NCBI GenBank assembly: GCA_044228005.1
Contig: JBGAVR010000031.1
Location: 1-38,480, forward strand
DNA from: Microthrixaceae bacterium
GTDB lineage: Bacteria; Actinomycetota; Acidimicrobiia; Acidimicrobiales; Microtrichaceae
Reading direction: 5' to 3'
Length of the DNA: 38,480 nt
Both the position numbers and the translations under genes were made by a program. Within the stretch, counting starts at the first letter, position 1; every line of letters begins with the position of its first letter. Positions 1-38,480 of this stretch are shown piece after piece. The notes beneath the pieces are model-generated. The model was given only the letters and a program-made list of their open reading frames with translations, was not told the origin of the DNA and made no database searches.

Positions 1-1
1 C

Positions 2-478
2 GTGCTGGCCCGCCTCGAGACCCCGCTGGCGCAGCTCCTGCTGGCCGCCGCCACCGGCCGACTGATCGACGTCGACCCGCTGCGCTGGCGCGACAACGCG
101 GCGGTGACCGTCGTCGTGGCCGCCGAGAACTACCCGGCCGAGAAGATCCTGCAGATCAAGTGCGAATGCGGCTCCACGGAACTTCGAATCCAACTCGACG
201 ACGATGAGGGCTGTGCACGTCGCACCTGCAACGACTGTGGCGAGAGCCGGTTCGTTGCGGACAGCGGGGAGTACTGGGACGACGCAGCTCCAGGTGATGG
301 TCAATGCCCGTGCGGTCACGAAGTGTTCAACCTCGGTGTGGGCTACTCGCATCGGGAGGACGGTGACATCCGATGGATCACTGTCGGGGCGCGATGCGTG
401 GAATGTGGCGTCCTCGGGGCGTATGTCGACTGGAAGATCGACTACTCACCGACAGCACACCTCTACGAGCCTTCGTGA
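2..478 (+). CDS. Hypothetical Cys-rich (zinc-ribbon-like CxxC repeats) protein, C-terminal fragment; the N-terminus lies before the window start
   Basis: ORF open at the window edge. Repeated C-x-C/CxxC clusters (CECGS, CNDCGES, CPCGH, CVECG) look like Zn-ribbons. No family recognised. Confidence 0.4.
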   Translation: MLARLETPLAQLLLAAATGRLIDVDPLRWRDNAAVTVVVAAENYPAEKILQIKCECGSTELRIQLDDDEGCARRTCNDCGESRFVADSGEYWDDAAPGDGQCPCGHEVFNLGVGYSHREDGDIRWITVGARCVECGVLGAYVDWKIDYSPTAHLYEPS

Positions 479-872
479 TGACCTGCCATCAAACGACTTG
501 ACCAACAGCCAGGCCACTGTTTCGGAATGACATCCGAGGAGCGGCCCGCCGTTAGGCTCTTTGTGCATGATGAGGGACGTGGCAACGATCCGACTTCGTC
601 GAATCCCGCGCCGATTTCTGTGGCGTCGGCGCTACGAGATCGAGTTCCCCAGCAGCTCGGGGGCGGGAATGGACCAGGTCATTACGAGCGCCCCCATGAC
701 CAAGTTGGACCCTTGGCTTGGCGTGGGGGATGCGTGGGCGCTCGTCCATTCCGCAGATCGGGCGTGGGATGGTCAGGTTGGAGAGTGGGTCACGCTTTTC
801 GAGGGGAGCTCGCCGTAGGCCAGGCCACGGTGAACACATCTGAACCCCTACCGCCCAGCGGTACCCGCCTTC

Positions 873-2339
873 CTACGATGTCGGTTCGGCGAAGGCCTTG
901 ATTTCGAGGTGTTCCTCGAAGCCTGCGAGGCCCATTTCCCTGCCGAGGCCCGACTGCTTGTAGCCGCCGAATGGCACGTCGGGCCCATACCAAACACCGC
1001 CGTTGATCGACATGGTGCCCGTTCGAATCCGCCGCGCAACTGCTTTGGCGTGCTCGGGATCGTCGGAGAAGATCGCTCCGGACAGCCCGTAGATGGAGTC
1101 GTTTGCCATGGCAATGGCGTGCTCGTCGCCGTCATGCGGAATTGCCACGAGAACCGGCCCGAAGATTTCTTCGCGAGCCACCGTCATTTCGTGAGTCACT
1201 CCGGCGAGCAGCGTTGCCTCGTAGAAGAACCCATCGGGTTGGTCTGCCGGGCGCTTGCCGCCACAGACAATGGTCGCCCCCTGCTCCACAGCCCCCTTCA
1301 CGTATGCCTCAACCCGGTCGCGTTGAGCGGCGTTGATGAGTGGGCCCATGAAGGTGCTGGGATCAGCGGGGTCGCCCACCGGCAGCATTGCCATCATGGC
1401 GGCGATCTGCTCGACGCCTTCCTCGTATCGGGGCCTGGGAATGAGAACCCTGGTGGTGAGAGCGCACCCTTGGCCGCACACGACAGCCGTTCCAAAGGCT
1501 GCAAACGCAGTGGCGGCATTCATGTCGGCCACGTCATCGAGGATGAGGTGCACTGACTTGCCGCCCAACTCGAGGAACACCTTCGTGAGGTTCGCCGAGG
1601 CGGCAGCCATGACCCTGCGCCCGGTTGCGGTGGAGCCTGTGAAGCTGACCATGTCGACGCGAGGGTCAGTGGTGAGCAGCTCGCCAAAGGACTTGTCGGC
1701 CGCCGTGAGCACGTTAACGACTCCGGCCGGAAGGTCGGTGTTCTCCGCAAGGAGTCGTCCCAGCAGCAGCCCACTCCAGGGAGTGTCGGGCGCTGGTTTC
1801 AGCACCACGGTGCATCCCGCGGCCAAGGCCGGCGCGAGTTTCGCAAGGTTGATGTGAGTTGGCACGTTCCAGGGTGTGATCGCGGCGACGACGCCGATCG
1901 GTTCGCGTTCGATCCAGCGGTTGCACCGGCCACCCATGGTGTCTCTTGCCCCAAGCTCGGTGCGCCATTCGTAGGATTCGGCTTGGTCGGCAAACCAGTT
2001 CACAATGTCGAGCGGTTCATGTACCTGCACCGTGGAGCAACTCGCTCGAGGAGCACCGACCTCGGCGATGGTGAGCTCGTTGAGCTCCTCCTCGTGTTCG
2101 CGAAGGGCTTCATCGAGTTGGCGCAAGACTCGCACTCGAAGCGAGAGGTTGGTTGACCACTCGGTTTCGTCGAACGCACGGCGCGCTGCGACCAGTGCCT
2201 CCTCGGCATCAGCCGCGGTTGCATCAGGCGCCGTGCCGATGGCTGCGCCCGTTGTGGGGCTGATGTTCTCGTAGGTGCCACCGCCAGTGGCTGGGCGGAG
2301 GGCGCCGTTGATCAATAGTTGAAGGTCAGAACCAGACAT
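873..2339 (-). CDS. NAD(P)-dependent aldehyde dehydrogenase
   Basis: 488 aa. ALDH family motifs are present: ELGGKS (general-base Glu), VCGQGC catalytic Cys region, and FTGSTATG NAD-binding segment. Confidence 0.9.
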   Translation of the reverse strand: MSGSDLQLLINGALRPATGGGTYENISPTTGAAIGTAPDATAADAEEALVAARRAFDETEWSTNLSLRVRVLRQLDEALREHEEELNELTIAEVGAPRASCSTVQVHEPLDIVNWFADQAESYEWRTELGARDTMGGRCNRWIEREPIGVVAAITPWNVPTHINLAKLAPALAAGCTVVLKPAPDTPWSGLLLGRLLAENTDLPAGVVNVLTAADKSFGELLTTDPRVDMVSFTGSTATGRRVMAAASANLTKVFLELGGKSVHLILDDVADMNAATAFAAFGTAVVCGQGCALTTRVLIPRPRYEEGVEQIAAMMAMLPVGDPADPSTFMGPLINAAQRDRVEAYVKGAVEQGATIVCGGKRPADQPDGFFYEATLLAGVTHEMTVAREEIFGPVLVAIPHDGDEHAIAMANDSIYGLSGAIFSDDPEHAKAVARRIRTGTMSINGGVWYGPDVPFGGYKQSGLGREMGLAGFEEHLEIKAFAEPTS

Positions 2340-2354
2340 CGTTTGCTCGTGCTT

Positions 2355-2945
2355 TCAGTCGCGGGTTGAAGGGGTCTCGGTGGGCTGTTCAGTTGGTGCG
2401 GCAGGATCGGCTGTGGCTGGATCGACTGCGGCTGGATCGACTGCGGCAGGGACTGGCTTGCGGATCGCCACTCGCATCATGGACACATCGGCTGTGGCGA
2501 GGAGGTGCTCGTTCTCGTCGCGTACCTCGCAACCAATCACAATCAGCGTCTTGCCCGCTCGCACAATTTCGGCTCGTGCGTACACCATGGCGGTTCGGGG
2601 TGTTCCGAGGTAGCGGATGTGCATGTCGGAAGTGACGATCGATTCGGCCTCGCTATCGAAATCGGTTCCCATGGCCGAGACCAACGCGCAGGCAAGGTCG
2701 ACCATGGTGGCGATGGCTCCTCCGTGAAGATTCGCGGTGAATCCGAACGCTTCGGGCCGAACCGGCATGCGGATCGTTGCTACCTGGTCACCCTTGTTGG
2801 GTCGGTCCCAACTCAGTCCCAACAACTCGTGAAGTGGAATCGAATCGGCGGCTGCGCGGCGCGCGATTGCGGCCTGGGCGGCGGCCTCGTCGTCAGTCAC
2901 AGAAGTAGCAGCACCATCGGCGGGGTCTGGTGTGTTCTCAGGCAC
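2355..2945 (-). CDS. PaaI/4HBT-type hotdog-fold acyl-CoA thioesterase
   Basis: The core HELLGL...GGAIATMVDLA...TSDMHIRYL is the typical PaaI thioesterase fold, with a low-complexity AAVDPAAVDP C-tail. The start is uncertain: GTG at 2945 (GAGAGG upstream, 8-nt overlap GTGCCTGA with the upstream gene's stop) versus ATG at 3011. Confidence 0.7.
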   Translation of the reverse strand: MPENTPDPADGAATSVTDDEAAAQAAIARRAAADSIPLHELLGLSWDRPNKGDQVATIRMPVRPEAFGFTANLHGGAIATMVDLACALVSAMGTDFDSEAESIVTSDMHIRYLGTPRTAMVYARAEIVRAGKTLIVIGCEVRDENEHLLATADVSMMRVAIRKPVPAAVDPAAVDPATADPAAPTEQPTETPSTRD

Positions 2946-3732
2946 GCGGGCCGCCTCTCGTTCCAGGCCAACGAGATCCGCCAATCGTGTCGGCGTAGGG
3001 CCAGAACGCATCGGGATCAAGCGGATAGTCGAGGGTGATGTCGCGAGCGGTGAATCGGGTAGTGACGAGTTCCGCAACAGCGGGGCCAACCTGGGGCAGT
3101 AGCTCGGTGTACGGGTCCCATCGACTCTCCCTGAGAACGAACTCGCCCTCGAGCGTTTCGATTCGGCTCGTTGTTCCTTCGGTTCGGACTCGAACAACGT
3201 GCGGTGGGAAGTCCCAGGTGTTGCCAGCTGCCCCGACCCCGCGCATGGCCTTGATCCACCATTCGTTCTTCACGACGGCCTCGCCCAAGGGTGTTCGCGT
3301 TCCCGTCACACGGCCGTCGTAGGACATGAACGTGGTGCCCTGATGGAGTGCATGTGCTCGAACGAGATCGCCAAGACGATAGAACTGAACCGAGCATGGG
3401 AACTTCGGTTGGCCGTTGGTCTCGCGACTGATGAAGATCGCCTGTTCCTGATCGATACCGATTCCGATCGTGTACTGCCCACGAACTCCTCGAAACGACG
3501 CAGGGATCTTCGTGCTGATTCCGTACTCTGGCTCTCCGTGGACGGGAACGCAGTAGATCCCCAGTTCTACGATCGGATCGCCAACCGCTTCGAGGCCGAC
3601 TGGGAGGAGCGCCTCTACCGCTGCAGGTTCGGTCGGGTATTTGATGGTGAGCTTTGGCCATCCCCCTACCTCCCCAGGGGAAGTGAGCGGAGCACCCTCA
3701 TCGGTGGTGTAGGTCGTGTCAGGCTCGGTCAT
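2938..3732 (-). CDS. Acetoacetate decarboxylase (ADC) family protein
   Basis: 265 aa from ATG at 3732, preceded by GGAGG. PLTSP..., IPASFRGVRGQY and DQEQAIFISRETNGQPKF align with clostridial ADC (PLTSP, IPVSFNGVKGDY, DNEPAIAVGRELSAYPKK), including the Schiff-base Lys position. The ORF-track N-terminal extension (3733-3990) is low-complexity and rejected. Confidence 0.6.
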   Translation of the reverse strand: MTEPDTTYTTDEGAPLTSPGEVGGWPKLTIKYPTEPAAVEALLPVGLEAVGDPIVELGIYCVPVHGEPEYGISTKIPASFRGVRGQYTIGIGIDQEQAIFISRETNGQPKFPCSVQFYRLGDLVRAHALHQGTTFMSYDGRVTGTRTPLGEAVVKNEWWIKAMRGVGAAGNTWDFPPHVVRVRTEGTTSRIETLEGEFVLRESRWDPYTELLPQVGPAVAELVTTRFTARDITLDYPLDPDAFWPYADTIGGSRWPGTRGGPRA

Positions 3733-4465
3733 TGGCCCTCCTGGTAGTTGGCGCTGCTTCGGGAGTGGAACTCGTTGCGATTGCGTCTGCGCTGCTCGGC
3801 AGGAAGGCACCAATGACAGCTCGCATCGTCGTCTGAAAGAGGGGATTGAGCTTCGGCGAAACGCGCATCGCCGCAAGGGTTGCGGCATCAATGCCGGTGT
3901 CGGTGACCTCAGACCACAACACCTGCGGTTGAATCTGGCGCGTTGCCTGCGATGCAGCTTCGCTTTCGATTGCAGTTGAACGAAAGCCAACGACCAGGAA
4001 TCCAGCGACGCAGCTCAGAATTGCTCGTAGCGCGTCTCTCGCTTGTGCGCCGTGAACACCGGCAGCGTTGAGTTCTTGTGCCATCGCGATTTCCATGGGG
4101 AGCCCAAGCAGCGAGGTCGCTCCGCTCTGATGCGCGAGCGCCGTGATGTTGCGGTGGTTCAGCGCGTTGCTCCAAATCTTGGTTGCAACACAGAGGATTC
4201 GTTCGAGCGGAGTATCGCCAGTGATGGCTGTGGTGGATTGCAGATCGGAGAGTCGCTTGATGACTGCCAGGACAAGCTCATCGCGGCCGCCGACATGCCA
4301 GTAGATCGTCGTGGTTGCGACATTGAGATCCGCTGCCAGTCGTCGCATCGTCAGCGCGTCGCCACCCTCAGTCTCCACGAGCTTCATCGCGACCTCGACG
4401 ATGTCCTCCGCGCTGAGTCCGGCTCGCCTCCCCGTAGATTTCGGTGCTGTCGAAGCTGCGCTCAA
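3719..4465 (-). CDS. TetR/AcrR family transcriptional regulator
   Basis: N-terminal HTH LTMRRLAADLNVATTTIYWHV is the classic TetR signature. It is divergent from the amidohydrolase gene and overlaps the downstream ADC-like gene by 14 nt. Confidence 0.85.
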   Translation of the reverse strand: MSAASTAPKSTGRRAGLSAEDIVEVAMKLVETEGGDALTMRRLAADLNVATTTIYWHVGGRDELVLAVIKRLSDLQSTTAITGDTPLERILCVATKIWSNALNHRNITALAHQSGATSLLGLPMEIAMAQELNAAGVHGAQARDALRAILSCVAGFLVVGFRSTAIESEAASQATRQIQPQVLWSEVTDTGIDAATLAAMRVSPKLNPLFQTTMRAVIGAFLPSSADAIATSSTPEAAPTTRRANDRA

Positions 4466-4540
4466 CGTGTTCCTCTGAACCTCTGGTCTGATGCCGCGCT
4501 GGGCGTGGATTCCTTTTCAAACTACATCTTTTCAACACTT

Positions 4541-4580
4541 CACTTGAACATTGTGCAAGAATACTAGAACACTGTTCAAG
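4541..4580. promoter_or_regulatory. Candidate TetR operator: inverted repeat ACTTGAACAtTGTgc-N10-gaACAcTGTTCAAGT
   Basis: 15-bp arms (4541-4555 and 4566-4580) match 13/15 as reverse complements. They sit in the AT-richer divergent intergenic region between the TetR gene and the amidohydrolase gene. Confidence 0.5.
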
Positions 4581-4636
4581 TAGCGAACAGATGACGCTCA
4601 GCTCTCACTATTGCGAATCCCTTGGAGGCACTCCCG

Positions 4637-5923
4637 ATGACCAATCCACTCGCCGGCGTGGACACCAGCAATGATCCCTATGTGATCGTGTCCTCCGACA
4701 CTCACGCAGGGCTACAGGTGGCCGAATACCGTGACTATCTCGATTCCAAGTTCCATCCCCAGTTCGATGAATGGATCATCCAACGTCACAACCATCGCCG
4801 TCTGATCGAGGAAGTCAACGGTGAATACGTCGCGCAGTGGGAAGGTGACAACGCGGAGGGTCTCAAGGGTGCCTACGATCCAGCGATTCGGGATAGCGCC
4901 ATGGACGCCGACGGCATCGCCGGCGAGATCATCTTCGCCGATGGCGATTCGGTCACCGGCCAGGAGTCGCCGCCGTTTGGAGCTGGCCTCGCTGCGGGCC
5001 AAATCACCGATCCGGCTCTTGCCTTCGCTGGAGCTCGAGCTCACAACCGTTGGCTTGAGGAGTTCTGCGCGACTGATCCGGTTCGTCGAGCAGGAGTTGC
5101 GCTCATTCCGGTGATTCACGACGTCGCCGAGGCAGTCCGAGAGGTCGAGTCGCTTGCAGGAAAGCCGGGGATCAAGGGTGTCATGGTGCCAACGATGTGG
5201 CATGACAAGCCGAGCTATGGGCACCCGATGTACGACCCGTTCTGGCAGGCCTGTGCGGAGGCCAACCTTGTGGTTCATACCCACTCGGGCGAAGGTGACT
5301 GGGAAAGCTACAACGACAACATCGCCCAGTTCGTGCTTGAGGTACCGTTCTGGACTCACCGGATCCTGTGGCAGCTCCTGCTGTCCGGGAAGTTCGACAA
5401 GTTCCCCGGTCTCAAATACGCGGTTGTTGAGTGTGGCTCCTACTGGCTTGGGGATCTGCTCTGGAAGGCCGACACCACCTTCGGAGCCAACGGCAAAGTG
5501 AAGAAGCTCAACTCGCGAACCAAGGGCCTCATCAAGCGCCTTCCCTCGGAGTATGTGGGGACCAACGTGTTCATTGGTGCGTCCACCATGAGCACCGAGG
5601 AGATTCGCCGGCGACACACCAACGGGATCGACGCGTTGATGTGGGGAACCGACTACCCACATCCCGAAGGCTCCTGGCCTCACACGGTGACGCGACTCGA
5701 GACCGACTTTCAGACAGTGTCCATTGAGGACACCCGTCTGCTCCTTGGACTCAACGCGGTGCGCTGCTACGACCTCGATCTTGCCGGGCTCACCGAGGTG
5801 GCCAAGCGCGTTGGGCCAACCCCTGAAGGGCTCAACCAGGAGCTCGGTCTCCGCACCCCTGAGGATGCAATCGACAAGGCCCGCTGGTGGTTTGAGGCCT
5901 ACGGCATGGAACGAAAGGGCTAA
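4637..5923 (+). CDS. Amidohydrolase-2 (ACMSD-like metal-dependent hydrolase/decarboxylase) family protein
   Basis: VSSDTHAG N-terminal metal-binding motif, HTHSGEGDW, and a WGTDYPHPEG C-terminal motif typical of PF04909. ATG at 4637 with GGAGG 8 nt upstream; the track's TTG 4622 start is rejected. Confidence 0.8.
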   Translation: MTNPLAGVDTSNDPYVIVSSDTHAGLQVAEYRDYLDSKFHPQFDEWIIQRHNHRRLIEEVNGEYVAQWEGDNAEGLKGAYDPAIRDSAMDADGIAGEIIFADGDSVTGQESPPFGAGLAAGQITDPALAFAGARAHNRWLEEFCATDPVRRAGVALIPVIHDVAEAVREVESLAGKPGIKGVMVPTMWHDKPSYGHPMYDPFWQACAEANLVVHTHSGEGDWESYNDNIAQFVLEVPFWTHRILWQLLLSGKFDKFPGLKYAVVECGSYWLGDLLWKADTTFGANGKVKKLNSRTKGLIKRLPSEYVGTNVFIGASTMSTEEIRRRHTNGIDALMWGTDYPHPEGSWPHTVTRLETDFQTVSIEDTRLLLGLNAVRCYDLDLAGLTEVAKRVGPTPEGLNQELGLRTPEDAIDKARWWFEAYGMERKG

Positions 5924-5926
5924 CCG

Positions 5927-6901
5927 ATGAGCGAAGCGAATCAGTCCTCTGAAGCGAGTCAGACCTCTGAAGCACAGCAGTCCTCTGAAGCACAGCAGTC
6001 CTCTGAGGAGGTTGCACCCATTGAGTTCAACGGCGCAGTTGCGGTGGTCACTGGTGGAGCAAACGGCATCGGTAAGGCGCTCGTTCGTTCGTTGCTCGGC
6101 CGAGGTGCTCAGGTGGTGATTGCCGATATCGAGCAGTCTGTACTTGATGCAACAGTCGCGGAGCTCGGTCAGCTCGGGGAGGTGAGTGGAGTTCGCACTG
6201 ACGTCACGAGCGAAGCCTCAACGGCAGCGCTCGCCGATCGAGTGTTCGAACAGTACGGCCGCTGCAACCTCTTGTTCCTCAATGCAGGGGTGACCTCGGG
6301 CGGGGGAGGCTTGCCGTGGGAACAGGAACCAAACGACTGGCGTTGGTGTTTCGGCGTGAACGTGATTGGTACTGGAATCGGGGTGTCGACCTTCGTTCCT
6401 CGCATGATCGCCACTGGTGAGCCTGGCCAGATCATTCTGACCTCCTCGCGAGATGGCGGAATAGCGCCCATTCCAACCGCCTCGGTGTACGCGGCGTCCA
6501 AAGCTGCGGTGAGCTGTCTCGCAGAGACCTTGCAGCACAATCTGATCAGCGAGAACACAGCGTTGCGCGCTTCGGTGTTCTACCCCTCCGGTGGCTTGTT
6601 GGACACTGGCCTGTACTCCGCGGCACGCAACCGACCCGAGGAGCTTGCCCGAGTGGGTGCTGGTACGGGTCGAGCCAGCATGACCTTCGATCAGCTGGTC
6701 AGCCGAGTGGAAGCGGCAACTGGTTCACCTCCGCCGATTGCCAATCTTGCGGAGCTGGGCGAGTTCGTGATGGACAACGTTGCGGAGCGGCGCTTCATCA
6801 TCGCAAAAGGGCTTGAAGCAACGGAAGCGCTGCTGAAGAAGCGGGCCGAAGCAATCGGCCGTGGCGAGCTTCCCGAACCGCACGGCATCAAGCTCGGTTA
6901 G
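5927..6901 (+). CDS. SDR family oxidoreductase with low-complexity N-terminal SEAQQS repeat
   Basis: TGGANGIGKA Rossmann motif, NAG, and catalytic S...YAASKAAV (YxxxK). The start lies 4 nt after the upstream stop. The N-terminus is encoded by an in-frame tandem repeat (5933-6010). Confidence 0.85.
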   Translation: MSEANQSSEASQTSEAQQSSEAQQSSEEVAPIEFNGAVAVVTGGANGIGKALVRSLLGRGAQVVIADIEQSVLDATVAELGQLGEVSGVRTDVTSEASTAALADRVFEQYGRCNLLFLNAGVTSGGGGLPWEQEPNDWRWCFGVNVIGTGIGVSTFVPRMIATGEPGQIILTSSRDGGIAPIPTASVYAASKAAVSCLAETLQHNLISENTALRASVFYPSGGLLDTGLYSAARNRPEELARVGAGTGRASMTFDQLVSRVEAATGSPPPIANLAELGEFVMDNVAERRFIIAKGLEATEALLKKRAEAIGRGELPEPHGIKLG

Positions 6902-6990
6902 AGAATCGTTGATTGATGGCGCTGGACATATGCTGATCGACCCTAGGCGCACAACCCTCGGCGAGTAACGCAGTCGGGTGGTGCTGGTCG

Positions 6991-9900
6991 CTACGAGCGG
7001 GGTCGGGATGTGATCTCTGCGGAGAGCTTCACCACCTGCTCAGGATCATCGGGTGGAATCAAATCCACCACATCCCATCCGGCCTGGCGCAACATCGCGT
7101 AGCGATCGAGATGAGCAGCCGCACCATCGGGATGAGCTCCACACAGCACACCAATCACGTTGGTCTCATATTCGAGGACAAGATCGACAACGTGACGTCC
7201 GACCGGGAAGGAATTGGTGACCGAGGCGCCCCCGAATCGGCACGCCTGCCCAAACGTCTCCGCGGTTGCGTTCCTGGCCGCCGCAGCGCTCAGCCTCATA
7301 TCCGGAGGGGTTCGTGCCCATGTGAGGTACCGGCCAATCAGACTTGAAGGCTCCGATACCTCCGTTGCAAACACATCGATCTCGTTGCGTGCCCGGGTCA
7401 CCAGCACGTTGAAAAGGTTCGCGTTCTCCAAGAAACGAGCGCGTCCGGGCGGCGAGGTGTGGTCGATCCCGACCACGATCAGTACGTGGGATCGTTCTGC
7501 TCCTTGAAACCCATGGGTAGTAGAGATCATCAGATTGGTGTCAGCGAGGAGCTCTGGGGACAAATCGGTGAGCGCTGTTTCGGTGAGCTGGTCGACGATG
7601 TCTCGGAACGGGGAGATGATTCCGATGCTCCGGACGCCTTCGCGATGTAGCGCGCGTGTCCGCTCAATAGCCTCAGCAATGGCTGACTGGTTGTCGGCAA
7701 CGAGGTGAGTGTGGATGCAGTCGAGCGTGAGATTGTGAGGAGACTGCGTGACGAGGTGAAGCGGGTTGGAATAGAAGTGCTCGGCAGAAAACCCTATGAG
7801 GTGCGGTGCTGACCGGTAGTGCTCGTCAAGCCACTGGACCGGGGCTGCTGAGGCAGCGAGGTCAAACACGCTGTTGCGCGCGGGATCGAGGCGTGCCACG
7901 TGTTCGAGGAGGTCGGCCTGGGCGAATGCAGAATGGGTTGCCTCGCTAGAAAGAAATGACACGAAGCGCAACTGTTGGGGATCGCCTGCAATGAGTGCGC
8001 GCTTCGCCCGGAGGAGGCCCGGCGCAGCCACCGCCAGTTCGACTTGGGAGGCTTCATCGACGACGACGAGGTCGAACAGGCCTGCAATCTTCGGTAGTAG
8101 ACGTTCAATTTCACCAAGTGTCCCAAGCCACAATGGCGCAGCCTGAAGGAGCTCCTGGGGGTTGAGGGTGTCGATAAGCTTCCCGCGCGAAGCGGCTCCC
8201 GAGCGCAGGGCAGTGCTCAGCGCCGACACAACCTGTCGGCCCGAGCTGCTGCGGGCCTGTTCCAGAAGTTCCTGATCTAGTAGCTGGCCGCGAAGTAGTC
8301 GGAGCGATGCAGTGGCCTCAAACCATCGGGGCAATGTCCTGCGAAGTTCTTCACCGATCTCGGTGAGTTGAGGTTTCGATCTCGATGCTTCGGCCGCTGC
8401 AATGGCCTCACCGATGTGGCGCAATCTGCGAGCGAGATGAGGTTCGTTGTCTGTCTTGAGCGGTGTGGACAGACGCTTGTTGAGCCTGCGAATCGCCACT
8501 CGTCGTCGTTGCCGAACCCACCAATTGCCTTCAACAGGGCGAGCAGTGTTGAGCGTCTTGGTGAACCTTTCGAGGTCGGCATTGGGGGCGAAGAGAGGTG
8601 GAAACTCCTCTCGAAATCCCCCGATGATCTCGGGATCAGTCAGGTAGGTCTCTACTGCTTCAACGACGGCAAGCAGTTCTAGCGCTCGTGCATGCAGGGT
8701 TTGCTCTTCCAGCGTTCGTGCTTCTAGTTGAACCTCGAGTTTGGAGTCCCCAGCATGAAGGTCCGGGGTTGGCGCAGCCAGGCGACGATCAAGTTCGGAG
8801 ATTGCCGACTTGAGCGCGTCCGGCGAACCAAAACGTAACGCTGGAGGGCCAGGCTGTTTGCCGAGTTGAGCGGCGATCACTTCGGCGGCCTCGATTGACC
8901 GGGTTGCCACAAGTACCGATTGACCGGCTGCAATCGCATTGCAGATTGCGGCGCAGAGGGTATGAGTTTTACCGGTGCCGGGGGCGCCAGACACCGCCGT
9001 GACTGGTTCGGTCGCGGCCGACAGGGCGATCATCCGTTGAGCGGCGCTCAGAGGTAACAGTCCCTCGAACGTTGCGATGGAATGCACATCCGAGTCGTGC
9101 GTGGCGATCAGAGCCGAGTGACCCGCCGGGCCTTCGAGCGGCTCTGCCGCCTGCCCTGCCGCGAGCCCTGTTGAGTGTTCTCGCGCGTGAGGGAACGCGA
9201 TGGAGTTGAACGCAGTTTCGTCGATGCCCTCTACGCTCGCCCATCGCCCAACTGCTGCCCGCTGAGTGAAGCTGCTGGTTGGTGAAGGAGCAACGAGGCC
9301 GAGCCCAATACAAACGGTCACACGGTCTTCAACTGGTTCGATGCTCGCTGGATGAGCCTCGGTGATCTGGTCTAGTTCCCATCCGATGGCCGCTGCGAGG
9401 AGACGAATCCAATGGTGAACTTCCTCCATGGCAGTGGAGTGGGAGCCTTCCTCAAGGCTCGCCGATTCGCTCGTAGAGAAGGCGGCGTTGAGGACCTGCT
9501 CGGCCGCCGATTCGTCCTCGATGTCGACTCCGAGGTTCCAGTCGGTCGCCTGACGGAGAGTCCACGAGTTTGAGAAGGGCAGGGTCCGGAGGTTCGAAAA
9601 GGGACGAAGGGTCGCCGGTGGGTTGCCGAGTTCGATCCGGGTTTGCAGCAGCGGCAACCCGACGCGGCGTGGCTGCTGTGAGTTCGTTTCGCTGGGGTGG
9701 TTCCGAACAGCCACGAGCCAGGTTGCGCGAATCGACTGATCGCCGGCGAGATTCGACCGCAACTGAAGATGTTCGAGGATTTTGTTGCTCGTCGGAAGCG
9801 CTGCACCGCTGGGCCCAAGGACCGAGAGCTGACCGTTCGCAAGGCTGGAGAGACTGTTGTTTCGTATCGAAAGGAGACCAAAGGGATCAGAGAAACCATC

Positions 9901-10014
9901 AATTCCGCTCGGTGTTGTTCCAAGCCAAACCAGGTCATCGAGGCGAAGAGTTTCCTGAGCGGAACTTGACGCACTGAGGGAACTCAGCGCTTGAAGTAGT
10001 GCCTGTGTCTGCAT
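6991..10014 (-). CDS. Upf1/DNA2-like SF1 helicase (AAA_11/AAA_12) fused to C-terminal DUF559/Vsr-like PD-(D/E)xK endonuclease domain, with an uncharacterised ~330-aa N-terminal region
   Basis: Walker A GAPGTGKTHT (aa 343-350, nt ~8965-8988), DEASQ box (VVVDEASQV), GDPQQL motif, and a helicase C-terminal motif TTHGFQGAERSHVLIV. The C-terminal ~100 aa (GRHVVDLVLEYETNVIGVL...GWDVVDLI) resemble DUF559 restriction-endonuclease-like domains. Confidence 0.8.
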   Translation of the reverse strand: MQTQALLQALSSLSASSSAQETLRLDDLVWLGTTPSGIDGFSDPFGLLSIRNNSLSSLANGQLSVLGPSGAALPTSNKILEHLQLRSNLAGDQSIRATWLVAVRNHPSETNSQQPRRVGLPLLQTRIELGNPPATLRPFSNLRTLPFSNSWTLRQATDWNLGVDIEDESAAEQVLNAAFSTSESASLEEGSHSTAMEEVHHWIRLLAAAIGWELDQITEAHPASIEPVEDRVTVCIGLGLVAPSPTSSFTQRAAVGRWASVEGIDETAFNSIAFPHAREHSTGLAAGQAAEPLEGPAGHSALIATHDSDVHSIATFEGLLPLSAAQRMIALSAATEPVTAVSGAPGTGKTHTLCAAICNAIAAGQSVLVATRSIEAAEVIAAQLGKQPGPPALRFGSPDALKSAISELDRRLAAPTPDLHAGDSKLEVQLEARTLEEQTLHARALELLAVVEAVETYLTDPEIIGGFREEFPPLFAPNADLERFTKTLNTARPVEGNWWVRQRRRVAIRRLNKRLSTPLKTDNEPHLARRLRHIGEAIAAAEASRSKPQLTEIGEELRRTLPRWFEATASLRLLRGQLLDQELLEQARSSSGRQVVSALSTALRSGAASRGKLIDTLNPQELLQAAPLWLGTLGEIERLLPKIAGLFDLVVVDEASQVELAVAAPGLLRAKRALIAGDPQQLRFVSFLSSEATHSAFAQADLLEHVARLDPARNSVFDLAASAAPVQWLDEHYRSAPHLIGFSAEHFYSNPLHLVTQSPHNLTLDCIHTHLVADNQSAIAEAIERTRALHREGVRSIGIISPFRDIVDQLTETALTDLSPELLADTNLMISTTHGFQGAERSHVLIVVGIDHTSPPGRARFLENANLFNVLVTRARNEIDVFATEVSEPSSLIGRYLTWARTPPDMRLSAAAARNATAETFGQACRFGGASVTNSFPVGRHVVDLVLEYETNVIGVLCGAHPDGAAAHLDRYAMLRQAGWDVVDLIPPDDPEQVVKLSAEITSRPRS

Positions 10015-10045
10015 GCGGATTTCAGGCTACCGAGAACCCGTCAGA

Positions 10046-10516
10046 TCAGTGATTCGCAAGCTCGCTCAGCATCTCGACGAGGTTCGATGCGCCATCTCTG
10101 CACTTCGGGGCCAGATCAAGGAGTTCGAGCACCGCCTCCCGAAGAATCTCCGTCGCGTTTGCGACAAGTTCCTGTCCCTCATCGGTGAGCGAGCAGCGAG
10201 TGAGGCGAGCGTCGCGCTGGTCCCGAGTTGTGGCGACACAGCCGATGCGTTCCAACGGCTGCAACGCGCGTGTGACCCCGGAAGCTGTGAGTCCAACCTG
10301 TCGCGCAAGGTCGATTCGACTTGCTCCAAGTGCGTTGGGGGACTGGCTGAGCGCGTGGAGGATTCGGTAGTCGGACAAGCTGAGTCCGACCAACGAGCCA
10401 AGCCTGGCTCCAAGTGTTCTCTCGGTGGTGGCCCATGCGGCGCCAAGGCTGAGGAGGAGTCGTTCAGGGTGAGTCGCGGTTGATGGCTTCTGTCTGGCGG
10501 CGGAAGTTCTAGGCAT
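10046..10516 (-). CDS. MarR family transcriptional regulator
   Basis: Winged-HTH core LSLSDYRILHALSQSPN...RIDLARQVGLTASGVTRALQPLERIGCV. It lies 31 bp upstream of, and co-directional with, the helicase-nuclease gene, and is divergent from the SRPBCC gene. Confidence 0.85.
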   Translation of the reverse strand: MPRTSAARQKPSTATHPERLLLSLGAAWATTERTLGARLGSLVGLSLSDYRILHALSQSPNALGASRIDLARQVGLTASGVTRALQPLERIGCVATTRDQRDARLTRCSLTDEGQELVANATEILREAVLELLDLAPKCRDGASNLVEMLSELANH

Positions 10517-10617
10517 CCCGCCATAGTACTTGAGTGCTCACGGAATACGCATGTTGTTTTCCTCCTTTCTGCGTCCGGTTCCTCCGCCTAGTCTCGGAGT
10601 CCAAGGAGGAGCGAGAC

Positions 10618-11415
10618 ATGAGCGAAGAACGGTCACTCGAAATCGAGGTGCAGGTGCCAGGCACCGCCGAGGAAGTCTGGAGGGCGATTGCCACTGGGCC
10701 AGGGATCTCCTCCTGGTACGTTCCGCATCAGGTCGAGGAACGCGAGGGCGGGGCCGCAGTTGCCTCCTTCGGCCCAGGTCCTGAAATGCAGATTGCAGGT
10801 CGGGTGGCAGTCTGGGATCCACCGAAGCGGATTCTCTTCGACAAGGGAGAGCCAGATGGTGACGAGGATCCCGGGCTTGCATTCGACTGGCGTGTCGAAC
10901 CTCATAACGACGGAACCTGCACCGTGCGGTTGATCAACACCGGCTTCGGGACCGGCGAAATGTGGGATGGTCAGTACGAAGGTATGAAGGAAGGGTGGAA
11001 GCTGTTCTTCTTCAACCTGAAGCTCCACATGGAGAACTTCGCCGGACAGTCCGCCACCGCAATTCTTCCAATGGCCATGTGGGAAGGGAACCAAGCGGAA
11101 GTGTGGTCCAAGCTGACCACCGATCTCGGGATCGATCCGGCCCCGAGCGTTGGAGACCGAGTCGAGACCTCCGGCGATGCTCCTCGATTGGCGGGCACCG
11201 TGGTGCAGGCGGACTCGTGGCGAATGGCGCTCCTATTGGACGAGCCAGCTGAAGGCACCGCATTCCTCGCGGCGGAGGGCGATGGTCCCTACGTTGGAGT
11301 GTCGGTGTGGTCGTATCTGTACGGCGATGCCGGTGCGGAGGCCGCTGCTACCGCTGAGCCTGCATGGTCGGAATGGCTCGGGGCTCGGGGGCCTTCGGAA
11401 CCTGAGGCTGAGTAG
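10618..11415 (+). CDS. SRPBCC (AHSA1/polyketide-cyclase-like) family protein
   Basis: ATG at 10618 preceded by AAGGAGGA. LEIEVQVPGTAEEVWRAIATGPGISSWY...DPPKRILF is the typical Activator-of-Hsp90-ATPase-like/START fold signature. The track's upstream extension is rejected. Confidence 0.75.
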   Translation: MSEERSLEIEVQVPGTAEEVWRAIATGPGISSWYVPHQVEEREGGAAVASFGPGPEMQIAGRVAVWDPPKRILFDKGEPDGDEDPGLAFDWRVEPHNDGTCTVRLINTGFGTGEMWDGQYEGMKEGWKLFFFNLKLHMENFAGQSATAILPMAMWEGNQAEVWSKLTTDLGIDPAPSVGDRVETSGDAPRLAGTVVQADSWRMALLLDEPAEGTAFLAAEGDGPYVGVSVWSYLYGDAGAEAAATAEPAWSEWLGARGPSEPEAE

Positions 11416-11455
11416 TTCAAAACAACGGTGCTGGGGCTAGGGGTGCGAGGGTGCT

Positions 11456-12052
11456 TCAGCTAGGCCCAGCTTCGTTGGTGCGGCCCACTTGCCGGTAGGA
11501 GGCAGCGAGGTTCGCTCGGGCGGTGAGCGTGTCGGGATGTTCGACACTGACGAGCTCAGCGGTTGTTTGGGCGCAGCGTTCGGCGAGGTCCGGGCGTGTT
11601 TGGGTGCCTACGGCGATAATGCCGTGAGCGACTTCAACCGTGTCGGTGGTGAGGACGAGAAGACCGAAATCGGCGAGTGATGCGAGCGTGCCACGCACCA
11701 AGTCGACATCACCGAATGGGTCGCTGTCGGCGAGCGCGGTGGTGAACCATGTTCGGTTGATGTTGCGCCAGTCGTGCGTGGACGCCACCGCGAGCGTGAG
11801 AGGAGCGAGCGGGTGCTGCTGTTGTAGCGTGGCGAGGGATTCGTTCTACACGGCGGCGACGGTTCGTTTGTAGCGTGCATCAGATTCGAGGTCGAGGTGT
11901 TTGATGCCTTCAAGATCGACCAGTTTGATGTACTCGGCGAGGGTGAGCCGGTTCCGGCAGCGTTTGCCGGCGAGATACAACGCAAGTGGGAGGTAGCCGA
12001 GCCGTTCGGCGAGGGCCGGGAGTTGGGGCGGCAGGCAGGTTGGCGGCGCCAA
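11456..12052 (-). pseudogene. Degraded remnant of a STAND NTPase (NB-ARC + TPR) gene
   Basis: Two same-frame fragments are separated by in-frame stops. One is LGYLPLALYLAG (the GLPLAL motif of the NB-ARC ARC1 subdomain). The other is a single TPR, EHPDTLTARANLAASYRQVGRTNEA. No P-loop region is present upstream: the other frames are R/S/P-rich gibberish, then the AT-rich islet. The TPR part is truncated after one repeat. Confidence 0.45.
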
Positions 12053-12299
12053 TCCACCCGACGAGCAGGACTGCGTCGGCGAGTGCTTGTTCGTGCACTT
12101 TTGCGGCGATCTGGGTTTGCCGACCCCACCGATTCAGCGACAGCGGTAAGGACAACGGTTGATGCGGTGCTGAGCTGTTCCAGCGCGGCGTCGCGGAGGC
12201 TGCACCTCGTGAGAAGGGCTCGAAGCGGTCGATCGGCTGTTGGAAGGCCGACTGCTTGGAGACCGGCACGACTGGTCTGGCTGGTGGCAAGCGAGAAGC

Positions 12300-12379
12300 T
12301 ATATCTAGATGATCCACCCCTAAACGTTCAGGTATATCTAGACGAATGGATCTATTTCGCCTACTCTTAACTAGACGAA
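12300..12379. promoter_or_regulatory. AT-rich promoter/operator region with three CTAGAyGA-containing repeats spaced 33 bp apart (two are the 10-mer TATATCTAGA)
   Basis: TATATCTAGA at 12300-12309 and 12333-12342. CTAGACGAA at 12338-12346 and 12371-12379. Local GC is far below the window average. It sits immediately upstream of the HTH (protein A) gene. Confidence 0.45.
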
Positions 12380-12393
12380 CGAAGGACCTGGCT

Positions 12394-12843
12394 ATGGGCA
12401 GCAACAAGGCAATGGCTCGCTCAGCGCTCGAGCGGGACCTCGAACGACATCGCGACACGCCTACCCTCGCACCGCGCAGCGGCTGGATCCGAGCCATCCG
12501 CGATGCGCTCGGCATGTCTACGAGCGAGCTCGCCAGTCGCATGGGGGTATCGAAAGCGCGGATCGGCCAAATCGAGCGGGGAGAGCGTGAACGCACTATC
12601 ACCCTCGACACACTCGAGCGCACCGCCAACGCGCTTGGGTGCCGCGTCGAGTATGTCCTGGTCCCTCGCGAGCCGCTCGACAAACTCGTCTGGGCTCAGG
12701 CCATGGCGAAAGCCAGAGCAGAGATCGGGGCAGTCGATCACACCATGGAGCTCGAGGATCAGCGCCCTGATCCCAGCTCCACCGCGACGCGCATCCAGGA
12801 GGCCGCCCGCCAGCACATCGACAAGCGCGGCCTCTGGTCATGA
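12394..12843 (+). CDS. Mobile mystery protein A (XRE-like HTH partner of Fic protein; TIGR02612-like)
   Basis: ATG at 12394 with AAGGA upstream. RSGWIRAIRDALGMSTSELASRMGVSKARIGQIERGE is an XRE-type HTH matching the 'mobile mystery protein A' family. The stop overlaps the start of the next gene (ATGA). Confidence 0.7.
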   Translation: MGSNKAMARSALERDLERHRDTPTLAPRSGWIRAIRDALGMSTSELASRMGVSKARIGQIERGERERTITLDTLERTANALGCRVEYVLVPREPLDKLVWAQAMAKARAEIGAVDHTMELEDQRPDPSSTATRIQEAARQHIDKRGLWS

Positions 12844-13430
12844 GCGATCCGCTGTTCGACACCAGCGACGGCAACACGCCCATCGATGAGGACGAGGCAC
12901 TCGGACTTAAACTCACGTGGGTGCGCTCACGAGGCGACCTCAACGAAGCCGAAGCAGCAAACATTCTCGACGCCCGTCGTGCGATCCGCTCTCCAACTCT
13001 CGGCGAGGTACTCGACGACCTCTGGTTACGCCAGCTCCATTTTCGGATGTTCGGAGATGTCTGGACCTGGGCTGGAACATACCGGGTCAGCGATCGCAAC
13101 ATCGGCATCGACTGGACCGAGGTTACCGCTGCAGTTCGGAACCTCGTTCAGGACGCACAAGCCTGGATAGGAGACGACGAGCAGCACACGTCGGTCGCCC
13201 GGTTCCATCACCGACTAGTCGCTATCCACCCCTTCCCGAACGGCAACGGCCGCCACGCCCGCGCCGCGGCCGACTACCTCTCCAACGCCCTCAAGATCGC
13301 ACTACCAACTTGGGGCGCTCTCACCTACAACGACACCGCAAACCTGCGCGCCGCCTACCTCGCGGCGCTCCGCACCGCCGACCGCGCCACGAATGACCTC
13401 GAACCCCTCGTCGGCTTCATGTGGTCATAA
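12840..13430 (+). CDS. Mobile mystery protein B, Fic/Doc family (AMPylation/phosphotransfer domain)
   Basis: Canonical Fic motif HPFPNGNGRHAR (HPFx[DE]GNGR). 196 aa. Translationally coupled to protein A. Confidence 0.85.
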   Translation: MSDPLFDTSDGNTPIDEDEALGLKLTWVRSRGDLNEAEAANILDARRAIRSPTLGEVLDDLWLRQLHFRMFGDVWTWAGTYRVSDRNIGIDWTEVTAAVRNLVQDAQAWIGDDEQHTSVARFHHRLVAIHPFPNGNGRHARAAADYLSNALKIALPTWGALTYNDTANLRAAYLAALRTADRATNDLEPLVGFMWS

Positions 13431-13782
13431 GCCGCCAGTGGCGCCTGAGCATCTCCAAAGTGCACCTCTGGATGCCAAACGCTCGACCCAACCTCCAGCC
13501 TTCAACCCCCAACCGCGAAACGTGGTCGACCGCTGATCAAACCCGAACTCGGGCGGCTGGTCGCCGATCGCCGCAGAGAACCCTAACTGGGGCTAGTCGA
13601 GTGGGAGGCGCAAGGTCGGTTTCCCGGAGCGGTTCACGAGCGTCGCTGCGAATGCGATGAGCCGCGTTCGGGTCATCGAAGCTCGTCGATTCGGTCGATG
13701 TTGCTCGAAACTGTGCTTTACGAGAGCGCCTTCCGGAATGGTCGTTTGCACGGCGGAGGAAGCCATCACTCCGGCACCCCTC

Positions 13783-14421
13783 TCAGTCTCGGATCGATGC
13801 GTACTCAATCAACCGAGTGACCACCGCTTCGCTGGCCCTCGACAGATGCCCACAATCGAATGGCGGCTGTGGGTCGTACTCGATCCCAAGCTGCATTGCC
13901 TTCGCTGCGGTGTCATCAACGAGAAGCTCCGCGAGGCGGAGTGCCATGTCGATCCCTGACGAGACGCCTGCAGCGGTGATGATTCGTTGGTCAAGGTGCT
14001 CAACAACTCGAGCATCCGTTGGTATGGCACCTGTGGCTCCCAACTCGTCCATCGCCGCCCAGTGGGTGGTTGCAGCGAGGCCGTTGAGCAATCCAGCGGC
14101 TCCGAGCACCAGGGAACCAGTGCACACCGAGGTGGTGAACACTGAGGTGGCATAGCTCTGCACCAGCCAGTCGCAAACGATCTTGTCGTTCATGAGGGCT
14201 CGAGTTCCGACGCCACCTGGCATCACGACGACCTCGGGGTGTGGAACCTCGGCGAAGGTGGCGTCCACCGTGAGCCCGAGGAATCCGTTCTCGGTTCGAA
14301 TCTCGCCTCGCTGATGGCCAACGAATACCACCTCGAATTGAGGTAATCGTTGCAGCACCTCATAGGGCCCAATGGCGTCGAGTGCGGTCATTCGAGGGAA
14401 CAGGGCTATTGCAATCTGCAT
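13783..14421 (-). CDS. DJ-1/PfpI family protein (class-I glutamine amidotransferase-like)
   Basis: IAIALFPRMTALDAIGPYEV...VMPGG...ATSVCTGSLVLGAAGLL has the nucleophile-elbow Cys typical of DJ-1/PfpI. AAGGA RBS 8 nt upstream of ATG at 14421. Confidence 0.85.
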   Translation of the reverse strand: MQIAIALFPRMTALDAIGPYEVLQRLPQFEVVFVGHQRGEIRTENGFLGLTVDATFAEVPHPEVVVMPGGVGTRALMNDKIVCDWLVQSYATSVFTTSVCTGSLVLGAAGLLNGLAATTHWAAMDELGATGAIPTDARVVEHLDQRIITAAGVSSGIDMALRLAELLVDDTAAKAMQLGIEYDPQPPFDCGHLSRASEAVVTRLIEYASIRD

Positions 14422-14434
14422 GATGCTGTCCTTA

Positions 14435-14536
14435 TTGCTAGTGGTCGGGAATTGCTAGTGACGGGAGATGGCTACTGGTCGAGAGTTACTACTGGTCGAG
14501 AGTTGCTACTGGTCGGGTATTGCTAGTGGCTGAAAC
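14435..14536. repeat. 17-bp imperfect tandem repeat ×6 (consensus TTGCTACTGGTCGRGAR)
   Basis: Units at 14435-14451, 14452-14468, 14469-14485, 14486-14502, 14503-14519 and 14520-14536. The array fills the whole space between the GlxA stop (14523-14525; the last unit overlaps the final 4 codons) and the DJ-1 RBS/start. Confidence 0.75.
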
Positions 14537-15485
14537 GAGAACGGTAGGCCTCGGGGGACACTCCAACCTGGTCCGCCATGACGCGGCGAAGGGTTTCGGA
14601 GGACCCCAATCCGCAGTTCCGAGCGATGTGGTTGAGCGGGAGCGAGGTTGATTCGAGAAGGTCTCTCGCCGCATCAAGGCGGCGTTGTTGCACATACGCG
14701 GCCGGTGTCAAACCAGTCTCAGAACGAAACAGGCGTGCGAAATGGCGCTGGCTGAGCGCCACCTCGCCTGCAAGTGTCTCGACTCGCAAGTCCTCCGCGA
14801 GGTTCTGATGGATGAACTGCCGTGCTTGGGCGATCGCGCCATGTTGTGGTGGCGGGCCGGCGGTTGCTCGTGCGAATTGACGCTGACCGCCCGGCCGTCG
14901 GAGAAAGACAACCAGCCAGCAGGAGACGAGGTGGGCCACCTCAGGCCCAACGTCGGCGTCCACGAGCGCCAGTGCCAAGTCGATCCCAGCGGTCACGCCG
15001 GCCGATGACCAGATGTGGCCGTCCTGTCGGTAGATGGAGTCTCCGTCTACCGACACGGTAGGAAATCGCGAAGCGAGTTCCTCCGCGTAGGCCCAGTGAG
15101 TGGCGACAGTTCTTCCCGATAGTCGACCGGTGGCCGCAAGGAGGAAGGCTCCAGTACAGACAGTTGCCAACCGCGCAGCTTGCTGTGCAAGATCCTCTGC
15201 CATCTTGACTGTTGCCGGCTGCTCCGCTGCGGATCGAACGCCCCGGCCGCCCGGCAGAATGAGTGTGTCGAGCGCGCCAACCTCATGTGGTGGCACCACT
15301 GGGCCAATAGTGAGCCCTGTCTCACTGGCGCAGTTGGGCTCGCCGATCAGGATGACCTCATACCTCTCCGGAGACCCGGAGAGTTGCAGCGCATCATCGG
15401 CTCCTCGGAAGACCTCATAGGGTCCGACCACATCAAGGCCTTGGTATCCGGGAAACACCAGAATGCCAATTCGACGCGTTGCCAT
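14523..15485 (-). CDS. GlxA family transcriptional regulator (DJ-1/PfpI domain + AraC-type HTH)
   Basis: N-terminal RIGILVFPGYQGLDVVGPYEVF (DJ-1-like). C-terminal AraC HTH (IARNCGLGSSETLRRVMADQVGVSPEAYRSRF). Confidence 0.85.
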   Translation of the reverse strand: MATRRIGILVFPGYQGLDVVGPYEVFRGADDALQLSGSPERYEVILIGEPNCASETGLTIGPVVPPHEVGALDTLILPGGRGVRSAAEQPATVKMAEDLAQQAARLATVCTGAFLLAATGRLSGRTVATHWAYAEELASRFPTVSVDGDSIYRQDGHIWSSAGVTAGIDLALALVDADVGPEVAHLVSCWLVVFLRRPGGQRQFARATAGPPPQHGAIAQARQFIHQNLAEDLRVETLAGEVALSQRHFARLFRSETGLTPAAYVQQRRLDAARDLLESTSLPLNHIARNCGLGSSETLRRVMADQVGVSPEAYRSRFSH

Positions 15486-15609
15486 AGGTTCACACTCCTC
15501 GCATTGGACGATGGCGTCAATGACAAGACACCCACAGATTCAGCCATCCACGTACCGACCCACCATCTTGCAGCGATTCCGACCAGCGCTGGCTGGCTGG
15601 GTGTAGAAC

Positions 15610-17781
15610 TTGGTCATGAAGTACTCACTGATATTCGTTCTTACGATGGCGTTCTTGGCGATTGCGGCGATTATCGTCCTGCGTTCGCTCGTCTCCATTG
15701 GTCCCGCCGAAGTTGGCATGGTCACCAAACGGTTTTCGCTCCGAAAACTGAAGGATGACGACATCATCGCGTTCAATGGCGAGCCGGGATACCAGGCCGA
15801 CCTGCTGATGCCAGGGCTCCGATTCAAACTTTGGCCGATCTTCACCGTGAGTAAGCACCCATGGGTGCAGGTCCCAGCCGGTGAGATTGGCGTGATCATC
15901 TCTCAGGTCGGTGCACCGCTCGCAGTTGGCGCTAAGTCCGCCGTCTACAACGAGGCACTCGCCAACTTCTCAGACCTCCGTAGCTTTCTCGCGAATGGAG
16001 GGCAAAAGGGTGTTCAGCGGCCGGTGCTTCCCCCAGGCTCGATCCTTCCCCTTCATCCATCGGCCTTCATTGTGCTCACGCCCAATCGTGTGTTCGGAAT
16101 GCCAACCACCCCCGAGCTCACCAAACTGGCTGCCGCAGGCCAACTGACCCCTGAGTCGTTTGGGCTGATCGAATCCCAACTGCAAGTAACGGTCATAGCC
16201 CCTCAGGGAGATCGAGATTACGTCGGCATTGTCACGGCATTGGAAGGGCAACCGCTTGAGCAGGGCGATATTGCGAGTCGCCTCGGCGGGTACGAAGACA
16301 TCCGGATGGGAGAGATCAATGGCGCAAATGACGCGCAAATTGTTGAGCAACTGCTCGGCAGTCAAAACGGACTTCACAACAACTACCAGGACTTTCAGAA
16401 GTTCATCGATCACGGAGGCCGAATTGGCCTGCAGCATGATCCGATTCTGTACGGCGCGTACCTGCTGAACCCGTTCCTTGTTCGAGTCGAGCTTGTCCCA
16501 ATGCTGGTCGTGAATCAGGGCCAAGTTGCCGTGGTGAAGTCATTTGTGGGCCTTCCGACGATCGACACCTCCGGCGAGGAGTTCAAGTTTGGATCCATCG
16601 TTGCCCCGGGTCACCGCGGTATCTGGCGAGAGCCGCTTCGAACTGGGAAGTACCCAATCAACCCGCGTTGCTACGCAGCAGAGATCGTTCCAACCTCCAT
16701 CATCACGTTGAACTGGGCGAACGCCAACAGCCAAGCGCACTCCCTCGACGCGCACCTGTCTCCGATCGAAGCAAAGAGCCGGGAGGGTTTCGTATTCACA
16801 ATCGATCTGCAGGTGCAGATCCACGTGCCTGATACTCGTGCGCCGAAGGTGATCTCGATGGTCGGCACCATGATGAACCTTGTGAACGAGGTGCTTCAGT
16901 CCGCAGTAGGGAACCATTTCAGAAACACGCTCCAACAACTTGAAGCAATCAAGTTCATCGAAACTCGCCATGAGGTTCAGGCAGCGGCATTCACGCGAAT
17001 CACTGACTACTTGACTCAATATCAGGTCGAAACCAAGGGTGTGTATATCCAGGACGTCCAGTTCCCAAGCGACATTGTCGAGGTGTTGACGACACGAGAG
17101 ATCGCCAACCAGGAGAAGGCGACCTTCGAGGAGCAGCAGCGAGCCCAGCTTGCGAGAATCGAACTTGAGAAGACCACCGGAACCGCAGACCAGCAAGCGA
17201 ACCTTGCTGCCTCGCAGGTGGGTATCACCATTAAGCAGAACCAGGCCGAGGCTCGACGTGCTGAAGCGGCGGGCGAGGCTGGGGCAACCGTTGCACTTGG
17301 CGAGGCGGAGGCTCAGAAGCAGCGTGCCATTGCTATCGCTCAGGCAGACGCGATTCGAGCGCAAGGCATTTCCACTGCCGACTCAATGCGAGCTCAGGGT
17401 GAAGCGCAGGCCAACACCGACCGGCAGACGGGTCTCGCGAAGGCCGATGCTTCAAAGGCGCTTGGTTTGGCTCAGGCGGCAGGGTATGAGGCACAACGTC
17501 TGGCGTTGGGCGAAGCTGCCACAGCTGCGGTCAACATTGTGGACGCCATTGGTCGAGGTGATGTGAAGATCATGCCGGAGATCTTGGTCTCGGGCGGCTC
17601 TGGTGGGCCGTTCGAAGCGCTTGCCGCGGCATTGACTCGGCTCGTCCAATCCGGCGGGCTGGCATCTGTTGAAGGCCATGAGGGTGTGAAAGCAGCTGTG
17701 GCTAGCGCAACGCCGATCCCACAAGGGCCGACCCCACAAGGGCCGACCCCACAAGGGCCGACTTCTTCAGGGCCACAGTAG
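15610..17781 (+). CDS. Flotillin-like SPFH/Band-7 membrane protein with long Ala/Gln/Glu coiled-coil and PQGPT C-terminal repeat
   Basis: N-terminal TM helix, SPFH core, and an extended EA-rich coiled coil (ARRAEAAGEAGATVALGEAEAQKQRAIAIAQADAIRAQ) typical of YqiK/FloT-like flotillins. The C-terminal PQGPTPQGPTPQGPT is encoded by a 15-bp ×3 tandem repeat (17717-17761). Confidence 0.85.
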   Translation: MVMKYSLIFVLTMAFLAIAAIIVLRSLVSIGPAEVGMVTKRFSLRKLKDDDIIAFNGEPGYQADLLMPGLRFKLWPIFTVSKHPWVQVPAGEIGVIISQVGAPLAVGAKSAVYNEALANFSDLRSFLANGGQKGVQRPVLPPGSILPLHPSAFIVLTPNRVFGMPTTPELTKLAAAGQLTPESFGLIESQLQVTVIAPQGDRDYVGIVTALEGQPLEQGDIASRLGGYEDIRMGEINGANDAQIVEQLLGSQNGLHNNYQDFQKFIDHGGRIGLQHDPILYGAYLLNPFLVRVELVPMLVVNQGQVAVVKSFVGLPTIDTSGEEFKFGSIVAPGHRGIWREPLRTGKYPINPRCYAAEIVPTSIITLNWANANSQAHSLDAHLSPIEAKSREGFVFTIDLQVQIHVPDTRAPKVISMVGTMMNLVNEVLQSAVGNHFRNTLQQLEAIKFIETRHEVQAAAFTRITDYLTQYQVETKGVYIQDVQFPSDIVEVLTTREIANQEKATFEEQQRAQLARIELEKTTGTADQQANLAASQVGITIKQNQAEARRAEAAGEAGATVALGEAEAQKQRAIAIAQADAIRAQGISTADSMRAQGEAQANTDRQTGLAKADASKALGLAQAAGYEAQRLALGEAATAAVNIVDAIGRGDVKIMPEILVSGGSGGPFEALAAALTRLVQSGGLASVEGHEGVKAAVASATPIPQGPTPQGPTPQGPTSSGPQ

Positions 17782-17831
17782 GGCCACCCGGGGGCCATGA
17801 GGGGGTTCTCTCTGTCGTCTTGCTGTTTGTC

Positions 17832-19427
17832 TTAGACCGACCAGACGTTTCGCGTCTCCCGAACCTCCCCCGCGCCAGAGAACTGAAACACGCGAGTTGC
17901 CACATTCTGGATGAAGAAGCGATCGTGGCTCACCACAATGACGGCTCCTGGGAAGTGGTTGAGGGCCCGCTCCATGACCTGCATGCTGGTGATGTCCATA
18001 TGGTTGGTCGGCTCATCCAAGATGATGGTCGACGCCCCCGACAACAGACACTGCGCGAGTGCAACGCGGGCACGCTGGCCACCAGACAATGTGGAGATCC
18101 GTTGGCGGAGATCCATCTCGGAGAACTGCATGAGCGTGAGGAATCGGTTCACGCTCTTGCGAGTTGCCGTACGACTCAGGGTGTCGACTCCGGTTGCGTT
18201 CACAGCGTGAGTCACGGTATCGGTTTCATCCAAGGACTCGAGAAGGTCGTTGAAATGGATGAATCCGGGGCCTTTCGCCCAGGTGACGGTCCCTGCACTG
18301 GGCTTCTGGCGTTGCGCGATGATCTCAACCAACGTGGTCTTTCCACACCCATTCGGACCCGTTACCGCAATGCGGTCGCGCTTGTGAATGGTGAACGCGA
18401 GGTCCGAAAATAGCGCTCGCTCGCCAAAGACCTTGGAGAGGTTGTCGATCTCGCACAGGTCCTTGCGCACCACTAAGTCGCTATAGATATCGGTGATGAT
18501 CTGGTCCACTGGGCGTGGCGTTCCGCTCTTCTTGATGTTGGCGAGGCGTCGCTTGAGTGCTTGGCTCGGGTTCTTGGCCGCTTCGCGGCGGCTGGCGATG
18601 GACTCTGATTCGTAGGCTAAGAGCGCCTCTTCATGCTCGAACTGCCGCTCGATGGTCTTGAGGCGTGCTCGCCGTTTGTGGACGTAGTTGCTGAAATTTC
18701 CGTCGTAGTCGTGGAGGTGGTAGTTCTCGATTTCGGTGATCCGATTCGTGACGTTGTCGAGAAAGTGGCGGTCATGGGAAACGACGATCAATGCTCCGCC
18801 GAAGTTGTTGAACCAGCCCTCCAACCAGCTGACGCCTTCTAGGTCGAGGTAGTTGGTTGGCTCATCCATCAGCAACACATCTGGGGTCTGGATCACGATC
18901 TTGGCGAGCGCAGACCGATTTCGCCAGCCTCCCGAAAGCTGATCGGTGGGAAGGCGGCGCATGGTGTCGTCAAAGCCCAGGCGTGTCAGGACAATGTCGA
19001 TGTCGTTCTGATACGTCCATCCACCGCAGCGCTGCATGGTCTCGAACAGTTCGCCTTGGCGGTCGATGAGTCGAGCCATTTCCTTGTCATCTGGTGACTG
19101 GCCGATCTGCTCAGCGATCTCTGCGAGCTCCGCTTCGGTTTCATGTACTTCAGAAAAGAGCGCAGTAAGTTCCTCCACCACCGATGCTGTCCCGGAGAGC
19201 TCCGAGAACTGCGAGAAGTAGCCGATCTCGATACCGTCGGTGATATCGATGGTTCCGGAGTCGGGTGTGTCTCGATCCAGAATCAGCTCAAGAAGCGTCG
19301 TCTTTCCAGCGCCATTTCGGCCGATGAGTCCGACCTTGTCACCTTTGCTCAGCCGGAAGTTCGCTTCCCGAAGTACCGGGCGATCATCGAATGACTTGTT
19401 GACGCCCTTGAGGCGGATCCAGCTCAT
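17832..19427 (-). CDS. ABC-F family ATPase (tandem ABC domains, no TMD; EttA/Uup-like)
   Basis: Two Walker A motifs (GRNGAGKTT, GPNGCGKTT), two LSGG signature motifs and Walker B (LLMDEPTN, ILDEPTN). The real start is MSWIRLKGVNKSF at 19427; the track's 64-aa N-terminal extension is rejected. Confidence 0.85.
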   Translation of the reverse strand: MSWIRLKGVNKSFDDRPVLREANFRLSKGDKVGLIGRNGAGKTTLLELILDRDTPDSGTIDITDGIEIGYFSQFSELSGTASVVEELTALFSEVHETEAELAEIAEQIGQSPDDKEMARLIDRQGELFETMQRCGGWTYQNDIDIVLTRLGFDDTMRRLPTDQLSGGWRNRSALAKIVIQTPDVLLMDEPTNYLDLEGVSWLEGWFNNFGGALIVVSHDRHFLDNVTNRITEIENYHLHDYDGNFSNYVHKRRARLKTIERQFEHEEALLAYESESIASRREAAKNPSQALKRRLANIKKSGTPRPVDQIITDIYSDLVVRKDLCEIDNLSKVFGERALFSDLAFTIHKRDRIAVTGPNGCGKTTLVEIIAQRQKPSAGTVTWAKGPGFIHFNDLLESLDETDTVTHAVNATGVDTLSRTATRKSVNRFLTLMQFSEMDLRQRISTLSGGQRARVALAQCLLSGASTIILDEPTNHMDITSMQVMERALNHFPGAVIVVSHDRFFIQNVATRVFQFSGAGEVRETRNVWSV

Positions 19428-19564
19428 GGGGTCCAGTCTGTGTTGTTGGGAGCATCCGGGCCATGCCCGGAGCTTCCTCGAAGCTAGGACAGTTACGGCG
19501 AACTGTTCTGTCTTTCGCATGTGGGTCGTCGGGCGGCAGCGAGATTCTTGGTGTCTGTCGGCTG

Positions 19565-20476
19565 TTAGGCAGTGTCCGGATACAGGTCGAGCAAGCCAAA
19601 CTGTTCCATCAGCCAAGCCGCTGTGGATCGCTGATCAGGCGAGAATTGAGTTTTCCAGCGATCGGAATGTTGCCGGGGATCCTGTGCGAACCCGTTGCCA
19701 TTCCATGCGGTTTTCGAAGGCATCGTCGAACGTTCGAGGACACTCGGGTCCCAGGGTTTGCCAAGCGCCTCAAACACCTGTCGCAGATTTGGCTCCGGGT
19801 TGGCGAGCATGTCTTCGTAGCGAATGACGTGCAGCTGTTTCGAACTCATCTGGGTCCTGGGAATCATCTGCTCAACGCACCACATAATGATCTGGCGCTC
19901 GAATTGTGAACGGCGGGAGAAGATGAGATCGACGAACGGGTTGAGGTGGTCCGCGACGAGGTCAGATTGGGCAAGCAGGTCGAAGATGTCTTCAGGTCCT
20001 GCCCCCCAGTCAAGCCAGCTCAGCCGCTCGCGGGAGCCGAGGACAGAGAGCGGGTGACGCAGGATGAGAATGAGACCAACCTCAGGTTTCTGGTTTGCTA
20101 TCCAACCAAGTGTCAAGTTCATTCGAGTGCATTTGATGAGCAGTCGATCGCTTCTCGATGCCAACGATCGTGGGTCAAATCGGTCGCTGTAGGGCGTGAA
20201 CACCTGCCCTTCGAGCAACCTCGACATGGTGGTTTCAATCTCGGGACGAGCGCCCGCGGGACGGCAGTACTGGAGTCGGTGAAAGCCCCGAAATGTTTCG
20301 TGGCGGTGATGCAGTTCGAGGGGCTCAAAGCAGTAGCGGTAGCTCAAGTCGTGGTTGATGGTCTCTGCGAGCCAGGTCGTGCCACTGCGTGGAGATCCAG
20401 CGACAAGGGCAACCTCGCTCAGAGTGCCTGACATCTGGGTGATTCGCCGGGCGGTGCTGCGCGCTGAACCGAGCAT
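19565..20476 (-). CDS. Sulfotransferase family protein
   Basis: 5'-PSB motif VAGSPRSGTTWL and 3'-PB region (LILRHPLSVLGSRER) typical of PAPS-dependent sulfotransferases. Start at ATG 20476 (GAGG 13 nt upstream) or ATG 20434; the track's 20560 start is unlikely. Confidence 0.7.
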   Translation of the reverse strand: MLGSARSTARRITQMSGTLSEVALVAGSPRSGTTWLAETINHDLSYRYCFEPLELHHRHETFRGFHRLQYCRPAGARPEIETTMSRLLEGQVFTPYSDRFDPRSLASRSDRLLIKCTRMNLTLGWIANQKPEVGLILILRHPLSVLGSRERLSWLDWGAGPEDIFDLLAQSDLVADHLNPFVDLIFSRRSQFERQIIMWCVEQMIPRTQMSSKQLHVIRYEDMLANPEPNLRQVFEALGKPWDPSVLERSTMPSKTAWNGNGFAQDPRQHSDRWKTQFSPDQRSTAAWLMEQFGLLDLYPDTA

Positions 20477-20797
20477 TTGATTCTTGGCCTCAGATCCGCG
20501 AATTCTCCATTGCGGACGGGGGTCTAGTCGGGGCTCGCTCCGTCGCTCAGAAATGGCCATCGTGATTCGGAACTTTCAGCATGCTTGGAGAGCAAGGGGC
20601 AAGTGGAACGGTCAACTTTCGGGTCAAGCCTGTGGCTTCAGGATACAGGGCGTGATCGATTCCAACATTTCTTGAGTGCTCGACGTGCGCGAGAGAAAGA
20701 GATCCATCCTCAATTACCGCTCACCCTGCCGCGCGTGGGTAGTGTCGGAGTAGACGAGCGCAGCGCGCCGAAGTCTTCAAACTGAAAGAGGTCAAGC

Positions 20798-22648
20798 ATG
20801 GGGGCAACAACGACGTTGGACCGTGTAGTCATCCGATTCGCCGGGGACTCCGGCGATGGTATGCAGCTGGTCGGTGATCGATTCACTGAGCTCAGCGCGG
20901 CCTTCGGAAATGACTTGGCAACGCTGCCGAACTACCCCGCTGAGATCAGGGCGCCGGCTGGAACCCTCAACGGCGTGTCCTCGTTCCAAGTTCACATTTC
21001 TGACCACGACATTGTGACCCCAGGCGATGGCCCCAACGTTCTGGTAGCAATGAACCCCGCTGCGCTGATGGCCAATGTGGCCGACCTCAACCCGGGCTCC
21101 ACGATCATCGTGAACTCCGACGCGTTCAGCGAGCGGGACCTCGAAAAGGCGCACTGCACGACCAACCCACTAGAGGACGGTTCACTCGACGCCTTCACCG
21201 TGTATCAGGTGCCAATGACCTCCATCACTGTGGAAGCCACCAAGCCACTCGGAGTGAAGACTCGTGACGCGGAGCGTTCGAAGAACTTCTTCGCTCTTGG
21301 TCTCATCTGTTGGATGTACACCCGCCCTGTTGCCCCAGTGCTTGAGTGGGTGGAGAAGCGATTCGCGAACAAGGAGCTGGTCCGTGAGGCCAATCTCGCG
21401 GCACTCAAAGCCGGTCGCAACTTCGGAGAGACTGCGGAGCTGTTCTCCCCCTATGAGGTCAAGCCAGCGAGTCTTCCGAGCGGCACGTATCGCAACGTGA
21501 TTGGGAACACGGCAACGGCGCTTGGCCTGGTCGCAGCGGCACACAAAGCTGGATTGCCATTGCTGTATGCCTCCTATCCCATCACGCCCGCTTCGGACAT
21601 CCTTCACGAGCTGTCCAAGCTGAAGCATTTCAATGTGACCACCATGCAGGCCGAGGACGAGATCGCGGCCGCGGCAATCGCGATCGGTGGAGCCTTTGCT
21701 GGCTCACTCGCGATTACCGGTACCTCCGGGCCAGGGCTTGACCTGAAGTCTGAAGCGATTGGTCTGGCGCTCAGCCTGGAATTGCCATTGGTCATTGTGG
21801 ACGTGCAACGAGGTGGGCCATCCACGGGCTTGCCGACGAAAACGGAACAGGCCGATCTTCTTCTGGCGATGTACGGGCGACACGGCGAATCGCCGCTGCC
21901 GATTGTGGCGGCCCGGTCGCCATCGAACTGCTTTGATGCGGCCTTCGAAGCATGCAGAATCGCGTTGAAGTACCGAACGCCAGTAATCCTGCTCACTGAT
22001 GGCTATCTCGCAAACGGGGCGGAGCCGTGGCTGTTGCCAGACCCCGAAGCGCTTGCGGACATCGCCGTGCCCTTCGCTACGGAATTGAACCACACTCGCC
22101 CTGATGGCTCCCAGGAGTACTGGCCCTACCTTCGAGACCCCGAAACGCTTGCTCGCCCATGGGCAATACCTGGCACGCCGGGGCTTCAGCATCGGATTGG
22201 TGGTATCGAGAAACAGGATGGTTCTGGCAACATCAGTTATCAGCCAGCGAATCACGAGAAGATGGTGCGGCTGCGTCAGGAGAAGGTGCATCGCATCGCC
22301 AACGATACTGAGCGTGTGTGGACTGATTGCGAGGGGAGTTCAACGACCCTCGTGCTCGGATGGGGCTCCACCTGGGCCGCAATTACTGCTGGAGTTCGAC
22401 GGATCAGGATTCGCGGGCTTGAGGTTCACCAGGCGCATCTCACTCACCTCAATCCGTTCCCCGCAGACCTCGGTGAGCTCTTGAAACAGTACGAACACGT
22501 TCTGATTCCTGAGATGAACCTCGGGCAGCTCTCGAAACTGATTCGAGCTGAGTATCTTGTCGACGCCATCTCATTCACGCAGGTCAACGGGCTTCCTTTC
22601 AAGGCAGCGGACATGGAACAACGGATTATGGAGGTTCTGAACTCATGA
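20798..22648 (+). CDS. korA: 2-oxoglutarate/2-oxoacid:ferredoxin oxidoreductase subunit alpha
   Basis: N-terminal VVIRFAGDSGDGMQLVGDRFT matches KorA of actinobacteria (Rv2455c-like). 616 aa. Confidence 0.9.
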   Translation: MGATTTLDRVVIRFAGDSGDGMQLVGDRFTELSAAFGNDLATLPNYPAEIRAPAGTLNGVSSFQVHISDHDIVTPGDGPNVLVAMNPAALMANVADLNPGSTIIVNSDAFSERDLEKAHCTTNPLEDGSLDAFTVYQVPMTSITVEATKPLGVKTRDAERSKNFFALGLICWMYTRPVAPVLEWVEKRFANKELVREANLAALKAGRNFGETAELFSPYEVKPASLPSGTYRNVIGNTATALGLVAAAHKAGLPLLYASYPITPASDILHELSKLKHFNVTTMQAEDEIAAAAIAIGGAFAGSLAITGTSGPGLDLKSEAIGLALSLELPLVIVDVQRGGPSTGLPTKTEQADLLLAMYGRHGESPLPIVAARSPSNCFDAAFEACRIALKYRTPVILLTDGYLANGAEPWLLPDPEALADIAVPFATELNHTRPDGSQEYWPYLRDPETLARPWAIPGTPGLQHRIGGIEKQDGSGNISYQPANHEKMVRLRQEKVHRIANDTERVWTDCEGSSTTLVLGWGSTWAAITAGVRRIRIRGLEVHQAHLTHLNPFPADLGELLKQYEHVLIPEMNLGQLSKLIRAEYLVDAISFTQVNGLPFKAADMEQRIMEVLNS

Positions 22649-23670
22649 GCACTGCTGCTACTCCGGTTGAACTCACCCGGAAGGATTTCGAATCGGATCA
22701 AGAGGTTCGTTGGTGCCCAGGTTGTGGGGACTACGGCATCTTGGCCTCGATCCAGTTCCTCTTGCCTGAGCTTGGCGTCGAACCGCACAACACGGTCTTC
22801 ATTTCGGGCATTGGGTGTGCCGCTCGCCTGCCGTACTACATGAATACCTATGGCATGCATGGGATTCATGGACGTGCACCCGCGCTGGCGACTGGTGTGG
22901 CAATGGCGCGACCCGACCTTTCCGTGTGGGTGATCGGCGGCGACGGGGACATGTTGTCGATCGGTGGCAACCACCTGATCCACGCTCTTCGTCGAAACGT
23001 GAACCTCAACATCCTGATGTTCAACAACCAGATCTATGGCCTCACGAAGGGCCAGTACTCGCCAACTTCGGAGGTCGGCAAAGTCACGAAGTCGACTCCG
23101 TTTGGATCAGTGGACCACCCGTTCAATCCGATTTCGGTCGCCATTGGCGCGGAGGCATCGTTTGTTGCCCGAACCCATGACATGGACCGCAAGCACATGA
23201 TGGAGACCTTCCGGCGGGCCCACGCCCATCAAGGCTCCTCATTCGTTGAGGTGTTCCAAAACTGCAACGTGTTCAATGACGGGGCGTACGACCCGATCCT
23301 CAAACGCGATGTTCGGGCGGACATGCTGATCCCGCTCACTCATGGTGAACCAATTCGTTTCGGTGCGGACGGCCAACATGGTGTGGCTATCAACGAATTT
23401 GGGGAGCCATACGTCTGTGAGACCACTGAGGTTGGGGTCGCCAACCTGTTGATTCACGACGAGCATCGGCCGGATCCGACCTTGGCCTTCGCCCTCAGCC
23501 GGCTTGCGAGTTCACCGCATATGCCCACCCCGATTGGCGTGTTTCGCGATGTTGAGCGCCCCGCCTATGACGCTGAGGTTCGCGCACAGGTGAGCCACAG
23601 CATCGAACGCTCAGGCGCGGGGGATCTCAACTCGTTGATTCATTCCGGGCTTGTCTGGACCGTGGACTGA
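22645..23670 (+). CDS. korB: 2-oxoglutarate/2-oxoacid:ferredoxin oxidoreductase subunit beta (TPP-binding)
   Basis: WCPGCGDYGIL Cys motif and TPP-binding GGDGD region. ATGA overlap with korA. Confidence 0.9.
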   Translation: MSTAATPVELTRKDFESDQEVRWCPGCGDYGILASIQFLLPELGVEPHNTVFISGIGCAARLPYYMNTYGMHGIHGRAPALATGVAMARPDLSVWVIGGDGDMLSIGGNHLIHALRRNVNLNILMFNNQIYGLTKGQYSPTSEVGKVTKSTPFGSVDHPFNPISVAIGAEASFVARTHDMDRKHMMETFRRAHAHQGSSFVEVFQNCNVFNDGAYDPILKRDVRADMLIPLTHGEPIRFGADGQHGVAINEFGEPYVCETTEVGVANLLIHDEHRPDPTLAFALSRLASSPHMPTPIGVFRDVERPAYDAEVRAQVSHSIERSGAGDLNSLIHSGLVWTVD

Positions 23671-23676
23671 TAGGCC

Positions 23677-24177
23677 CTAGCTGAGGTGCGAGAGTGCTGC
23701 GTCGTAGTCAGGCTCTTGGGCGATCTCTGGAACGAGTTCTGAGTGAACCACGTTGCCGTCGCCGTCGATGACCACAACTGCGCGGGCGAGGAGTCCTTCA
23801 AGCTTGCCGTCCACCATGGTCACGCCGTAGTCCGAACCAAAAGTCGACCCTCGGAAGGTGGAACCAACTGAGACGTTCTCGATTCCTTCGGCCCCGCAGA
23901 AGCGAGCTGCAGCGAACGGCAGGTCGGCAGACACGCATACCACCTTGGTGTTGTCGAGGCCACTGGCGACCTCGTTGAAACGCCGCACGCTCGTCGCGCA
24001 CACGCCAGTGTCGATGGAGGGGAAGATGTTGAGCACCACCCGTGTGCCAGCAAGGTCAGCAGAGTTGATAGCGCTGAGATCTGATCCCACCAGTTGGAAC
24101 TGGGGTGCAGTGCTGCCAACTGCAGGCAGATTGCCTTCGGTATGAATCTCGTTTCCGCCAAGTGTGATCGACGCCAT
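23677..24177 (-). CDS. tpx: Thiol peroxidase (atypical 2-Cys peroxiredoxin Tpx)
   Basis: FPSIDTGVCATS peroxidatic Cys motif and a resolving Cys (VCVSADLPFA). 166 aa. The start ATG overlaps the stop of the upstream regulator (TAATG). Confidence 0.9.
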   Translation of the reverse strand: MASITLGGNEIHTEGNLPAVGSTAPQFQLVGSDLSAINSADLAGTRVVLNIFPSIDTGVCATSVRRFNEVASGLDNTKVVCVSADLPFAAARFCGAEGIENVSVGSTFRGSTFGSDYGVTMVDGKLEGLLARAVVVIDGDGNVVHSELVPEIAQEPDYDAALSHLS

Positions 24178-24755
24178 TAGTTCTCCTCATCGCTTGAATA
24201 CTCGTCCGCACCGTAGCAGTCGCGATCAGTCTCGGGAGTGCCCCCTGAGTGCAGCGCAGCGATTTGCCGCCCTGCCTCAGCCATCTTCTCGCGGATCGAG
24301 AGCGGCAGAAGTACCTCGACCTCTGGGCCAAGGGCGAGGAGTTGGCGCACAGCGCTCTCAACGGAGCCGAAACGGAACGAGCCAATGACTCGCCCCTCCG
24401 AATGCTGATGTTCCGCGTCTGTGGGCCGCGGACGCCAACCATGTGGCACACCCGCAGCGATGGCGTACTGCAGCGCCTCTGGGGACAGCATCACTCGAAC
24501 CCGAAAGAGCTGACCACCTCCCGTGGTTCCAGCGAGCTGTGGCATTGGCGACGATGGTCGGTAGGTGTCGAGAATCTGAAAACCGCCGCCGGGTCCTCGA
24601 GTTGCGTAGACGGGGATGCCTGAGCCGCTGAGAACCTCGATATCGCGCAGCACGGTTCGTTCAGAAACCTCCAGTGCTCTCGCGAGTTCAGCCGCCGTGA
24701 CTCGGTCCCCGCGTTGCAGGAGTTGGAGAAGAGTCAGGAGTCGTCCAGCTCGCAC
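24177..24755 (-). CDS. DeoR/YafY-type HTH transcriptional regulator (HTH + WCX-like C-terminal region; canonical WYL domain not evident)
   Basis: RAGRLLTLLQLLQRGDRVTAAELARALEVSERTVLRDIEVL is the YafY-family HTH. Predicted GTG start at 24755 with GGAGGA 6 nt upstream. The track ORF's upstream 160 aa are judged spurious. Confidence 0.6.
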   Translation of the reverse strand: MRAGRLLTLLQLLQRGDRVTAAELARALEVSERTVLRDIEVLSGSGIPVYATRGPGGGFQILDTYRPSSPMPQLAGTTGGGQLFRVRVMLSPEALQYAIAAGVPHGWRPRPTDAEHQHSEGRVIGSFRFGSVESAVRQLLALGPEVEVLLPLSIREKMAEAGRQIAALHSGGTPETDRDCYGADEYSSDEEN

Positions 24756-24804
24756 AAGAAGTCCTCCATCGGACTCGGTGCAGGCTGCGATCAGCCCACT
24801 CGAA

Positions 24805-24831
24805 TATTCATGACACATGATGTCATGAATA
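24805..24831. promoter_or_regulatory. Palindrome TATTCATGACA-N5-TGTCATGAATA in the divergent intergenic region
   Basis: 11-bp perfect inverted arms (24805-24815 and 24821-24831). They lie between the HTH regulator start (24755, minus strand) and the ATG of the divergent small gene (24849). Confidence 0.5.
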
Positions 24832-24848
24832 GGTGGGAGGATCCCCTC

Positions 24849-25265
24849 ATGACAGATCACATTGAAGGCGCTGGCACCAAAGAAGATCCGTGGATCCTCA
24901 CTACTCCACCTGGAAGCTCCGAATTCGACGCATGGCGCGACGAGTCCGCCGACACGCCTGCCCTGATGATCAGGGTTGGCTCGACAACACTGAGCTATCA
25001 GCTGCGGTGCATTGAGGACCTCCACGCGATGCTCGTGGCGCACGGCGACTGGATGCCCCTTGGCAACGCCGATGAGCAAAAGCCAGCGAAACCCGACACC
25101 GTGGAAGCATGGGGGCGTGCCGCCGACAACCCAGTGGGCGGGTGGTATGGACTCCGCAAAGGATATCGGGGGCGCTTTGGCAACTACGTGCCTCCGGTGC
25201 TTGAGCATTTGGGTCTCGCTGAGGTCGAGCACAATGCTCGAAACAACAGAATGCGCGCACTGTAG
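24849..25265 (+). CDS. Conserved hypothetical protein (138 aa)
   Basis: ATG at 24849 with GGGAGG upstream. The protein-like composition with GWYGLRKGYRGRFGNYVPPVLEHLGLAEV looks like a conserved small-protein family that I cannot name. The upstream part of the track ORF is rejected. Confidence 0.55.
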   Translation: MTDHIEGAGTKEDPWILTTPPGSSEFDAWRDESADTPALMIRVGSTTLSYQLRCIEDLHAMLVAHGDWMPLGNADEQKPAKPDTVEAWGRAADNPVGGWYGLRKGYRGRFGNYVPPVLEHLGLAEVEHNARNNRMRAL

Positions 25266-25312
25266 GGAACAGCGATTTTTGCGATCGAATCGGACATTCG
25301 GTCGTTATCGTT

Positions 25313-26218
25313 GTGTCCATGATTGGAATGTTCCGCCGCACAACAGTCGTACTCGCCGCTCTGCTTCTCGCCGCAACAGCTTGCGGCGGCGAGGACGAGA
25401 GTCCAGCGTCTCGATCAGAAGACGCGACTGCCAGGTCGACGTCGACCTCGATTCAGAACTCATCCGAGACAGAGGACTCACTACCAGAGTTCGAAATCCA
25501 ACCGCGCGAGTTCGCGCCTGCCGAAGACGCGAAGATCCGCTTCGTCAACTTCTACACCGATGCAGGGTCGGGACAACCCGTCGATCTGTATTGGGGTACC
25601 TCCGCAGAGAGTGGCAAGTTGATTGGCACACTCGAGCCGGGTGCAGTTGGCGAGTGGATGGATGTACAACTTGAAAATGATCCGCTGCTCACCCCCAGTG
25701 ACGGATCAGTGGATCTCAAGGTGACGATTCAGCGTAAGGGCGAGAAGTCCTTCGACGGACTGATGCAACAGCTCAGCCAGACCATGAAGCCCGGTGTTCG
25801 CTGGACCGTGGTGATGGGTGCGGAAAAGGCGTTCGACGCAGCAAAGCCGAACGGCATGACGACGCAACTCATCGATGAGTCAAGGATCGGAACGCCCGCC
25901 GATGGCAAGGCGCTCCTGATCTTGAATGACATTGGAGTGCGAATCATCGAGGACGGTGACTTCATGTCCCTCGGGCTCGCTGGAGTGTGCGATGGTTCCT
26001 GGTCCATCGACAATTCAATCGACTCAGGAAACGGTGGCACCTCGTTTGTGGTCGACGCCGGTGAGCTCCAAGTGGTGGGCTACGACGCAAATACCGATTG
26101 CAGCACTGCGACGCAGCCGATCCCTGTGAGCCTGGCTTCAGGGGATCGAGTCATTGTGCTTGCGCATGGCACGACCAAAGCCGATCGGGTCATTGAGGTT
26201 CTCACAGTCGGAGAGTAG
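25313..26218 (+). CDS. Putative secreted/lipoprotein of unknown function
   Basis: Signal peptide MFRRTTVVLAALLLAATAC-GG (positive n-region, hydrophobic core, Cys after a lipobox-like AATAC). Possible starts at 25313 (GTG), 25319 or 25328 (ATG). Confidence 0.6.
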   Translation: MSMIGMFRRTTVVLAALLLAATACGGEDESPASRSEDATARSTSTSIQNSSETEDSLPEFEIQPREFAPAEDAKIRFVNFYTDAGSGQPVDLYWGTSAESGKLIGTLEPGAVGEWMDVQLENDPLLTPSDGSVDLKVTIQRKGEKSFDGLMQQLSQTMKPGVRWTVVMGAEKAFDAAKPNGMTTQLIDESRIGTPADGKALLILNDIGVRIIEDGDFMSLGLAGVCDGSWSIDNSIDSGNGGTSFVVDAGELQVVGYDANTDCSTATQPIPVSLASGDRVIVLAHGTTKADRVIEVLTVGE

Positions 26219-26298
26219 GCAGCGTCGCCTCCGGGTGCTACACCTGTGGAGTGTCCGAGCGAGTAGCTAATGAACCGTTCCCCGAACCAGGTGTTGGT

Positions 26299-27000
26299 AT
26301 GGCGGAGCGAATCGACCACGAGATCGCTCGGCAGATTCTTCGGGGTGAAATTGAGGTTGGCGCTCGCCTTCCGGGAGTTCGGGTGCTGGCCGAACGGTTT
26401 GGGGTCAATCCGTCGACAATCCAGCGCGTGATTGCCCGTCTCGAAGCGAAGCGTTTGGTGACTGCTCGACCCGGGAGCGGAGTACGGGTGAATGACCCCC
26501 GACGAGTGGGTGACCTGTCGCTGATCCCAGAGTGGATCGCCGCATTGGAGGACCGCCCCACAGAGGCTGCCCGTCTGGCTGGCGAACTGCTCTTCACTCG
26601 CCGCATGCTGGCGACGGCGCAGATTGTGCGCCACCGTCACGCGTTGCTGGGCCACACCAGTGCACTCGAACAAGCGGCCGGCCAGATCGACTCCTCTGAT
26701 CCTGCAGCGGCTCGGACGCGGGAGCTCGATATGTGGCGATCGTTATCTCAAGACGCGGGCATTGGAACTATCGGCGTGCTGAACACGCTTGAGCGAGCCC
26801 TTGAGGAGTTGCCGCTCCTCGCTGAAGCGATGTGGGCGAAGCCACGTCAGAACGCGAATCGATTGCGGGCGCTCTTGGAAGCAGTCGATGGCCCCGAGCA
26901 AGGCTGCGCCGAGCGTGTGGAGGCGGTGTTAGCCAGGCTCGATCATGACGTGGTGGCGAGGTTCGAAGAGCTGCTTGTCGCCGCGTCCGCCGGCAGGTAG
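26299..27000 (+). CDS. GntR family transcriptional regulator (FCD-type C-terminal domain)
   Basis: HTH EVGARLPGVRVLAERFGVNPSTIQRVIARLEAKRLV is the GntR signature. ATG at 26299 preferred over GTG at 26251. Confidence 0.8.
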   Translation: MAERIDHEIARQILRGEIEVGARLPGVRVLAERFGVNPSTIQRVIARLEAKRLVTARPGSGVRVNDPRRVGDLSLIPEWIAALEDRPTEAARLAGELLFTRRMLATAQIVRHRHALLGHTSALEQAAGQIDSSDPAAARTRELDMWRSLSQDAGIGTIGVLNTLERALEELPLLAEAMWAKPRQNANRLRALLEAVDGPEQGCAERVEAVLARLDHDVVARFEELLVAASAGR

Positions 27001-27680
27001 GTGCCGAAGAGTCTGTCGCTCAGGGTGAGCAGCACGCAGAAATTCGGAGGGTTCTTCATCTCGTGGTGGGGTTCGTGTCGCGCTGTGTCGGCGAACAGCC
27101 AGGTTGGGTAGCCCCACAGCTTGTAGCCGCAATGGGTCACCATGGTGACGAAGGTGTTGATGGCTGCGTAGGTCGCGAAGATCATCGGGTGCACATCAAG
27201 CACGAACGGCACGACGTAGAACATAGAGAACACCACGCCAGACTCAATAGGGTGCACATAGAAGCCGCTCCAGACGGTGAGTGGCGATTCCACGGAGTGG
27301 TGCACATAGTGGACGTTTCGAAACACCGCTGCGCTGCCATGCTCAAGGCGGTGCCACCAGTAGCTCAAGAAGTCGCCAGCCACGAGACAACCGGCAAGCC
27401 CGAGAAGGAATGTCGTCACACTGGGCGCTCGTTCGGGTACCTCGCCGCTTCCAATGGGCACCCACCGGATCAACGCAAAGACGGCGAGATAGCCGGGCAG
27501 CGTGATGGCGAGATACTTGGCGGCGGATGTGAAGGTCATTCGGCCAAGGGCGACATCGGCAATCGAGAATGCCAACCCAGCAGTGACCACGGTTGCCATC
27601 ACGGCTGTGATGAAGAAGAGCGGATGTCCCAGGGTGTCGTCACCGAGGGTTGAGCGGATGGTCTCCCAGATTCCCTGCAT
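26943..27680 (-). CDS. Fatty acid hydroxylase/sterol desaturase superfamily membrane protein
   Basis: Histidine boxes HRLEH, HYVHHS and HEPHH, plus multiple TM helices. It convergently overlaps the GntR gene by 58 bp. Confidence 0.8.
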   Translation of the reverse strand: MQGIWETIRSTLGDDTLGHPLFFITAVMATVVTAGLAFSIADVALGRMTFTSAAKYLAITLPGYLAVFALIRWVPIGSGEVPERAPSVTTFLLGLAGCLVAGDFLSYWWHRLEHGSAAVFRNVHYVHHSVESPLTVWSGFYVHPIESGVVFSMFYVVPFVLDVHPMIFATYAAINTFVTMVTHCGYKLWGYPTWLFADTARHEPHHEMKNPPNFCVLLTLSDRLFGTYLPADAATSSSSNLATTS

Positions 27681-27816
27681 GGTCAACCGTATCATACAGT
27701 TGCGAGGTTGTTCCTCCCACCTCGCGATGGAGCTGCGAGTGCACGTGTGGGTTTGGGATGACAGAGGGCCCGCCGCCTAGCCTTGAGCGACCGCTCCTCG
27801 CTGGCAAAGGGATGAC

Positions 27817-28851
27817 ATGACCAAGACAAATCCGGGCAACTTCTTTGAAGACTTCCGCATCGGTCAGATGATCGATCACGCGACTCCTCGTACCGTGACT
27901 GAGGGGGATCGGGCACTCTACGGAGCGTTGTACCCCACTCGATTCTCGATTCCCTCATCGGTTGCCTTCGCCGACTCCGTTGGTCTGCCCGATGGACCAG
28001 TTGAGGAACTCATCGGCTTTCACATCGCGTTCGGCAAGACGGTTCCCGACATCTCACTCAATGCCATTGCCAACCTCGGCTATGCCGAATGCCGCTTTCA
28101 TCAGCCGATTCGCCCTGGCGACACACTGTCCACAAGATCAGAAGTGATTGGCCTCAAGGAAAACTCGAACGGCAGTTCAGGCGTTGTGTACGTGCGTTCC
28201 ACCGCAACCAATCAGCACGGCGCAACTGCTATCGACTGGGCCCGTTGGGTGATGGTGCACAAGCGTGACCACAGTGCACCAGCGCCCGAGACAGTGGTGC
28301 CCGACCTTGCGCCATGTGTCGCCGCTGCAGATCTTGTGATTCCCGAGGGCCTCGACTTCAGCAACTACGACACGGCAGCTGCCGGCGAAGCCCATCGGTG
28401 GGATGACTATGTGGTCGGGGAAAAGATCGATCATGTTGATGGCGTGACGCTCTCGGAGTCTGAACACATGATGGCCACTCGCCTCTGGCAAAACACCGCC
28501 AAGGTGCATTTCAACACCGAAGCACGCCCCGATGGTTCGAGGCTGATTTACGGTGGTCACATCATCTCGATGGCTCGAGCGCTTTCCTTTAACGGCCTTG
28601 CGAACGCCCAACTCATCAGCGCAATCAACGCTGGCGCTCACACCTCGCCGGCCTTCGCCGGGGACACGGTGTATGCCTGGTCTGAGGTGCTCGACAAAGC
28701 TGAGACTGCTGCCCCTGGGGTGGGTGCCCTTCGGCTTCGGCTAGTGGCAACCAAGGGCCGAGACGAGACGATGACCCTCCGTGGTGAAGACGGCAAGTAC
28801 TCGCCTGGTGTGCTCCTCGACCTTGATCTGTGGGCGCTGCTCCCTCGCTGA
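27817..28851 (+). CDS. MaoC-like double hotdog (R)-specific enoyl-CoA hydratase (mesaconyl-CoA/2-methylfumaryl-CoA hydratase-like)
   Basis: 344 aa with two hotdog halves. The N-terminus TNPGNFFEDFRIGQMIDHATPRTVTEGD closely resembles the start of mesaconyl-CoA hydratases as I recall them. AAGGGA RBS upstream. Confidence 0.7.
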   Translation: MTKTNPGNFFEDFRIGQMIDHATPRTVTEGDRALYGALYPTRFSIPSSVAFADSVGLPDGPVEELIGFHIAFGKTVPDISLNAIANLGYAECRFHQPIRPGDTLSTRSEVIGLKENSNGSSGVVYVRSTATNQHGATAIDWARWVMVHKRDHSAPAPETVVPDLAPCVAAADLVIPEGLDFSNYDTAAAGEAHRWDDYVVGEKIDHVDGVTLSESEHMMATRLWQNTAKVHFNTEARPDGSRLIYGGHIISMARALSFNGLANAQLISAINAGAHTSPAFAGDTVYAWSEVLDKAETAAPGVGALRLRLVATKGRDETMTLRGEDGKYSPGVLLDLDLWALLPR

Positions 28852-28947
28852 GTTCGCCTCGGTAGATGGGTGACCTTGGACTCTGGTCGGGCAAACGTTC
28901 GATGGGGCACTCTGGGAGTTCACCATCGTTGAACGGGAGCTCGATCA

Positions 28948-29670
28948 ATGGCCAAGACGCTACGTGAGTACCTGAGCGCGGGTGGTCGCCTCAACCCTGA
29001 GGTGCATCACGACCTCATTGCCGCAGTCTCCTCCTCGCTCTCGCCAGACCAGCGTGCCGACAAGGCAGCAGTCGCCCGCTACGAGCATGAAACATTCGCC
29101 GATGGCGGAGATCCTCACCCCGGCCGCTTCCTGACCGCTGGTCAGCGTGATGAGGCCGAGCAGGCCGCGGGGTTCCTTGCGGACTATCTAGAAGCTGATT
29201 CTGACCCTGAACTCGATCGCCTAGTGAACGCCGCGATTTCCGAACCCCCTGCCCTCCACCTCGAAGCGAAGGATCCACCACATCACATGAACACTGACAC
29301 GCCAGCTACTGGGCACTACCGAGGAGTTGCGTCAGCGCTCCGCGAACCAACGAAAGCGCTTCGAACTGCGAGTCCTGAAGTGTGGGCAGGGTTCGGGGCC
29401 CTCCACCAGGCCGCGGTCGCCGAAGGTGTGCTCTCCTCAAAGGTGAAGGAGCTGATGGCGCTCGCGATTGCAGTGGTAAAGCAGTGCGATGGCTGCATCT
29501 CCTACCATGCGCGAGCGGCAGTGGCGCGTGGTGCCACGGCGGAGGAATGCGCTGAAGCGCTGGGAGTGGCGCTGCTGATGGATGGCGGGACAGCTTCGGT
29601 GTACGGCCCGCGAGCCTTCGCTGCATTCAACGAATTCGCCGGCACCGACCAAGCGGCCAGTTCGACCTAG
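28948..29670 (+). CDS. Carboxymuconolactone decarboxylase/AhpD-like family protein with N-terminal extension
   Basis: C-terminal KELMALAIAVVKQCDGCISYHARAA has the AhpD-type CxxCxxH motif. GGGAG RBS upstream of ATG 28948. An internal ATG at 29287 would give a canonical ~125-aa CMD protein. Confidence 0.7.
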   Translation: MAKTLREYLSAGGRLNPEVHHDLIAAVSSSLSPDQRADKAAVARYEHETFADGGDPHPGRFLTAGQRDEAEQAAGFLADYLEADSDPELDRLVNAAISEPPALHLEAKDPPHHMNTDTPATGHYRGVASALREPTKALRTASPEVWAGFGALHQAAVAEGVLSSKVKELMALAIAVVKQCDGCISYHARAAVARGATAEECAEALGVALLMDGGTASVYGPRAFAAFNEFAGTDQAASST

Positions 29671-29753
29671 CTCAACCGGTGTATGGAGCCGGCTGATTCG
29701 GTCTGGCTCGATCTCTCGTTCAACCTACTGGCCCTCGGAGCGTAAGGACTGGG

Positions 29754-30647
29754 CTAATGGCTGGTGCAGTGTTGGCGGTCCGCCGCAGTTTGCACGCGTT
29801 CGACGGTCACATCCACTTCCATTTCCGTTGGTCCGCCAACTGAGGTGACCACTCCCTTGAGTGGCACTACGTCGGAATAGTCACGACCCCACGCGATCGT
29901 GATGTGCGAGGCTGGCTCGACCAGGCCATTGGTGGGGTCGAGATCAATCCACCGGCCATCCGCATCCTGAACTGATGCCCACGCATGGGAGGCATCGGCG
30001 CCAGCGAGCACCGGTTCTCCGGCGGGCGGCACATTCTCGACGTACCCACTGACGTAACGTCCGGCGAGGCCGAGCGACCGGACGCAATCAAGCAGCACAT
30101 GAGCGAAGTCTTGGCAGACACCGCTCCGAGTAGCCAGCACCTCGCTGACAGGGGTAGCGATGGTTGTCCAGCCGGGCCGGTAGGAGAAATCCAGAAAGAT
30201 GCGCCGGTTGAGATCCGTGAGACTCTCGAGGAGCGGCCGGCCGGGGGCGAAGGATGGGAGGGCGTATTCAGCCGCTTCCGCGGAGTGCGGGATGAGTGGA
30301 CTCTCCAGCGTGAAGTCACGGTCGAGGGGAGAGGCTGCCGTGTGGGCCAACGCTTGTTCCCAACTCGCTGCTGGGTTGGTGAGCGCTCGGCTCCTCAGCA
30401 GCTCGACCTCACTGGTCGCAACCACCTCGAAGACTTGGTGTGGCTCTTCGATACTGAAGTAGGTGCAACGGTTGCCATAGAGGTCGATGTGGTCCGCCCG
30501 GTCCGCAGGTGTCGGCGAGATCTCCAACCAGTGGTTCATCACGCGCTGTCCTGGTGTGGGCCTCGGCGTTAAGTGGGCCTGGTGGATGCTCATCGTTACT
30601 GGGCTGGGAGCGTGGTAGACCGTCGAATGGCGAACTCGATACATCAT
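29754..30647 (-). CDS. Transglutaminase-like cysteine protease superfamily protein (Rv2409c/Rv2569c-like)
   Basis: Bacterial transglutaminase N-domain followed by a core with catalytic Cys (SGVCQDFAHV), His and Asp. ATGA overlap with the upstream gene. Confidence 0.85.
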   Translation of the reverse strand: MMYRVRHSTVYHAPSPVTMSIHQAHLTPRPTPGQRVMNHWLEISPTPADRADHIDLYGNRCTYFSIEEPHQVFEVVATSEVELLRSRALTNPAASWEQALAHTAASPLDRDFTLESPLIPHSAEAAEYALPSFAPGRPLLESLTDLNRRIFLDFSYRPGWTTIATPVSEVLATRSGVCQDFAHVLLDCVRSLGLAGRYVSGYVENVPPAGEPVLAGADASHAWASVQDADGRWIDLDPTNGLVEPASHITIAWGRDYSDVVPLKGVVTSVGGPTEMEVDVTVERVQTAADRQHCTSH

Positions 30648-33172
30648 CCATGCTCCCCGCGGACGCCCGGCCGGGCAGCGAGATCGTCGATCGATTCCCC
30701 AGAAACTGGTGCGGACGACCCACCGAAGATGGTGGTCGGACGAACATGAACGAAGTATCTCAGGTCGATCTCAGTGGCGATCGCAGCGAGAGTCTCGCGT
30801 GCACTGTCGGTCAGGATTTCAAGAGCTTCCCTTCGTCCAAGCGCTCCCGCTGCAGCGAGCGAGTCTGGAGAGGAGGCCTCAATCAGGGAACTGAGCCCAC
30901 GAGTCTTGTCCAGCAGGTCGCGCGTGAGCGGCGAAGCGCCGGGTAACGATTCGATATTGATGGCAAGTGCTTCGAGTTGGGAGCGCACCGAACGAGGGTT
31001 GGAGCTATCGGTAACCAACAGGTCGATCAGCAGCGCCGCGTCAATATCGGAGCGGTATCGGCGCCGATAGGCTCCCAAACCATCCCAGGTGACAAGAATC
31101 GTCTCGAAGAGTGGCGCTTCCATGTCCCGGGGGAGGTCATCGACAAGCACGGTCGCGATGGTGGTGATCACCAGTGAGGCAACCTCGACTCGACGGCCGA
31201 TATCGAGAAACTGCCAGCCAGGGTCTCGCACCATTGAGTCGTTCACCACGCCAGAGAGCGCCAAGAGGGGGCCAGCGCAGGAAGCGGCGATCTCGCCCGC
31301 CTCCTCAGGCCCCGCGGTTGCCAGGCTCAGAAGGTAATCACTGACCTGGCCGAGGAATCGCCAGGAATCTGAGGAGAACAGTTCCCGAACAGATGCTGCG
31401 TTGTGTAACAAGAAGTGAAGGGAGGTCGACAGGCTTCGTTCTCTGCTTCGATCCACCAGGGCGGCATTGAGGAGCTCAGCGGTCGTTGGAGGATCCGGAG
31501 GTGCTGGCGTCGGAAGCCAACCAAGGCCAGCCATCGAGTTGAGTAATCGGTCGACATTCCATGTCCAGGGCCAGGGGTGATCCTGTCGAAGATCGTGGCG
31601 GGTTTCGTTGAGAAGCCCAACTGCGCCGACGAGGCGGATCATGCAGCGACTTCGCTCCAAGTTCCTGCCGATCCAAAACATTGACTCAGCAGCCCTGCTC
31701 GCGAGTGAACTCCGCAGATCAATCGGGGCAAGGGTGGTGCCGAGTGCCAACGTCGGGTGCTCCAGCGCGCTGTGGGATTGGGTGATCCAGGTGTCCTTGC
31801 TGAGGCTGAATGTCCCGAAGGTGATTGCCTCTGGTTGCGCGCCCGTCAGCGTGAGGCCGCCCTCCAAGCAATGGTATCCATCGTGGTCCCGCACCAGGAA
31901 GGCCCGGGAGATGGTGGGACGCCCGACAACAGTGCCGGTTGGGGTGCCGGTGCCAGCGGATGCGCTGTCGAAACTCGGCGTCGGGGCAATGTCTACCTCC
32001 TGCTGACCGACGAAGAGGTGGGGCTCAGCGGTGATGCGGCGTGCCAACTCTTCGCGCTGCTCAGCGCACAGGAGGCGACCAAACAACGTGTGGCGACCAT
32101 TGATTCGATGGTGCGAGCGGATGAGCAGCGAGTCAAGGTGCGCGAGAACATGAGAGCGAGAGGAAGACTCGCCGCACCACCAGGTGGGAGGGCTTTGGAT
32201 TCGGGGGTCTTCTCCGAGGAGAGTCCGAGTCAAACTCGGGATGTAGGGCAACAGGGCAGCGCATTCGCCGAGACCAGAACCGAGTGGGTTGGCTACCGCC
32301 ACGTTGCCTCGTCGGCACGCCTCGACGAGGCCCGCCACACCAGCTGTAGAGTCGAACCCCAACTCCAAGGGGTCGCAATCGGGCGAGGCAACCAGTCGCA
32401 AAATCACGTGTACGGGTTCGAGTCCTGCCACTGACTTCAGCCACACCTTGGCTCCACGAACGGTCAGGTCGCCCGGCTCCACGAGCGTGAACCCCAACTT
32501 GCGGGCGAGGAAGGCGTGTTCTGAGTGGGCGCTGACACTTGTTCCTGGCGTCATCATGACGATTCGCGGTTGGGCTACTTGAGGAGGGGCGAGCGCTCCC
32601 AACGCGGTTCTGCAGATGCCAAGCCAGTTCTCAAGTGGCGCCACTCGATGTTGCTCCATGGCCTCGGGATTCACCCGGGCCATCACCTCCCGGTTTTGCA
32701 GAGCGTGGCCGATTCCCCATGGCATCTGGGTGCGATCTGCCAGAACGAGAAACTCACCATCGATGCTGCGAGCCACGTCTGACGAGTACAACACAAGGTT
32801 GCTCGACCCGGGTGAGCCAATGCCGACGCAACACCGCAGATATTCCTCGTGAGCGAGGATTGCGAGGGTGGGGAGGTGCCCTCCGGCGAGAAGCCGTTGA
32901 GGCCCGAAGAGGTCTTCCAACAACAGTCGAAGCACCGTTGCTCGTTGTTCCAATGCCCGAGATACGCTCTCCCACTCGAGCGCATTGATGCTCAGCGGAA
33001 GTGGATCGAGCTCCCAGTTTGCACCGTCTCGATCCTGGGGGATTGGGTGGTTGAAGATCGACCCAGTGCCCATCTGAGCAAGTGCTCGATGGATCTGGGC
33101 GGCGTTCGTCTGCAACGCTGCAGCAGAGCGCTCGGCGGGCGCCATGAGGTCTGACCCGACGCCAGAACTCAC
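30644..33172 (-). CDS. Fused circularly permuted ATP-grasp (CP_ATPgrasp type 1) + alpha-E domain protein (Rv2567-like)
   Basis: 842 aa. The N-terminal ~480 aa are collinear with the stand-alone CP-ATP-grasp encoded upstream. The C-terminal ~320 aa begin with the alpha-E signature ESMFWIGRNLERSRCMIRLV. Confidence 0.85.
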   Translation of the reverse strand: MSSGVGSDLMAPAERSAAALQTNAAQIHRALAQMGTGSIFNHPIPQDRDGANWELDPLPLSINALEWESVSRALEQRATVLRLLLEDLFGPQRLLAGGHLPTLAILAHEEYLRCCVGIGSPGSSNLVLYSSDVARSIDGEFLVLADRTQMPWGIGHALQNREVMARVNPEAMEQHRVAPLENWLGICRTALGALAPPQVAQPRIVMMTPGTSVSAHSEHAFLARKLGFTLVEPGDLTVRGAKVWLKSVAGLEPVHVILRLVASPDCDPLELGFDSTAGVAGLVEACRRGNVAVANPLGSGLGECAALLPYIPSLTRTLLGEDPRIQSPPTWWCGESSSRSHVLAHLDSLLIRSHHRINGRHTLFGRLLCAEQREELARRITAEPHLFVGQQEVDIAPTPSFDSASAGTGTPTGTVVGRPTISRAFLVRDHDGYHCLEGGLTLTGAQPEAITFGTFSLSKDTWITQSHSALEHPTLALGTTLAPIDLRSSLASRAAESMFWIGRNLERSRCMIRLVGAVGLLNETRHDLRQDHPWPWTWNVDRLLNSMAGLGWLPTPAPPDPPTTAELLNAALVDRSRERSLSTSLHFLLHNAASVRELFSSDSWRFLGQVSDYLLSLATAGPEEAGEIAASCAGPLLALSGVVNDSMVRDPGWQFLDIGRRVEVASLVITTIATVLVDDLPRDMEAPLFETILVTWDGLGAYRRRYRSDIDAALLIDLLVTDSSNPRSVRSQLEALAINIESLPGASPLTRDLLDKTRGLSSLIEASSPDSLAAAGALGRREALEILTDSARETLAAIATEIDLRYFVHVRPTTIFGGSSAPVSGESIDDLAARPGVRGEHG

Positions 33173-34158
33173 ACGACGACTCGACCCGCCGGGTGGAGGG
33201 TCCGGGTTGTTTCTGGCGTGAAGAACGTATCGTTCAACGCGTTGTGAAGTGACAGGATGCCGAGTTGCATGTGATCGACCCAGCTATGAAGCGCCTCGGC
33301 CTCGAGGCCTCCCGAACGGGTGCTCAGCATGTCACGAAGGTCAGCTGCATGTTCTCGCAGATGTGGACGATGGGGAAGGCCTCCCAGGATTTGATCGACG
33401 CGTGCTAGGCAATGCTGCACTGCTCGGGGGAAGTCCTGGTCCTCCACGAGGAACTCGACAACCGATTCGCCAGCGATTGAGCCCGAAGTTCGCCGGGCGT
33501 ACATGTGCTGTGCGCCAAGGCTGCGCAGCACACCGAGCCACCGGACGTCCTCATAGGGGCTTCGGTCTGCGGGGGGAAGTGCTCCTTTGGCTCCTTCGTC
33601 AAGCAGGCTGGTGGCGCGAACGTCGAGCACTCTGGTGGTCATATCGGCTCGTTCCACATTTCGTCCGAGTTCGTAGAAGGAGAACGCGTCGTCCCGACTG
33701 ACGGTTGAGGCGAGAATCCCCATGATCTGCTGGCCTGCGGCGATGATGTCGCTGCACAGCTCAAGACGGGCAGTCCTGTGGGCACATGTCCCGGCGCTCG
33801 TCGCGACACTCGTGTGCAGCAGGTTCACACACTCCCAGAGCGAGGAGGGCATCAACTGGCGGGTGACTCGCAAGTTCTCACGCGCCGAGGCGACTGTTCG
33901 GATGACAGAAGTTGGGTTGCCGATATCTGCCATGAGGTGGTTGACGATGCTCATCTCATCCAACGAGGAGTACCGAAGCAGATACGTCTCATCGGCGCCC
34001 GTAATGGCCAACAGCCCGGCCCAGTCGGAATCCACGTCAATGGGCAGGTCCACGAGCAACTTGGTGTGCTCGCGGATGATTCGTGACACTGCTTCGGCAC
34101 GTTCGAGGTGGCGCCCAAGCCAATAGAGGTTCGCTGCGGTTCGTGACAACATCATCAC
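33169..34158 (-). CDS. Alpha-E domain protein (DUF403; Rv2410c-like)
   Basis: N-terminal MLSRTAANLYWLGRHLERAEAVSRII is the hallmark alpha-E start. ATGA overlaps on both sides. Confidence 0.85.
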   Translation of the reverse strand: MMMLSRTAANLYWLGRHLERAEAVSRIIREHTKLLVDLPIDVDSDWAGLLAITGADETYLLRYSSLDEMSIVNHLMADIGNPTSVIRTVASARENLRVTRQLMPSSLWECVNLLHTSVATSAGTCAHRTARLELCSDIIAAGQQIMGILASTVSRDDAFSFYELGRNVERADMTTRVLDVRATSLLDEGAKGALPPADRSPYEDVRWLGVLRSLGAQHMYARRTSGSIAGESVVEFLVEDQDFPRAVQHCLARVDQILGGLPHRPHLREHAADLRDMLSTRSGGLEAEALHSWVDHMQLGILSLHNALNDTFFTPETTRTLHPAGRVVV

Positions 34159-35729
34159 ACTGCTCCTTGTCTGTTTGCTTGCTGGTCTGGTGTTTGCTGG
34201 TCTGGTGTTTGCCGGTCTGCGGTTTGCTGGTCTGTTGTTTGCTGGCCTGGTGCTGGCGAATTCGCTGCCAGTTGTTCGGTCACAGCGGCTGCTGGTTTCG
34301 CGTCTGTGTCCACCACCCAGGTGTCCTTCGAACCCCCGCCCTGGGAAGAGTTGACGACGAGTGAGCCCTCCTGGCGGGCCACGCGAGTTAATCCGCCGCA
34401 GGAGACGTAGCTCTCAGCGCCGAGAATCGTGAACGGTCGAAGATCGACGTGCCGGGGCGCGAGTCGACCCTCGCAGATCGTCGGGACGACTGACAGGTTG
34501 ACCACAGGTTGGGCTACATATCCGCGGGGGTCGTTTCTAATGTCCTTGGCGCAGCGATCGAGTTCGTCCCGTGTCGCCATCGGGCCGATGACGATTCCGT
34601 ATCCGCCCGACTCGTTGGCCGGTTTGACGACCAACTCCGACAGATGATCGAGTACGAACGCTCGATCCTCCACCTCGCCGCATTGGTAGGTGGGCACGTT
34701 CGCCAAGATCGGCTCCTGGTCGAGGTAGTACCGAATCATGTCGGGGACATAGGAGTAGACCGCTTTGTCGTCAGCTACCCCAGTGCCTGGGGCGTTCGCT
34801 ATGGCGACATTTCCGGCCTTCCAGGCACGCAAAATTCCGGGCACTCCCAAGGCGCTGTCCTTCCGGAAGACCTCCGGATCCAGGAAGGTGTCGTCTACTC
34901 GTCGGTACAGGACGTCAACCCGAACGGGACCGCTAATCGTGCGCAGAAACAGGCGGTCCTCATCGACGAAGAGGTCGCGACCCTCTACCAACTCGACTCC
35001 CATTTGGTGAGCCAGGAAGCAGTGCTCGAAATAGGCAGAGTTGTGAATGCCGGGCGTGAGCACGGCAATCACTGCCGCGTCGCCCAAGGGGCTCAGGGAG
35101 GCAAGGATCCTGCGAAGTCGCTCCGGGTAGGCATCGACAGGGAGGATGGATTGATGTGCGAACAGATCTGGAAAGACACGCTTCGTAATCTCACGGTTTT
35201 CCAGCATGTAGGAAACACCTGAGGGGACTCGAAGGTTGTCTTCGAGCACGAAGATGGTGCCGTCGCTGCCCCGCACCAAGTCGCTTCCGCAGATGTGTGC
35301 CCAGACGCCATGAGCGGGCTCTGCGCCTCGGCATTCTGGCCGAAACCCGGGCGAATGATCGATGAGCTGCCGGGGGATGTGGCCATCGTGGAAGATCTGT
35401 TGCGCGCCGTAGACGTCGGCGATGAACCTATTGAGGGCAGTAAGTCGCTGCACGAGACCCGCCTCGACTCGGTCCCATTCGCGCCGACTAATGACTCGGG
35501 GAACGATGTCGAGAGGCCATGCCCGATCGATTCCATCGCCTTCGGAGTAGACCGTGAAGGTGATGCCCGCCGCCTCGATACTGAGGTTTGCGGCATGCTG
35601 TCGTTCTTCAATCTCCTCGATACCAAGACGCTCAAGGTGACTGACCAGTGCTGCTGCAGCATCGCGTGGCTTGCCAGCCTCGTCGATGAGTTCATCGAAG
35701 GACGGGGGTTGGTAGTCGCCGAAGAGCAC
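34155..35729 (-). CDS. Circularly permuted ATP-grasp type 1 protein (DUF404/DUF407; Rv2411c-like) with DQQTP-repeat C-tail
   Basis: 524 aa. GTG start at 35729 with a purine-rich tract immediately upstream. The C-terminal DQQT(P/A)D repeats are encoded by a 15-bp tandem repeat (34174-34252). Confidence 0.85.
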   Translation of the reverse strand: MLFGDYQPPSFDELIDEAGKPRDAAAALVSHLERLGIEEIEERQHAANLSIEAAGITFTVYSEGDGIDRAWPLDIVPRVISRREWDRVEAGLVQRLTALNRFIADVYGAQQIFHDGHIPRQLIDHSPGFRPECRGAEPAHGVWAHICGSDLVRGSDGTIFVLEDNLRVPSGVSYMLENREITKRVFPDLFAHQSILPVDAYPERLRRILASLSPLGDAAVIAVLTPGIHNSAYFEHCFLAHQMGVELVEGRDLFVDEDRLFLRTISGPVRVDVLYRRVDDTFLDPEVFRKDSALGVPGILRAWKAGNVAIANAPGTGVADDKAVYSYVPDMIRYYLDQEPILANVPTYQCGEVEDRAFVLDHLSELVVKPANESGGYGIVIGPMATRDELDRCAKDIRNDPRGYVAQPVVNLSVVPTICEGRLAPRHVDLRPFTILGAESYVSCGGLTRVARQEGSLVVNSSQGGGSKDTWVVDTDAKPAAAVTEQLAANSPAPGQQTTDQQTADRQTPDQQTPDQQANRQGAV

Positions 35730-35813
35730 CTCTCTTTCCTATAGGTGCTCTGTGAATCATCTGTGTGCGCTTCGTTTCAGGGGCGTGAACACAGTGTCCG
35801 GTTGGGCGAATGG

Positions 35814-36587
35814 CTATGACGACACTGCGAGAGTCGACGCAAAGATCTGCCAGGCGAGCGCCGACTTCGCTACAAAGCTGAGCACGATGTAGATCCTCTC
35901 GCCGTGGAGATAGTTGGCCCACTTACCCTTGGCTCGGTACTGCTTGTACTGCACGAGGGCGAAGCAGTTGAACAGCAGGAACAGCGAGACGACGATTCCG
36001 TAGACGAAACCTGGTGCGGTTGATTCAGGCGGGCCCTTGGGCGAGATGAGTTGGAAGACGAAGAGGAGCCACGGGACCGACCCAGCAATGCAGCCGAAGA
36101 TGAAGGGGAGCCATTCGCCATCGCCCGGTGTTGTGAACTTCTCCTGAAGCCAACCGAACAGAATCATGGAGACGTTGATCCCGAAGATCGCGGCGAGCGC
36201 AGTGATCTCGCTGATTCCGTTGAGTTGGGCGATCACGAAGACCATGATCGAGGAACTCAGCGAGTACTCGACCCAGCGGAAGATGTTGCGACTCTGCAGT
36301 AGCGAGGCCTGATACCTCGGAAAGAACTTCGGTGAAGCGACACTGAAGTGAAACAGCGCGGACAACCCGAGAAACAGGGCGATCGAGATTGCTACCCGAC
36401 TGTCGAACAGCGTCACGGGAGCGGAAAACGTCGATCCAGGCGGCCCAGTCTGGTAGGTGGCGGTCACTGGCAACGAGAAGTCGTTGGCTAGAACCAGCAC
36501 GGCGATCAGGGAGACCGCGTGTAGCGCTCCGGCGAAGAGGTTGAGAGTGCGAAGCGGTGCCACGCCCTCGGAGTGGGTGGAAGTCAT
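35814..36587 (-). CDS. Heliorhodopsin (7-TM retinal-binding photoreceptor, inverted topology)
   Basis: 257 aa with 7 predicted TM helices. Conserved blocks match my recollection of heliorhodopsin 48C12: LANDFSLPVTATYQTGPPG, FRWVEYSLSSSIM (counterion Glu), VSMILFGWLQEKF, GFVYGIVVS, LVQYKQYRAKGKWANYLHGE, and SFVAKSALAWQIFA carrying the Schiff-base Lys. The ATG overlaps the GT1 stop (ATGA), with AAGAAGGG about 10 nt upstream. Confidence 0.85.
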   Translation of the reverse strand: MTSTHSEGVAPLRTLNLFAGALHAVSLIAVLVLANDFSLPVTATYQTGPPGSTFSAPVTLFDSRVAISIALFLGLSALFHFSVASPKFFPRYQASLLQSRNIFRWVEYSLSSSIMVFVIAQLNGISEITALAAIFGINVSMILFGWLQEKFTTPGDGEWLPFIFGCIAGSVPWLLFVFQLISPKGPPESTAPGFVYGIVVSLFLLFNCFALVQYKQYRAKGKWANYLHGERIYIVLSFVAKSALAWQIFASTLAVSS

Positions 36588-37930
36588 GGTTGTAGGACCC
36601 TTCTTGTCAGAATTTCGCGACTGTCTGACGGGAGTTGAGGCTTCCGTCCATGTTGGAGGATCGCCGTGATGGCCCTCGTTGGTCCCCCGTTGGAGGTGAT
36701 CGAATCGGCCAACTTGCGAGACCGCTCGTTGGACTCCGGACCGAGCAGGTCTGCCACGGCGGTTACTAGCTCCTCACTGGTCACGGTGTTTGGAGCCAGC
36801 GCTATGCCGAGGCCAGTGCGTTCGATCGTAGCAGCGGCAGCGAACTGGTCGGTCGAGAACGGAAGCAGGATCATTGGCACCCCAGCGGCGGCTGCCTCGG
36901 TGACACTTCCGTTTCCCCCGTGGTGAATGATCACGTCGGTGTGGTTGAGGATTGCCACCTGAGGAAGATGTCGAACGATGACGGCTCCCGGAGGCGGCTC
37001 GCCGAGGGAGCCAGGTGTCGAGCTGCCATGAGCGAGGGCGAGGCGCCAATTCCCGATTCGAGCGGCGGAGATAGCGGTGGCGAGAACGTCGCCGCGGGCG
37101 CTCAGAAACGACCCCAACGCGACGGTGACTCGAGGCCCAGATCCCGAGGGGAGGGTGAAGTCCCCCAACGACTCCGCACGGGGCAGCGCACCAATGAACA
37201 CCGCCTCTGGAGGCAGTGTGCGGGAGGAGTCGTGCAGTGCTTCGGGATACACGTAGATGGTCGGATACCCAGGAGTCGACGTGAGATCGCCGATGGGGCC
37301 TCGCTGCGGTGCCCGGCGAAGCAGGAACTCGTTGCTCAGTTCGCGCAGGTTCTCGACCGCGAGCTCGCAACGCTGCCGCACTGCCTGGATGTCAGTCTCA
37401 GACGGTCTCGTCGCAGATGGCCAAGCAGGAGGTAGCCCATACACCTCTCCGGGCGCCGGCAGGGCGCTCGGGTGACCGAGTACTACGGTCGCGGCCTCAA
37501 CTCCGAGGGCATGCAACGCGAGACGTGCACCGAAGGCGACGTGGTCGACCAGCACGCGGTCTGGCTGAACTGCCTCGATGATCACCGCCAATTCATCGAA
37601 TACTCGATCGGGCTCGTGGAGCAGGTCGTGGCCGCGGGCATCAGCCTGGTAGCGCAGGGTTGCCAGTGGACCCGACCGTGTGGCGTCGAAGAACGCTTGG
37701 AGGTGCTCATCCTCTCCCTTGGGTTGATCGCCAACTTCAATGACGCCGCCGTTACTGCCAGCGCCGAGCCGAAGCTCAATCCACGCAAGTCCCGCTGCCT
37801 CGACGGCCGACCGGGTTGCGCTGCCGGTGGCGATGACGACCTCACCGCGGGTACGGCTCCATTCGCTGCCAATCTGCAGGAGGGGCAACGTATGGGACAA
37901 GTAGTCAGGGCTGATGACTAGGAGTTTCAT
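36584..37930 (-). CDS. GT1 family glycosyltransferase (UDP-glycosyltransferase/MGT-like)
   Basis: 448 aa. The C-terminal donor-binding signature HHGGNGSVTEAAAAGVPMILLPFSTDQ is typical of GT1 UGT/MGT enzymes. Confidence 0.8.
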   Translation of the reverse strand: MKLLVISPDYLSHTLPLLQIGSEWSRTRGEVVIATGSATRSAVEAAGLAWIELRLGAGSNGGVIEVGDQPKGEDEHLQAFFDATRSGPLATLRYQADARGHDLLHEPDRVFDELAVIIEAVQPDRVLVDHVAFGARLALHALGVEAATVVLGHPSALPAPGEVYGLPPAWPSATRPSETDIQAVRQRCELAVENLRELSNEFLLRRAPQRGPIGDLTSTPGYPTIYVYPEALHDSSRTLPPEAVFIGALPRAESLGDFTLPSGSGPRVTVALGSFLSARGDVLATAISAARIGNWRLALAHGSSTPGSLGEPPPGAVIVRHLPQVAILNHTDVIIHHGGNGSVTEAAAAGVPMILLPFSTDQFAAAATIERTGLGIALAPNTVTSEELVTAVADLLGPESNERSRKLADSITSNGGPTRAITAILQHGRKPQLPSDSREILTRRVLQP

Positions 37931-38480
37931 CGGAGCGGAAGCCCGACACGGCTTGGTAGAGGTCGAGCGCTGAAACGCTCATCGGTGTGTACAGGCGGCA
38001 CCAGCGCTCGGTACACGCCGCCAAGTCGTTGGGCCATCTTCTCGATACTCAGTTCTGTCCGAACCTTGTCTCTCGCTCGCTGAGCGCGGCCCGGAATGCC
38101 CTCCAGCTCCAGCGCCGCGACAATGGCCGCGCGTAGCGAGGAGATGGAGAGCGTGTCGCAGAGGATTCCTATGTCGCTGTGGCTGATGTAGGTGCGTGGC
38201 CCTCCACGCTCGGGGGCGACTACCGCTGCTCCGGCGGCAAGCGCTTCCACGATGGCCAACCCGAACTCCTCCTTATCGCTCGCGCAGACGTAGACGCCGC
38301 CATGGCAAACCGTCTCTGCCATCAGGTCGCTGACCACCGAAGGGGGAAGGTGGCCAGTAAGTGTGACGAGGCCAGGTTCTGCATCGGCAGCGGCGAGCTG
38401 AATACGCTCGATGGTTGACTGCTCATCGGGAGACGGATTTTCCAAGTCGCCGCCAATGATCACCACATTGACCCTGTCGG
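37927..38480 (-). CDS. GT4 family glycosyltransferase, C-terminal part (gene continues beyond window end)
   Basis: EEFGLAIVEALAAGAAVVAP is the GT4 EX7E motif. The reading frame stays open to the window edge. Its stop overlaps the GT1 start by 4 nt. Confidence 0.7.
   Translation of the reverse strand, partial: DRVNVVIIGGDLENPSPDEQSTIERIQLAAADAEPGLVTLTGHLPPSVVSDLMAETVCHGGVYVCASDKEEFGLAIVEALAAGAAVVAPERGGPRTYISHSDIGILCDTLSISSLRAAIVAALELEGIPGRAQRARDKVRTELSIEKMAQRLGGVYRALVPPVHTDERFSARPLPSRVGLPLR

What the first reader, a model, noticed from the sequence alone, without database searches (positions are those of the whole stretch)
12290..13430. AT-rich islet carrying a 'mobile mystery protein A/B' (HTH + Fic) module with 33-bp-phased iteron-like repeats
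The HTH protein (12394-12843) and the Fic protein with an intact HPFPNGNGRHAR motif (12840-13430) are translationally coupled by an ATGA overlap. The ~100 bp upstream are conspicuously AT-rich for this genome. They carry three CTAGAyGA-containing repeats with starts at 12305, 12338 and 12371 (three helical turns apart). The first two are the 10-mer TATATCTAGA. This looks like an autoregulated toxin/antitoxin-like Fic module of foreign origin. The targets and function of this family remain unknown.
Basis: partly seen in the sequence, partly recalled or inferred. Interest (0 to 1): 0.55.

Follow-up and report, generated by a model that had tools for sequence, protein, structure and literature searches.

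The report
HTH–Fic operon with phased operators
This is an ordinary member of the widespread but untested "mobile mystery protein A/B" gene pair; comparing 74 relatives shows that its three upstream repeats are a conserved set of repressor-binding sites spaced exactly 33 bp apart, which makes the family's regulation directly testable.

Summary
Gene A (12394-12843) passes TIGR02612 and gene B (12840-13430) passes TIGR02613. They overlap by ATGA. Three repeats sit 33 bp apart upstream.

Three details of the description need correcting:
- Only about 100 bp upstream is AT-rich (GC 0.44). The genes have native or higher GC (0.66 and 0.63, against 0.605 for the window).
- The Fic motif is HPFPNGNGRHAR. 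Asn replaces the canonical Asp/Glu, and this is true across the family.
- The repeats are not iterons. They are the right halves of three 18-bp sites with a 6-6-6 inverted-repeat layout.

Across 74 non-redundant loci from many phyla, repeats lie exactly 33 bp apart in 34 loci (0.5 expected). Triple palindromes appear only at period 33. Most loci have three sites, some four.

Protein A also carries a nearly invariant C-terminal motif, [T/S/H]-M-x-L-E-x-Q, at the end of a predicted helix. It resembles the inhibitory (S/T)xxxE(G/N) motif of FicA/VbhA antitoxins, but the similarity is not statistically significant. B folds most like class I FicT toxins and has no inhibitory motif of its own.

Best reading: an autorepressed, toxin-antitoxin-like Fic cassette carried on plasmids and genomic islands. 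Toxicity, target and DNA binding are untested. It is a new member of a known, named, uncharacterised family.

The parts
12293..12310 (.). Operator site 1: GAGAAG CTATAT CTAGAT (6-6-6 layout). The right half-site is good; the left is decayed.
   Evidence: This register was chosen independently by the triple-palindrome scan. It aligns with palindromic sites of close relatives. Arm matches to the locus consensus GTCTAG are 3+5 of 6+6.
12326..12343 (.). Operator site 2: GTTCAG GTATAT CTAGAC, exactly 33 bp after site 1.
   Evidence: arm matches 4+6. It is homologous to ACAAGTTATACCTAGAC in L087/L008.
12359..12376 (.). Operator site 3: GCCTAC TCTTAA CTAGAC, 33 bp after site 2 and 18 bp before the start codon of A.
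   Evidence: arm matches 4+6. Relatives L087 and L089 have the perfect palindrome GTCTAG-N6-CTAGAC here. Nucleotide homology to relatives begins at 12357.
12260..12277 (.). Possible vestigial fourth in-phase site: AGACCG GCACGA CTGGTC. Weak and not significant.
   Evidence: It lies exactly 33 bp upstream of site 1, with arm matches of only 1+4. Four-site arrays exist on pTi-SAKURA and Vibrio p114-1.
12381..12386 (+). Ribosome-binding site GAAGGA, 7 nt before the ATG of A.
   Evidence: Read directly from the sequence. It supports the 12394 start over the upstream ATG at 12346, as does the TIGR02612 alignment starting at residue 8.
12394..12843 (+). Gene A: mobile mystery protein A, 149 aa. It has an N-terminal helix (residues 2-21), an Xre-type HTH (31-80), a long helix (95-120) and a second helix (127-142).
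   Evidence: TIGR02612 135.5 bits. HTH_3 5.5e-13. AF2 model pLDDT 85.8. Best fold matches are HigA3, HipB and R-M controller proteins.
12739..12762 (+). Codons for H116-T-M-E-L-E-D-Q123 of A, the most conserved non-HTH motif of the family. It is a candidate in-trans inhibitory element.
   Evidence: L120 is kept in 77/77 sequences, E121 in 76/77 and Q123 in 76/77. The pattern [STHN][MS]xLExQ occurs in 74/77. It lies at the C-terminal end of predicted helix 95-120.
12840..12843 (+). ATGA overlap of the A stop codon and the B start codon.
   Evidence: The same 4-nt overlap occurs in 37 of 77 loci, and the rest have short overlaps or gaps.
12840..13430 (+). Gene B: mobile mystery protein B, 196 aa, a single Fic domain.
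   Evidence: TIGR02613 178.5 bits. Fic 8.2e-11. AF2 model pLDDT 83. The best solved-structure matches are EcFicT/EcFicA, BepC, VbhT/VbhA and Fic-1/AntF, with FICD close behind.
13227..13262 (+). Codons for the Fic signature H130-PFPNGNGRHA-R141, with Asn134 at the canonical Asp/Glu position.

Best explanation
This is a self-contained, autorepressed two-gene cassette of the TIGR02612/TIGR02613 family. It is organised like a type II toxin-antitoxin or abortive-infection module.

Proposed mechanism.
- Protein A dimers bind through the Xre-type HTH to three 18-bp sites (6-bp arm, AT-rich 6-bp centre, 6-bp arm) at 12293, 12326 and 12359.
- The centres are exactly 33 bp apart, so bound dimers lie on roughly the same face of the DNA. 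They can then cooperate, or be bridged by B, to shut off the promoter that the array covers.
- A and B are made from one transcript with coupled translation (ATGA overlap).
- The C-terminal half of A is proposed to dock on helix alpha-1 of B and place the invariant Glu121 (motif T-M-E-L-E-D-Q at a helix end) against the second Arg of the Fic loop (R141). FicA and VbhA block FicT and VbhT in this way.
- Free B would then transfer a nucleotide-derived group to a cellular protein and stop growth.

Shown here: family membership, operon structure, reality of the repeats, and conservation of their number, symmetry, phase and position across phyla; the conserved motif in A; the fold class of B; the absence of a cis-inhibitory motif in B; mobility of the cassette.

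Inferred, not shown: that A binds these sites, that Glu121 inhibits B, that B is toxic, and B's chemistry and target.
For: Family and operon. Both models pass their cut-offs. A lies directly upstream of B in 78 of 80 loci from many phyla. The overlap is -4 nt in 37 of 77 loci.

Operators.
- 10-mers with up to 1 mismatch recur at exactly 33 bp in 34 of 74 non-redundant upstream regions (shuffle mean 0.5, maximum 3). They recur at 66 bp in 18 loci, 65 bp in 8 and 99 bp in 4.
- Three 6-6-6 palindromes scoring at least 14 of 18 occur in 23 of 74 loci at period 33. At any other period from 25 to 44 the count is 0-3, and in shuffles it is 0.0.
- Of 36 clear loci, 21 have three in-phase sites and 8 have four. 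The proximal site usually starts 18-45 bp before the A start codon; in the window it starts at -35.
- Four sites at exact 33-bp steps occur on pTi-SAKURA and on a Vibrio plasmid.
- Close relatives have perfect GTCTAG-N6-CTAGAC at the position of window site 3.
- Half-site classes track residues of the A recognition helix.

Protein A. The HTH fold matches the antitoxins HigA3 and HipB and the R-M controller proteins. The L-E-x-Q motif is invariant and sits at the end of helix 95-120. [quoted passage not shown] VbhA has SQRLEG and EcFicA has SRRLEG, and the E24G and E28G mutant structures mark that Glu.

Protein B. Its best structural neighbours are class I toxins solved with their antitoxins (5jfz, 3shg, 8wt0). 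Only 1 of 77 B sequences has an [ST]xxxE[GN] motif. R141 is invariant, as are N35, A37, E38 and I42 on helix alpha-1.

Mobility. Neighbourhoods vary among close relatives. 243 plasmid records carry the pair. Homology to relatives is confined to 12357-13436.

Prior prediction. Xre-Fic/Doc gene pairs were already listed among candidate TA pairs (PMC2701414).
Against: - No experiment on any family member was found, so toxicity and neutralisation are unproven.
- The A motif is TxxxED in the window. Only 16 of 77 A proteins match the strict (S/T)xxxE(G/N) pattern.
- Profile comparison with VbhA is not significant (probability 0.1%, E 0.51), although it does align LE with LE.
- A profile of the A C-terminal half finds no solved homologue.
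- Asn at the metal-binding acidic position may weaken or change catalysis. BepC, which also has a non-canonical motif, has no known enzymatic activity (PMC8401265).
- In the window the left half-sites are decayed. The palindrome score is 10 of 18 against a shuffle mean of 9.4, so symmetric dimer binding here is less certain than in relatives.
- No sigma-70-like promoter was detected.
- 33 bp is 3.14 helical turns, not an exact multiple.
Confidence: 0.6

Rival explanations
1. Anti-phage defence module. B is an abortive-infection effector like SoFic or the PADLOC candidate PDC-S04. A is the sensor and repressor that releases B on infection. This overlaps with the TA reading, differing only in the biological role.
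For: B matches PADLOC PDC-S04 (6e-17) and SoFic (4.4e-9). SoFic is a Fic-domain defence toxin with a small antitoxin (PMC12249575). A close relative sits beside AbiEi/AbiEii. The window has an MkoC-like helicase and a decayed STAND NTPase nearby. No copy was found in 50,697 phage records. TIGR02613 was counted among the defence cargo of Tn7-like transposons (PMC8649781).
Against: The PADLOC hits reflect the shared Fic domain and have no curated cut-off. PDC-S04 is only a candidate. Many copies sit among housekeeping genes or on symbiosis and Ti plasmids, where plasmid stabilisation is an equally good role. No phage challenge data exist.
Confidence: 0.25
2. Non-toxic regulatory pair. B is a weak or reversible modifier (for example a de-AMPylase, or a modifier of A itself) that tunes the DNA binding of A. 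The module would then be a signalling switch rather than a poison-antidote pair.
For: Asn replaces the acidic residue of the Fic motif in nearly all members. Fic/antitoxin complexes can act as de-AMPylases (PDB 8wt0 title; PMC8401265). Another Fic enzyme is regulated by DNA binding through an HTH (CbFic2, PMC10628234). The pair is retained with native GC on chromosomes.
Against: The catalytic His, GNGR and both Arg residues are invariant. The cassette structure, the tight autoregulatory array and the association with plasmids and islands are typical of addiction modules. The operator motif was found nowhere else in the 38.5-kb window.
Confidence: 0.12
3. The repeats are replication or partition iterons, or recombination sites of a mobile element, rather than operators.
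For: They are regularly spaced direct repeats in an AT-rich stretch, and the family is common on plasmids.
Against: In relatives the units are inverted repeats. They lie immediately upstream of the A start codon in chromosomes and plasmids alike, and they travel with the two genes. No rep, par or recombinase gene belongs to the cassette. There are no tRNA genes and no Rfam hits nearby.
Confidence: 0.03

Closest known systems
Mobile mystery protein A/B (NCBIfam TIGR02612 / TIGR02613)
   Same: Both proteins pass the curated cut-offs. The gene order, sizes and overlap match, and plasmid copies carry the same PGAP names.
   Different: Nothing differs in kind. The window copy is a chromosomal Acidimicrobiia-type member with partly decayed left half-sites. 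The phased operators and the A motif described here were not found in any paper retrieved.
Class I Fic toxin-antitoxin modules (VbhT/VbhA, FicT/FicA, Fic-1/AntF)
   Same: The antitoxin gene is upstream. The toxin is a ~200-aa single Fic domain without a cis inhibitory helix. These toxins are the best structural matches of B. The A motif T-M-x-L-E resembles S-x-R-L-E-G and sits at a helix end, as in FicA.
   Different: The antitoxin here is 149 aa and carries an Xre HTH, whereas FicA and VbhA are ~60-aa three-helix proteins. There is no significant sequence similarity between them. The Fic motif has Asn instead of Asp/Glu. The VbhT model scores 22.9 bits against a cut-off of 800.
HipBA and HigBA type modules (Xre-HTH antitoxins acting on several palindromic operators)
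   Same: The HTH of A is structurally closest to HigA3 and HipB. HipB has been solved on O1-O2 and, with HipA, on O2-O3 operator pairs. The logic of an HTH antitoxin repressing its own operon through multiple palindromes is the same.
   Different: The toxin is unrelated (Fic rather than a kinase or RNase). The fixed 33-bp register of three or four sites is specific to this family, as far as this analysis shows.
Phd/Doc
   Same: The toxin has the Fic/Doc fold, and the operon is autoregulated by the antitoxin. Doc-type motifs tolerate Asn at the acidic position (the motif HxFx[D/N][A/G]NKR, quoted from my own knowledge).
   Different: B keeps GNGR, not the Doc-specific NKR. The antitoxin fold is an Xre HTH, not Phd/YefM.
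SoFic and PADLOC PDC-S04 Fic defence candidates
   Same: They share the Fic domain, with HMM hits of 4.4e-9 and 6e-17.
   Different: The SoFic profile is 361 positions long and the match covers only part of it. SoFic's antitoxin AS1 is a small downstream protein (PMC12249575). Neither has an HTH partner or an operator array.

Membership tests
TIGR02612/TIGR02613 mobile mystery protein A/B pair | Protein A scores above the TIGR02612 cut-off. | tested here: met
   135.5 bits against 122.6, covering model positions 5-149 of 150.
TIGR02612/TIGR02613 mobile mystery protein A/B pair | Protein B scores above the TIGR02613 cut-off. | tested here: met
   178.5 bits against 124.4, covering model positions 2-184 of 186.
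TIGR02612/TIGR02613 mobile mystery protein A/B pair | A lies immediately upstream of B in one operon. | tested here: met
   ATGA overlap in the window. A is upstream of B in 78 of 80 related loci.
TIGR02612/TIGR02613 mobile mystery protein A/B pair | Family-specific Fic signature HPFPNGNGRxxR. | tested here: met
   The window has HPFPNGNGRHAR. Asn is at position 5 in 74 of 75 loci.
TIGR02612/TIGR02613 mobile mystery protein A/B pair | Three or four 18-bp sites at 33-bp steps upstream of A. This feature was derived in this analysis. | tested here: met
   Sites at 12293, 12326 and 12359.
Class I Fic toxin-antitoxin (FicT/FicA, VbhT/VbhA) | Fic fold with the catalytic His and GNGRxxR, and no cis inhibitory helix. 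| tested here: met
   H130, G135-R138 and R141 are invariant. The fold matches 5jfz and 3shg. [ST]xxxE[GN] occurs in 1 of 77 B proteins.
Class I Fic toxin-antitoxin (FicT/FicA, VbhT/VbhA) | Canonical acidic residue in HPFx(D/E)GNGRxxR. | tested here: not met
   Asn134 in the window, and Asn in 74 of 75 loci.
Class I Fic toxin-antitoxin (FicT/FicA, VbhT/VbhA) | The partner protein carries (S/T)xxxE(G/N) at the C-terminal end of a helix. | tested here: inconclusive
   The window has T117-M-E-L-E121-D. The strict motif occurs in 16 of 77 A proteins and [ST]xxLE[GNDA] in 51 of 77. The motif is at the end of predicted helix 95-120. hhalign against VbhA is not significant.
Class I Fic toxin-antitoxin (FicT/FicA, VbhT/VbhA) | Sequence membership in the VbhT/FicT equivalog. 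| tested here: not met
   NF045983 scores 22.9 bits against a cut-off of 800.
Class I Fic toxin-antitoxin (FicT/FicA, VbhT/VbhA) | Growth arrest by AMPylation of GyrB/ParE, relieved by the antitoxin. | not testable with these tools
   This needs expression and biochemical assays.
Plasmid iterons | Direct repeats bound by a Rep initiator at an origin next to a rep gene. | tested here: not met
   There is no rep gene in the cassette or its flanks. In relatives the units are inverted repeats fixed upstream of A.
Doc-type Fic kinases | Signature HxFx[D/N][A/G]NKR, with Lys in place of the second Gly. | tested here: not met
   B has GNGR.
SoFic / PDC-S04 defence Fic proteins | A match to the system's HMM, plus demonstrated phage protection. 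| tested here: inconclusive
   HMM hits of 6e-17 (PDC-S04) and 4.4e-9 (SoFic, partial) without curated cut-offs. Protection is not testable here.

The most novel reading that the evidence does not exclude
The family may be a distinct, fourth way of controlling a Fic enzyme. In this reading a DNA-bound array of HTH antitoxin dimers, held in a rigid 33-bp register, stores and silences an Asn-variant Fic enzyme. The enzyme's chemistry or target would differ from the gyrase/topo IV AMPylation of the known FicT toxins. Release would be coupled to the state of the DNA, such as supercoiling, invasion or replicon loss, rather than only to antitoxin proteolysis.
Probability: 0.15. Interest if true: 0.65.

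Novelty: new member of a known kind. Interest (0 to 1): 0.4.

Why it matters
The pair is named and annotated in thousands of genomes, and on Ti, symbiosis, Coxiella and Vibrio plasmids, yet I found no functional study. This analysis turns it into a concrete, testable model with four elements:
- a defined operator (an 18-bp 6-6-6 site);
- a strict architectural rule (three or four sites at 33-bp steps);
- a candidate inhibitory glutamate in the antitoxin (E121);
- a diagnostic active-site variant in the enzyme (N134).

If confirmed, it would add an HTH-fused FicA-like antitoxin to the known modes of Fic control. It would also explain a widespread plasmid and genomic-island cargo. For this particular window, the finding is an ordinary member of that family.

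Tried and rejected
- **Fused A-linker-B structure prediction.** This was meant to test the E121-R141 contact.
- **PDB search with a profile of the A C-terminal half.** It returned only a chance hit to a lysyl-tRNA ligase.
- **Pfam scan of the same segment.** Nothing consistent came back.
- **hhalign of that profile against VbhA.** It aligns LE with LE but at probability 0.1%. It is therefore kept as a lead, not counted as evidence.
- **Sigma-70 promoter scan of 12100-13700.** No site was found. In relatives the best -10-like hexamers tend to fall inside site 2 or site 3, but the pattern is loose, so no promoter is claimed for the window.
- **Compositional test for foreign origin.** It was negative for the genes.
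- **Decayed STAND gene upstream.** I considered that the cassette had interrupted it. The remnant ends near 12140, well before the operators, so I dropped the idea.
- **Rfam and tRNA scans.** Nothing was found.
- **Coxiella QpH1 copy.** It does not show the 33-bp rule. Its repeats are 42 bp apart, B is shortened and there is a 112-bp gap between A and B, so it is probably decaying.
Full report
**1. What is in the sequence**

Two same-strand ORFs, 12394-12843 (A, 149 aa) and 12840-13430 (B, 196 aa), overlap by ATGA.
- A scores 135.5 bits on NCBIfam TIGR02612, 'mobile mystery protein A' (cut-off 122.6).
- B scores 178.5 bits on TIGR02613, 'mobile mystery protein B' (cut-off 124.4).
- Pfam sees HTH_3 in A (residues 32-87) and Fic in B.
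- A GAAGGA ribosome-binding site lies 7 nt before the ATG at 12394. The family model aligns from residue 8. The 12394 start is therefore preferred over the in-frame ATG at 12346.

The degenerate pattern occurs nowhere else in the window, and 0 of 100 shuffles reach three matches. CTAG is four-fold depleted in the window.

The exact protein sequence of B is found on contigs from wastewater and other metagenomes, and in the metagenome-assembled genome GCA_963851605.1, always in the same neighbourhood. The nearest named relatives are Acidimicrobiales/Acidimicrobiia.

**2. Corrections to the description**

Only the ~100 bp from 12290 to 12393 is AT-rich: GC 0.44 against a window mean of 0.605. It is the second most AT-rich 100-bp stretch of the window. 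The genes are not AT-rich. A has GC 0.658 and B 0.626, with GC3 of 0.77 and 0.74, at or above their neighbours. Composition therefore gives no evidence of recent foreign origin.

The Fic signature is HPFPNGNGRHAR. The catalytic His, GNGR and both Arg residues are kept, but Asn replaces the Asp/Glu of the canonical HPFx(D/E)GNGRxxR. This is a family trait: Asn in 74 of 75 loci and in 113 of 116 database relatives, with Lys, Thr or His in the rest.

**3. The repeats are a conserved operator array**

I fetched 80 loci encoding B relatives from one genome per species. They span Actinomycetota, Pseudomonadota, Chloroflexota, Spirochaetota, Cyanobacteriota and other phyla. An A homologue lies directly upstream in 78 of them.

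- **Phase.** In 74 non-redundant 160-bp regions upstream of A, a 10-mer with up to 1 mismatch recurs at exactly 33 bp in 34 loci. The dinucleotide-shuffle mean is 0.5 and the maximum 3. It recurs at 66 bp in 18 loci, 65 bp in 8, 99 bp in 4, 32 bp in 4 and 34 bp in none.
- **Symmetry.** The units are 18-bp inverted repeats with 6-bp arms around an AT-rich 6-bp centre, for example ACCAGG CTATAA CCTGGT, GTCAAC ATATAT GTTGAC and GACAAT CTATAC ATTGTC.
- **Specificity of the period.** Three such palindromes scoring at least 14 of 18 are found in 23 of 74 loci at period 33. At every other period tested from 25 to 44 the count is 0-3, and in shuffles it is 0.0.
- **Number and position.** Among 36 clear loci, 21 have three in-phase sites, 8 have four and 6 have two. 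The proximal site usually starts 18-45 bp before the start codon.
- **Plasmids.** pTi-SAKURA has four sites at 2400, 2433, 2466 and 2499 of L092. Vibrio parahaemolyticus p114-1 has four at 2386, 2419, 2452 and 2485 of L094.

The arm sequences differ between loci while the geometry is kept. That is the signature of selection on architecture, with co-evolving specificity. Half-site classes track residues of the A recognition helix: xxCAGG goes with Q-[ST]-[VI], xxCAAY with Q-[RAS]-[AV], and xATAAC with QPR[VI]. Shared ancestry confounds this association.

**4. The window's own sites**

The scan places the window's sites at:
- 12293-12310: GAGAAG CTATAT CTAGAT
- 12326-12343: GTTCAG GTATAT CTAGAC
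- 12359-12376: GCCTAC TCTTAA CTAGAC

Aligning the control regions of close relatives gives the same register. It also shows perfect GTCTAG-N6-CTAGAC palindromes at site 3 in L087 and L089, and CAAG...CTTG palindromes at sites 1 and 2.

In the window the left half-sites are partly decayed: the palindrome score is 10 of 18, no better than shuffles. A fourth in-phase position (12260-12277) matches weakly and is not significant. No sigma-70-type promoter is detected. In relatives the best -10-like hexamers tend to fall within site 2 or site 3, but only loosely.

**5. Protein A**

The AF2 model (pLDDT 85.8) has these elements:
- an N-terminal helix (residues 2-21)
- a five-helix Xre HTH (31-80)
- a long helix (95-120)
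- a second helix (127-142)

The HTH is closest to the antitoxins HigA3, HigA2 and HipB, and to restriction-modification controller proteins.

Outside the HTH, the most conserved residues of the family form the motif [T/S/H]-M-x-L-E-x-Q, which is H116-T-M-E-L-E-D-Q123 in the window. L120 is kept in 77 of 77 sequences, E121 in 76 of 77 and Q123 in 76 of 77. The motif sits at the C-terminal end of helix 95-120.

[quoted passage not shown] VbhA reads SQRLEG and EcFicA reads SRRLEG, and the E24G and E28G mutant structures mark that Glu.

The resemblance, [ST]-x-x-L-E at a helix end, is suggestive but not statistically supported:
- hhalign pairs LE with LE at probability 0.1%.
- A PDB profile search finds nothing.
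- Pfam finds nothing.
- Only 16 of 77 A proteins fit the strict motif.

**6. Protein B**

The AF2 model (pLDDT 83) is an all-helical Fic domain with a low-confidence stretch at residues 80-88, where Fic proteins carry the target-docking flap. The best solved matches include class I toxins crystallised with their antitoxins, with FICD close behind:
- EcFicT/EcFicA (5jfz)
- VbhT/VbhA (3shg)
- Fic-1/AntF (8wt0)
- the Bartonella Beps, including BepC

By sequence, VbhT is also the top PDB hit (1.9e-5). Only 1 of 77 B proteins has an [ST]xxxE[GN] motif, so cis inhibition of the class II or III type is unlikely. Helix 31-48, which corresponds in position to the antitoxin-docking alpha-1 of FicT, carries the invariant residues N35, A37, E38 and I42. 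The VbhT equivalog model is far below its cut-off (22.9 against 800 bits), so B is not a FicT orthologue.

**7. Mobility**

Close relatives of the cassette sit in unrelated neighbourhoods:
- L087 (85% identical B): beside AbiEi/AbiEii and three tyrosine recombinases.
- L089 (76%): between rve_3 transposase fragments.
- L090 (63%): among metabolic genes.

Nucleotide homology to these relatives is confined to 12357-13436, from operator site 3 to 6 nt past the stop codon of B. The mobile unit is thus the bare operon.

243 plasmid records carry the pair: Agrobacterium 99, Rhizobium 50, Sinorhizobium 17, Vibrio 17, Coxiella 15 and others. All are annotated 'mobile mystery protein A/B'. None of 50,697 phage records does. 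The cassette is mobile, but this shows in comparative context, not in composition.

**8. Literature**

Full-text searches for the family names and accessions return only genome-annotation mentions and a table of Tn7 cargo. Xre-Fic/Doc gene pairs were counted among candidate TA pairs in 2009 (PMC2701414). I found no functional, structural or operator study of this family. The searchable library does not hold most subscription-journal papers, so this absence is not proof.

**9. Most likely mechanism**

- A dimers bind the three phased sites and repress the operon. This is inferred from conservation, symmetry, position and HTH type. I put it at about 0.8.
- A neutralises B through its C-terminal helices, with E121 acting like the FicA/VbhA glutamate. 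This is inferred. I put it at about 0.4-0.5.
- Free B modifies a cellular protein with a nucleotide-derived group and arrests growth. This is inferred from fold and gene organisation. I put toxicity at about 0.5. Target and chemistry are unknown, and the Asn variant leaves room for altered metal or substrate use.
- The invariant 33-bp step (3.14 turns) suggests a rigid protein bridge between neighbouring dimers, possibly through B. This remains unexplained.

**10. Verdict**

The window holds an ordinary member of a known, named, widely spread but experimentally uncharacterised family. Its interpretation is partly supported, with corrections on the AT-rich 'islet', the 'intact' motif, the 'iterons' and the basis for 'foreign origin'. 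The added value is at family level: a precise operator architecture and a candidate inhibitory motif that make the family directly testable.

Noticed in passing
window 11456-12140 (- strand): One reading frame holds the remains of a STAND NTPase. It has a P-loop-like IGGVGKP, a GLPL-like LGYLPLAL only ~30 residues later (implying an internal deletion), an in-frame stop, and then a single TPR (Pfam TPR_12, 8.6e-5). It looks like a decayed gene next to the cassette.
   Followed up: partly
window 6991-10014 (- strand): A 1007-aa SF1 helicase (AAA_11 and AAA_12) whose best PADLOC hit is MkoC of the Mokosh system (4e-31). Together with the STAND remnant, this hints at a defence-rich or variable neighbourhood.
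   Followed up: no
window 4462-4539: The most AT-rich 100-bp stretch of the window (GC 0.38). It lies in the gap before the amidohydrolase gene at 4622-5923.
   Followed up: no
whole window: CTAG is about four-fold under-represented, 34 observed against 137 expected from base composition.
   Followed up: no
L092 2400-2516 (pTi-SAKURA); L094 2386-2505 (Vibrio p114-1): Both plasmids have four operator sites at exact 33-bp steps rather than three. These are tractable native systems for experiments.
   Followed up: yes
L093 2370-2480 and 2931-3042 (Coxiella burnetii QpH1): This copy breaks the rules. Its repeats are 42 bp apart, there is a 112-bp gap between A and B, and B is shortened to 159 aa. 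It is possibly a decaying copy.
   Followed up: partly
L020, L031, L034 upstream regions: A minority of loci use a 32-bp rather than a 33-bp step.
   Followed up: no
L087 4147-5735 and 8496-11035: The closest named relative of the cassette (85% identity) sits between an AbiEi/AbiEii pair and three consecutive tyrosine recombinase genes.
   Followed up: no
window 13431-13782: 352 bp downstream of B has no convincing ORF, no Rfam match and no terminator-like hairpin.
   Followed up: partly
window 14523-15485; L089 4454-5431: A DJ-1/PfpI-AraC (GlxA-like) regulator gene lies about 1 kb from the cassette both in the window and in a 76%-identical relative. The two genes share no detectable nucleotide homology, so this is probably coincidence.
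   Followed up: partly

What the first reader, a model, noticed from the sequence alone, without database searches (positions are those of the whole stretch)
29754..38480. Heliorhodopsin embedded in a co-directional array with two glycosyltransferases and a CP-ATP-grasp/alpha-E/transglutaminase amidoligase-peptidase system
Seven consecutive minus-strand genes run GT4 -> GT1 -> heliorhodopsin -> CP-ATP-grasp -> alpha-E -> fused CP-ATP-grasp/alpha-E -> transglutaminase-like protease. The junctions GT4/GT1, GT1/heliorhodopsin, CP-ATP-grasp/alpha-E, alpha-E/fusion and fusion/TGase are all 4-bp ATGA/GTGA overlaps. The only gap is 84 bp between the heliorhodopsin stop and the CP-ATP-grasp start. It contains a purine-rich RBS for the ATP-grasp gene and no GC-hairpin plus U-tract terminator, so read-through is likely. 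Heliorhodopsin function is still largely unknown; proposed roles include binding glutamine synthetase or photolyase. The ATP-grasp/alpha-E/TGase trio is a predicted peptide-ligation/processing system (Iyer-Aravind amidoligase class) whose product is also unknown. A physical and possibly functional link between a light sensor and this ligase/peptidase machinery, or a glycosylated product, has not to my knowledge been described.
Basis: partly seen in the sequence, partly recalled or inferred. Interest (0 to 1): 0.85.

Follow-up and report, generated by a model that had tools for sequence, protein, structure and literature searches.

The report
Heliorhodopsin wedged between two unrelated operons
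The seven-gene array is real, but it is a one-species juxtaposition of three separately inherited units: a glycosyltransferase pair, a lone heliorhodopsin, and a well-known ATP-grasp/alpha-E/transglutaminase module that keeps its own upstream control region, so it gives no good evidence for a light-controlled ligase system.

Summary
Observation confirmed. Seven minus-strand genes sit at the stated coordinates with the stated Pfam families. Five junctions are ATGA/GTGA overlaps, and an 84-bp gap has no terminator-like site.

Interpretation not supported. The array was seen in only one species, an Acidimicrobiaceae MAG recovered from several metagenomes.
- None of 82 heliorhodopsin (HeR) loci from other genomes (60-80% identity, about 1 Mb of flanks) holds a homologue of any of the six neighbours. 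The closest HeR with usable context (80%) also lacks them.
- None of 80 metagenomic loci with the ATP-grasp gene has a HeR or either glycosyltransferase (GT).
- The five closest relatives of the ATP-grasp gene (74-83%) start at a divergent 112-134-bp intergenic region. Four carry the same four-gene order where the contig allows; one lineage has only the first two genes.
- GT4-GT1 is a conserved two-gene unit that ends at a convergent gene in three other lineages.

The 84-bp gap is homologous to the relatives' upstream region. A GAAC-N16-CGTAAC-like block sits exactly 70 nt before the start codon in all six.

Best reading: HeR is appended to the GT pair, and the module keeps its native leader or promoter. 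Read-through is possible but untested. Components are ordinary members of known families. Interest is low. A species-specific HeR partnership with the GTs is not excluded.

The parts
37927..38480 (-). Unit 1, gene 1. C-terminal 183 codons of a large GT4 glycosyltransferase (625 aa in full); the N-terminal part lies beyond the window end.
   Evidence: Pfam Glycos_transf_1 1.7e-13. The full gene is seen in L163/L164 at 5926-7803. A 68-73% identical GT4 always precedes the GT1 in L176, L178 and L179-L181.
36584..37930 (-). Unit 1, gene 2. GT1-family (UDPGT / EryCIII-like, MGT-like) glycosyltransferase. Overlaps GT4 by ATGA.
   Evidence: Pfam. NCBIfam MGT subfamily 107 bits, below the cut-off of 260. 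In relatives at 67-71% identity it is the last gene of the pair and is followed by a convergent gene.
35814..36587 (-). Unit 2. Canonical heliorhodopsin of 257 aa; its ATG overlaps the GT1 stop (ATGA).
   Evidence: PF18761 5.2e-90. NCBIfam HeR 309.5 bits. E = 3.5e-103 to HeR 48C12, PDB 6SU3. H22, H79, E106 and K240 are invariant among 17 homologues.
35730..35813 (-). 84-bp spacer. Its proximal 70 nt (35730-35799) are the native upstream region of the ATP-grasp module. It includes a GGAC-N16-TGAAAC block at 35774-35799, an AGGAAAGAGAG ribosome-binding site, and a 9-bp hairpin that covers the GTG start.
   Evidence: Aligns with the divergent promoter regions of five relatives. It matches 19 of 29 relative-invariant columns, against 12.3 +/- 2.4 in shuffles (1 of 200 reach it). 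The block is unique in each locus and starts 70 nt before the start codon (about 71 in L173) in all six. No terminator-like site. Hairpin.
34155..35729 (-). Unit 3, gene 1. Circularly permuted ATP-grasp amidoligase, 524 aa.
   Evidence: CP_ATPgrasp_2 1.9e-160. A 100% identical protein is recorded for an Acidimicrobiaceae MAG.
33169..34158 (-). Unit 3, gene 2. Alpha-E protein, 329 aa.
   Evidence: Alpha-E 1.3e-70. An Alpha-E gene follows the ATP-grasp gene in 79 of 80 metagenomic loci.
30644..33172 (-). Unit 3, gene 3. Fused CP-ATP-grasp + Alpha-E protein, 842 aa.
   Evidence: Pfam. Same position in L169-L173. A fused paralogue lies within 10 kb in about a third of the distant loci.
29754..30647 (-). 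Unit 3, gene 4. Transglutaminase-like cysteine peptidase, 297 aa when the overlapping ATG is used.
   Evidence: Bact_transglu_N matches residues 3-82 and Transglut_core 141-238. Relatives encode 307-308 aa with the same 4-bp overlap. Public gene calls of 261 aa start too late.

Best explanation
The array is a lineage-specific juxtaposition of three independently inherited units in one Acidimicrobiaceae species.

1. **GT4-GT1.** This is a conserved two-gene glycosyltransferase operon of unknown substrate. In relatives it ends at a convergent gene.
2. **HeR.** This is a canonical retinal-binding heliorhodopsin. Its genomic context differs in almost every lineage. Here it sits on the 3' end of the GT pair with an ATGA overlap. 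It is therefore most likely transcribed from the promoter upstream of GT4 and translationally coupled to GT1 (inferred).
3. **The four-gene module.** CP-ATP-grasp, Alpha-E, the fused CP-ATP-grasp/Alpha-E and the TGase form the widespread amidoligase/peptidase module predicted to make or attach and trim a peptide or amide-linked product (Iyer et al. 2009, as cited in PMC6376114 and PMC5666114). It keeps its own 70-nt upstream region inside the 84-bp gap. That region contains a block with fixed 16-nt spacing, resembling an ECF-sigma -35/-10 pair. The module is therefore most likely regulated on its own.

Because no terminator is present, some read-through from HeR may add to module transcription. 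Nothing indicates that HeR acts on the ATP-grasp machinery.

**Shown:** gene identities, overlaps, non-conservation of the adjacency, and homology of the gap to the relatives' upstream regions.
**Inferred:** the transcription units, the promoter identity, and the absence of a functional link.
For: **HeR-centred.**
- 80 GTDB species-representative loci (60-77% identity) plus L001/L002 hold about 1.0 Mb of flank. 72 have at least 1 kb downstream and 68 at least 1 kb upstream. tblastn with all six neighbours at E <= 1e-5 gives 0 hits.
- Pfam scans of 106 immediate neighbours give ADH_zinc (11), Peptidase_S51 (8), UbiA (7), Abhydrolase_2 (7), DPRP photolyase-related (4) and Gln-synt (3). No GT, CP_ATPgrasp, Alpha-E or Transglut_core family has two or more members.
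- The nearest HeR with context (80%, L182) has 301 bp with no called gene upstream and convergent regulator genes downstream.

**Module-centred.**
- 80 metagenome loci show Alpha-E adjacent in 79, and HeR, GT1 and GT4 in 0. 58 of these have at least 1 kb upstream.
- The closest relatives (74-83% identity, L169-L175) have a divergent upstream gene 112-134 bp away. The four-gene order holds in L169-L172; L173 runs off its contig within gene 3; L174/L175 carry only the first two genes.

**GT-centred.** Three lineages (67-71%) keep GT4-GT1 followed by a convergent gene, with no HeR.

**The gap.** 19 of 29 relative-invariant columns match (1 of 200 shuffles and 3 of 200 random window segments reach this). 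The block G[AGC]AC-N16-[CT]G[TA]AAC occurs once per locus and starts 70 nt before the start codon (about 71 in L173) in all six.

**Other.** All contigs with the arrangement encode 100% identical proteins, so they represent one species. Two published surveys of HeR neighbours do not list GTs or ATP-grasp systems (PMC8612252; PMC11109279).
Against: - There is no terminator-like element between HeR and the ATP-grasp gene, and all seven genes are co-directional. A single long transcript is therefore possible.
- In the window the conserved block departs from the relatives at its putative core positions (GGAC for GAAC; TGAAAC for CGTAAC). L174 also has CGAAAC. The native promoter may be weakened here and read-through may matter more.
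- HeRs are reported to regulate proteins encoded by lineage-specific operon neighbours (PMC11109279). Lack of conservation does not by itself exclude a local function.
- Only the 80 best of 535 GTDB HeR loci and 80 of 226 metagenomic module loci were inspected, and many contigs are short.
Confidence: 0.75

Rival explanations
1. HeR and the CP-ATP-grasp/Alpha-E/TGase module form one operon and one functional system: light sensed by HeR modulates the amidoligase/peptidase, by analogy with HeR binding glutamine synthetase, another ATP-dependent amide-forming enzyme.
For: The genes are co-directional and the 84-bp gap has no terminator-like site. HeRs regulate neighbour-encoded enzymes in other species (PMC11109279), and GS genes were next to 3 of 82 HeRs here. 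Anbu-type operons with the same ATP-grasp/Alpha-E/TGase trio respond to nitrogen limitation (PMC5666114), the same physiological theme as GS.
Against: The adjacency was found in one species only: 0 of 82 HeR loci, 0 of 80 module loci and 0 of 5 close relatives. The module starts at a divergent promoter region in relatives, and that region is retained in the gap. HeR is separated from the module by a gap, whereas it overlaps GT1.
Confidence: 0.05
2. HeR is functionally tied to its true operon partners, the GT4-GT1 pair, in this species only. It might work as a light-dependent regulator of membrane-associated glycosyl transfer. Alternatively, the GT1 might glycosylate a xanthophyll that serves HeR as a second chromophore.
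For: The ATGA overlap between GT1 and HeR implies co-transcription and translational coupling. IMG labels many GT1 homologues 'zeaxanthin glucosyltransferase'. Two FAD amine-oxidase genes with weak CrtI/HpnE-family similarity lie just upstream of GT4. A preprint proposes a carotenoid-binding site in most HeRs (bioRxiv 10.1101/2025.11.27.691015).
Against: GT4-GT1 occurs without HeR in three other lineages, and HeR occurs without GTs in 82 loci. The IMG names are automatic. GT1 is below the NCBIfam MGT cut-off and at most 32% identical to anything in the plasmid records, and the listed hits are annotated only as generic glycosyltransferases. The oxidases score far below every curated cut-off. 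No crtB, crtE or crtY genes, nor a carotenoid cleavage oxygenase (Blh/Brp-type) gene, were seen in the window or in L163. The preprint argues the carotenoid is exogenous.
Confidence: 0.12
3. The native promoter of the module has decayed in this lineage. The module is now expressed mainly by read-through from the GT4-GT1-HeR transcript. This would be an operon fusion by accident, with no functional meaning.
For: The window differs from the relatives at the core of both halves of the conserved block: GGAC versus GAAC, and TGAAAC versus CGTAAC. There is no terminator.
Against: 19 of 29 invariant positions and the exact spacing and position are retained. L174 also carries CGAAAC with a divergent upstream gene, so that variant can still serve as the only upstream region.
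Confidence: 0.08

Closest known systems
Heliorhodopsin 48C12 (PDB 6SU3/6SU4; freshwater actinobacterial fosmid)
   Same: The full-length alignment has E = 3.5e-103. The Schiff-base lysine (K240 here, K241 in 48C12), the counterion glutamate (E106/E107) and the two histidines (H22, H79) are conserved. The length is about the same (257 aa).
   Different: It is a different species (Acidimicrobiaceae, about 60% GC) with a different gene neighbourhood. No spectroscopy or structure exists for this protein.
HeR-partner operons: glutamine synthetase/NAD+ synthetase, photolyase, ABC transporter OmrDE, and the other groups listed in PMC11109279 and PMC8612252
   Same: HeR sits in a co-directional cluster and overlaps its upstream gene. 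This is the criterion those studies used for candidate partners.
   Different: Those partners recur in many genomes; this study re-found GS in 3 and photolyase-related DPRP in 4 of 82 loci. The GT and ATP-grasp neighbours recur in none. No interaction data exist.
CP-ATP-grasp / Alpha-E / transglutaminase amidoligase-peptidase system (Iyer et al. 2009; the 'Anbu operon' of proteobacteria and cyanobacteria). From my own knowledge, the Mycobacterium tuberculosis clusters Rv2411c-Rv2409c and Rv2567-Rv2569c belong to it.
   Same: The domain set and gene order are the same: ATP-grasp, then Alpha-E, then TGase (PMC6376114). A second, fused ATP-grasp/Alpha-E paralogue with its own TGase partner is common.
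   Different: There is no Anbu (proteasome-beta-like) gene in the array. Both paralogous sets are packed into one four-gene unit with a single TGase. The product and substrates are unknown here, as they are everywhere else.
GT4-GT1 gene pair of Acidimicrobiia/Actinomycetota (uncharacterised; GT1 is MGT/CrtX-like)
   Same: The pair is 67-73% identical to those in L176, L178 and L179-L181, with the same order and a tight junction.
   Different: Only in this species is a HeR appended to the 3' end. In the others the pair is followed by a convergent gene.

Membership tests
Heliorhodopsin (PF18761 / NCBIfam NF038020) | Full-length match to the family profile above the curated cut-off | tested here: met
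   Pfam 301.5 bits against 26.7, covering model positions 1-242 of 242. NCBIfam equivalog 309.5 bits against 100.
Heliorhodopsin (PF18761 / NCBIfam NF038020) | Retinal Schiff-base lysine in TM7 and a single glutamate counterion in TM3 | tested here: met
   In the alignment to 48C12, VAKSAL (K240) aligns with K241 and WVEYSL (E106) aligns with E107. Both are invariant in 17 homologues.
Heliorhodopsin (PF18761 / NCBIfam NF038020) | Inverted membrane topology, retinal binding and a long photocycle | not testable with these tools
   Needs expression and spectroscopy.
CP-ATP-grasp / Alpha-E / TGase amidoligase system (Iyer et al. 2009) | Circularly permuted ATP-grasp gene immediately followed by an Alpha-E gene | tested here: met
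   CP_ATPgrasp_2 1.9e-160 and Alpha-E 1.3e-70 with a GTGA overlap. The same adjacency holds in 79 of 80 related loci.
CP-ATP-grasp / Alpha-E / TGase amidoligase system (Iyer et al. 2009) | Associated transglutaminase-like cysteine peptidase (Bact_transglu_N + Transglut_core) | tested here: met
   Both domains are above their cut-offs. The same gene closes the unit in L169-L172.
Anbu operon (the subtype with a proteasome-beta-like Anbu subunit) | An Anbu gene in the same operon | tested here: not met
   The unit ends at the TGase gene. The next gene, 28948-29670, is on the opposite strand and is a CMD-family protein. None of the seven proteins matched a proteasome-type family.
Recurrent HeR-partner operon (in the sense of PMC8612252 and PMC11109279) | The same neighbour family found next to HeR in several independent genomes | tested here: not met
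   0 of 82 loci by tblastn. No GT, CP_ATPgrasp, Alpha-E or TGase family has two or more members among 106 immediate neighbours. It is absent in the 80% identical relative L182.
Macrolide-type (MGT) / zeaxanthin (CrtX) glucosyltransferases | Score above the NCBIfam MGT subfamily cut-off, or clear orthology to a characterised CrtX | tested here: not met
   TIGR01426 MGT scores 107 bits against a cut-off of 260. tblastn against plasmid records gives at most 32% identity, and the listed hits are annotated only as generic glycosyltransferases. Only GT1-superfamily membership (UDPGT, EryCIII-like_C) is met.

The most novel reading that the evidence does not exclude
In this one Acidimicrobiaceae species, the heliorhodopsin has been recruited as a light-dependent regulator of its new operon neighbours. 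The most plausible target is the membrane-associated GT4/GT1 pair, possibly making a glycolipid or xanthophyll glycoside. A less plausible target is the downstream ATP-grasp amidoligase. This would be one more example of HeR's partner promiscuity, with a class of partner not described so far.
Probability: 0.1. Interest if true: 0.6.

Novelty: new member of a known kind. Interest (0 to 1): 0.2.

Why it matters
If the link were real, it would give heliorhodopsin a new class of effector and give the long-uncharacterised ATP-grasp/Alpha-E/TGase system a physiological cue. The comparative evidence says otherwise, so the value is mostly cautionary. A tight, co-directional, overlap-rich array in a high-GC actinobacterium can be assembled from unrelated units. 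HeR neighbourhoods need recurrence tests before any function is inferred from them. Two small by-products may be useful. One is a conserved, possibly ECF-sigma-type upstream block that could help find the regulator of the amidoligase module in Acidimicrobiales. The other is a conserved GT4-GT1 pair of unknown substrate.

Tried and rejected
1. **Carotenoid-cluster idea.** The GT1 might have been CrtX and the upstream amine oxidases CrtI-like. The NCBIfam hits are far below the cut-offs (HpnE 74 against 283; crtI_fam 48 against 238; MGT 107 against 260). There is no close match in plasmid records. No crt genes appear in the GT4-GT1 loci of relatives. I kept this only as a low-probability rival.
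2. **Conserved RNA structure in the gap.** Rfam finds nothing in the whole window. RNAalifold gives only 4-8 weak pairs with almost no covariation. The fold is no more stable than shuffles. Rejected.
3. **Terminator or sigma-70 promoter scan of 29000-38480.** No promoter-like site was found, and the three terminator-like sites all lie inside genes, fewer than in shuffles. Uninformative for an actinobacterium.
4. **Mobile-element signature around HeR.** There are no flanking repeats of note and no tRNA genes. GC content is similar to the neighbours; GC3 is somewhat higher (0.78 against 0.67-0.71). No evidence of recent insertion.
5. **The conserved upstream block in distant module loci.** It is absent in all 80, so it is specific to the close Acidimicrobiales relatives.
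6. **Iyer et al. 2009 (PMC3268129).** The paper could not be read. It is cited only through PMC6376114 and PMC5666114.

Full report
**1. What is in the sequence**

The minus strand carries seven genes:
- the 3' part of a GT4 glycosyltransferase (37927-38480, cut by the window end);
- a GT1-family glycosyltransferase (36584-37930);
- a heliorhodopsin (35814-36587; PF18761 5.2e-90; NCBIfam HeR 309.5 bits against a cut-off of 100);
- a circularly permuted ATP-grasp protein (34155-35729);
- an Alpha-E protein (33169-34158);
- a fused CP-ATP-grasp/Alpha-E protein (30644-33172);
- a transglutaminase-like peptidase (29754-30647).

The five junctions read ATGA, ATGA, GTGA, GTGA and ATGA. The only spacer is 84 bp (35730-35813). 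It ends in AGGAAAGAGAG just before the GTG start. It has no terminator-like hairpin and no unusually stable fold.

The HeR is canonical. It aligns with HeR 48C12 (PDB 6SU3) at E = 3.5e-103. The Schiff-base lysine, the glutamate counterion and both conserved histidines are in place.

**2. Where the window comes from**

The ATP-grasp protein is 100% identical to a protein that NCBI records for an Acidimicrobiaceae MAG. At least six contigs from different metagenomes, including wastewater, carry the same arrangement with 100% identical proteins. These contigs therefore represent one species. They also extend past the window end. The GT4 is 625 aa in full. It is preceded by a 357-aa FAD amine-oxidase-family gene. 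Further upstream lie divergent genes for an NmrA/DUF2867 protein and a second amine-oxidase-family protein.

**3. Is the neighbourhood recurrent? Starting from HeR**

A scan of one genome per GTDB species returned 535 HeR loci. The 80 most similar (60-77% identity) come from Acidimicrobiia, Nanopelagicales and other Actinomycetota, and also many Saccharimonadia. I fetched these with up to 10 kb of flank on each side and added two 75% identical loci.
- Together they hold about 1.0 Mb of flanking DNA. 72 have at least 1 kb downstream and 68 at least 1 kb upstream.
- tblastn with the six neighbour proteins at E <= 1e-5 found nothing in any of the 82 loci.
- A Pfam scan of the 106 immediate neighbours of at least 120 aa recovered the published partners (glutamine synthetase in 3, photolyase-related DPRP in 4), so the approach can detect real associations. 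No glycosyltransferase, CP_ATPgrasp, Alpha-E or Transglut_core family had two or more members.
- The closest HeR with usable context (80% identity, L182) has 301 bp with no called gene upstream and convergent regulator genes downstream.

Two published surveys list the frequent HeR neighbours: glutaredoxin/GSHPx, GS, NAD+ synthetase, photolyase, MerR, TerC, ABC transporter, SDR, alpha/beta hydrolase, DUF2177, DUF2238 and histidine kinases. Neither mentions GTs or ATP-grasp systems (PMC8612252; PMC11109279).

**4. Starting from the ATP-grasp module**

Eighty metagenomic loci with 59-65% identical ATP-grasp genes have an Alpha-E gene next door in 79 cases. About a third have a fused paralogue plus a TGase within 10 kb. 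None has a HeR, GT1 or GT4.

The closest relatives are more telling. They are 74-83% identical Acidimicrobiales (L169-L175).
- L169-L172 keep the same four-gene order with the same tight junctions. L173 runs off its contig within the third gene. L174/L175 have only the first two genes.
- In every one the upstream gene is divergent and lies 112-134 bp away.
- In those genomes the unit must therefore carry its own promoter.

**5. Starting from the GTs**

GT1 homologues of 67-71% identity in three further lineages are always preceded by the large GT4 (627-663 aa; 68-73% identical over the part visible in the window). They are followed by a gene on the opposite strand. No HeR is present. GT4-GT1 is thus an autonomous two-gene unit.

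**6. The 84-bp gap is the module's own upstream region**

- The gap aligns with the relatives' divergent intergenic regions.
- The window matches 19 of the 29 columns that are invariant among the five relatives. Shuffled versions give 12.3 +/- 2.4 (1 of 200 reach 19), and random window segments give 12.5 +/- 2.6 (3 of 200).
- A block of the form G[AGC]AC-N16-[CT]G[TA]AAC occurs exactly once in each locus. It starts 70 nt before the start codon (about 71 in L173) in all six. A pattern this loose is expected about 0.7 times in a shuffled 38-kb window, so the fixed position is the informative point.
- The strict 16-nt spacing and the GAAC/CGTAAC halves resemble ECF-sigma promoters. That resemblance is my own knowledge, not something I tested.
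- In L169 the divergent neighbour is an ECF sigma factor gene.
- Only 14 nt separate the HeR stop codon from the start of this block.
- The window's version differs at core positions (GGAC and TGAAAC). I cannot say whether the element is fully active here. L174 shares the CGAAAC variant while still having a divergent upstream gene.

**7. Interpretation**

The seven-gene run consists of three units with separate evolutionary histories. Their co-orientation needs only two coincidences, about 1 in 4.
- HeR is most likely transcribed with GT4-GT1 and translationally coupled to GT1.
- The amidoligase module keeps its native leader or promoter, and may additionally receive read-through.

The module itself is the known CP-ATP-grasp/Alpha-E/TGase system. 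It is predicted to ligate and process a peptide or amide-linked product, and remains uncharacterised apart from ATP turnover by one ATP-grasp protein (PMC6376114; PMC5666114). This copy lacks an Anbu subunit.

**8. What is not excluded**

HeRs are thought to pair with different partners in different lineages, and at least one such lineage-specific pair has been shown experimentally (PMC11109279). A species-specific partnership therefore remains possible at roughly 10%. The overlapping GT genes are more likely partners than the ATP-grasp module.

The attractive variant is that GT1 is a carotenoid glucosyltransferase feeding a HeR antenna. It rests only on automatic IMG names and a modelling preprint. 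It is weakened by sub-threshold family scores, by the lack of any close match in the plasmid records, and by the absence of carotenoid genes in all the loci inspected.

**9. Limits**

- Only the best 80 of 535 genome loci and 80 of 226 metagenome loci were inspected.
- Many contigs are short.
- Gene calls in the bulk neighbour scan were a simple longest-ORF heuristic.
- The promoter assignment is by resemblance only.
- No expression data were available.

**10. Verdict**

The components are ordinary new members of known families. The proposed system is most likely a chance juxtaposition. Interest is low (0.2).

Noticed in passing
window 35774-35799 (minus strand); L169 9931-9956, L170 9910-9935, L171 7931-7956, L173 7936-7961, L174 7931-7956: A conserved block GAAC-N16-CGTAAC (GGAC...TGAAAC in the window) starts 70 nt upstream of the CP-ATP-grasp start codon (about 71 in L173) in six Acidimicrobiales loci. 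It looks like an ECF-sigma -35/-10 pair, and in L169 the divergent neighbour is an ECF sigma factor gene. The left part also forms a GAAC-N5-GTTC palindrome, so an operator is an alternative reading.
   Followed up: partly
window 35721-35749 (minus strand): A perfect 9-bp inverted repeat, AGAGCACCT...AGGTGCTCT, places the GTG start codon of the ATP-grasp gene in a stem and the ribosome-binding site in the loop. Relatives can form a shifted CACG...CGTG stem, but covariation is not convincing.
   Followed up: partly
L004-L029 (many loci): Heliorhodopsins of Saccharimonadia/Saccharibacteria (CPR, often epibionts of Actinomycetota) are 68-73% identical to this Acidimicrobiaceae HeR. That is as close as, or closer than, most actinobacterial HeRs, and it suggests horizontal transfer between the two groups.
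   Followed up: no
L163/L164 1695-5769 (beyond the window end); L178 1-294; L179 9654-10697: FAD amine-oxidase-family genes (about 350-420 aa; weak HpnE/CrtI-family similarity, below the cut-offs) recur near the GT4-GT1 pair in three lineages. In L163 they occur together with an NmrA/DUF2867 protein. This may be a conserved pathway of unknown product.
   Followed up: partly
window 29754-30647: Public gene calls for the TGase-like gene (261 aa, L163 15191-15976) start too late. The Bact_transglu_N domain begins at residue 3 of the 297-aa ORF, and that ORF's ATG overlaps the upstream stop, as in relatives (307-308 aa).
   Followed up: yes
L169 17889-19040, L171 16412-17545, L174 13069-14220: In the close relatives the module is followed by APH, a redoxin and then a phage-type integrase. 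In the window's genome about 6 kb of other genes (CMD, MaoC hydratase, FA hydroxylase, GntR, DUF6855, HTH/WCX) separate the TGase gene from the redoxin gene (23677-24177). Both flanks of the module have been rearranged.
   Followed up: no
HeR loci (2 of 106 neighbours): Two HeR genes have a Pup-ligase-family gene as an immediate neighbour. Eight have a Peptidase_S51 gene and seven a UbiA prenyltransferase gene. The latter two seem to be recurrent partners in Nanopelagicales-type loci.
   Followed up: no
window 6991-10014, 12840-13430, 15610-17781, 20798-23670: Other content of the window: a 1007-aa AAA_11/AAA_12 (Upf1-like) helicase, a Fic-domain protein, a 723-aa SPFH/Band-7 protein, and a two-subunit 2-oxoacid:ferredoxin oxidoreductase with a 4-bp overlap. 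None of this relates to the finding.
   Followed up: no

Follow-up and report, generated by a model that had tools for sequence, protein, structure and literature searches.

A heliorhodopsin gene codon-overlapping a GT4-GT1 glycosyltransferase pair, a candidate partner class, in a Microthrixaceae bacterium

The physiological role of heliorhodopsin (HeR) is largely open, and its experimentally supported functions have all come from the testing of operon neighbours. Three HeR-partner pairs have been tested: AbHeR with glutamine synthetase, TfHeR with photolyase, and OcHeR with the ABC transporter OmrDE (Cho 2022, Shim 2022, Cho 2024). In each, the HeR was shown to bind the product of its operon neighbour and to modulate it. 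There is precedent for such regulation through basic residues in the cytoplasmic loops (PMC9529153, PMC11109279), and these residues mattered in two of the three pairs. Glycosyltransferases are absent from the ten recurrent groups of HeR operon partners (Cho et al. 2024), and the operon list in the main text of Bulzu et al. (2021) does not include them either. No paper that brought heliorhodopsin together with CarH, LitR or B12 terms was found in the literature searched.

The window analyzed here is a stretch of 38,480 nt from a Microthrixaceae bacterium (contig JBGAVR010000031.1). The final gene of an operon on its minus strand is a HeR gene, a 774-nt ORF at positions 35814-36587 with a product of 257 aa. 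The Pfam profile PF18761 (Heliorhodopsin) matched the product over its whole length (1-242 of 242) with 301.5 bits (cut-off 26.7; E=5.2e-90). With the NCBIfam equivalog model NF038020 the score was 309.5 bits (cut-off 100), which places the protein in the HeR family.

Alignment with 48C12 (PDB 6su3, 6uh3 and 9ljj) paired residues 9-254 with residues 9-254 without a gap (E=1e-103), with identity at 155 of 246 residues (63%). TaHeR was also matched in the search of solved-structure sequences (E=7e-53). The numbering is one-to-one with that of 48C12, and the functional residues were read straight from the alignment. The retinal Schiff-base lysine, K241 (in SFVAKSALAW), is encoded at 35865-35867, and the Schiff-base counterion, E107 (in RWVEYS), at 36267-36269 (both minus strand, computed from the start at 36587). 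H23, H80 and S237 are also kept, and so are the LANDF...GPPG and FGWLQEK blocks. The gapless match to the three crystal-structure sequences leaves no disruptive indel in the seven helices. An inverted topology is predicted, and the cytoplasmic loops keep the basic residues K87, R91, R100, R104, K215, R218, K220, K222 and R231.

The initial annotation had given the coordinates and length of this ORF correctly, had named the lysine, the glutamate in TM3 and both sequence blocks, and had left out the strand, which is minus. The alignment with 48C12 and TaHeR that it had proposed as a check retained the Lys, Glu and His positions, with no indel over residues 9-254. Judged by these features, the protein is an intact, canonical HeR of the 48C12 type, and as a protein an ordinary member of its family. 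Like other heliorhodopsins, it is predicted to bind all-trans retinal, to absorb at about 550 nm and to have a slow photocycle without pumping ions.

The start codon of HeR (ATG, 36587-36585) overlaps the stop codon (TGA, 36586-36584) of a glycosyltransferase gene, GT1, as had been noted before. The resulting ATGA lies at 36584-36587 on the minus strand. A Shine-Dalgarno-like sequence, AAGAAGGG, which may serve HeR, is found within the 3' end of GT1 at 36598-36605 (minus strand), 10 nt 5' of the HeR ATG. GT1 itself (36584-37930, minus strand) encodes a GT1-family (GT-B) glycosyltransferase of 448 aa. A second ATGA (37927-37930, minus strand) joins its start to the stop of a glycosyltransferase gene of the GT4 family. 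Of this GT4 gene, recognized by PF00534 and PF13692, the 3' part (37927-38480, minus strand) is in the window, and the gene leaves it at the window end. GT4, which is 5' of GT1, was absent from the initial annotation.

The overlaps make GT4-GT1-HeR a codon-overlapping array of three genes on one strand. On the basis of both ATGA overlaps, we take the three proteins to come from one transcript, that is, from a three-gene operon. Translation of HeR is probably coupled to the termination of GT1, as suggested by the overlap between them.

An 84-nt spacer (35730-35813, minus strand) separates HeR from the next gene on the same strand, which encodes a circularly permuted ATP-grasp protein. No consensus terminator was found in this spacer 3' of HeR. 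It contains a 9-bp hairpin that covers the ribosome site and the GTG start of the next gene. According to Pfam, the same-strand operon past the spacer consists of the circularly permuted ATP-grasp, Alpha-E, ATP-grasp/Alpha-E fusion and transglutaminase genes, and this set does not accompany GT1 or HeR elsewhere. A scan of 35500-38480 for promoter and terminator consensus sequences returned no match, hence none inside the cluster, and so the operon boundaries were not set by that scan.

GT1 was matched by PF00201 (63.8 bits; cut-off 19.5), PF06722 (71 bits; cut-off 31.7) and PF04101. Its AlphaFold (AF2) model, made from 65 homologues, had a pLDDT of 94.4 and a pTM of 0.92, and a Foldseek comparison of the model with the PDB returned CalG1 and OleD at E=1e-24. 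The nearest structures (CalG1, OleD, a kitacinnamycin GT, the mite flavonoid UGT UGT202A2, and YjiC) were 19-24% identical to GT1. Across the 65 homologues, H13 was nearly invariant, and D102, D129, H337, G339, N340 and the D361-Q362 pair were invariant. The C-terminal nucleotide-sugar motif is HHGGNGS...STDQF. The invariant residues are those to be expected of an active GT-B enzyme. Profile matches and modeled fold both place GT1 in the GT1/UDP-glycosyltransferase superfamily with a GT-B fold.

GT1 had earlier been described as MGT/CrtX-like. The GT-B fold and the small-molecule glycosyltransferases among the structural neighbours bear this out in part. Membership in the MGT family itself did not hold. 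The MGT model (TIGR01426) gave 107.1 bits against a cut-off of 260, with a match limited to residues 174-425, and no CrtX model was among the NCBIfam matches. The homologues are named 'zeaxanthin glucosyltransferase', 'MGT family' or 'flavonoid glycosyltransferase YjiC' in a mixture over near-identical proteins. Such interchangeable names indicated that the JGI labels are automated. Assignment of GT1 to the class that acts on lipophilic small molecules is supported by the model; a carotenoid as its acceptor is neither supported nor excluded.

Among all the larger ORFs of the window, Pfam scans detected neither crt nor blh nor RPE65 genes, in line with the earlier remark that no carotenoid or retinal biosynthesis gene is visible there. 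The 10 kb past the window end (48 kb covered in total) did not contain any of them either. Nor did L176, or any cluster with a rhodopsin or a CarH-like gene, L011, L172, L174 and L175 among them. In two loci without HeR (L087 and L088), an RPE65-family gene is present some 5.6 kb 3' of GT1.

These results bear on a reading in which GT1, together with GT4, glycosylates a carotenoid or another lipophilic pigment, and the product is a photoprotectant or the second antenna chromophore that has been proposed for heliorhodopsins, docking at the lateral fenestration of HeR. A 2025 preprint proposed that the pattern F162, C166, G169, F206, N207 and A210, shared by about 91% of HeRs, marks a fenestration that binds carotenoids. 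The window HeR has these residues, as does 48C12; the binding in the preprint is from docking only. The fold of GT1 resembles those of glycosyltransferases with small lipophilic acceptors, which fits a pigment, but GT1 misses the MGT cut-off and the CrtX names are automated. There is a precedent in the CarH-controlled carB operon of Myxococcus, which includes a predicted carotenoid glycosyltransferase and an acyltransferase (PMC8156234). An acyltransferase gene adjoins the CarH-like gene in L011, and the GT module of L174 adjoins a type-1 pump rhodopsin. On the other hand, the loci lack crtE/B/I/Y/Z, blh and RPE65 over the range given above, two amine-oxidase-like genes upstream of GT4 (see below) score far under the CrtI, CrtD and HpnE cut-offs, and the GT module is common in genomes without rhodopsin neighbours. 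We consider this reading quite unlikely.

The genes upstream of the window end could be followed in another assembly. An exact-protein look-up found the identical protein on CAWKPV010000006.1 (GCA_963851605.1, 285 kb), in a locus designated L081 that extends past the window end. The same locus was also found on five other assemblies, wastewater metagenomes among them. The full-length GT4 is 625 aa long (L081 8127-10004). Its best NCBIfam match, sucrose-phosphate synthase, was rejected, as the domain model scored 76 bits against a cut-off of 576.

On the 5' side of GT4, L081 contains an amine-oxidase-like gene on the same strand (AO357), then a divergent SDR-DUF2867 gene (476 aa), and then a second amine-oxidase-like gene (AO418). 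Beyond AO418 are genes for a glycosidase of family GH13 (Pfam Alpha-amylase) and for a protein with a peroxidase domain (PF00141), the latter probably a catalase-peroxidase. Both amine-oxidase-like proteins were rejected as CrtI, CrtD or HpnE, all of them far under the curated cut-offs. A PDB sequence search with AO418 gave matches confined to the FAD-binding N-terminus and was uninformative.

AO418 is 72% identical to the product of a gene adjoining the GT4-GT1-HeR cluster of L172. This value is similar to that for HeR (73%) and far above that for the glycosyltransferases (about 41%). No homologue of AO418 was detected at E<1e-8 in the 83 HeR-less GT loci scanned (L087-L169). The SDR-DUF2867 gene is located 4.7 kb upstream of HeR. 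Its product is 52% identical to that of a gene coupled to HeR in L175, and 60% identical to that of one adjoining GT4-GT1 in L127. A literature search on DUF2867 found nothing relevant.

The association of the two glycosyltransferase genes was examined in 80 metagenome loci containing GT1 homologues (43-70% identity). GT4 was upstream of GT1 wherever the sequence reached far enough, and HeR was 3' of GT1 in none of the 80. Four further genome or metagenome contigs likewise had GT4-GT1 without HeR: L176 and the three long contigs L087-L089, whose GT1 homologues are 57-65% identical. There was no conserved third gene after GT1: the downstream gene was variable and mostly convergent. In L113/L112 and L174 the gene after GT1 is DUF2071, a homologue of which is 5' of GT4 on the opposite strand in L091. 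The presence of GT4 and the absence of HeR make GT4-GT1 the conserved unit. It is old and widespread, normally a two-gene operon, mostly without HeR and with a varying downstream neighbour.

In the converse survey, of HeR loci from species-representative genomes, GT1 and GT4 were upstream of HeR in only one of 80 (L011), and the HeR neighbours were heterogeneous. L011, from an Ilumatobacteraceae MAG, has the order GT4 (713 aa, with a HEAT-like N-terminus), GT1, HeR, and the GTG start of HeR overlaps the TGA of GT1 (GTGA). The proteins of this lineage are 41% (GT1), 40% (GT4) and 73% (HeR) identical to those of the window. L172/L173, which are kin of L011 (GT1 88%, HeR 92%), keep the order, with a 44-nt gap before HeR. 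GT1 of the L011 type is 63-70% identical to proteins labeled Halioglobus/Halieaceae. On a 1.18-Mb Halioglobus contig, GT4-GT1 was found without crt, rhodopsin, CarH or any other light-related neighbour.

Neighbour-joining placed the GT1 of the window among HeR-less loci and the L011 type on a deep separate branch, with many HeR-less loci between these two linked lineages. The tree of HeR grouped the proteins of the window, L011 and L172 in one small clade, interleaved with the unlinked L170, L001, L002 and L013. The closest HeR relatives are not GT-linked (L170, 80%; L001, 77%; L002, 75%). The two trees would fit one old GT-HeR linkage with several losses as well as two gains. With HeR following none of the 80 GT1 homologues and the pair preceding one of the 80 HeR genes, the coupling is rare and therefore dispensable for both partners.

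This rarity, together with the great heterogeneity of HeR neighbourhoods, would be expected if HeR had landed behind the GT operon by rearrangement and borrowed its promoter with no functional tie. The GC3 of HeR (0.78), which is above those of GT1 (0.69) and GT4 (0.67), points the same way. On the other hand, GT4-GT1 adjoins a rhodopsin gene in four distinct arrangements, which are hard to obtain by chance among about 3000 genes. We hold such a chance placement to be very unlikely.

The four arrangements were found in Acidimicrobiia-like lineages and span two subfamilies each of GT1 and HeR, plus one type-1 rhodopsin. A gene for a CarH-type B12 photoreceptor-repressor adjoins three of them. 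The regulator in L011 combines HTH_17 with two B12-binding domains, and its gene is divergent and upstream of the cluster. A homologue in L172/L173 (57-62% identity by tblastn), truncated at the contig start, shares the strand of GT4 and is found about 2.4 kb upstream of it, past AO435 and a DUF427 gene.

L175 has two divergent operons that meet at a CarH-like regulator. One contains the CarH-like, Dps, SRPBCC, SDR-DUF2867 and HeR genes, and the other GT4-GT1, whose GT1 is 68% identical to that of L011. The SDR-DUF2867 stop overlaps the HeR start (ATGA). This HeR is 48% identical to the window HeR and thus belongs to a different HeR subfamily.

L174, on a 4.7-Mb contig, has the CarH-like regulator and after it, on its strand, two small membrane ORFs and then a gene for a type-1 rhodopsin; GT4-GT1-DUF2071 is divergent from these genes. 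The rhodopsin has RYVDWLLTVPLLLAE and the DVLAKP lysine, and frameshifts interrupt its N-terminus. Two further loci have part of the set: L013 has the CarH-like gene, two small ORFs, Dps and HeR, and L113 has the CarH-like gene, two small ORFs, GT4, GT1 and DUF2071, with no rhodopsin.

Wx9EH, GxxW and GxxH, which are among the signature elements of AdoCbl photoreceptors (PMC11796333), were present in all four CarH-like proteins checked (L011, L013, L174 and L175). In L011, L174, L175 and L113, the regulator and the GT4 operon are divergent, with direct repeats (ACTAAA) in the spacer.

In the window lineage, no CarH gene or small membrane ORFs were found in the window or the 10 kb upstream, and the locus does not count as a CarH operon. 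Light induction here would therefore be an extrapolation from the relatives. The SDR-DUF2867 gene accompanies the GT4-GT1/HeR neighbourhood in the window lineage and in one relative. A shuffled gene order with retained membership is a usual sign of functional linkage, which makes pure chance unlikely. The adjacency of the glycosyltransferases and HeR is probably functional and part of a light-response neighbourhood, as suggested by these comparisons.

Membership in a common regulon for light or photo-oxidative stress could also bring HeR and the GT pair together while they act separately. The glycosyltransferases would then remodel a glycoconjugate of the envelope or membrane, and HeR would regulate another target, for example the SDR-DUF2867 enzyme. 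The shuffled gene order near CarH fits such a regulon, and so does L175, in which HeR is ATGA-coupled to SDR-DUF2867 and not to a glycosyltransferase. SDR and MerR-family regulators are listed among the frequent operon neighbours of HeR (Cho et al. 2024). The GT4-GT1 module also works without HeR in most genomes, including the diderm Halioglobus. On the other hand, HeR is directly 3' of GT1, the two genes overlapping or 44 nt apart, in two lineages whose GT1s are 41% identical, and this is tighter than co-regulation alone needs. We regard separate action as possible, if somewhat unlikely.

A variant of the pigment reading would give the neighbouring genes a share in the chemistry. A glycosylated lipophilic chromophore or ligand, for example a glycoside of a carotenoid or retinoid, would be made or modified under CarH light control by GT4-GT1 together with the recurrent SDR-DUF2867 and amine-oxidase-like flavoproteins. 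The neighbouring rhodopsin, a HeR or in L174 the type-1 pump, would use it. We consider it doubtful, about as much so as the simpler pigment reading. If true, the product would be an endogenous supply of the second chromophore recently proposed for heliorhodopsins, in organisms without the classical crt/blh genes close to their rhodopsins.

The explanation we prefer, and to which we would give about an even chance, is that HeR is a light sensor that modulates GT1 and/or GT4 in a shared light-response operon. GT4, GT1 and HeR would be made from one transcript, with HeR synthesis tied to that of GT1, and the cluster would belong to the light response, as the recurrence of the neighbourhood in relatives suggests for the window lineage. 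HeR would sense light at the membrane with a slow cycle and bind an operon-encoded enzyme via its positively charged cytoplasmic loops. The bound GT1 and/or GT4 would change its activity in the light, and its substrate is predicted to be a lipophilic, membrane-associated acceptor.

The intact genes, the overlaps and the recurrent neighbourhood in this scheme were observed directly. The recurrence of GT4-GT1 with rhodopsin, CarH and SDR-DUF2867 genes argues that the adjacency reflects a shared role in the light response. The modulation of an enzyme is drawn by analogy with the three tested HeR-partner pairs, and a physical interaction between HeR and a glycosyltransferase is suggested on the same ground.

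The locus adds the GT4-GT1 pair as a candidate class of HeR partners. The comparative data put HeR, and once a type-1 rhodopsin, within a neighbourhood built on the B12-dependent photoreceptor CarH. If functional, the link would tie two unrelated light sensors to the glycosylation of a membrane-associated acceptor; if not, this HeR is one further canonical heliorhodopsin. This makes the locus a concrete lead on heliorhodopsin function, in which the linkage is rare and, past the integrity of the genes, we infer all the functional steps.

In comparison with known systems, neither the glycosyltransferase partner class nor the CarH context has a counterpart in the literature searched, whereas the HeR itself is ordinary. 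GT1 resembles MGT/OleD and CrtX (CAZy GT1) in its GT-B fold, C-terminal sugar motif and N-terminal His13. It differs from them in that its structural neighbours are just 19-24% identical, its TIGR01426 score is under the cut-off, and it is always paired with a GT4 of 625-720 aa. To our knowledge, MGT and CrtX systems have no such GT4 partner.

The relatives resemble the B12-dependent, light-induced operons of CarH/LitR (Myxococcus carB, Thermus and Streptomyces) in the adjoining regulator with HTH and B12-binding domains. They differ in the controlled genes, where GT4-GT1, small membrane proteins, Dps, SRPBCC, SDR-DUF2867 and a rhodopsin take the place of crt, and the window lineage itself is without a CarH gene nearby.

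48C12, from a freshwater actinobacterial fosmid, matches the window HeR at 63% identity over 246 residues with no indel and with the same H23, H80, E107, S237 and K241. It differs in its surroundings: the glutamine synthetase gene in its neighbourhood is far off (Cho et al. 2022), whereas the window HeR codon-overlaps GT1. The AbHeR, TfHeR and OcHeR pairs share with the window a HeR gene downstream of an enzyme gene in one operon, basic cytoplasmic loops, and a proposed mode of action in which binding modulates the partner in a light-dependent way. They differ in the partner, which for the window HeR would be a pair of glycosyltransferases.

The amine-oxidase-like gene AO418 lies upstream of GT4 on L081, the source contig locus (3896-5152), outside the window and about 6 kb past its end. 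A homologue was present at L172 (718-2025), which belongs to the other GT4-GT1-heliorhodopsin (HeR) lineage. The AO418 proteins of these two lineages were 72% identical, and the GT proteins about 41%. No homologue was detected at E<1e-8 in the 83 HeR-less GT loci scanned (L087-L169). Weaker homologues (35%) were located 7-8 kb from HeR in L059, L064 and L080. The best-scoring model for this flavoprotein was HpnE, but the match reached only 74 bits against a cut-off of 283, and the assignment was rejected.

An RPE65-family carotenoid oxygenase gene was found downstream of GT4-GT1 in L087 (16885-18246, at about 5.6 kb) and L088 (16311-17681, at about 5 kb), two HeR-less loci related to the GT1 clade of the window. 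At another HeR-less locus, L127, the genes flanking GT4-GT1 encode a cyclopropane-fatty-acid-synthase-like protein and an SDR-DUF2867 protein (737-2410 and 9369-10877). A DUF1295 gene (16312-17208) was located near the cluster of L174, the type-1 rhodopsin locus. Taken as families, these L127 and L174 genes presumably resemble the proteobacterial lipid-modification clusters of the singlet-oxygen stress response.

The window itself contains a fatty-acid-hydroxylase-superfamily gene (PF04116; 26943-27695), which adjoins a GntR regulator. CrtZ-type carotene hydroxylases are members of this superfamily; nothing here points to that role for the gene. Its similarity to the ornithine-lipid hydroxylase OlsE was weak (46 bits vs a cut-off of 475).

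Downstream of HeR, on the same strand, is a complete operon (29754-35729) encoding a circularly permuted ATP-grasp protein, an Alpha-E protein, an ATP-grasp/Alpha-E fusion of 842 aa and a transglutaminase-like protein. This operon does not accompany HeR or GT1 at the other loci. A perfect 9-bp hairpin, AGAGCACCU...AGGUGCUCU (35722-35752), encloses the ribosome-binding site of the downstream ATP-grasp gene and overlaps its GTG start. Folding of the whole 111-nt spacer was only slightly better than that of shuffled sequences (z=-1.7). Within the circularly permuted ATP-grasp gene, the 3' end holds 4.9 copies of a 15-bp tandem repeat (34179-34252), which code for a repetitive, Q/T/D/P-rich C-terminal tail (…QQTTDQQTADRQTPDQQTPDQQ…).

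The third-position GC of HeR (35814-36587) was 0.78, higher than that of GT1 (0.69) and of the GT4 fragment (0.67; both within 36584-38466). This could reflect the codon composition of a membrane protein or a separate origin.

The type-1 rhodopsin of L174 (5750-6908) carries the proton-pump-like helix-3 motif RYVDWLLTVPLLLAE, and its Schiff-base lysine lies in DVLAKP. Frameshifts split its N-terminal part. These are probably long-read assembly errors, because other genes of the locus were fragmented too.

The CarH-like gene (HTH plus B12-binding regulator) was always adjoined by two small conserved membrane ORFs of about 74 and 61 aa. The pair lies across a divergent promoter from the CarH-like gene in L011 (6186-6589), L013 (about 1438-1700) and L113 (about 2677-3000). 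In L174 (6556-6911) it is directly downstream on the same strand, and in L172 (2703-3106) it sits immediately 5' of GT4, some 2 kb from the CarH-like gene. The first ORF contains the motif SVWLYF..D...AGIFVGLWVPSI.SLG, and neither matched a Pfam family. The genes that follow are GT4-GT1-HeR, Dps-HeR or a type-1 rhodopsin. The two ORFs are absent from the window.

Past the window end, L081 contains an 8-bp tandem repeat, (GCGACTGA)x5 (GCGGCCGA)x3, directly upstream of GT4 (7971-8040), and two copies of a 15-bp direct repeat, GGGTCACAGCTGGGA, in the divergent spacer between SDR and AO357 (about 6700-6740). Both are possible regulatory sites for the operon of the window. The CarH-like/GT4 spacers of L175 (7475-7635), L174 (7783-7856) and L011 (6069-6185) share A/T-rich direct repeats of the ACTAAA type, spaced by about 10-11 nt (for example, GACTAAATCAGACTAAATGTTGTTAATATC). 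Judged from sequence, the arrangement of these repeats appears to resemble the tandem-repeat architecture of CarH operators.
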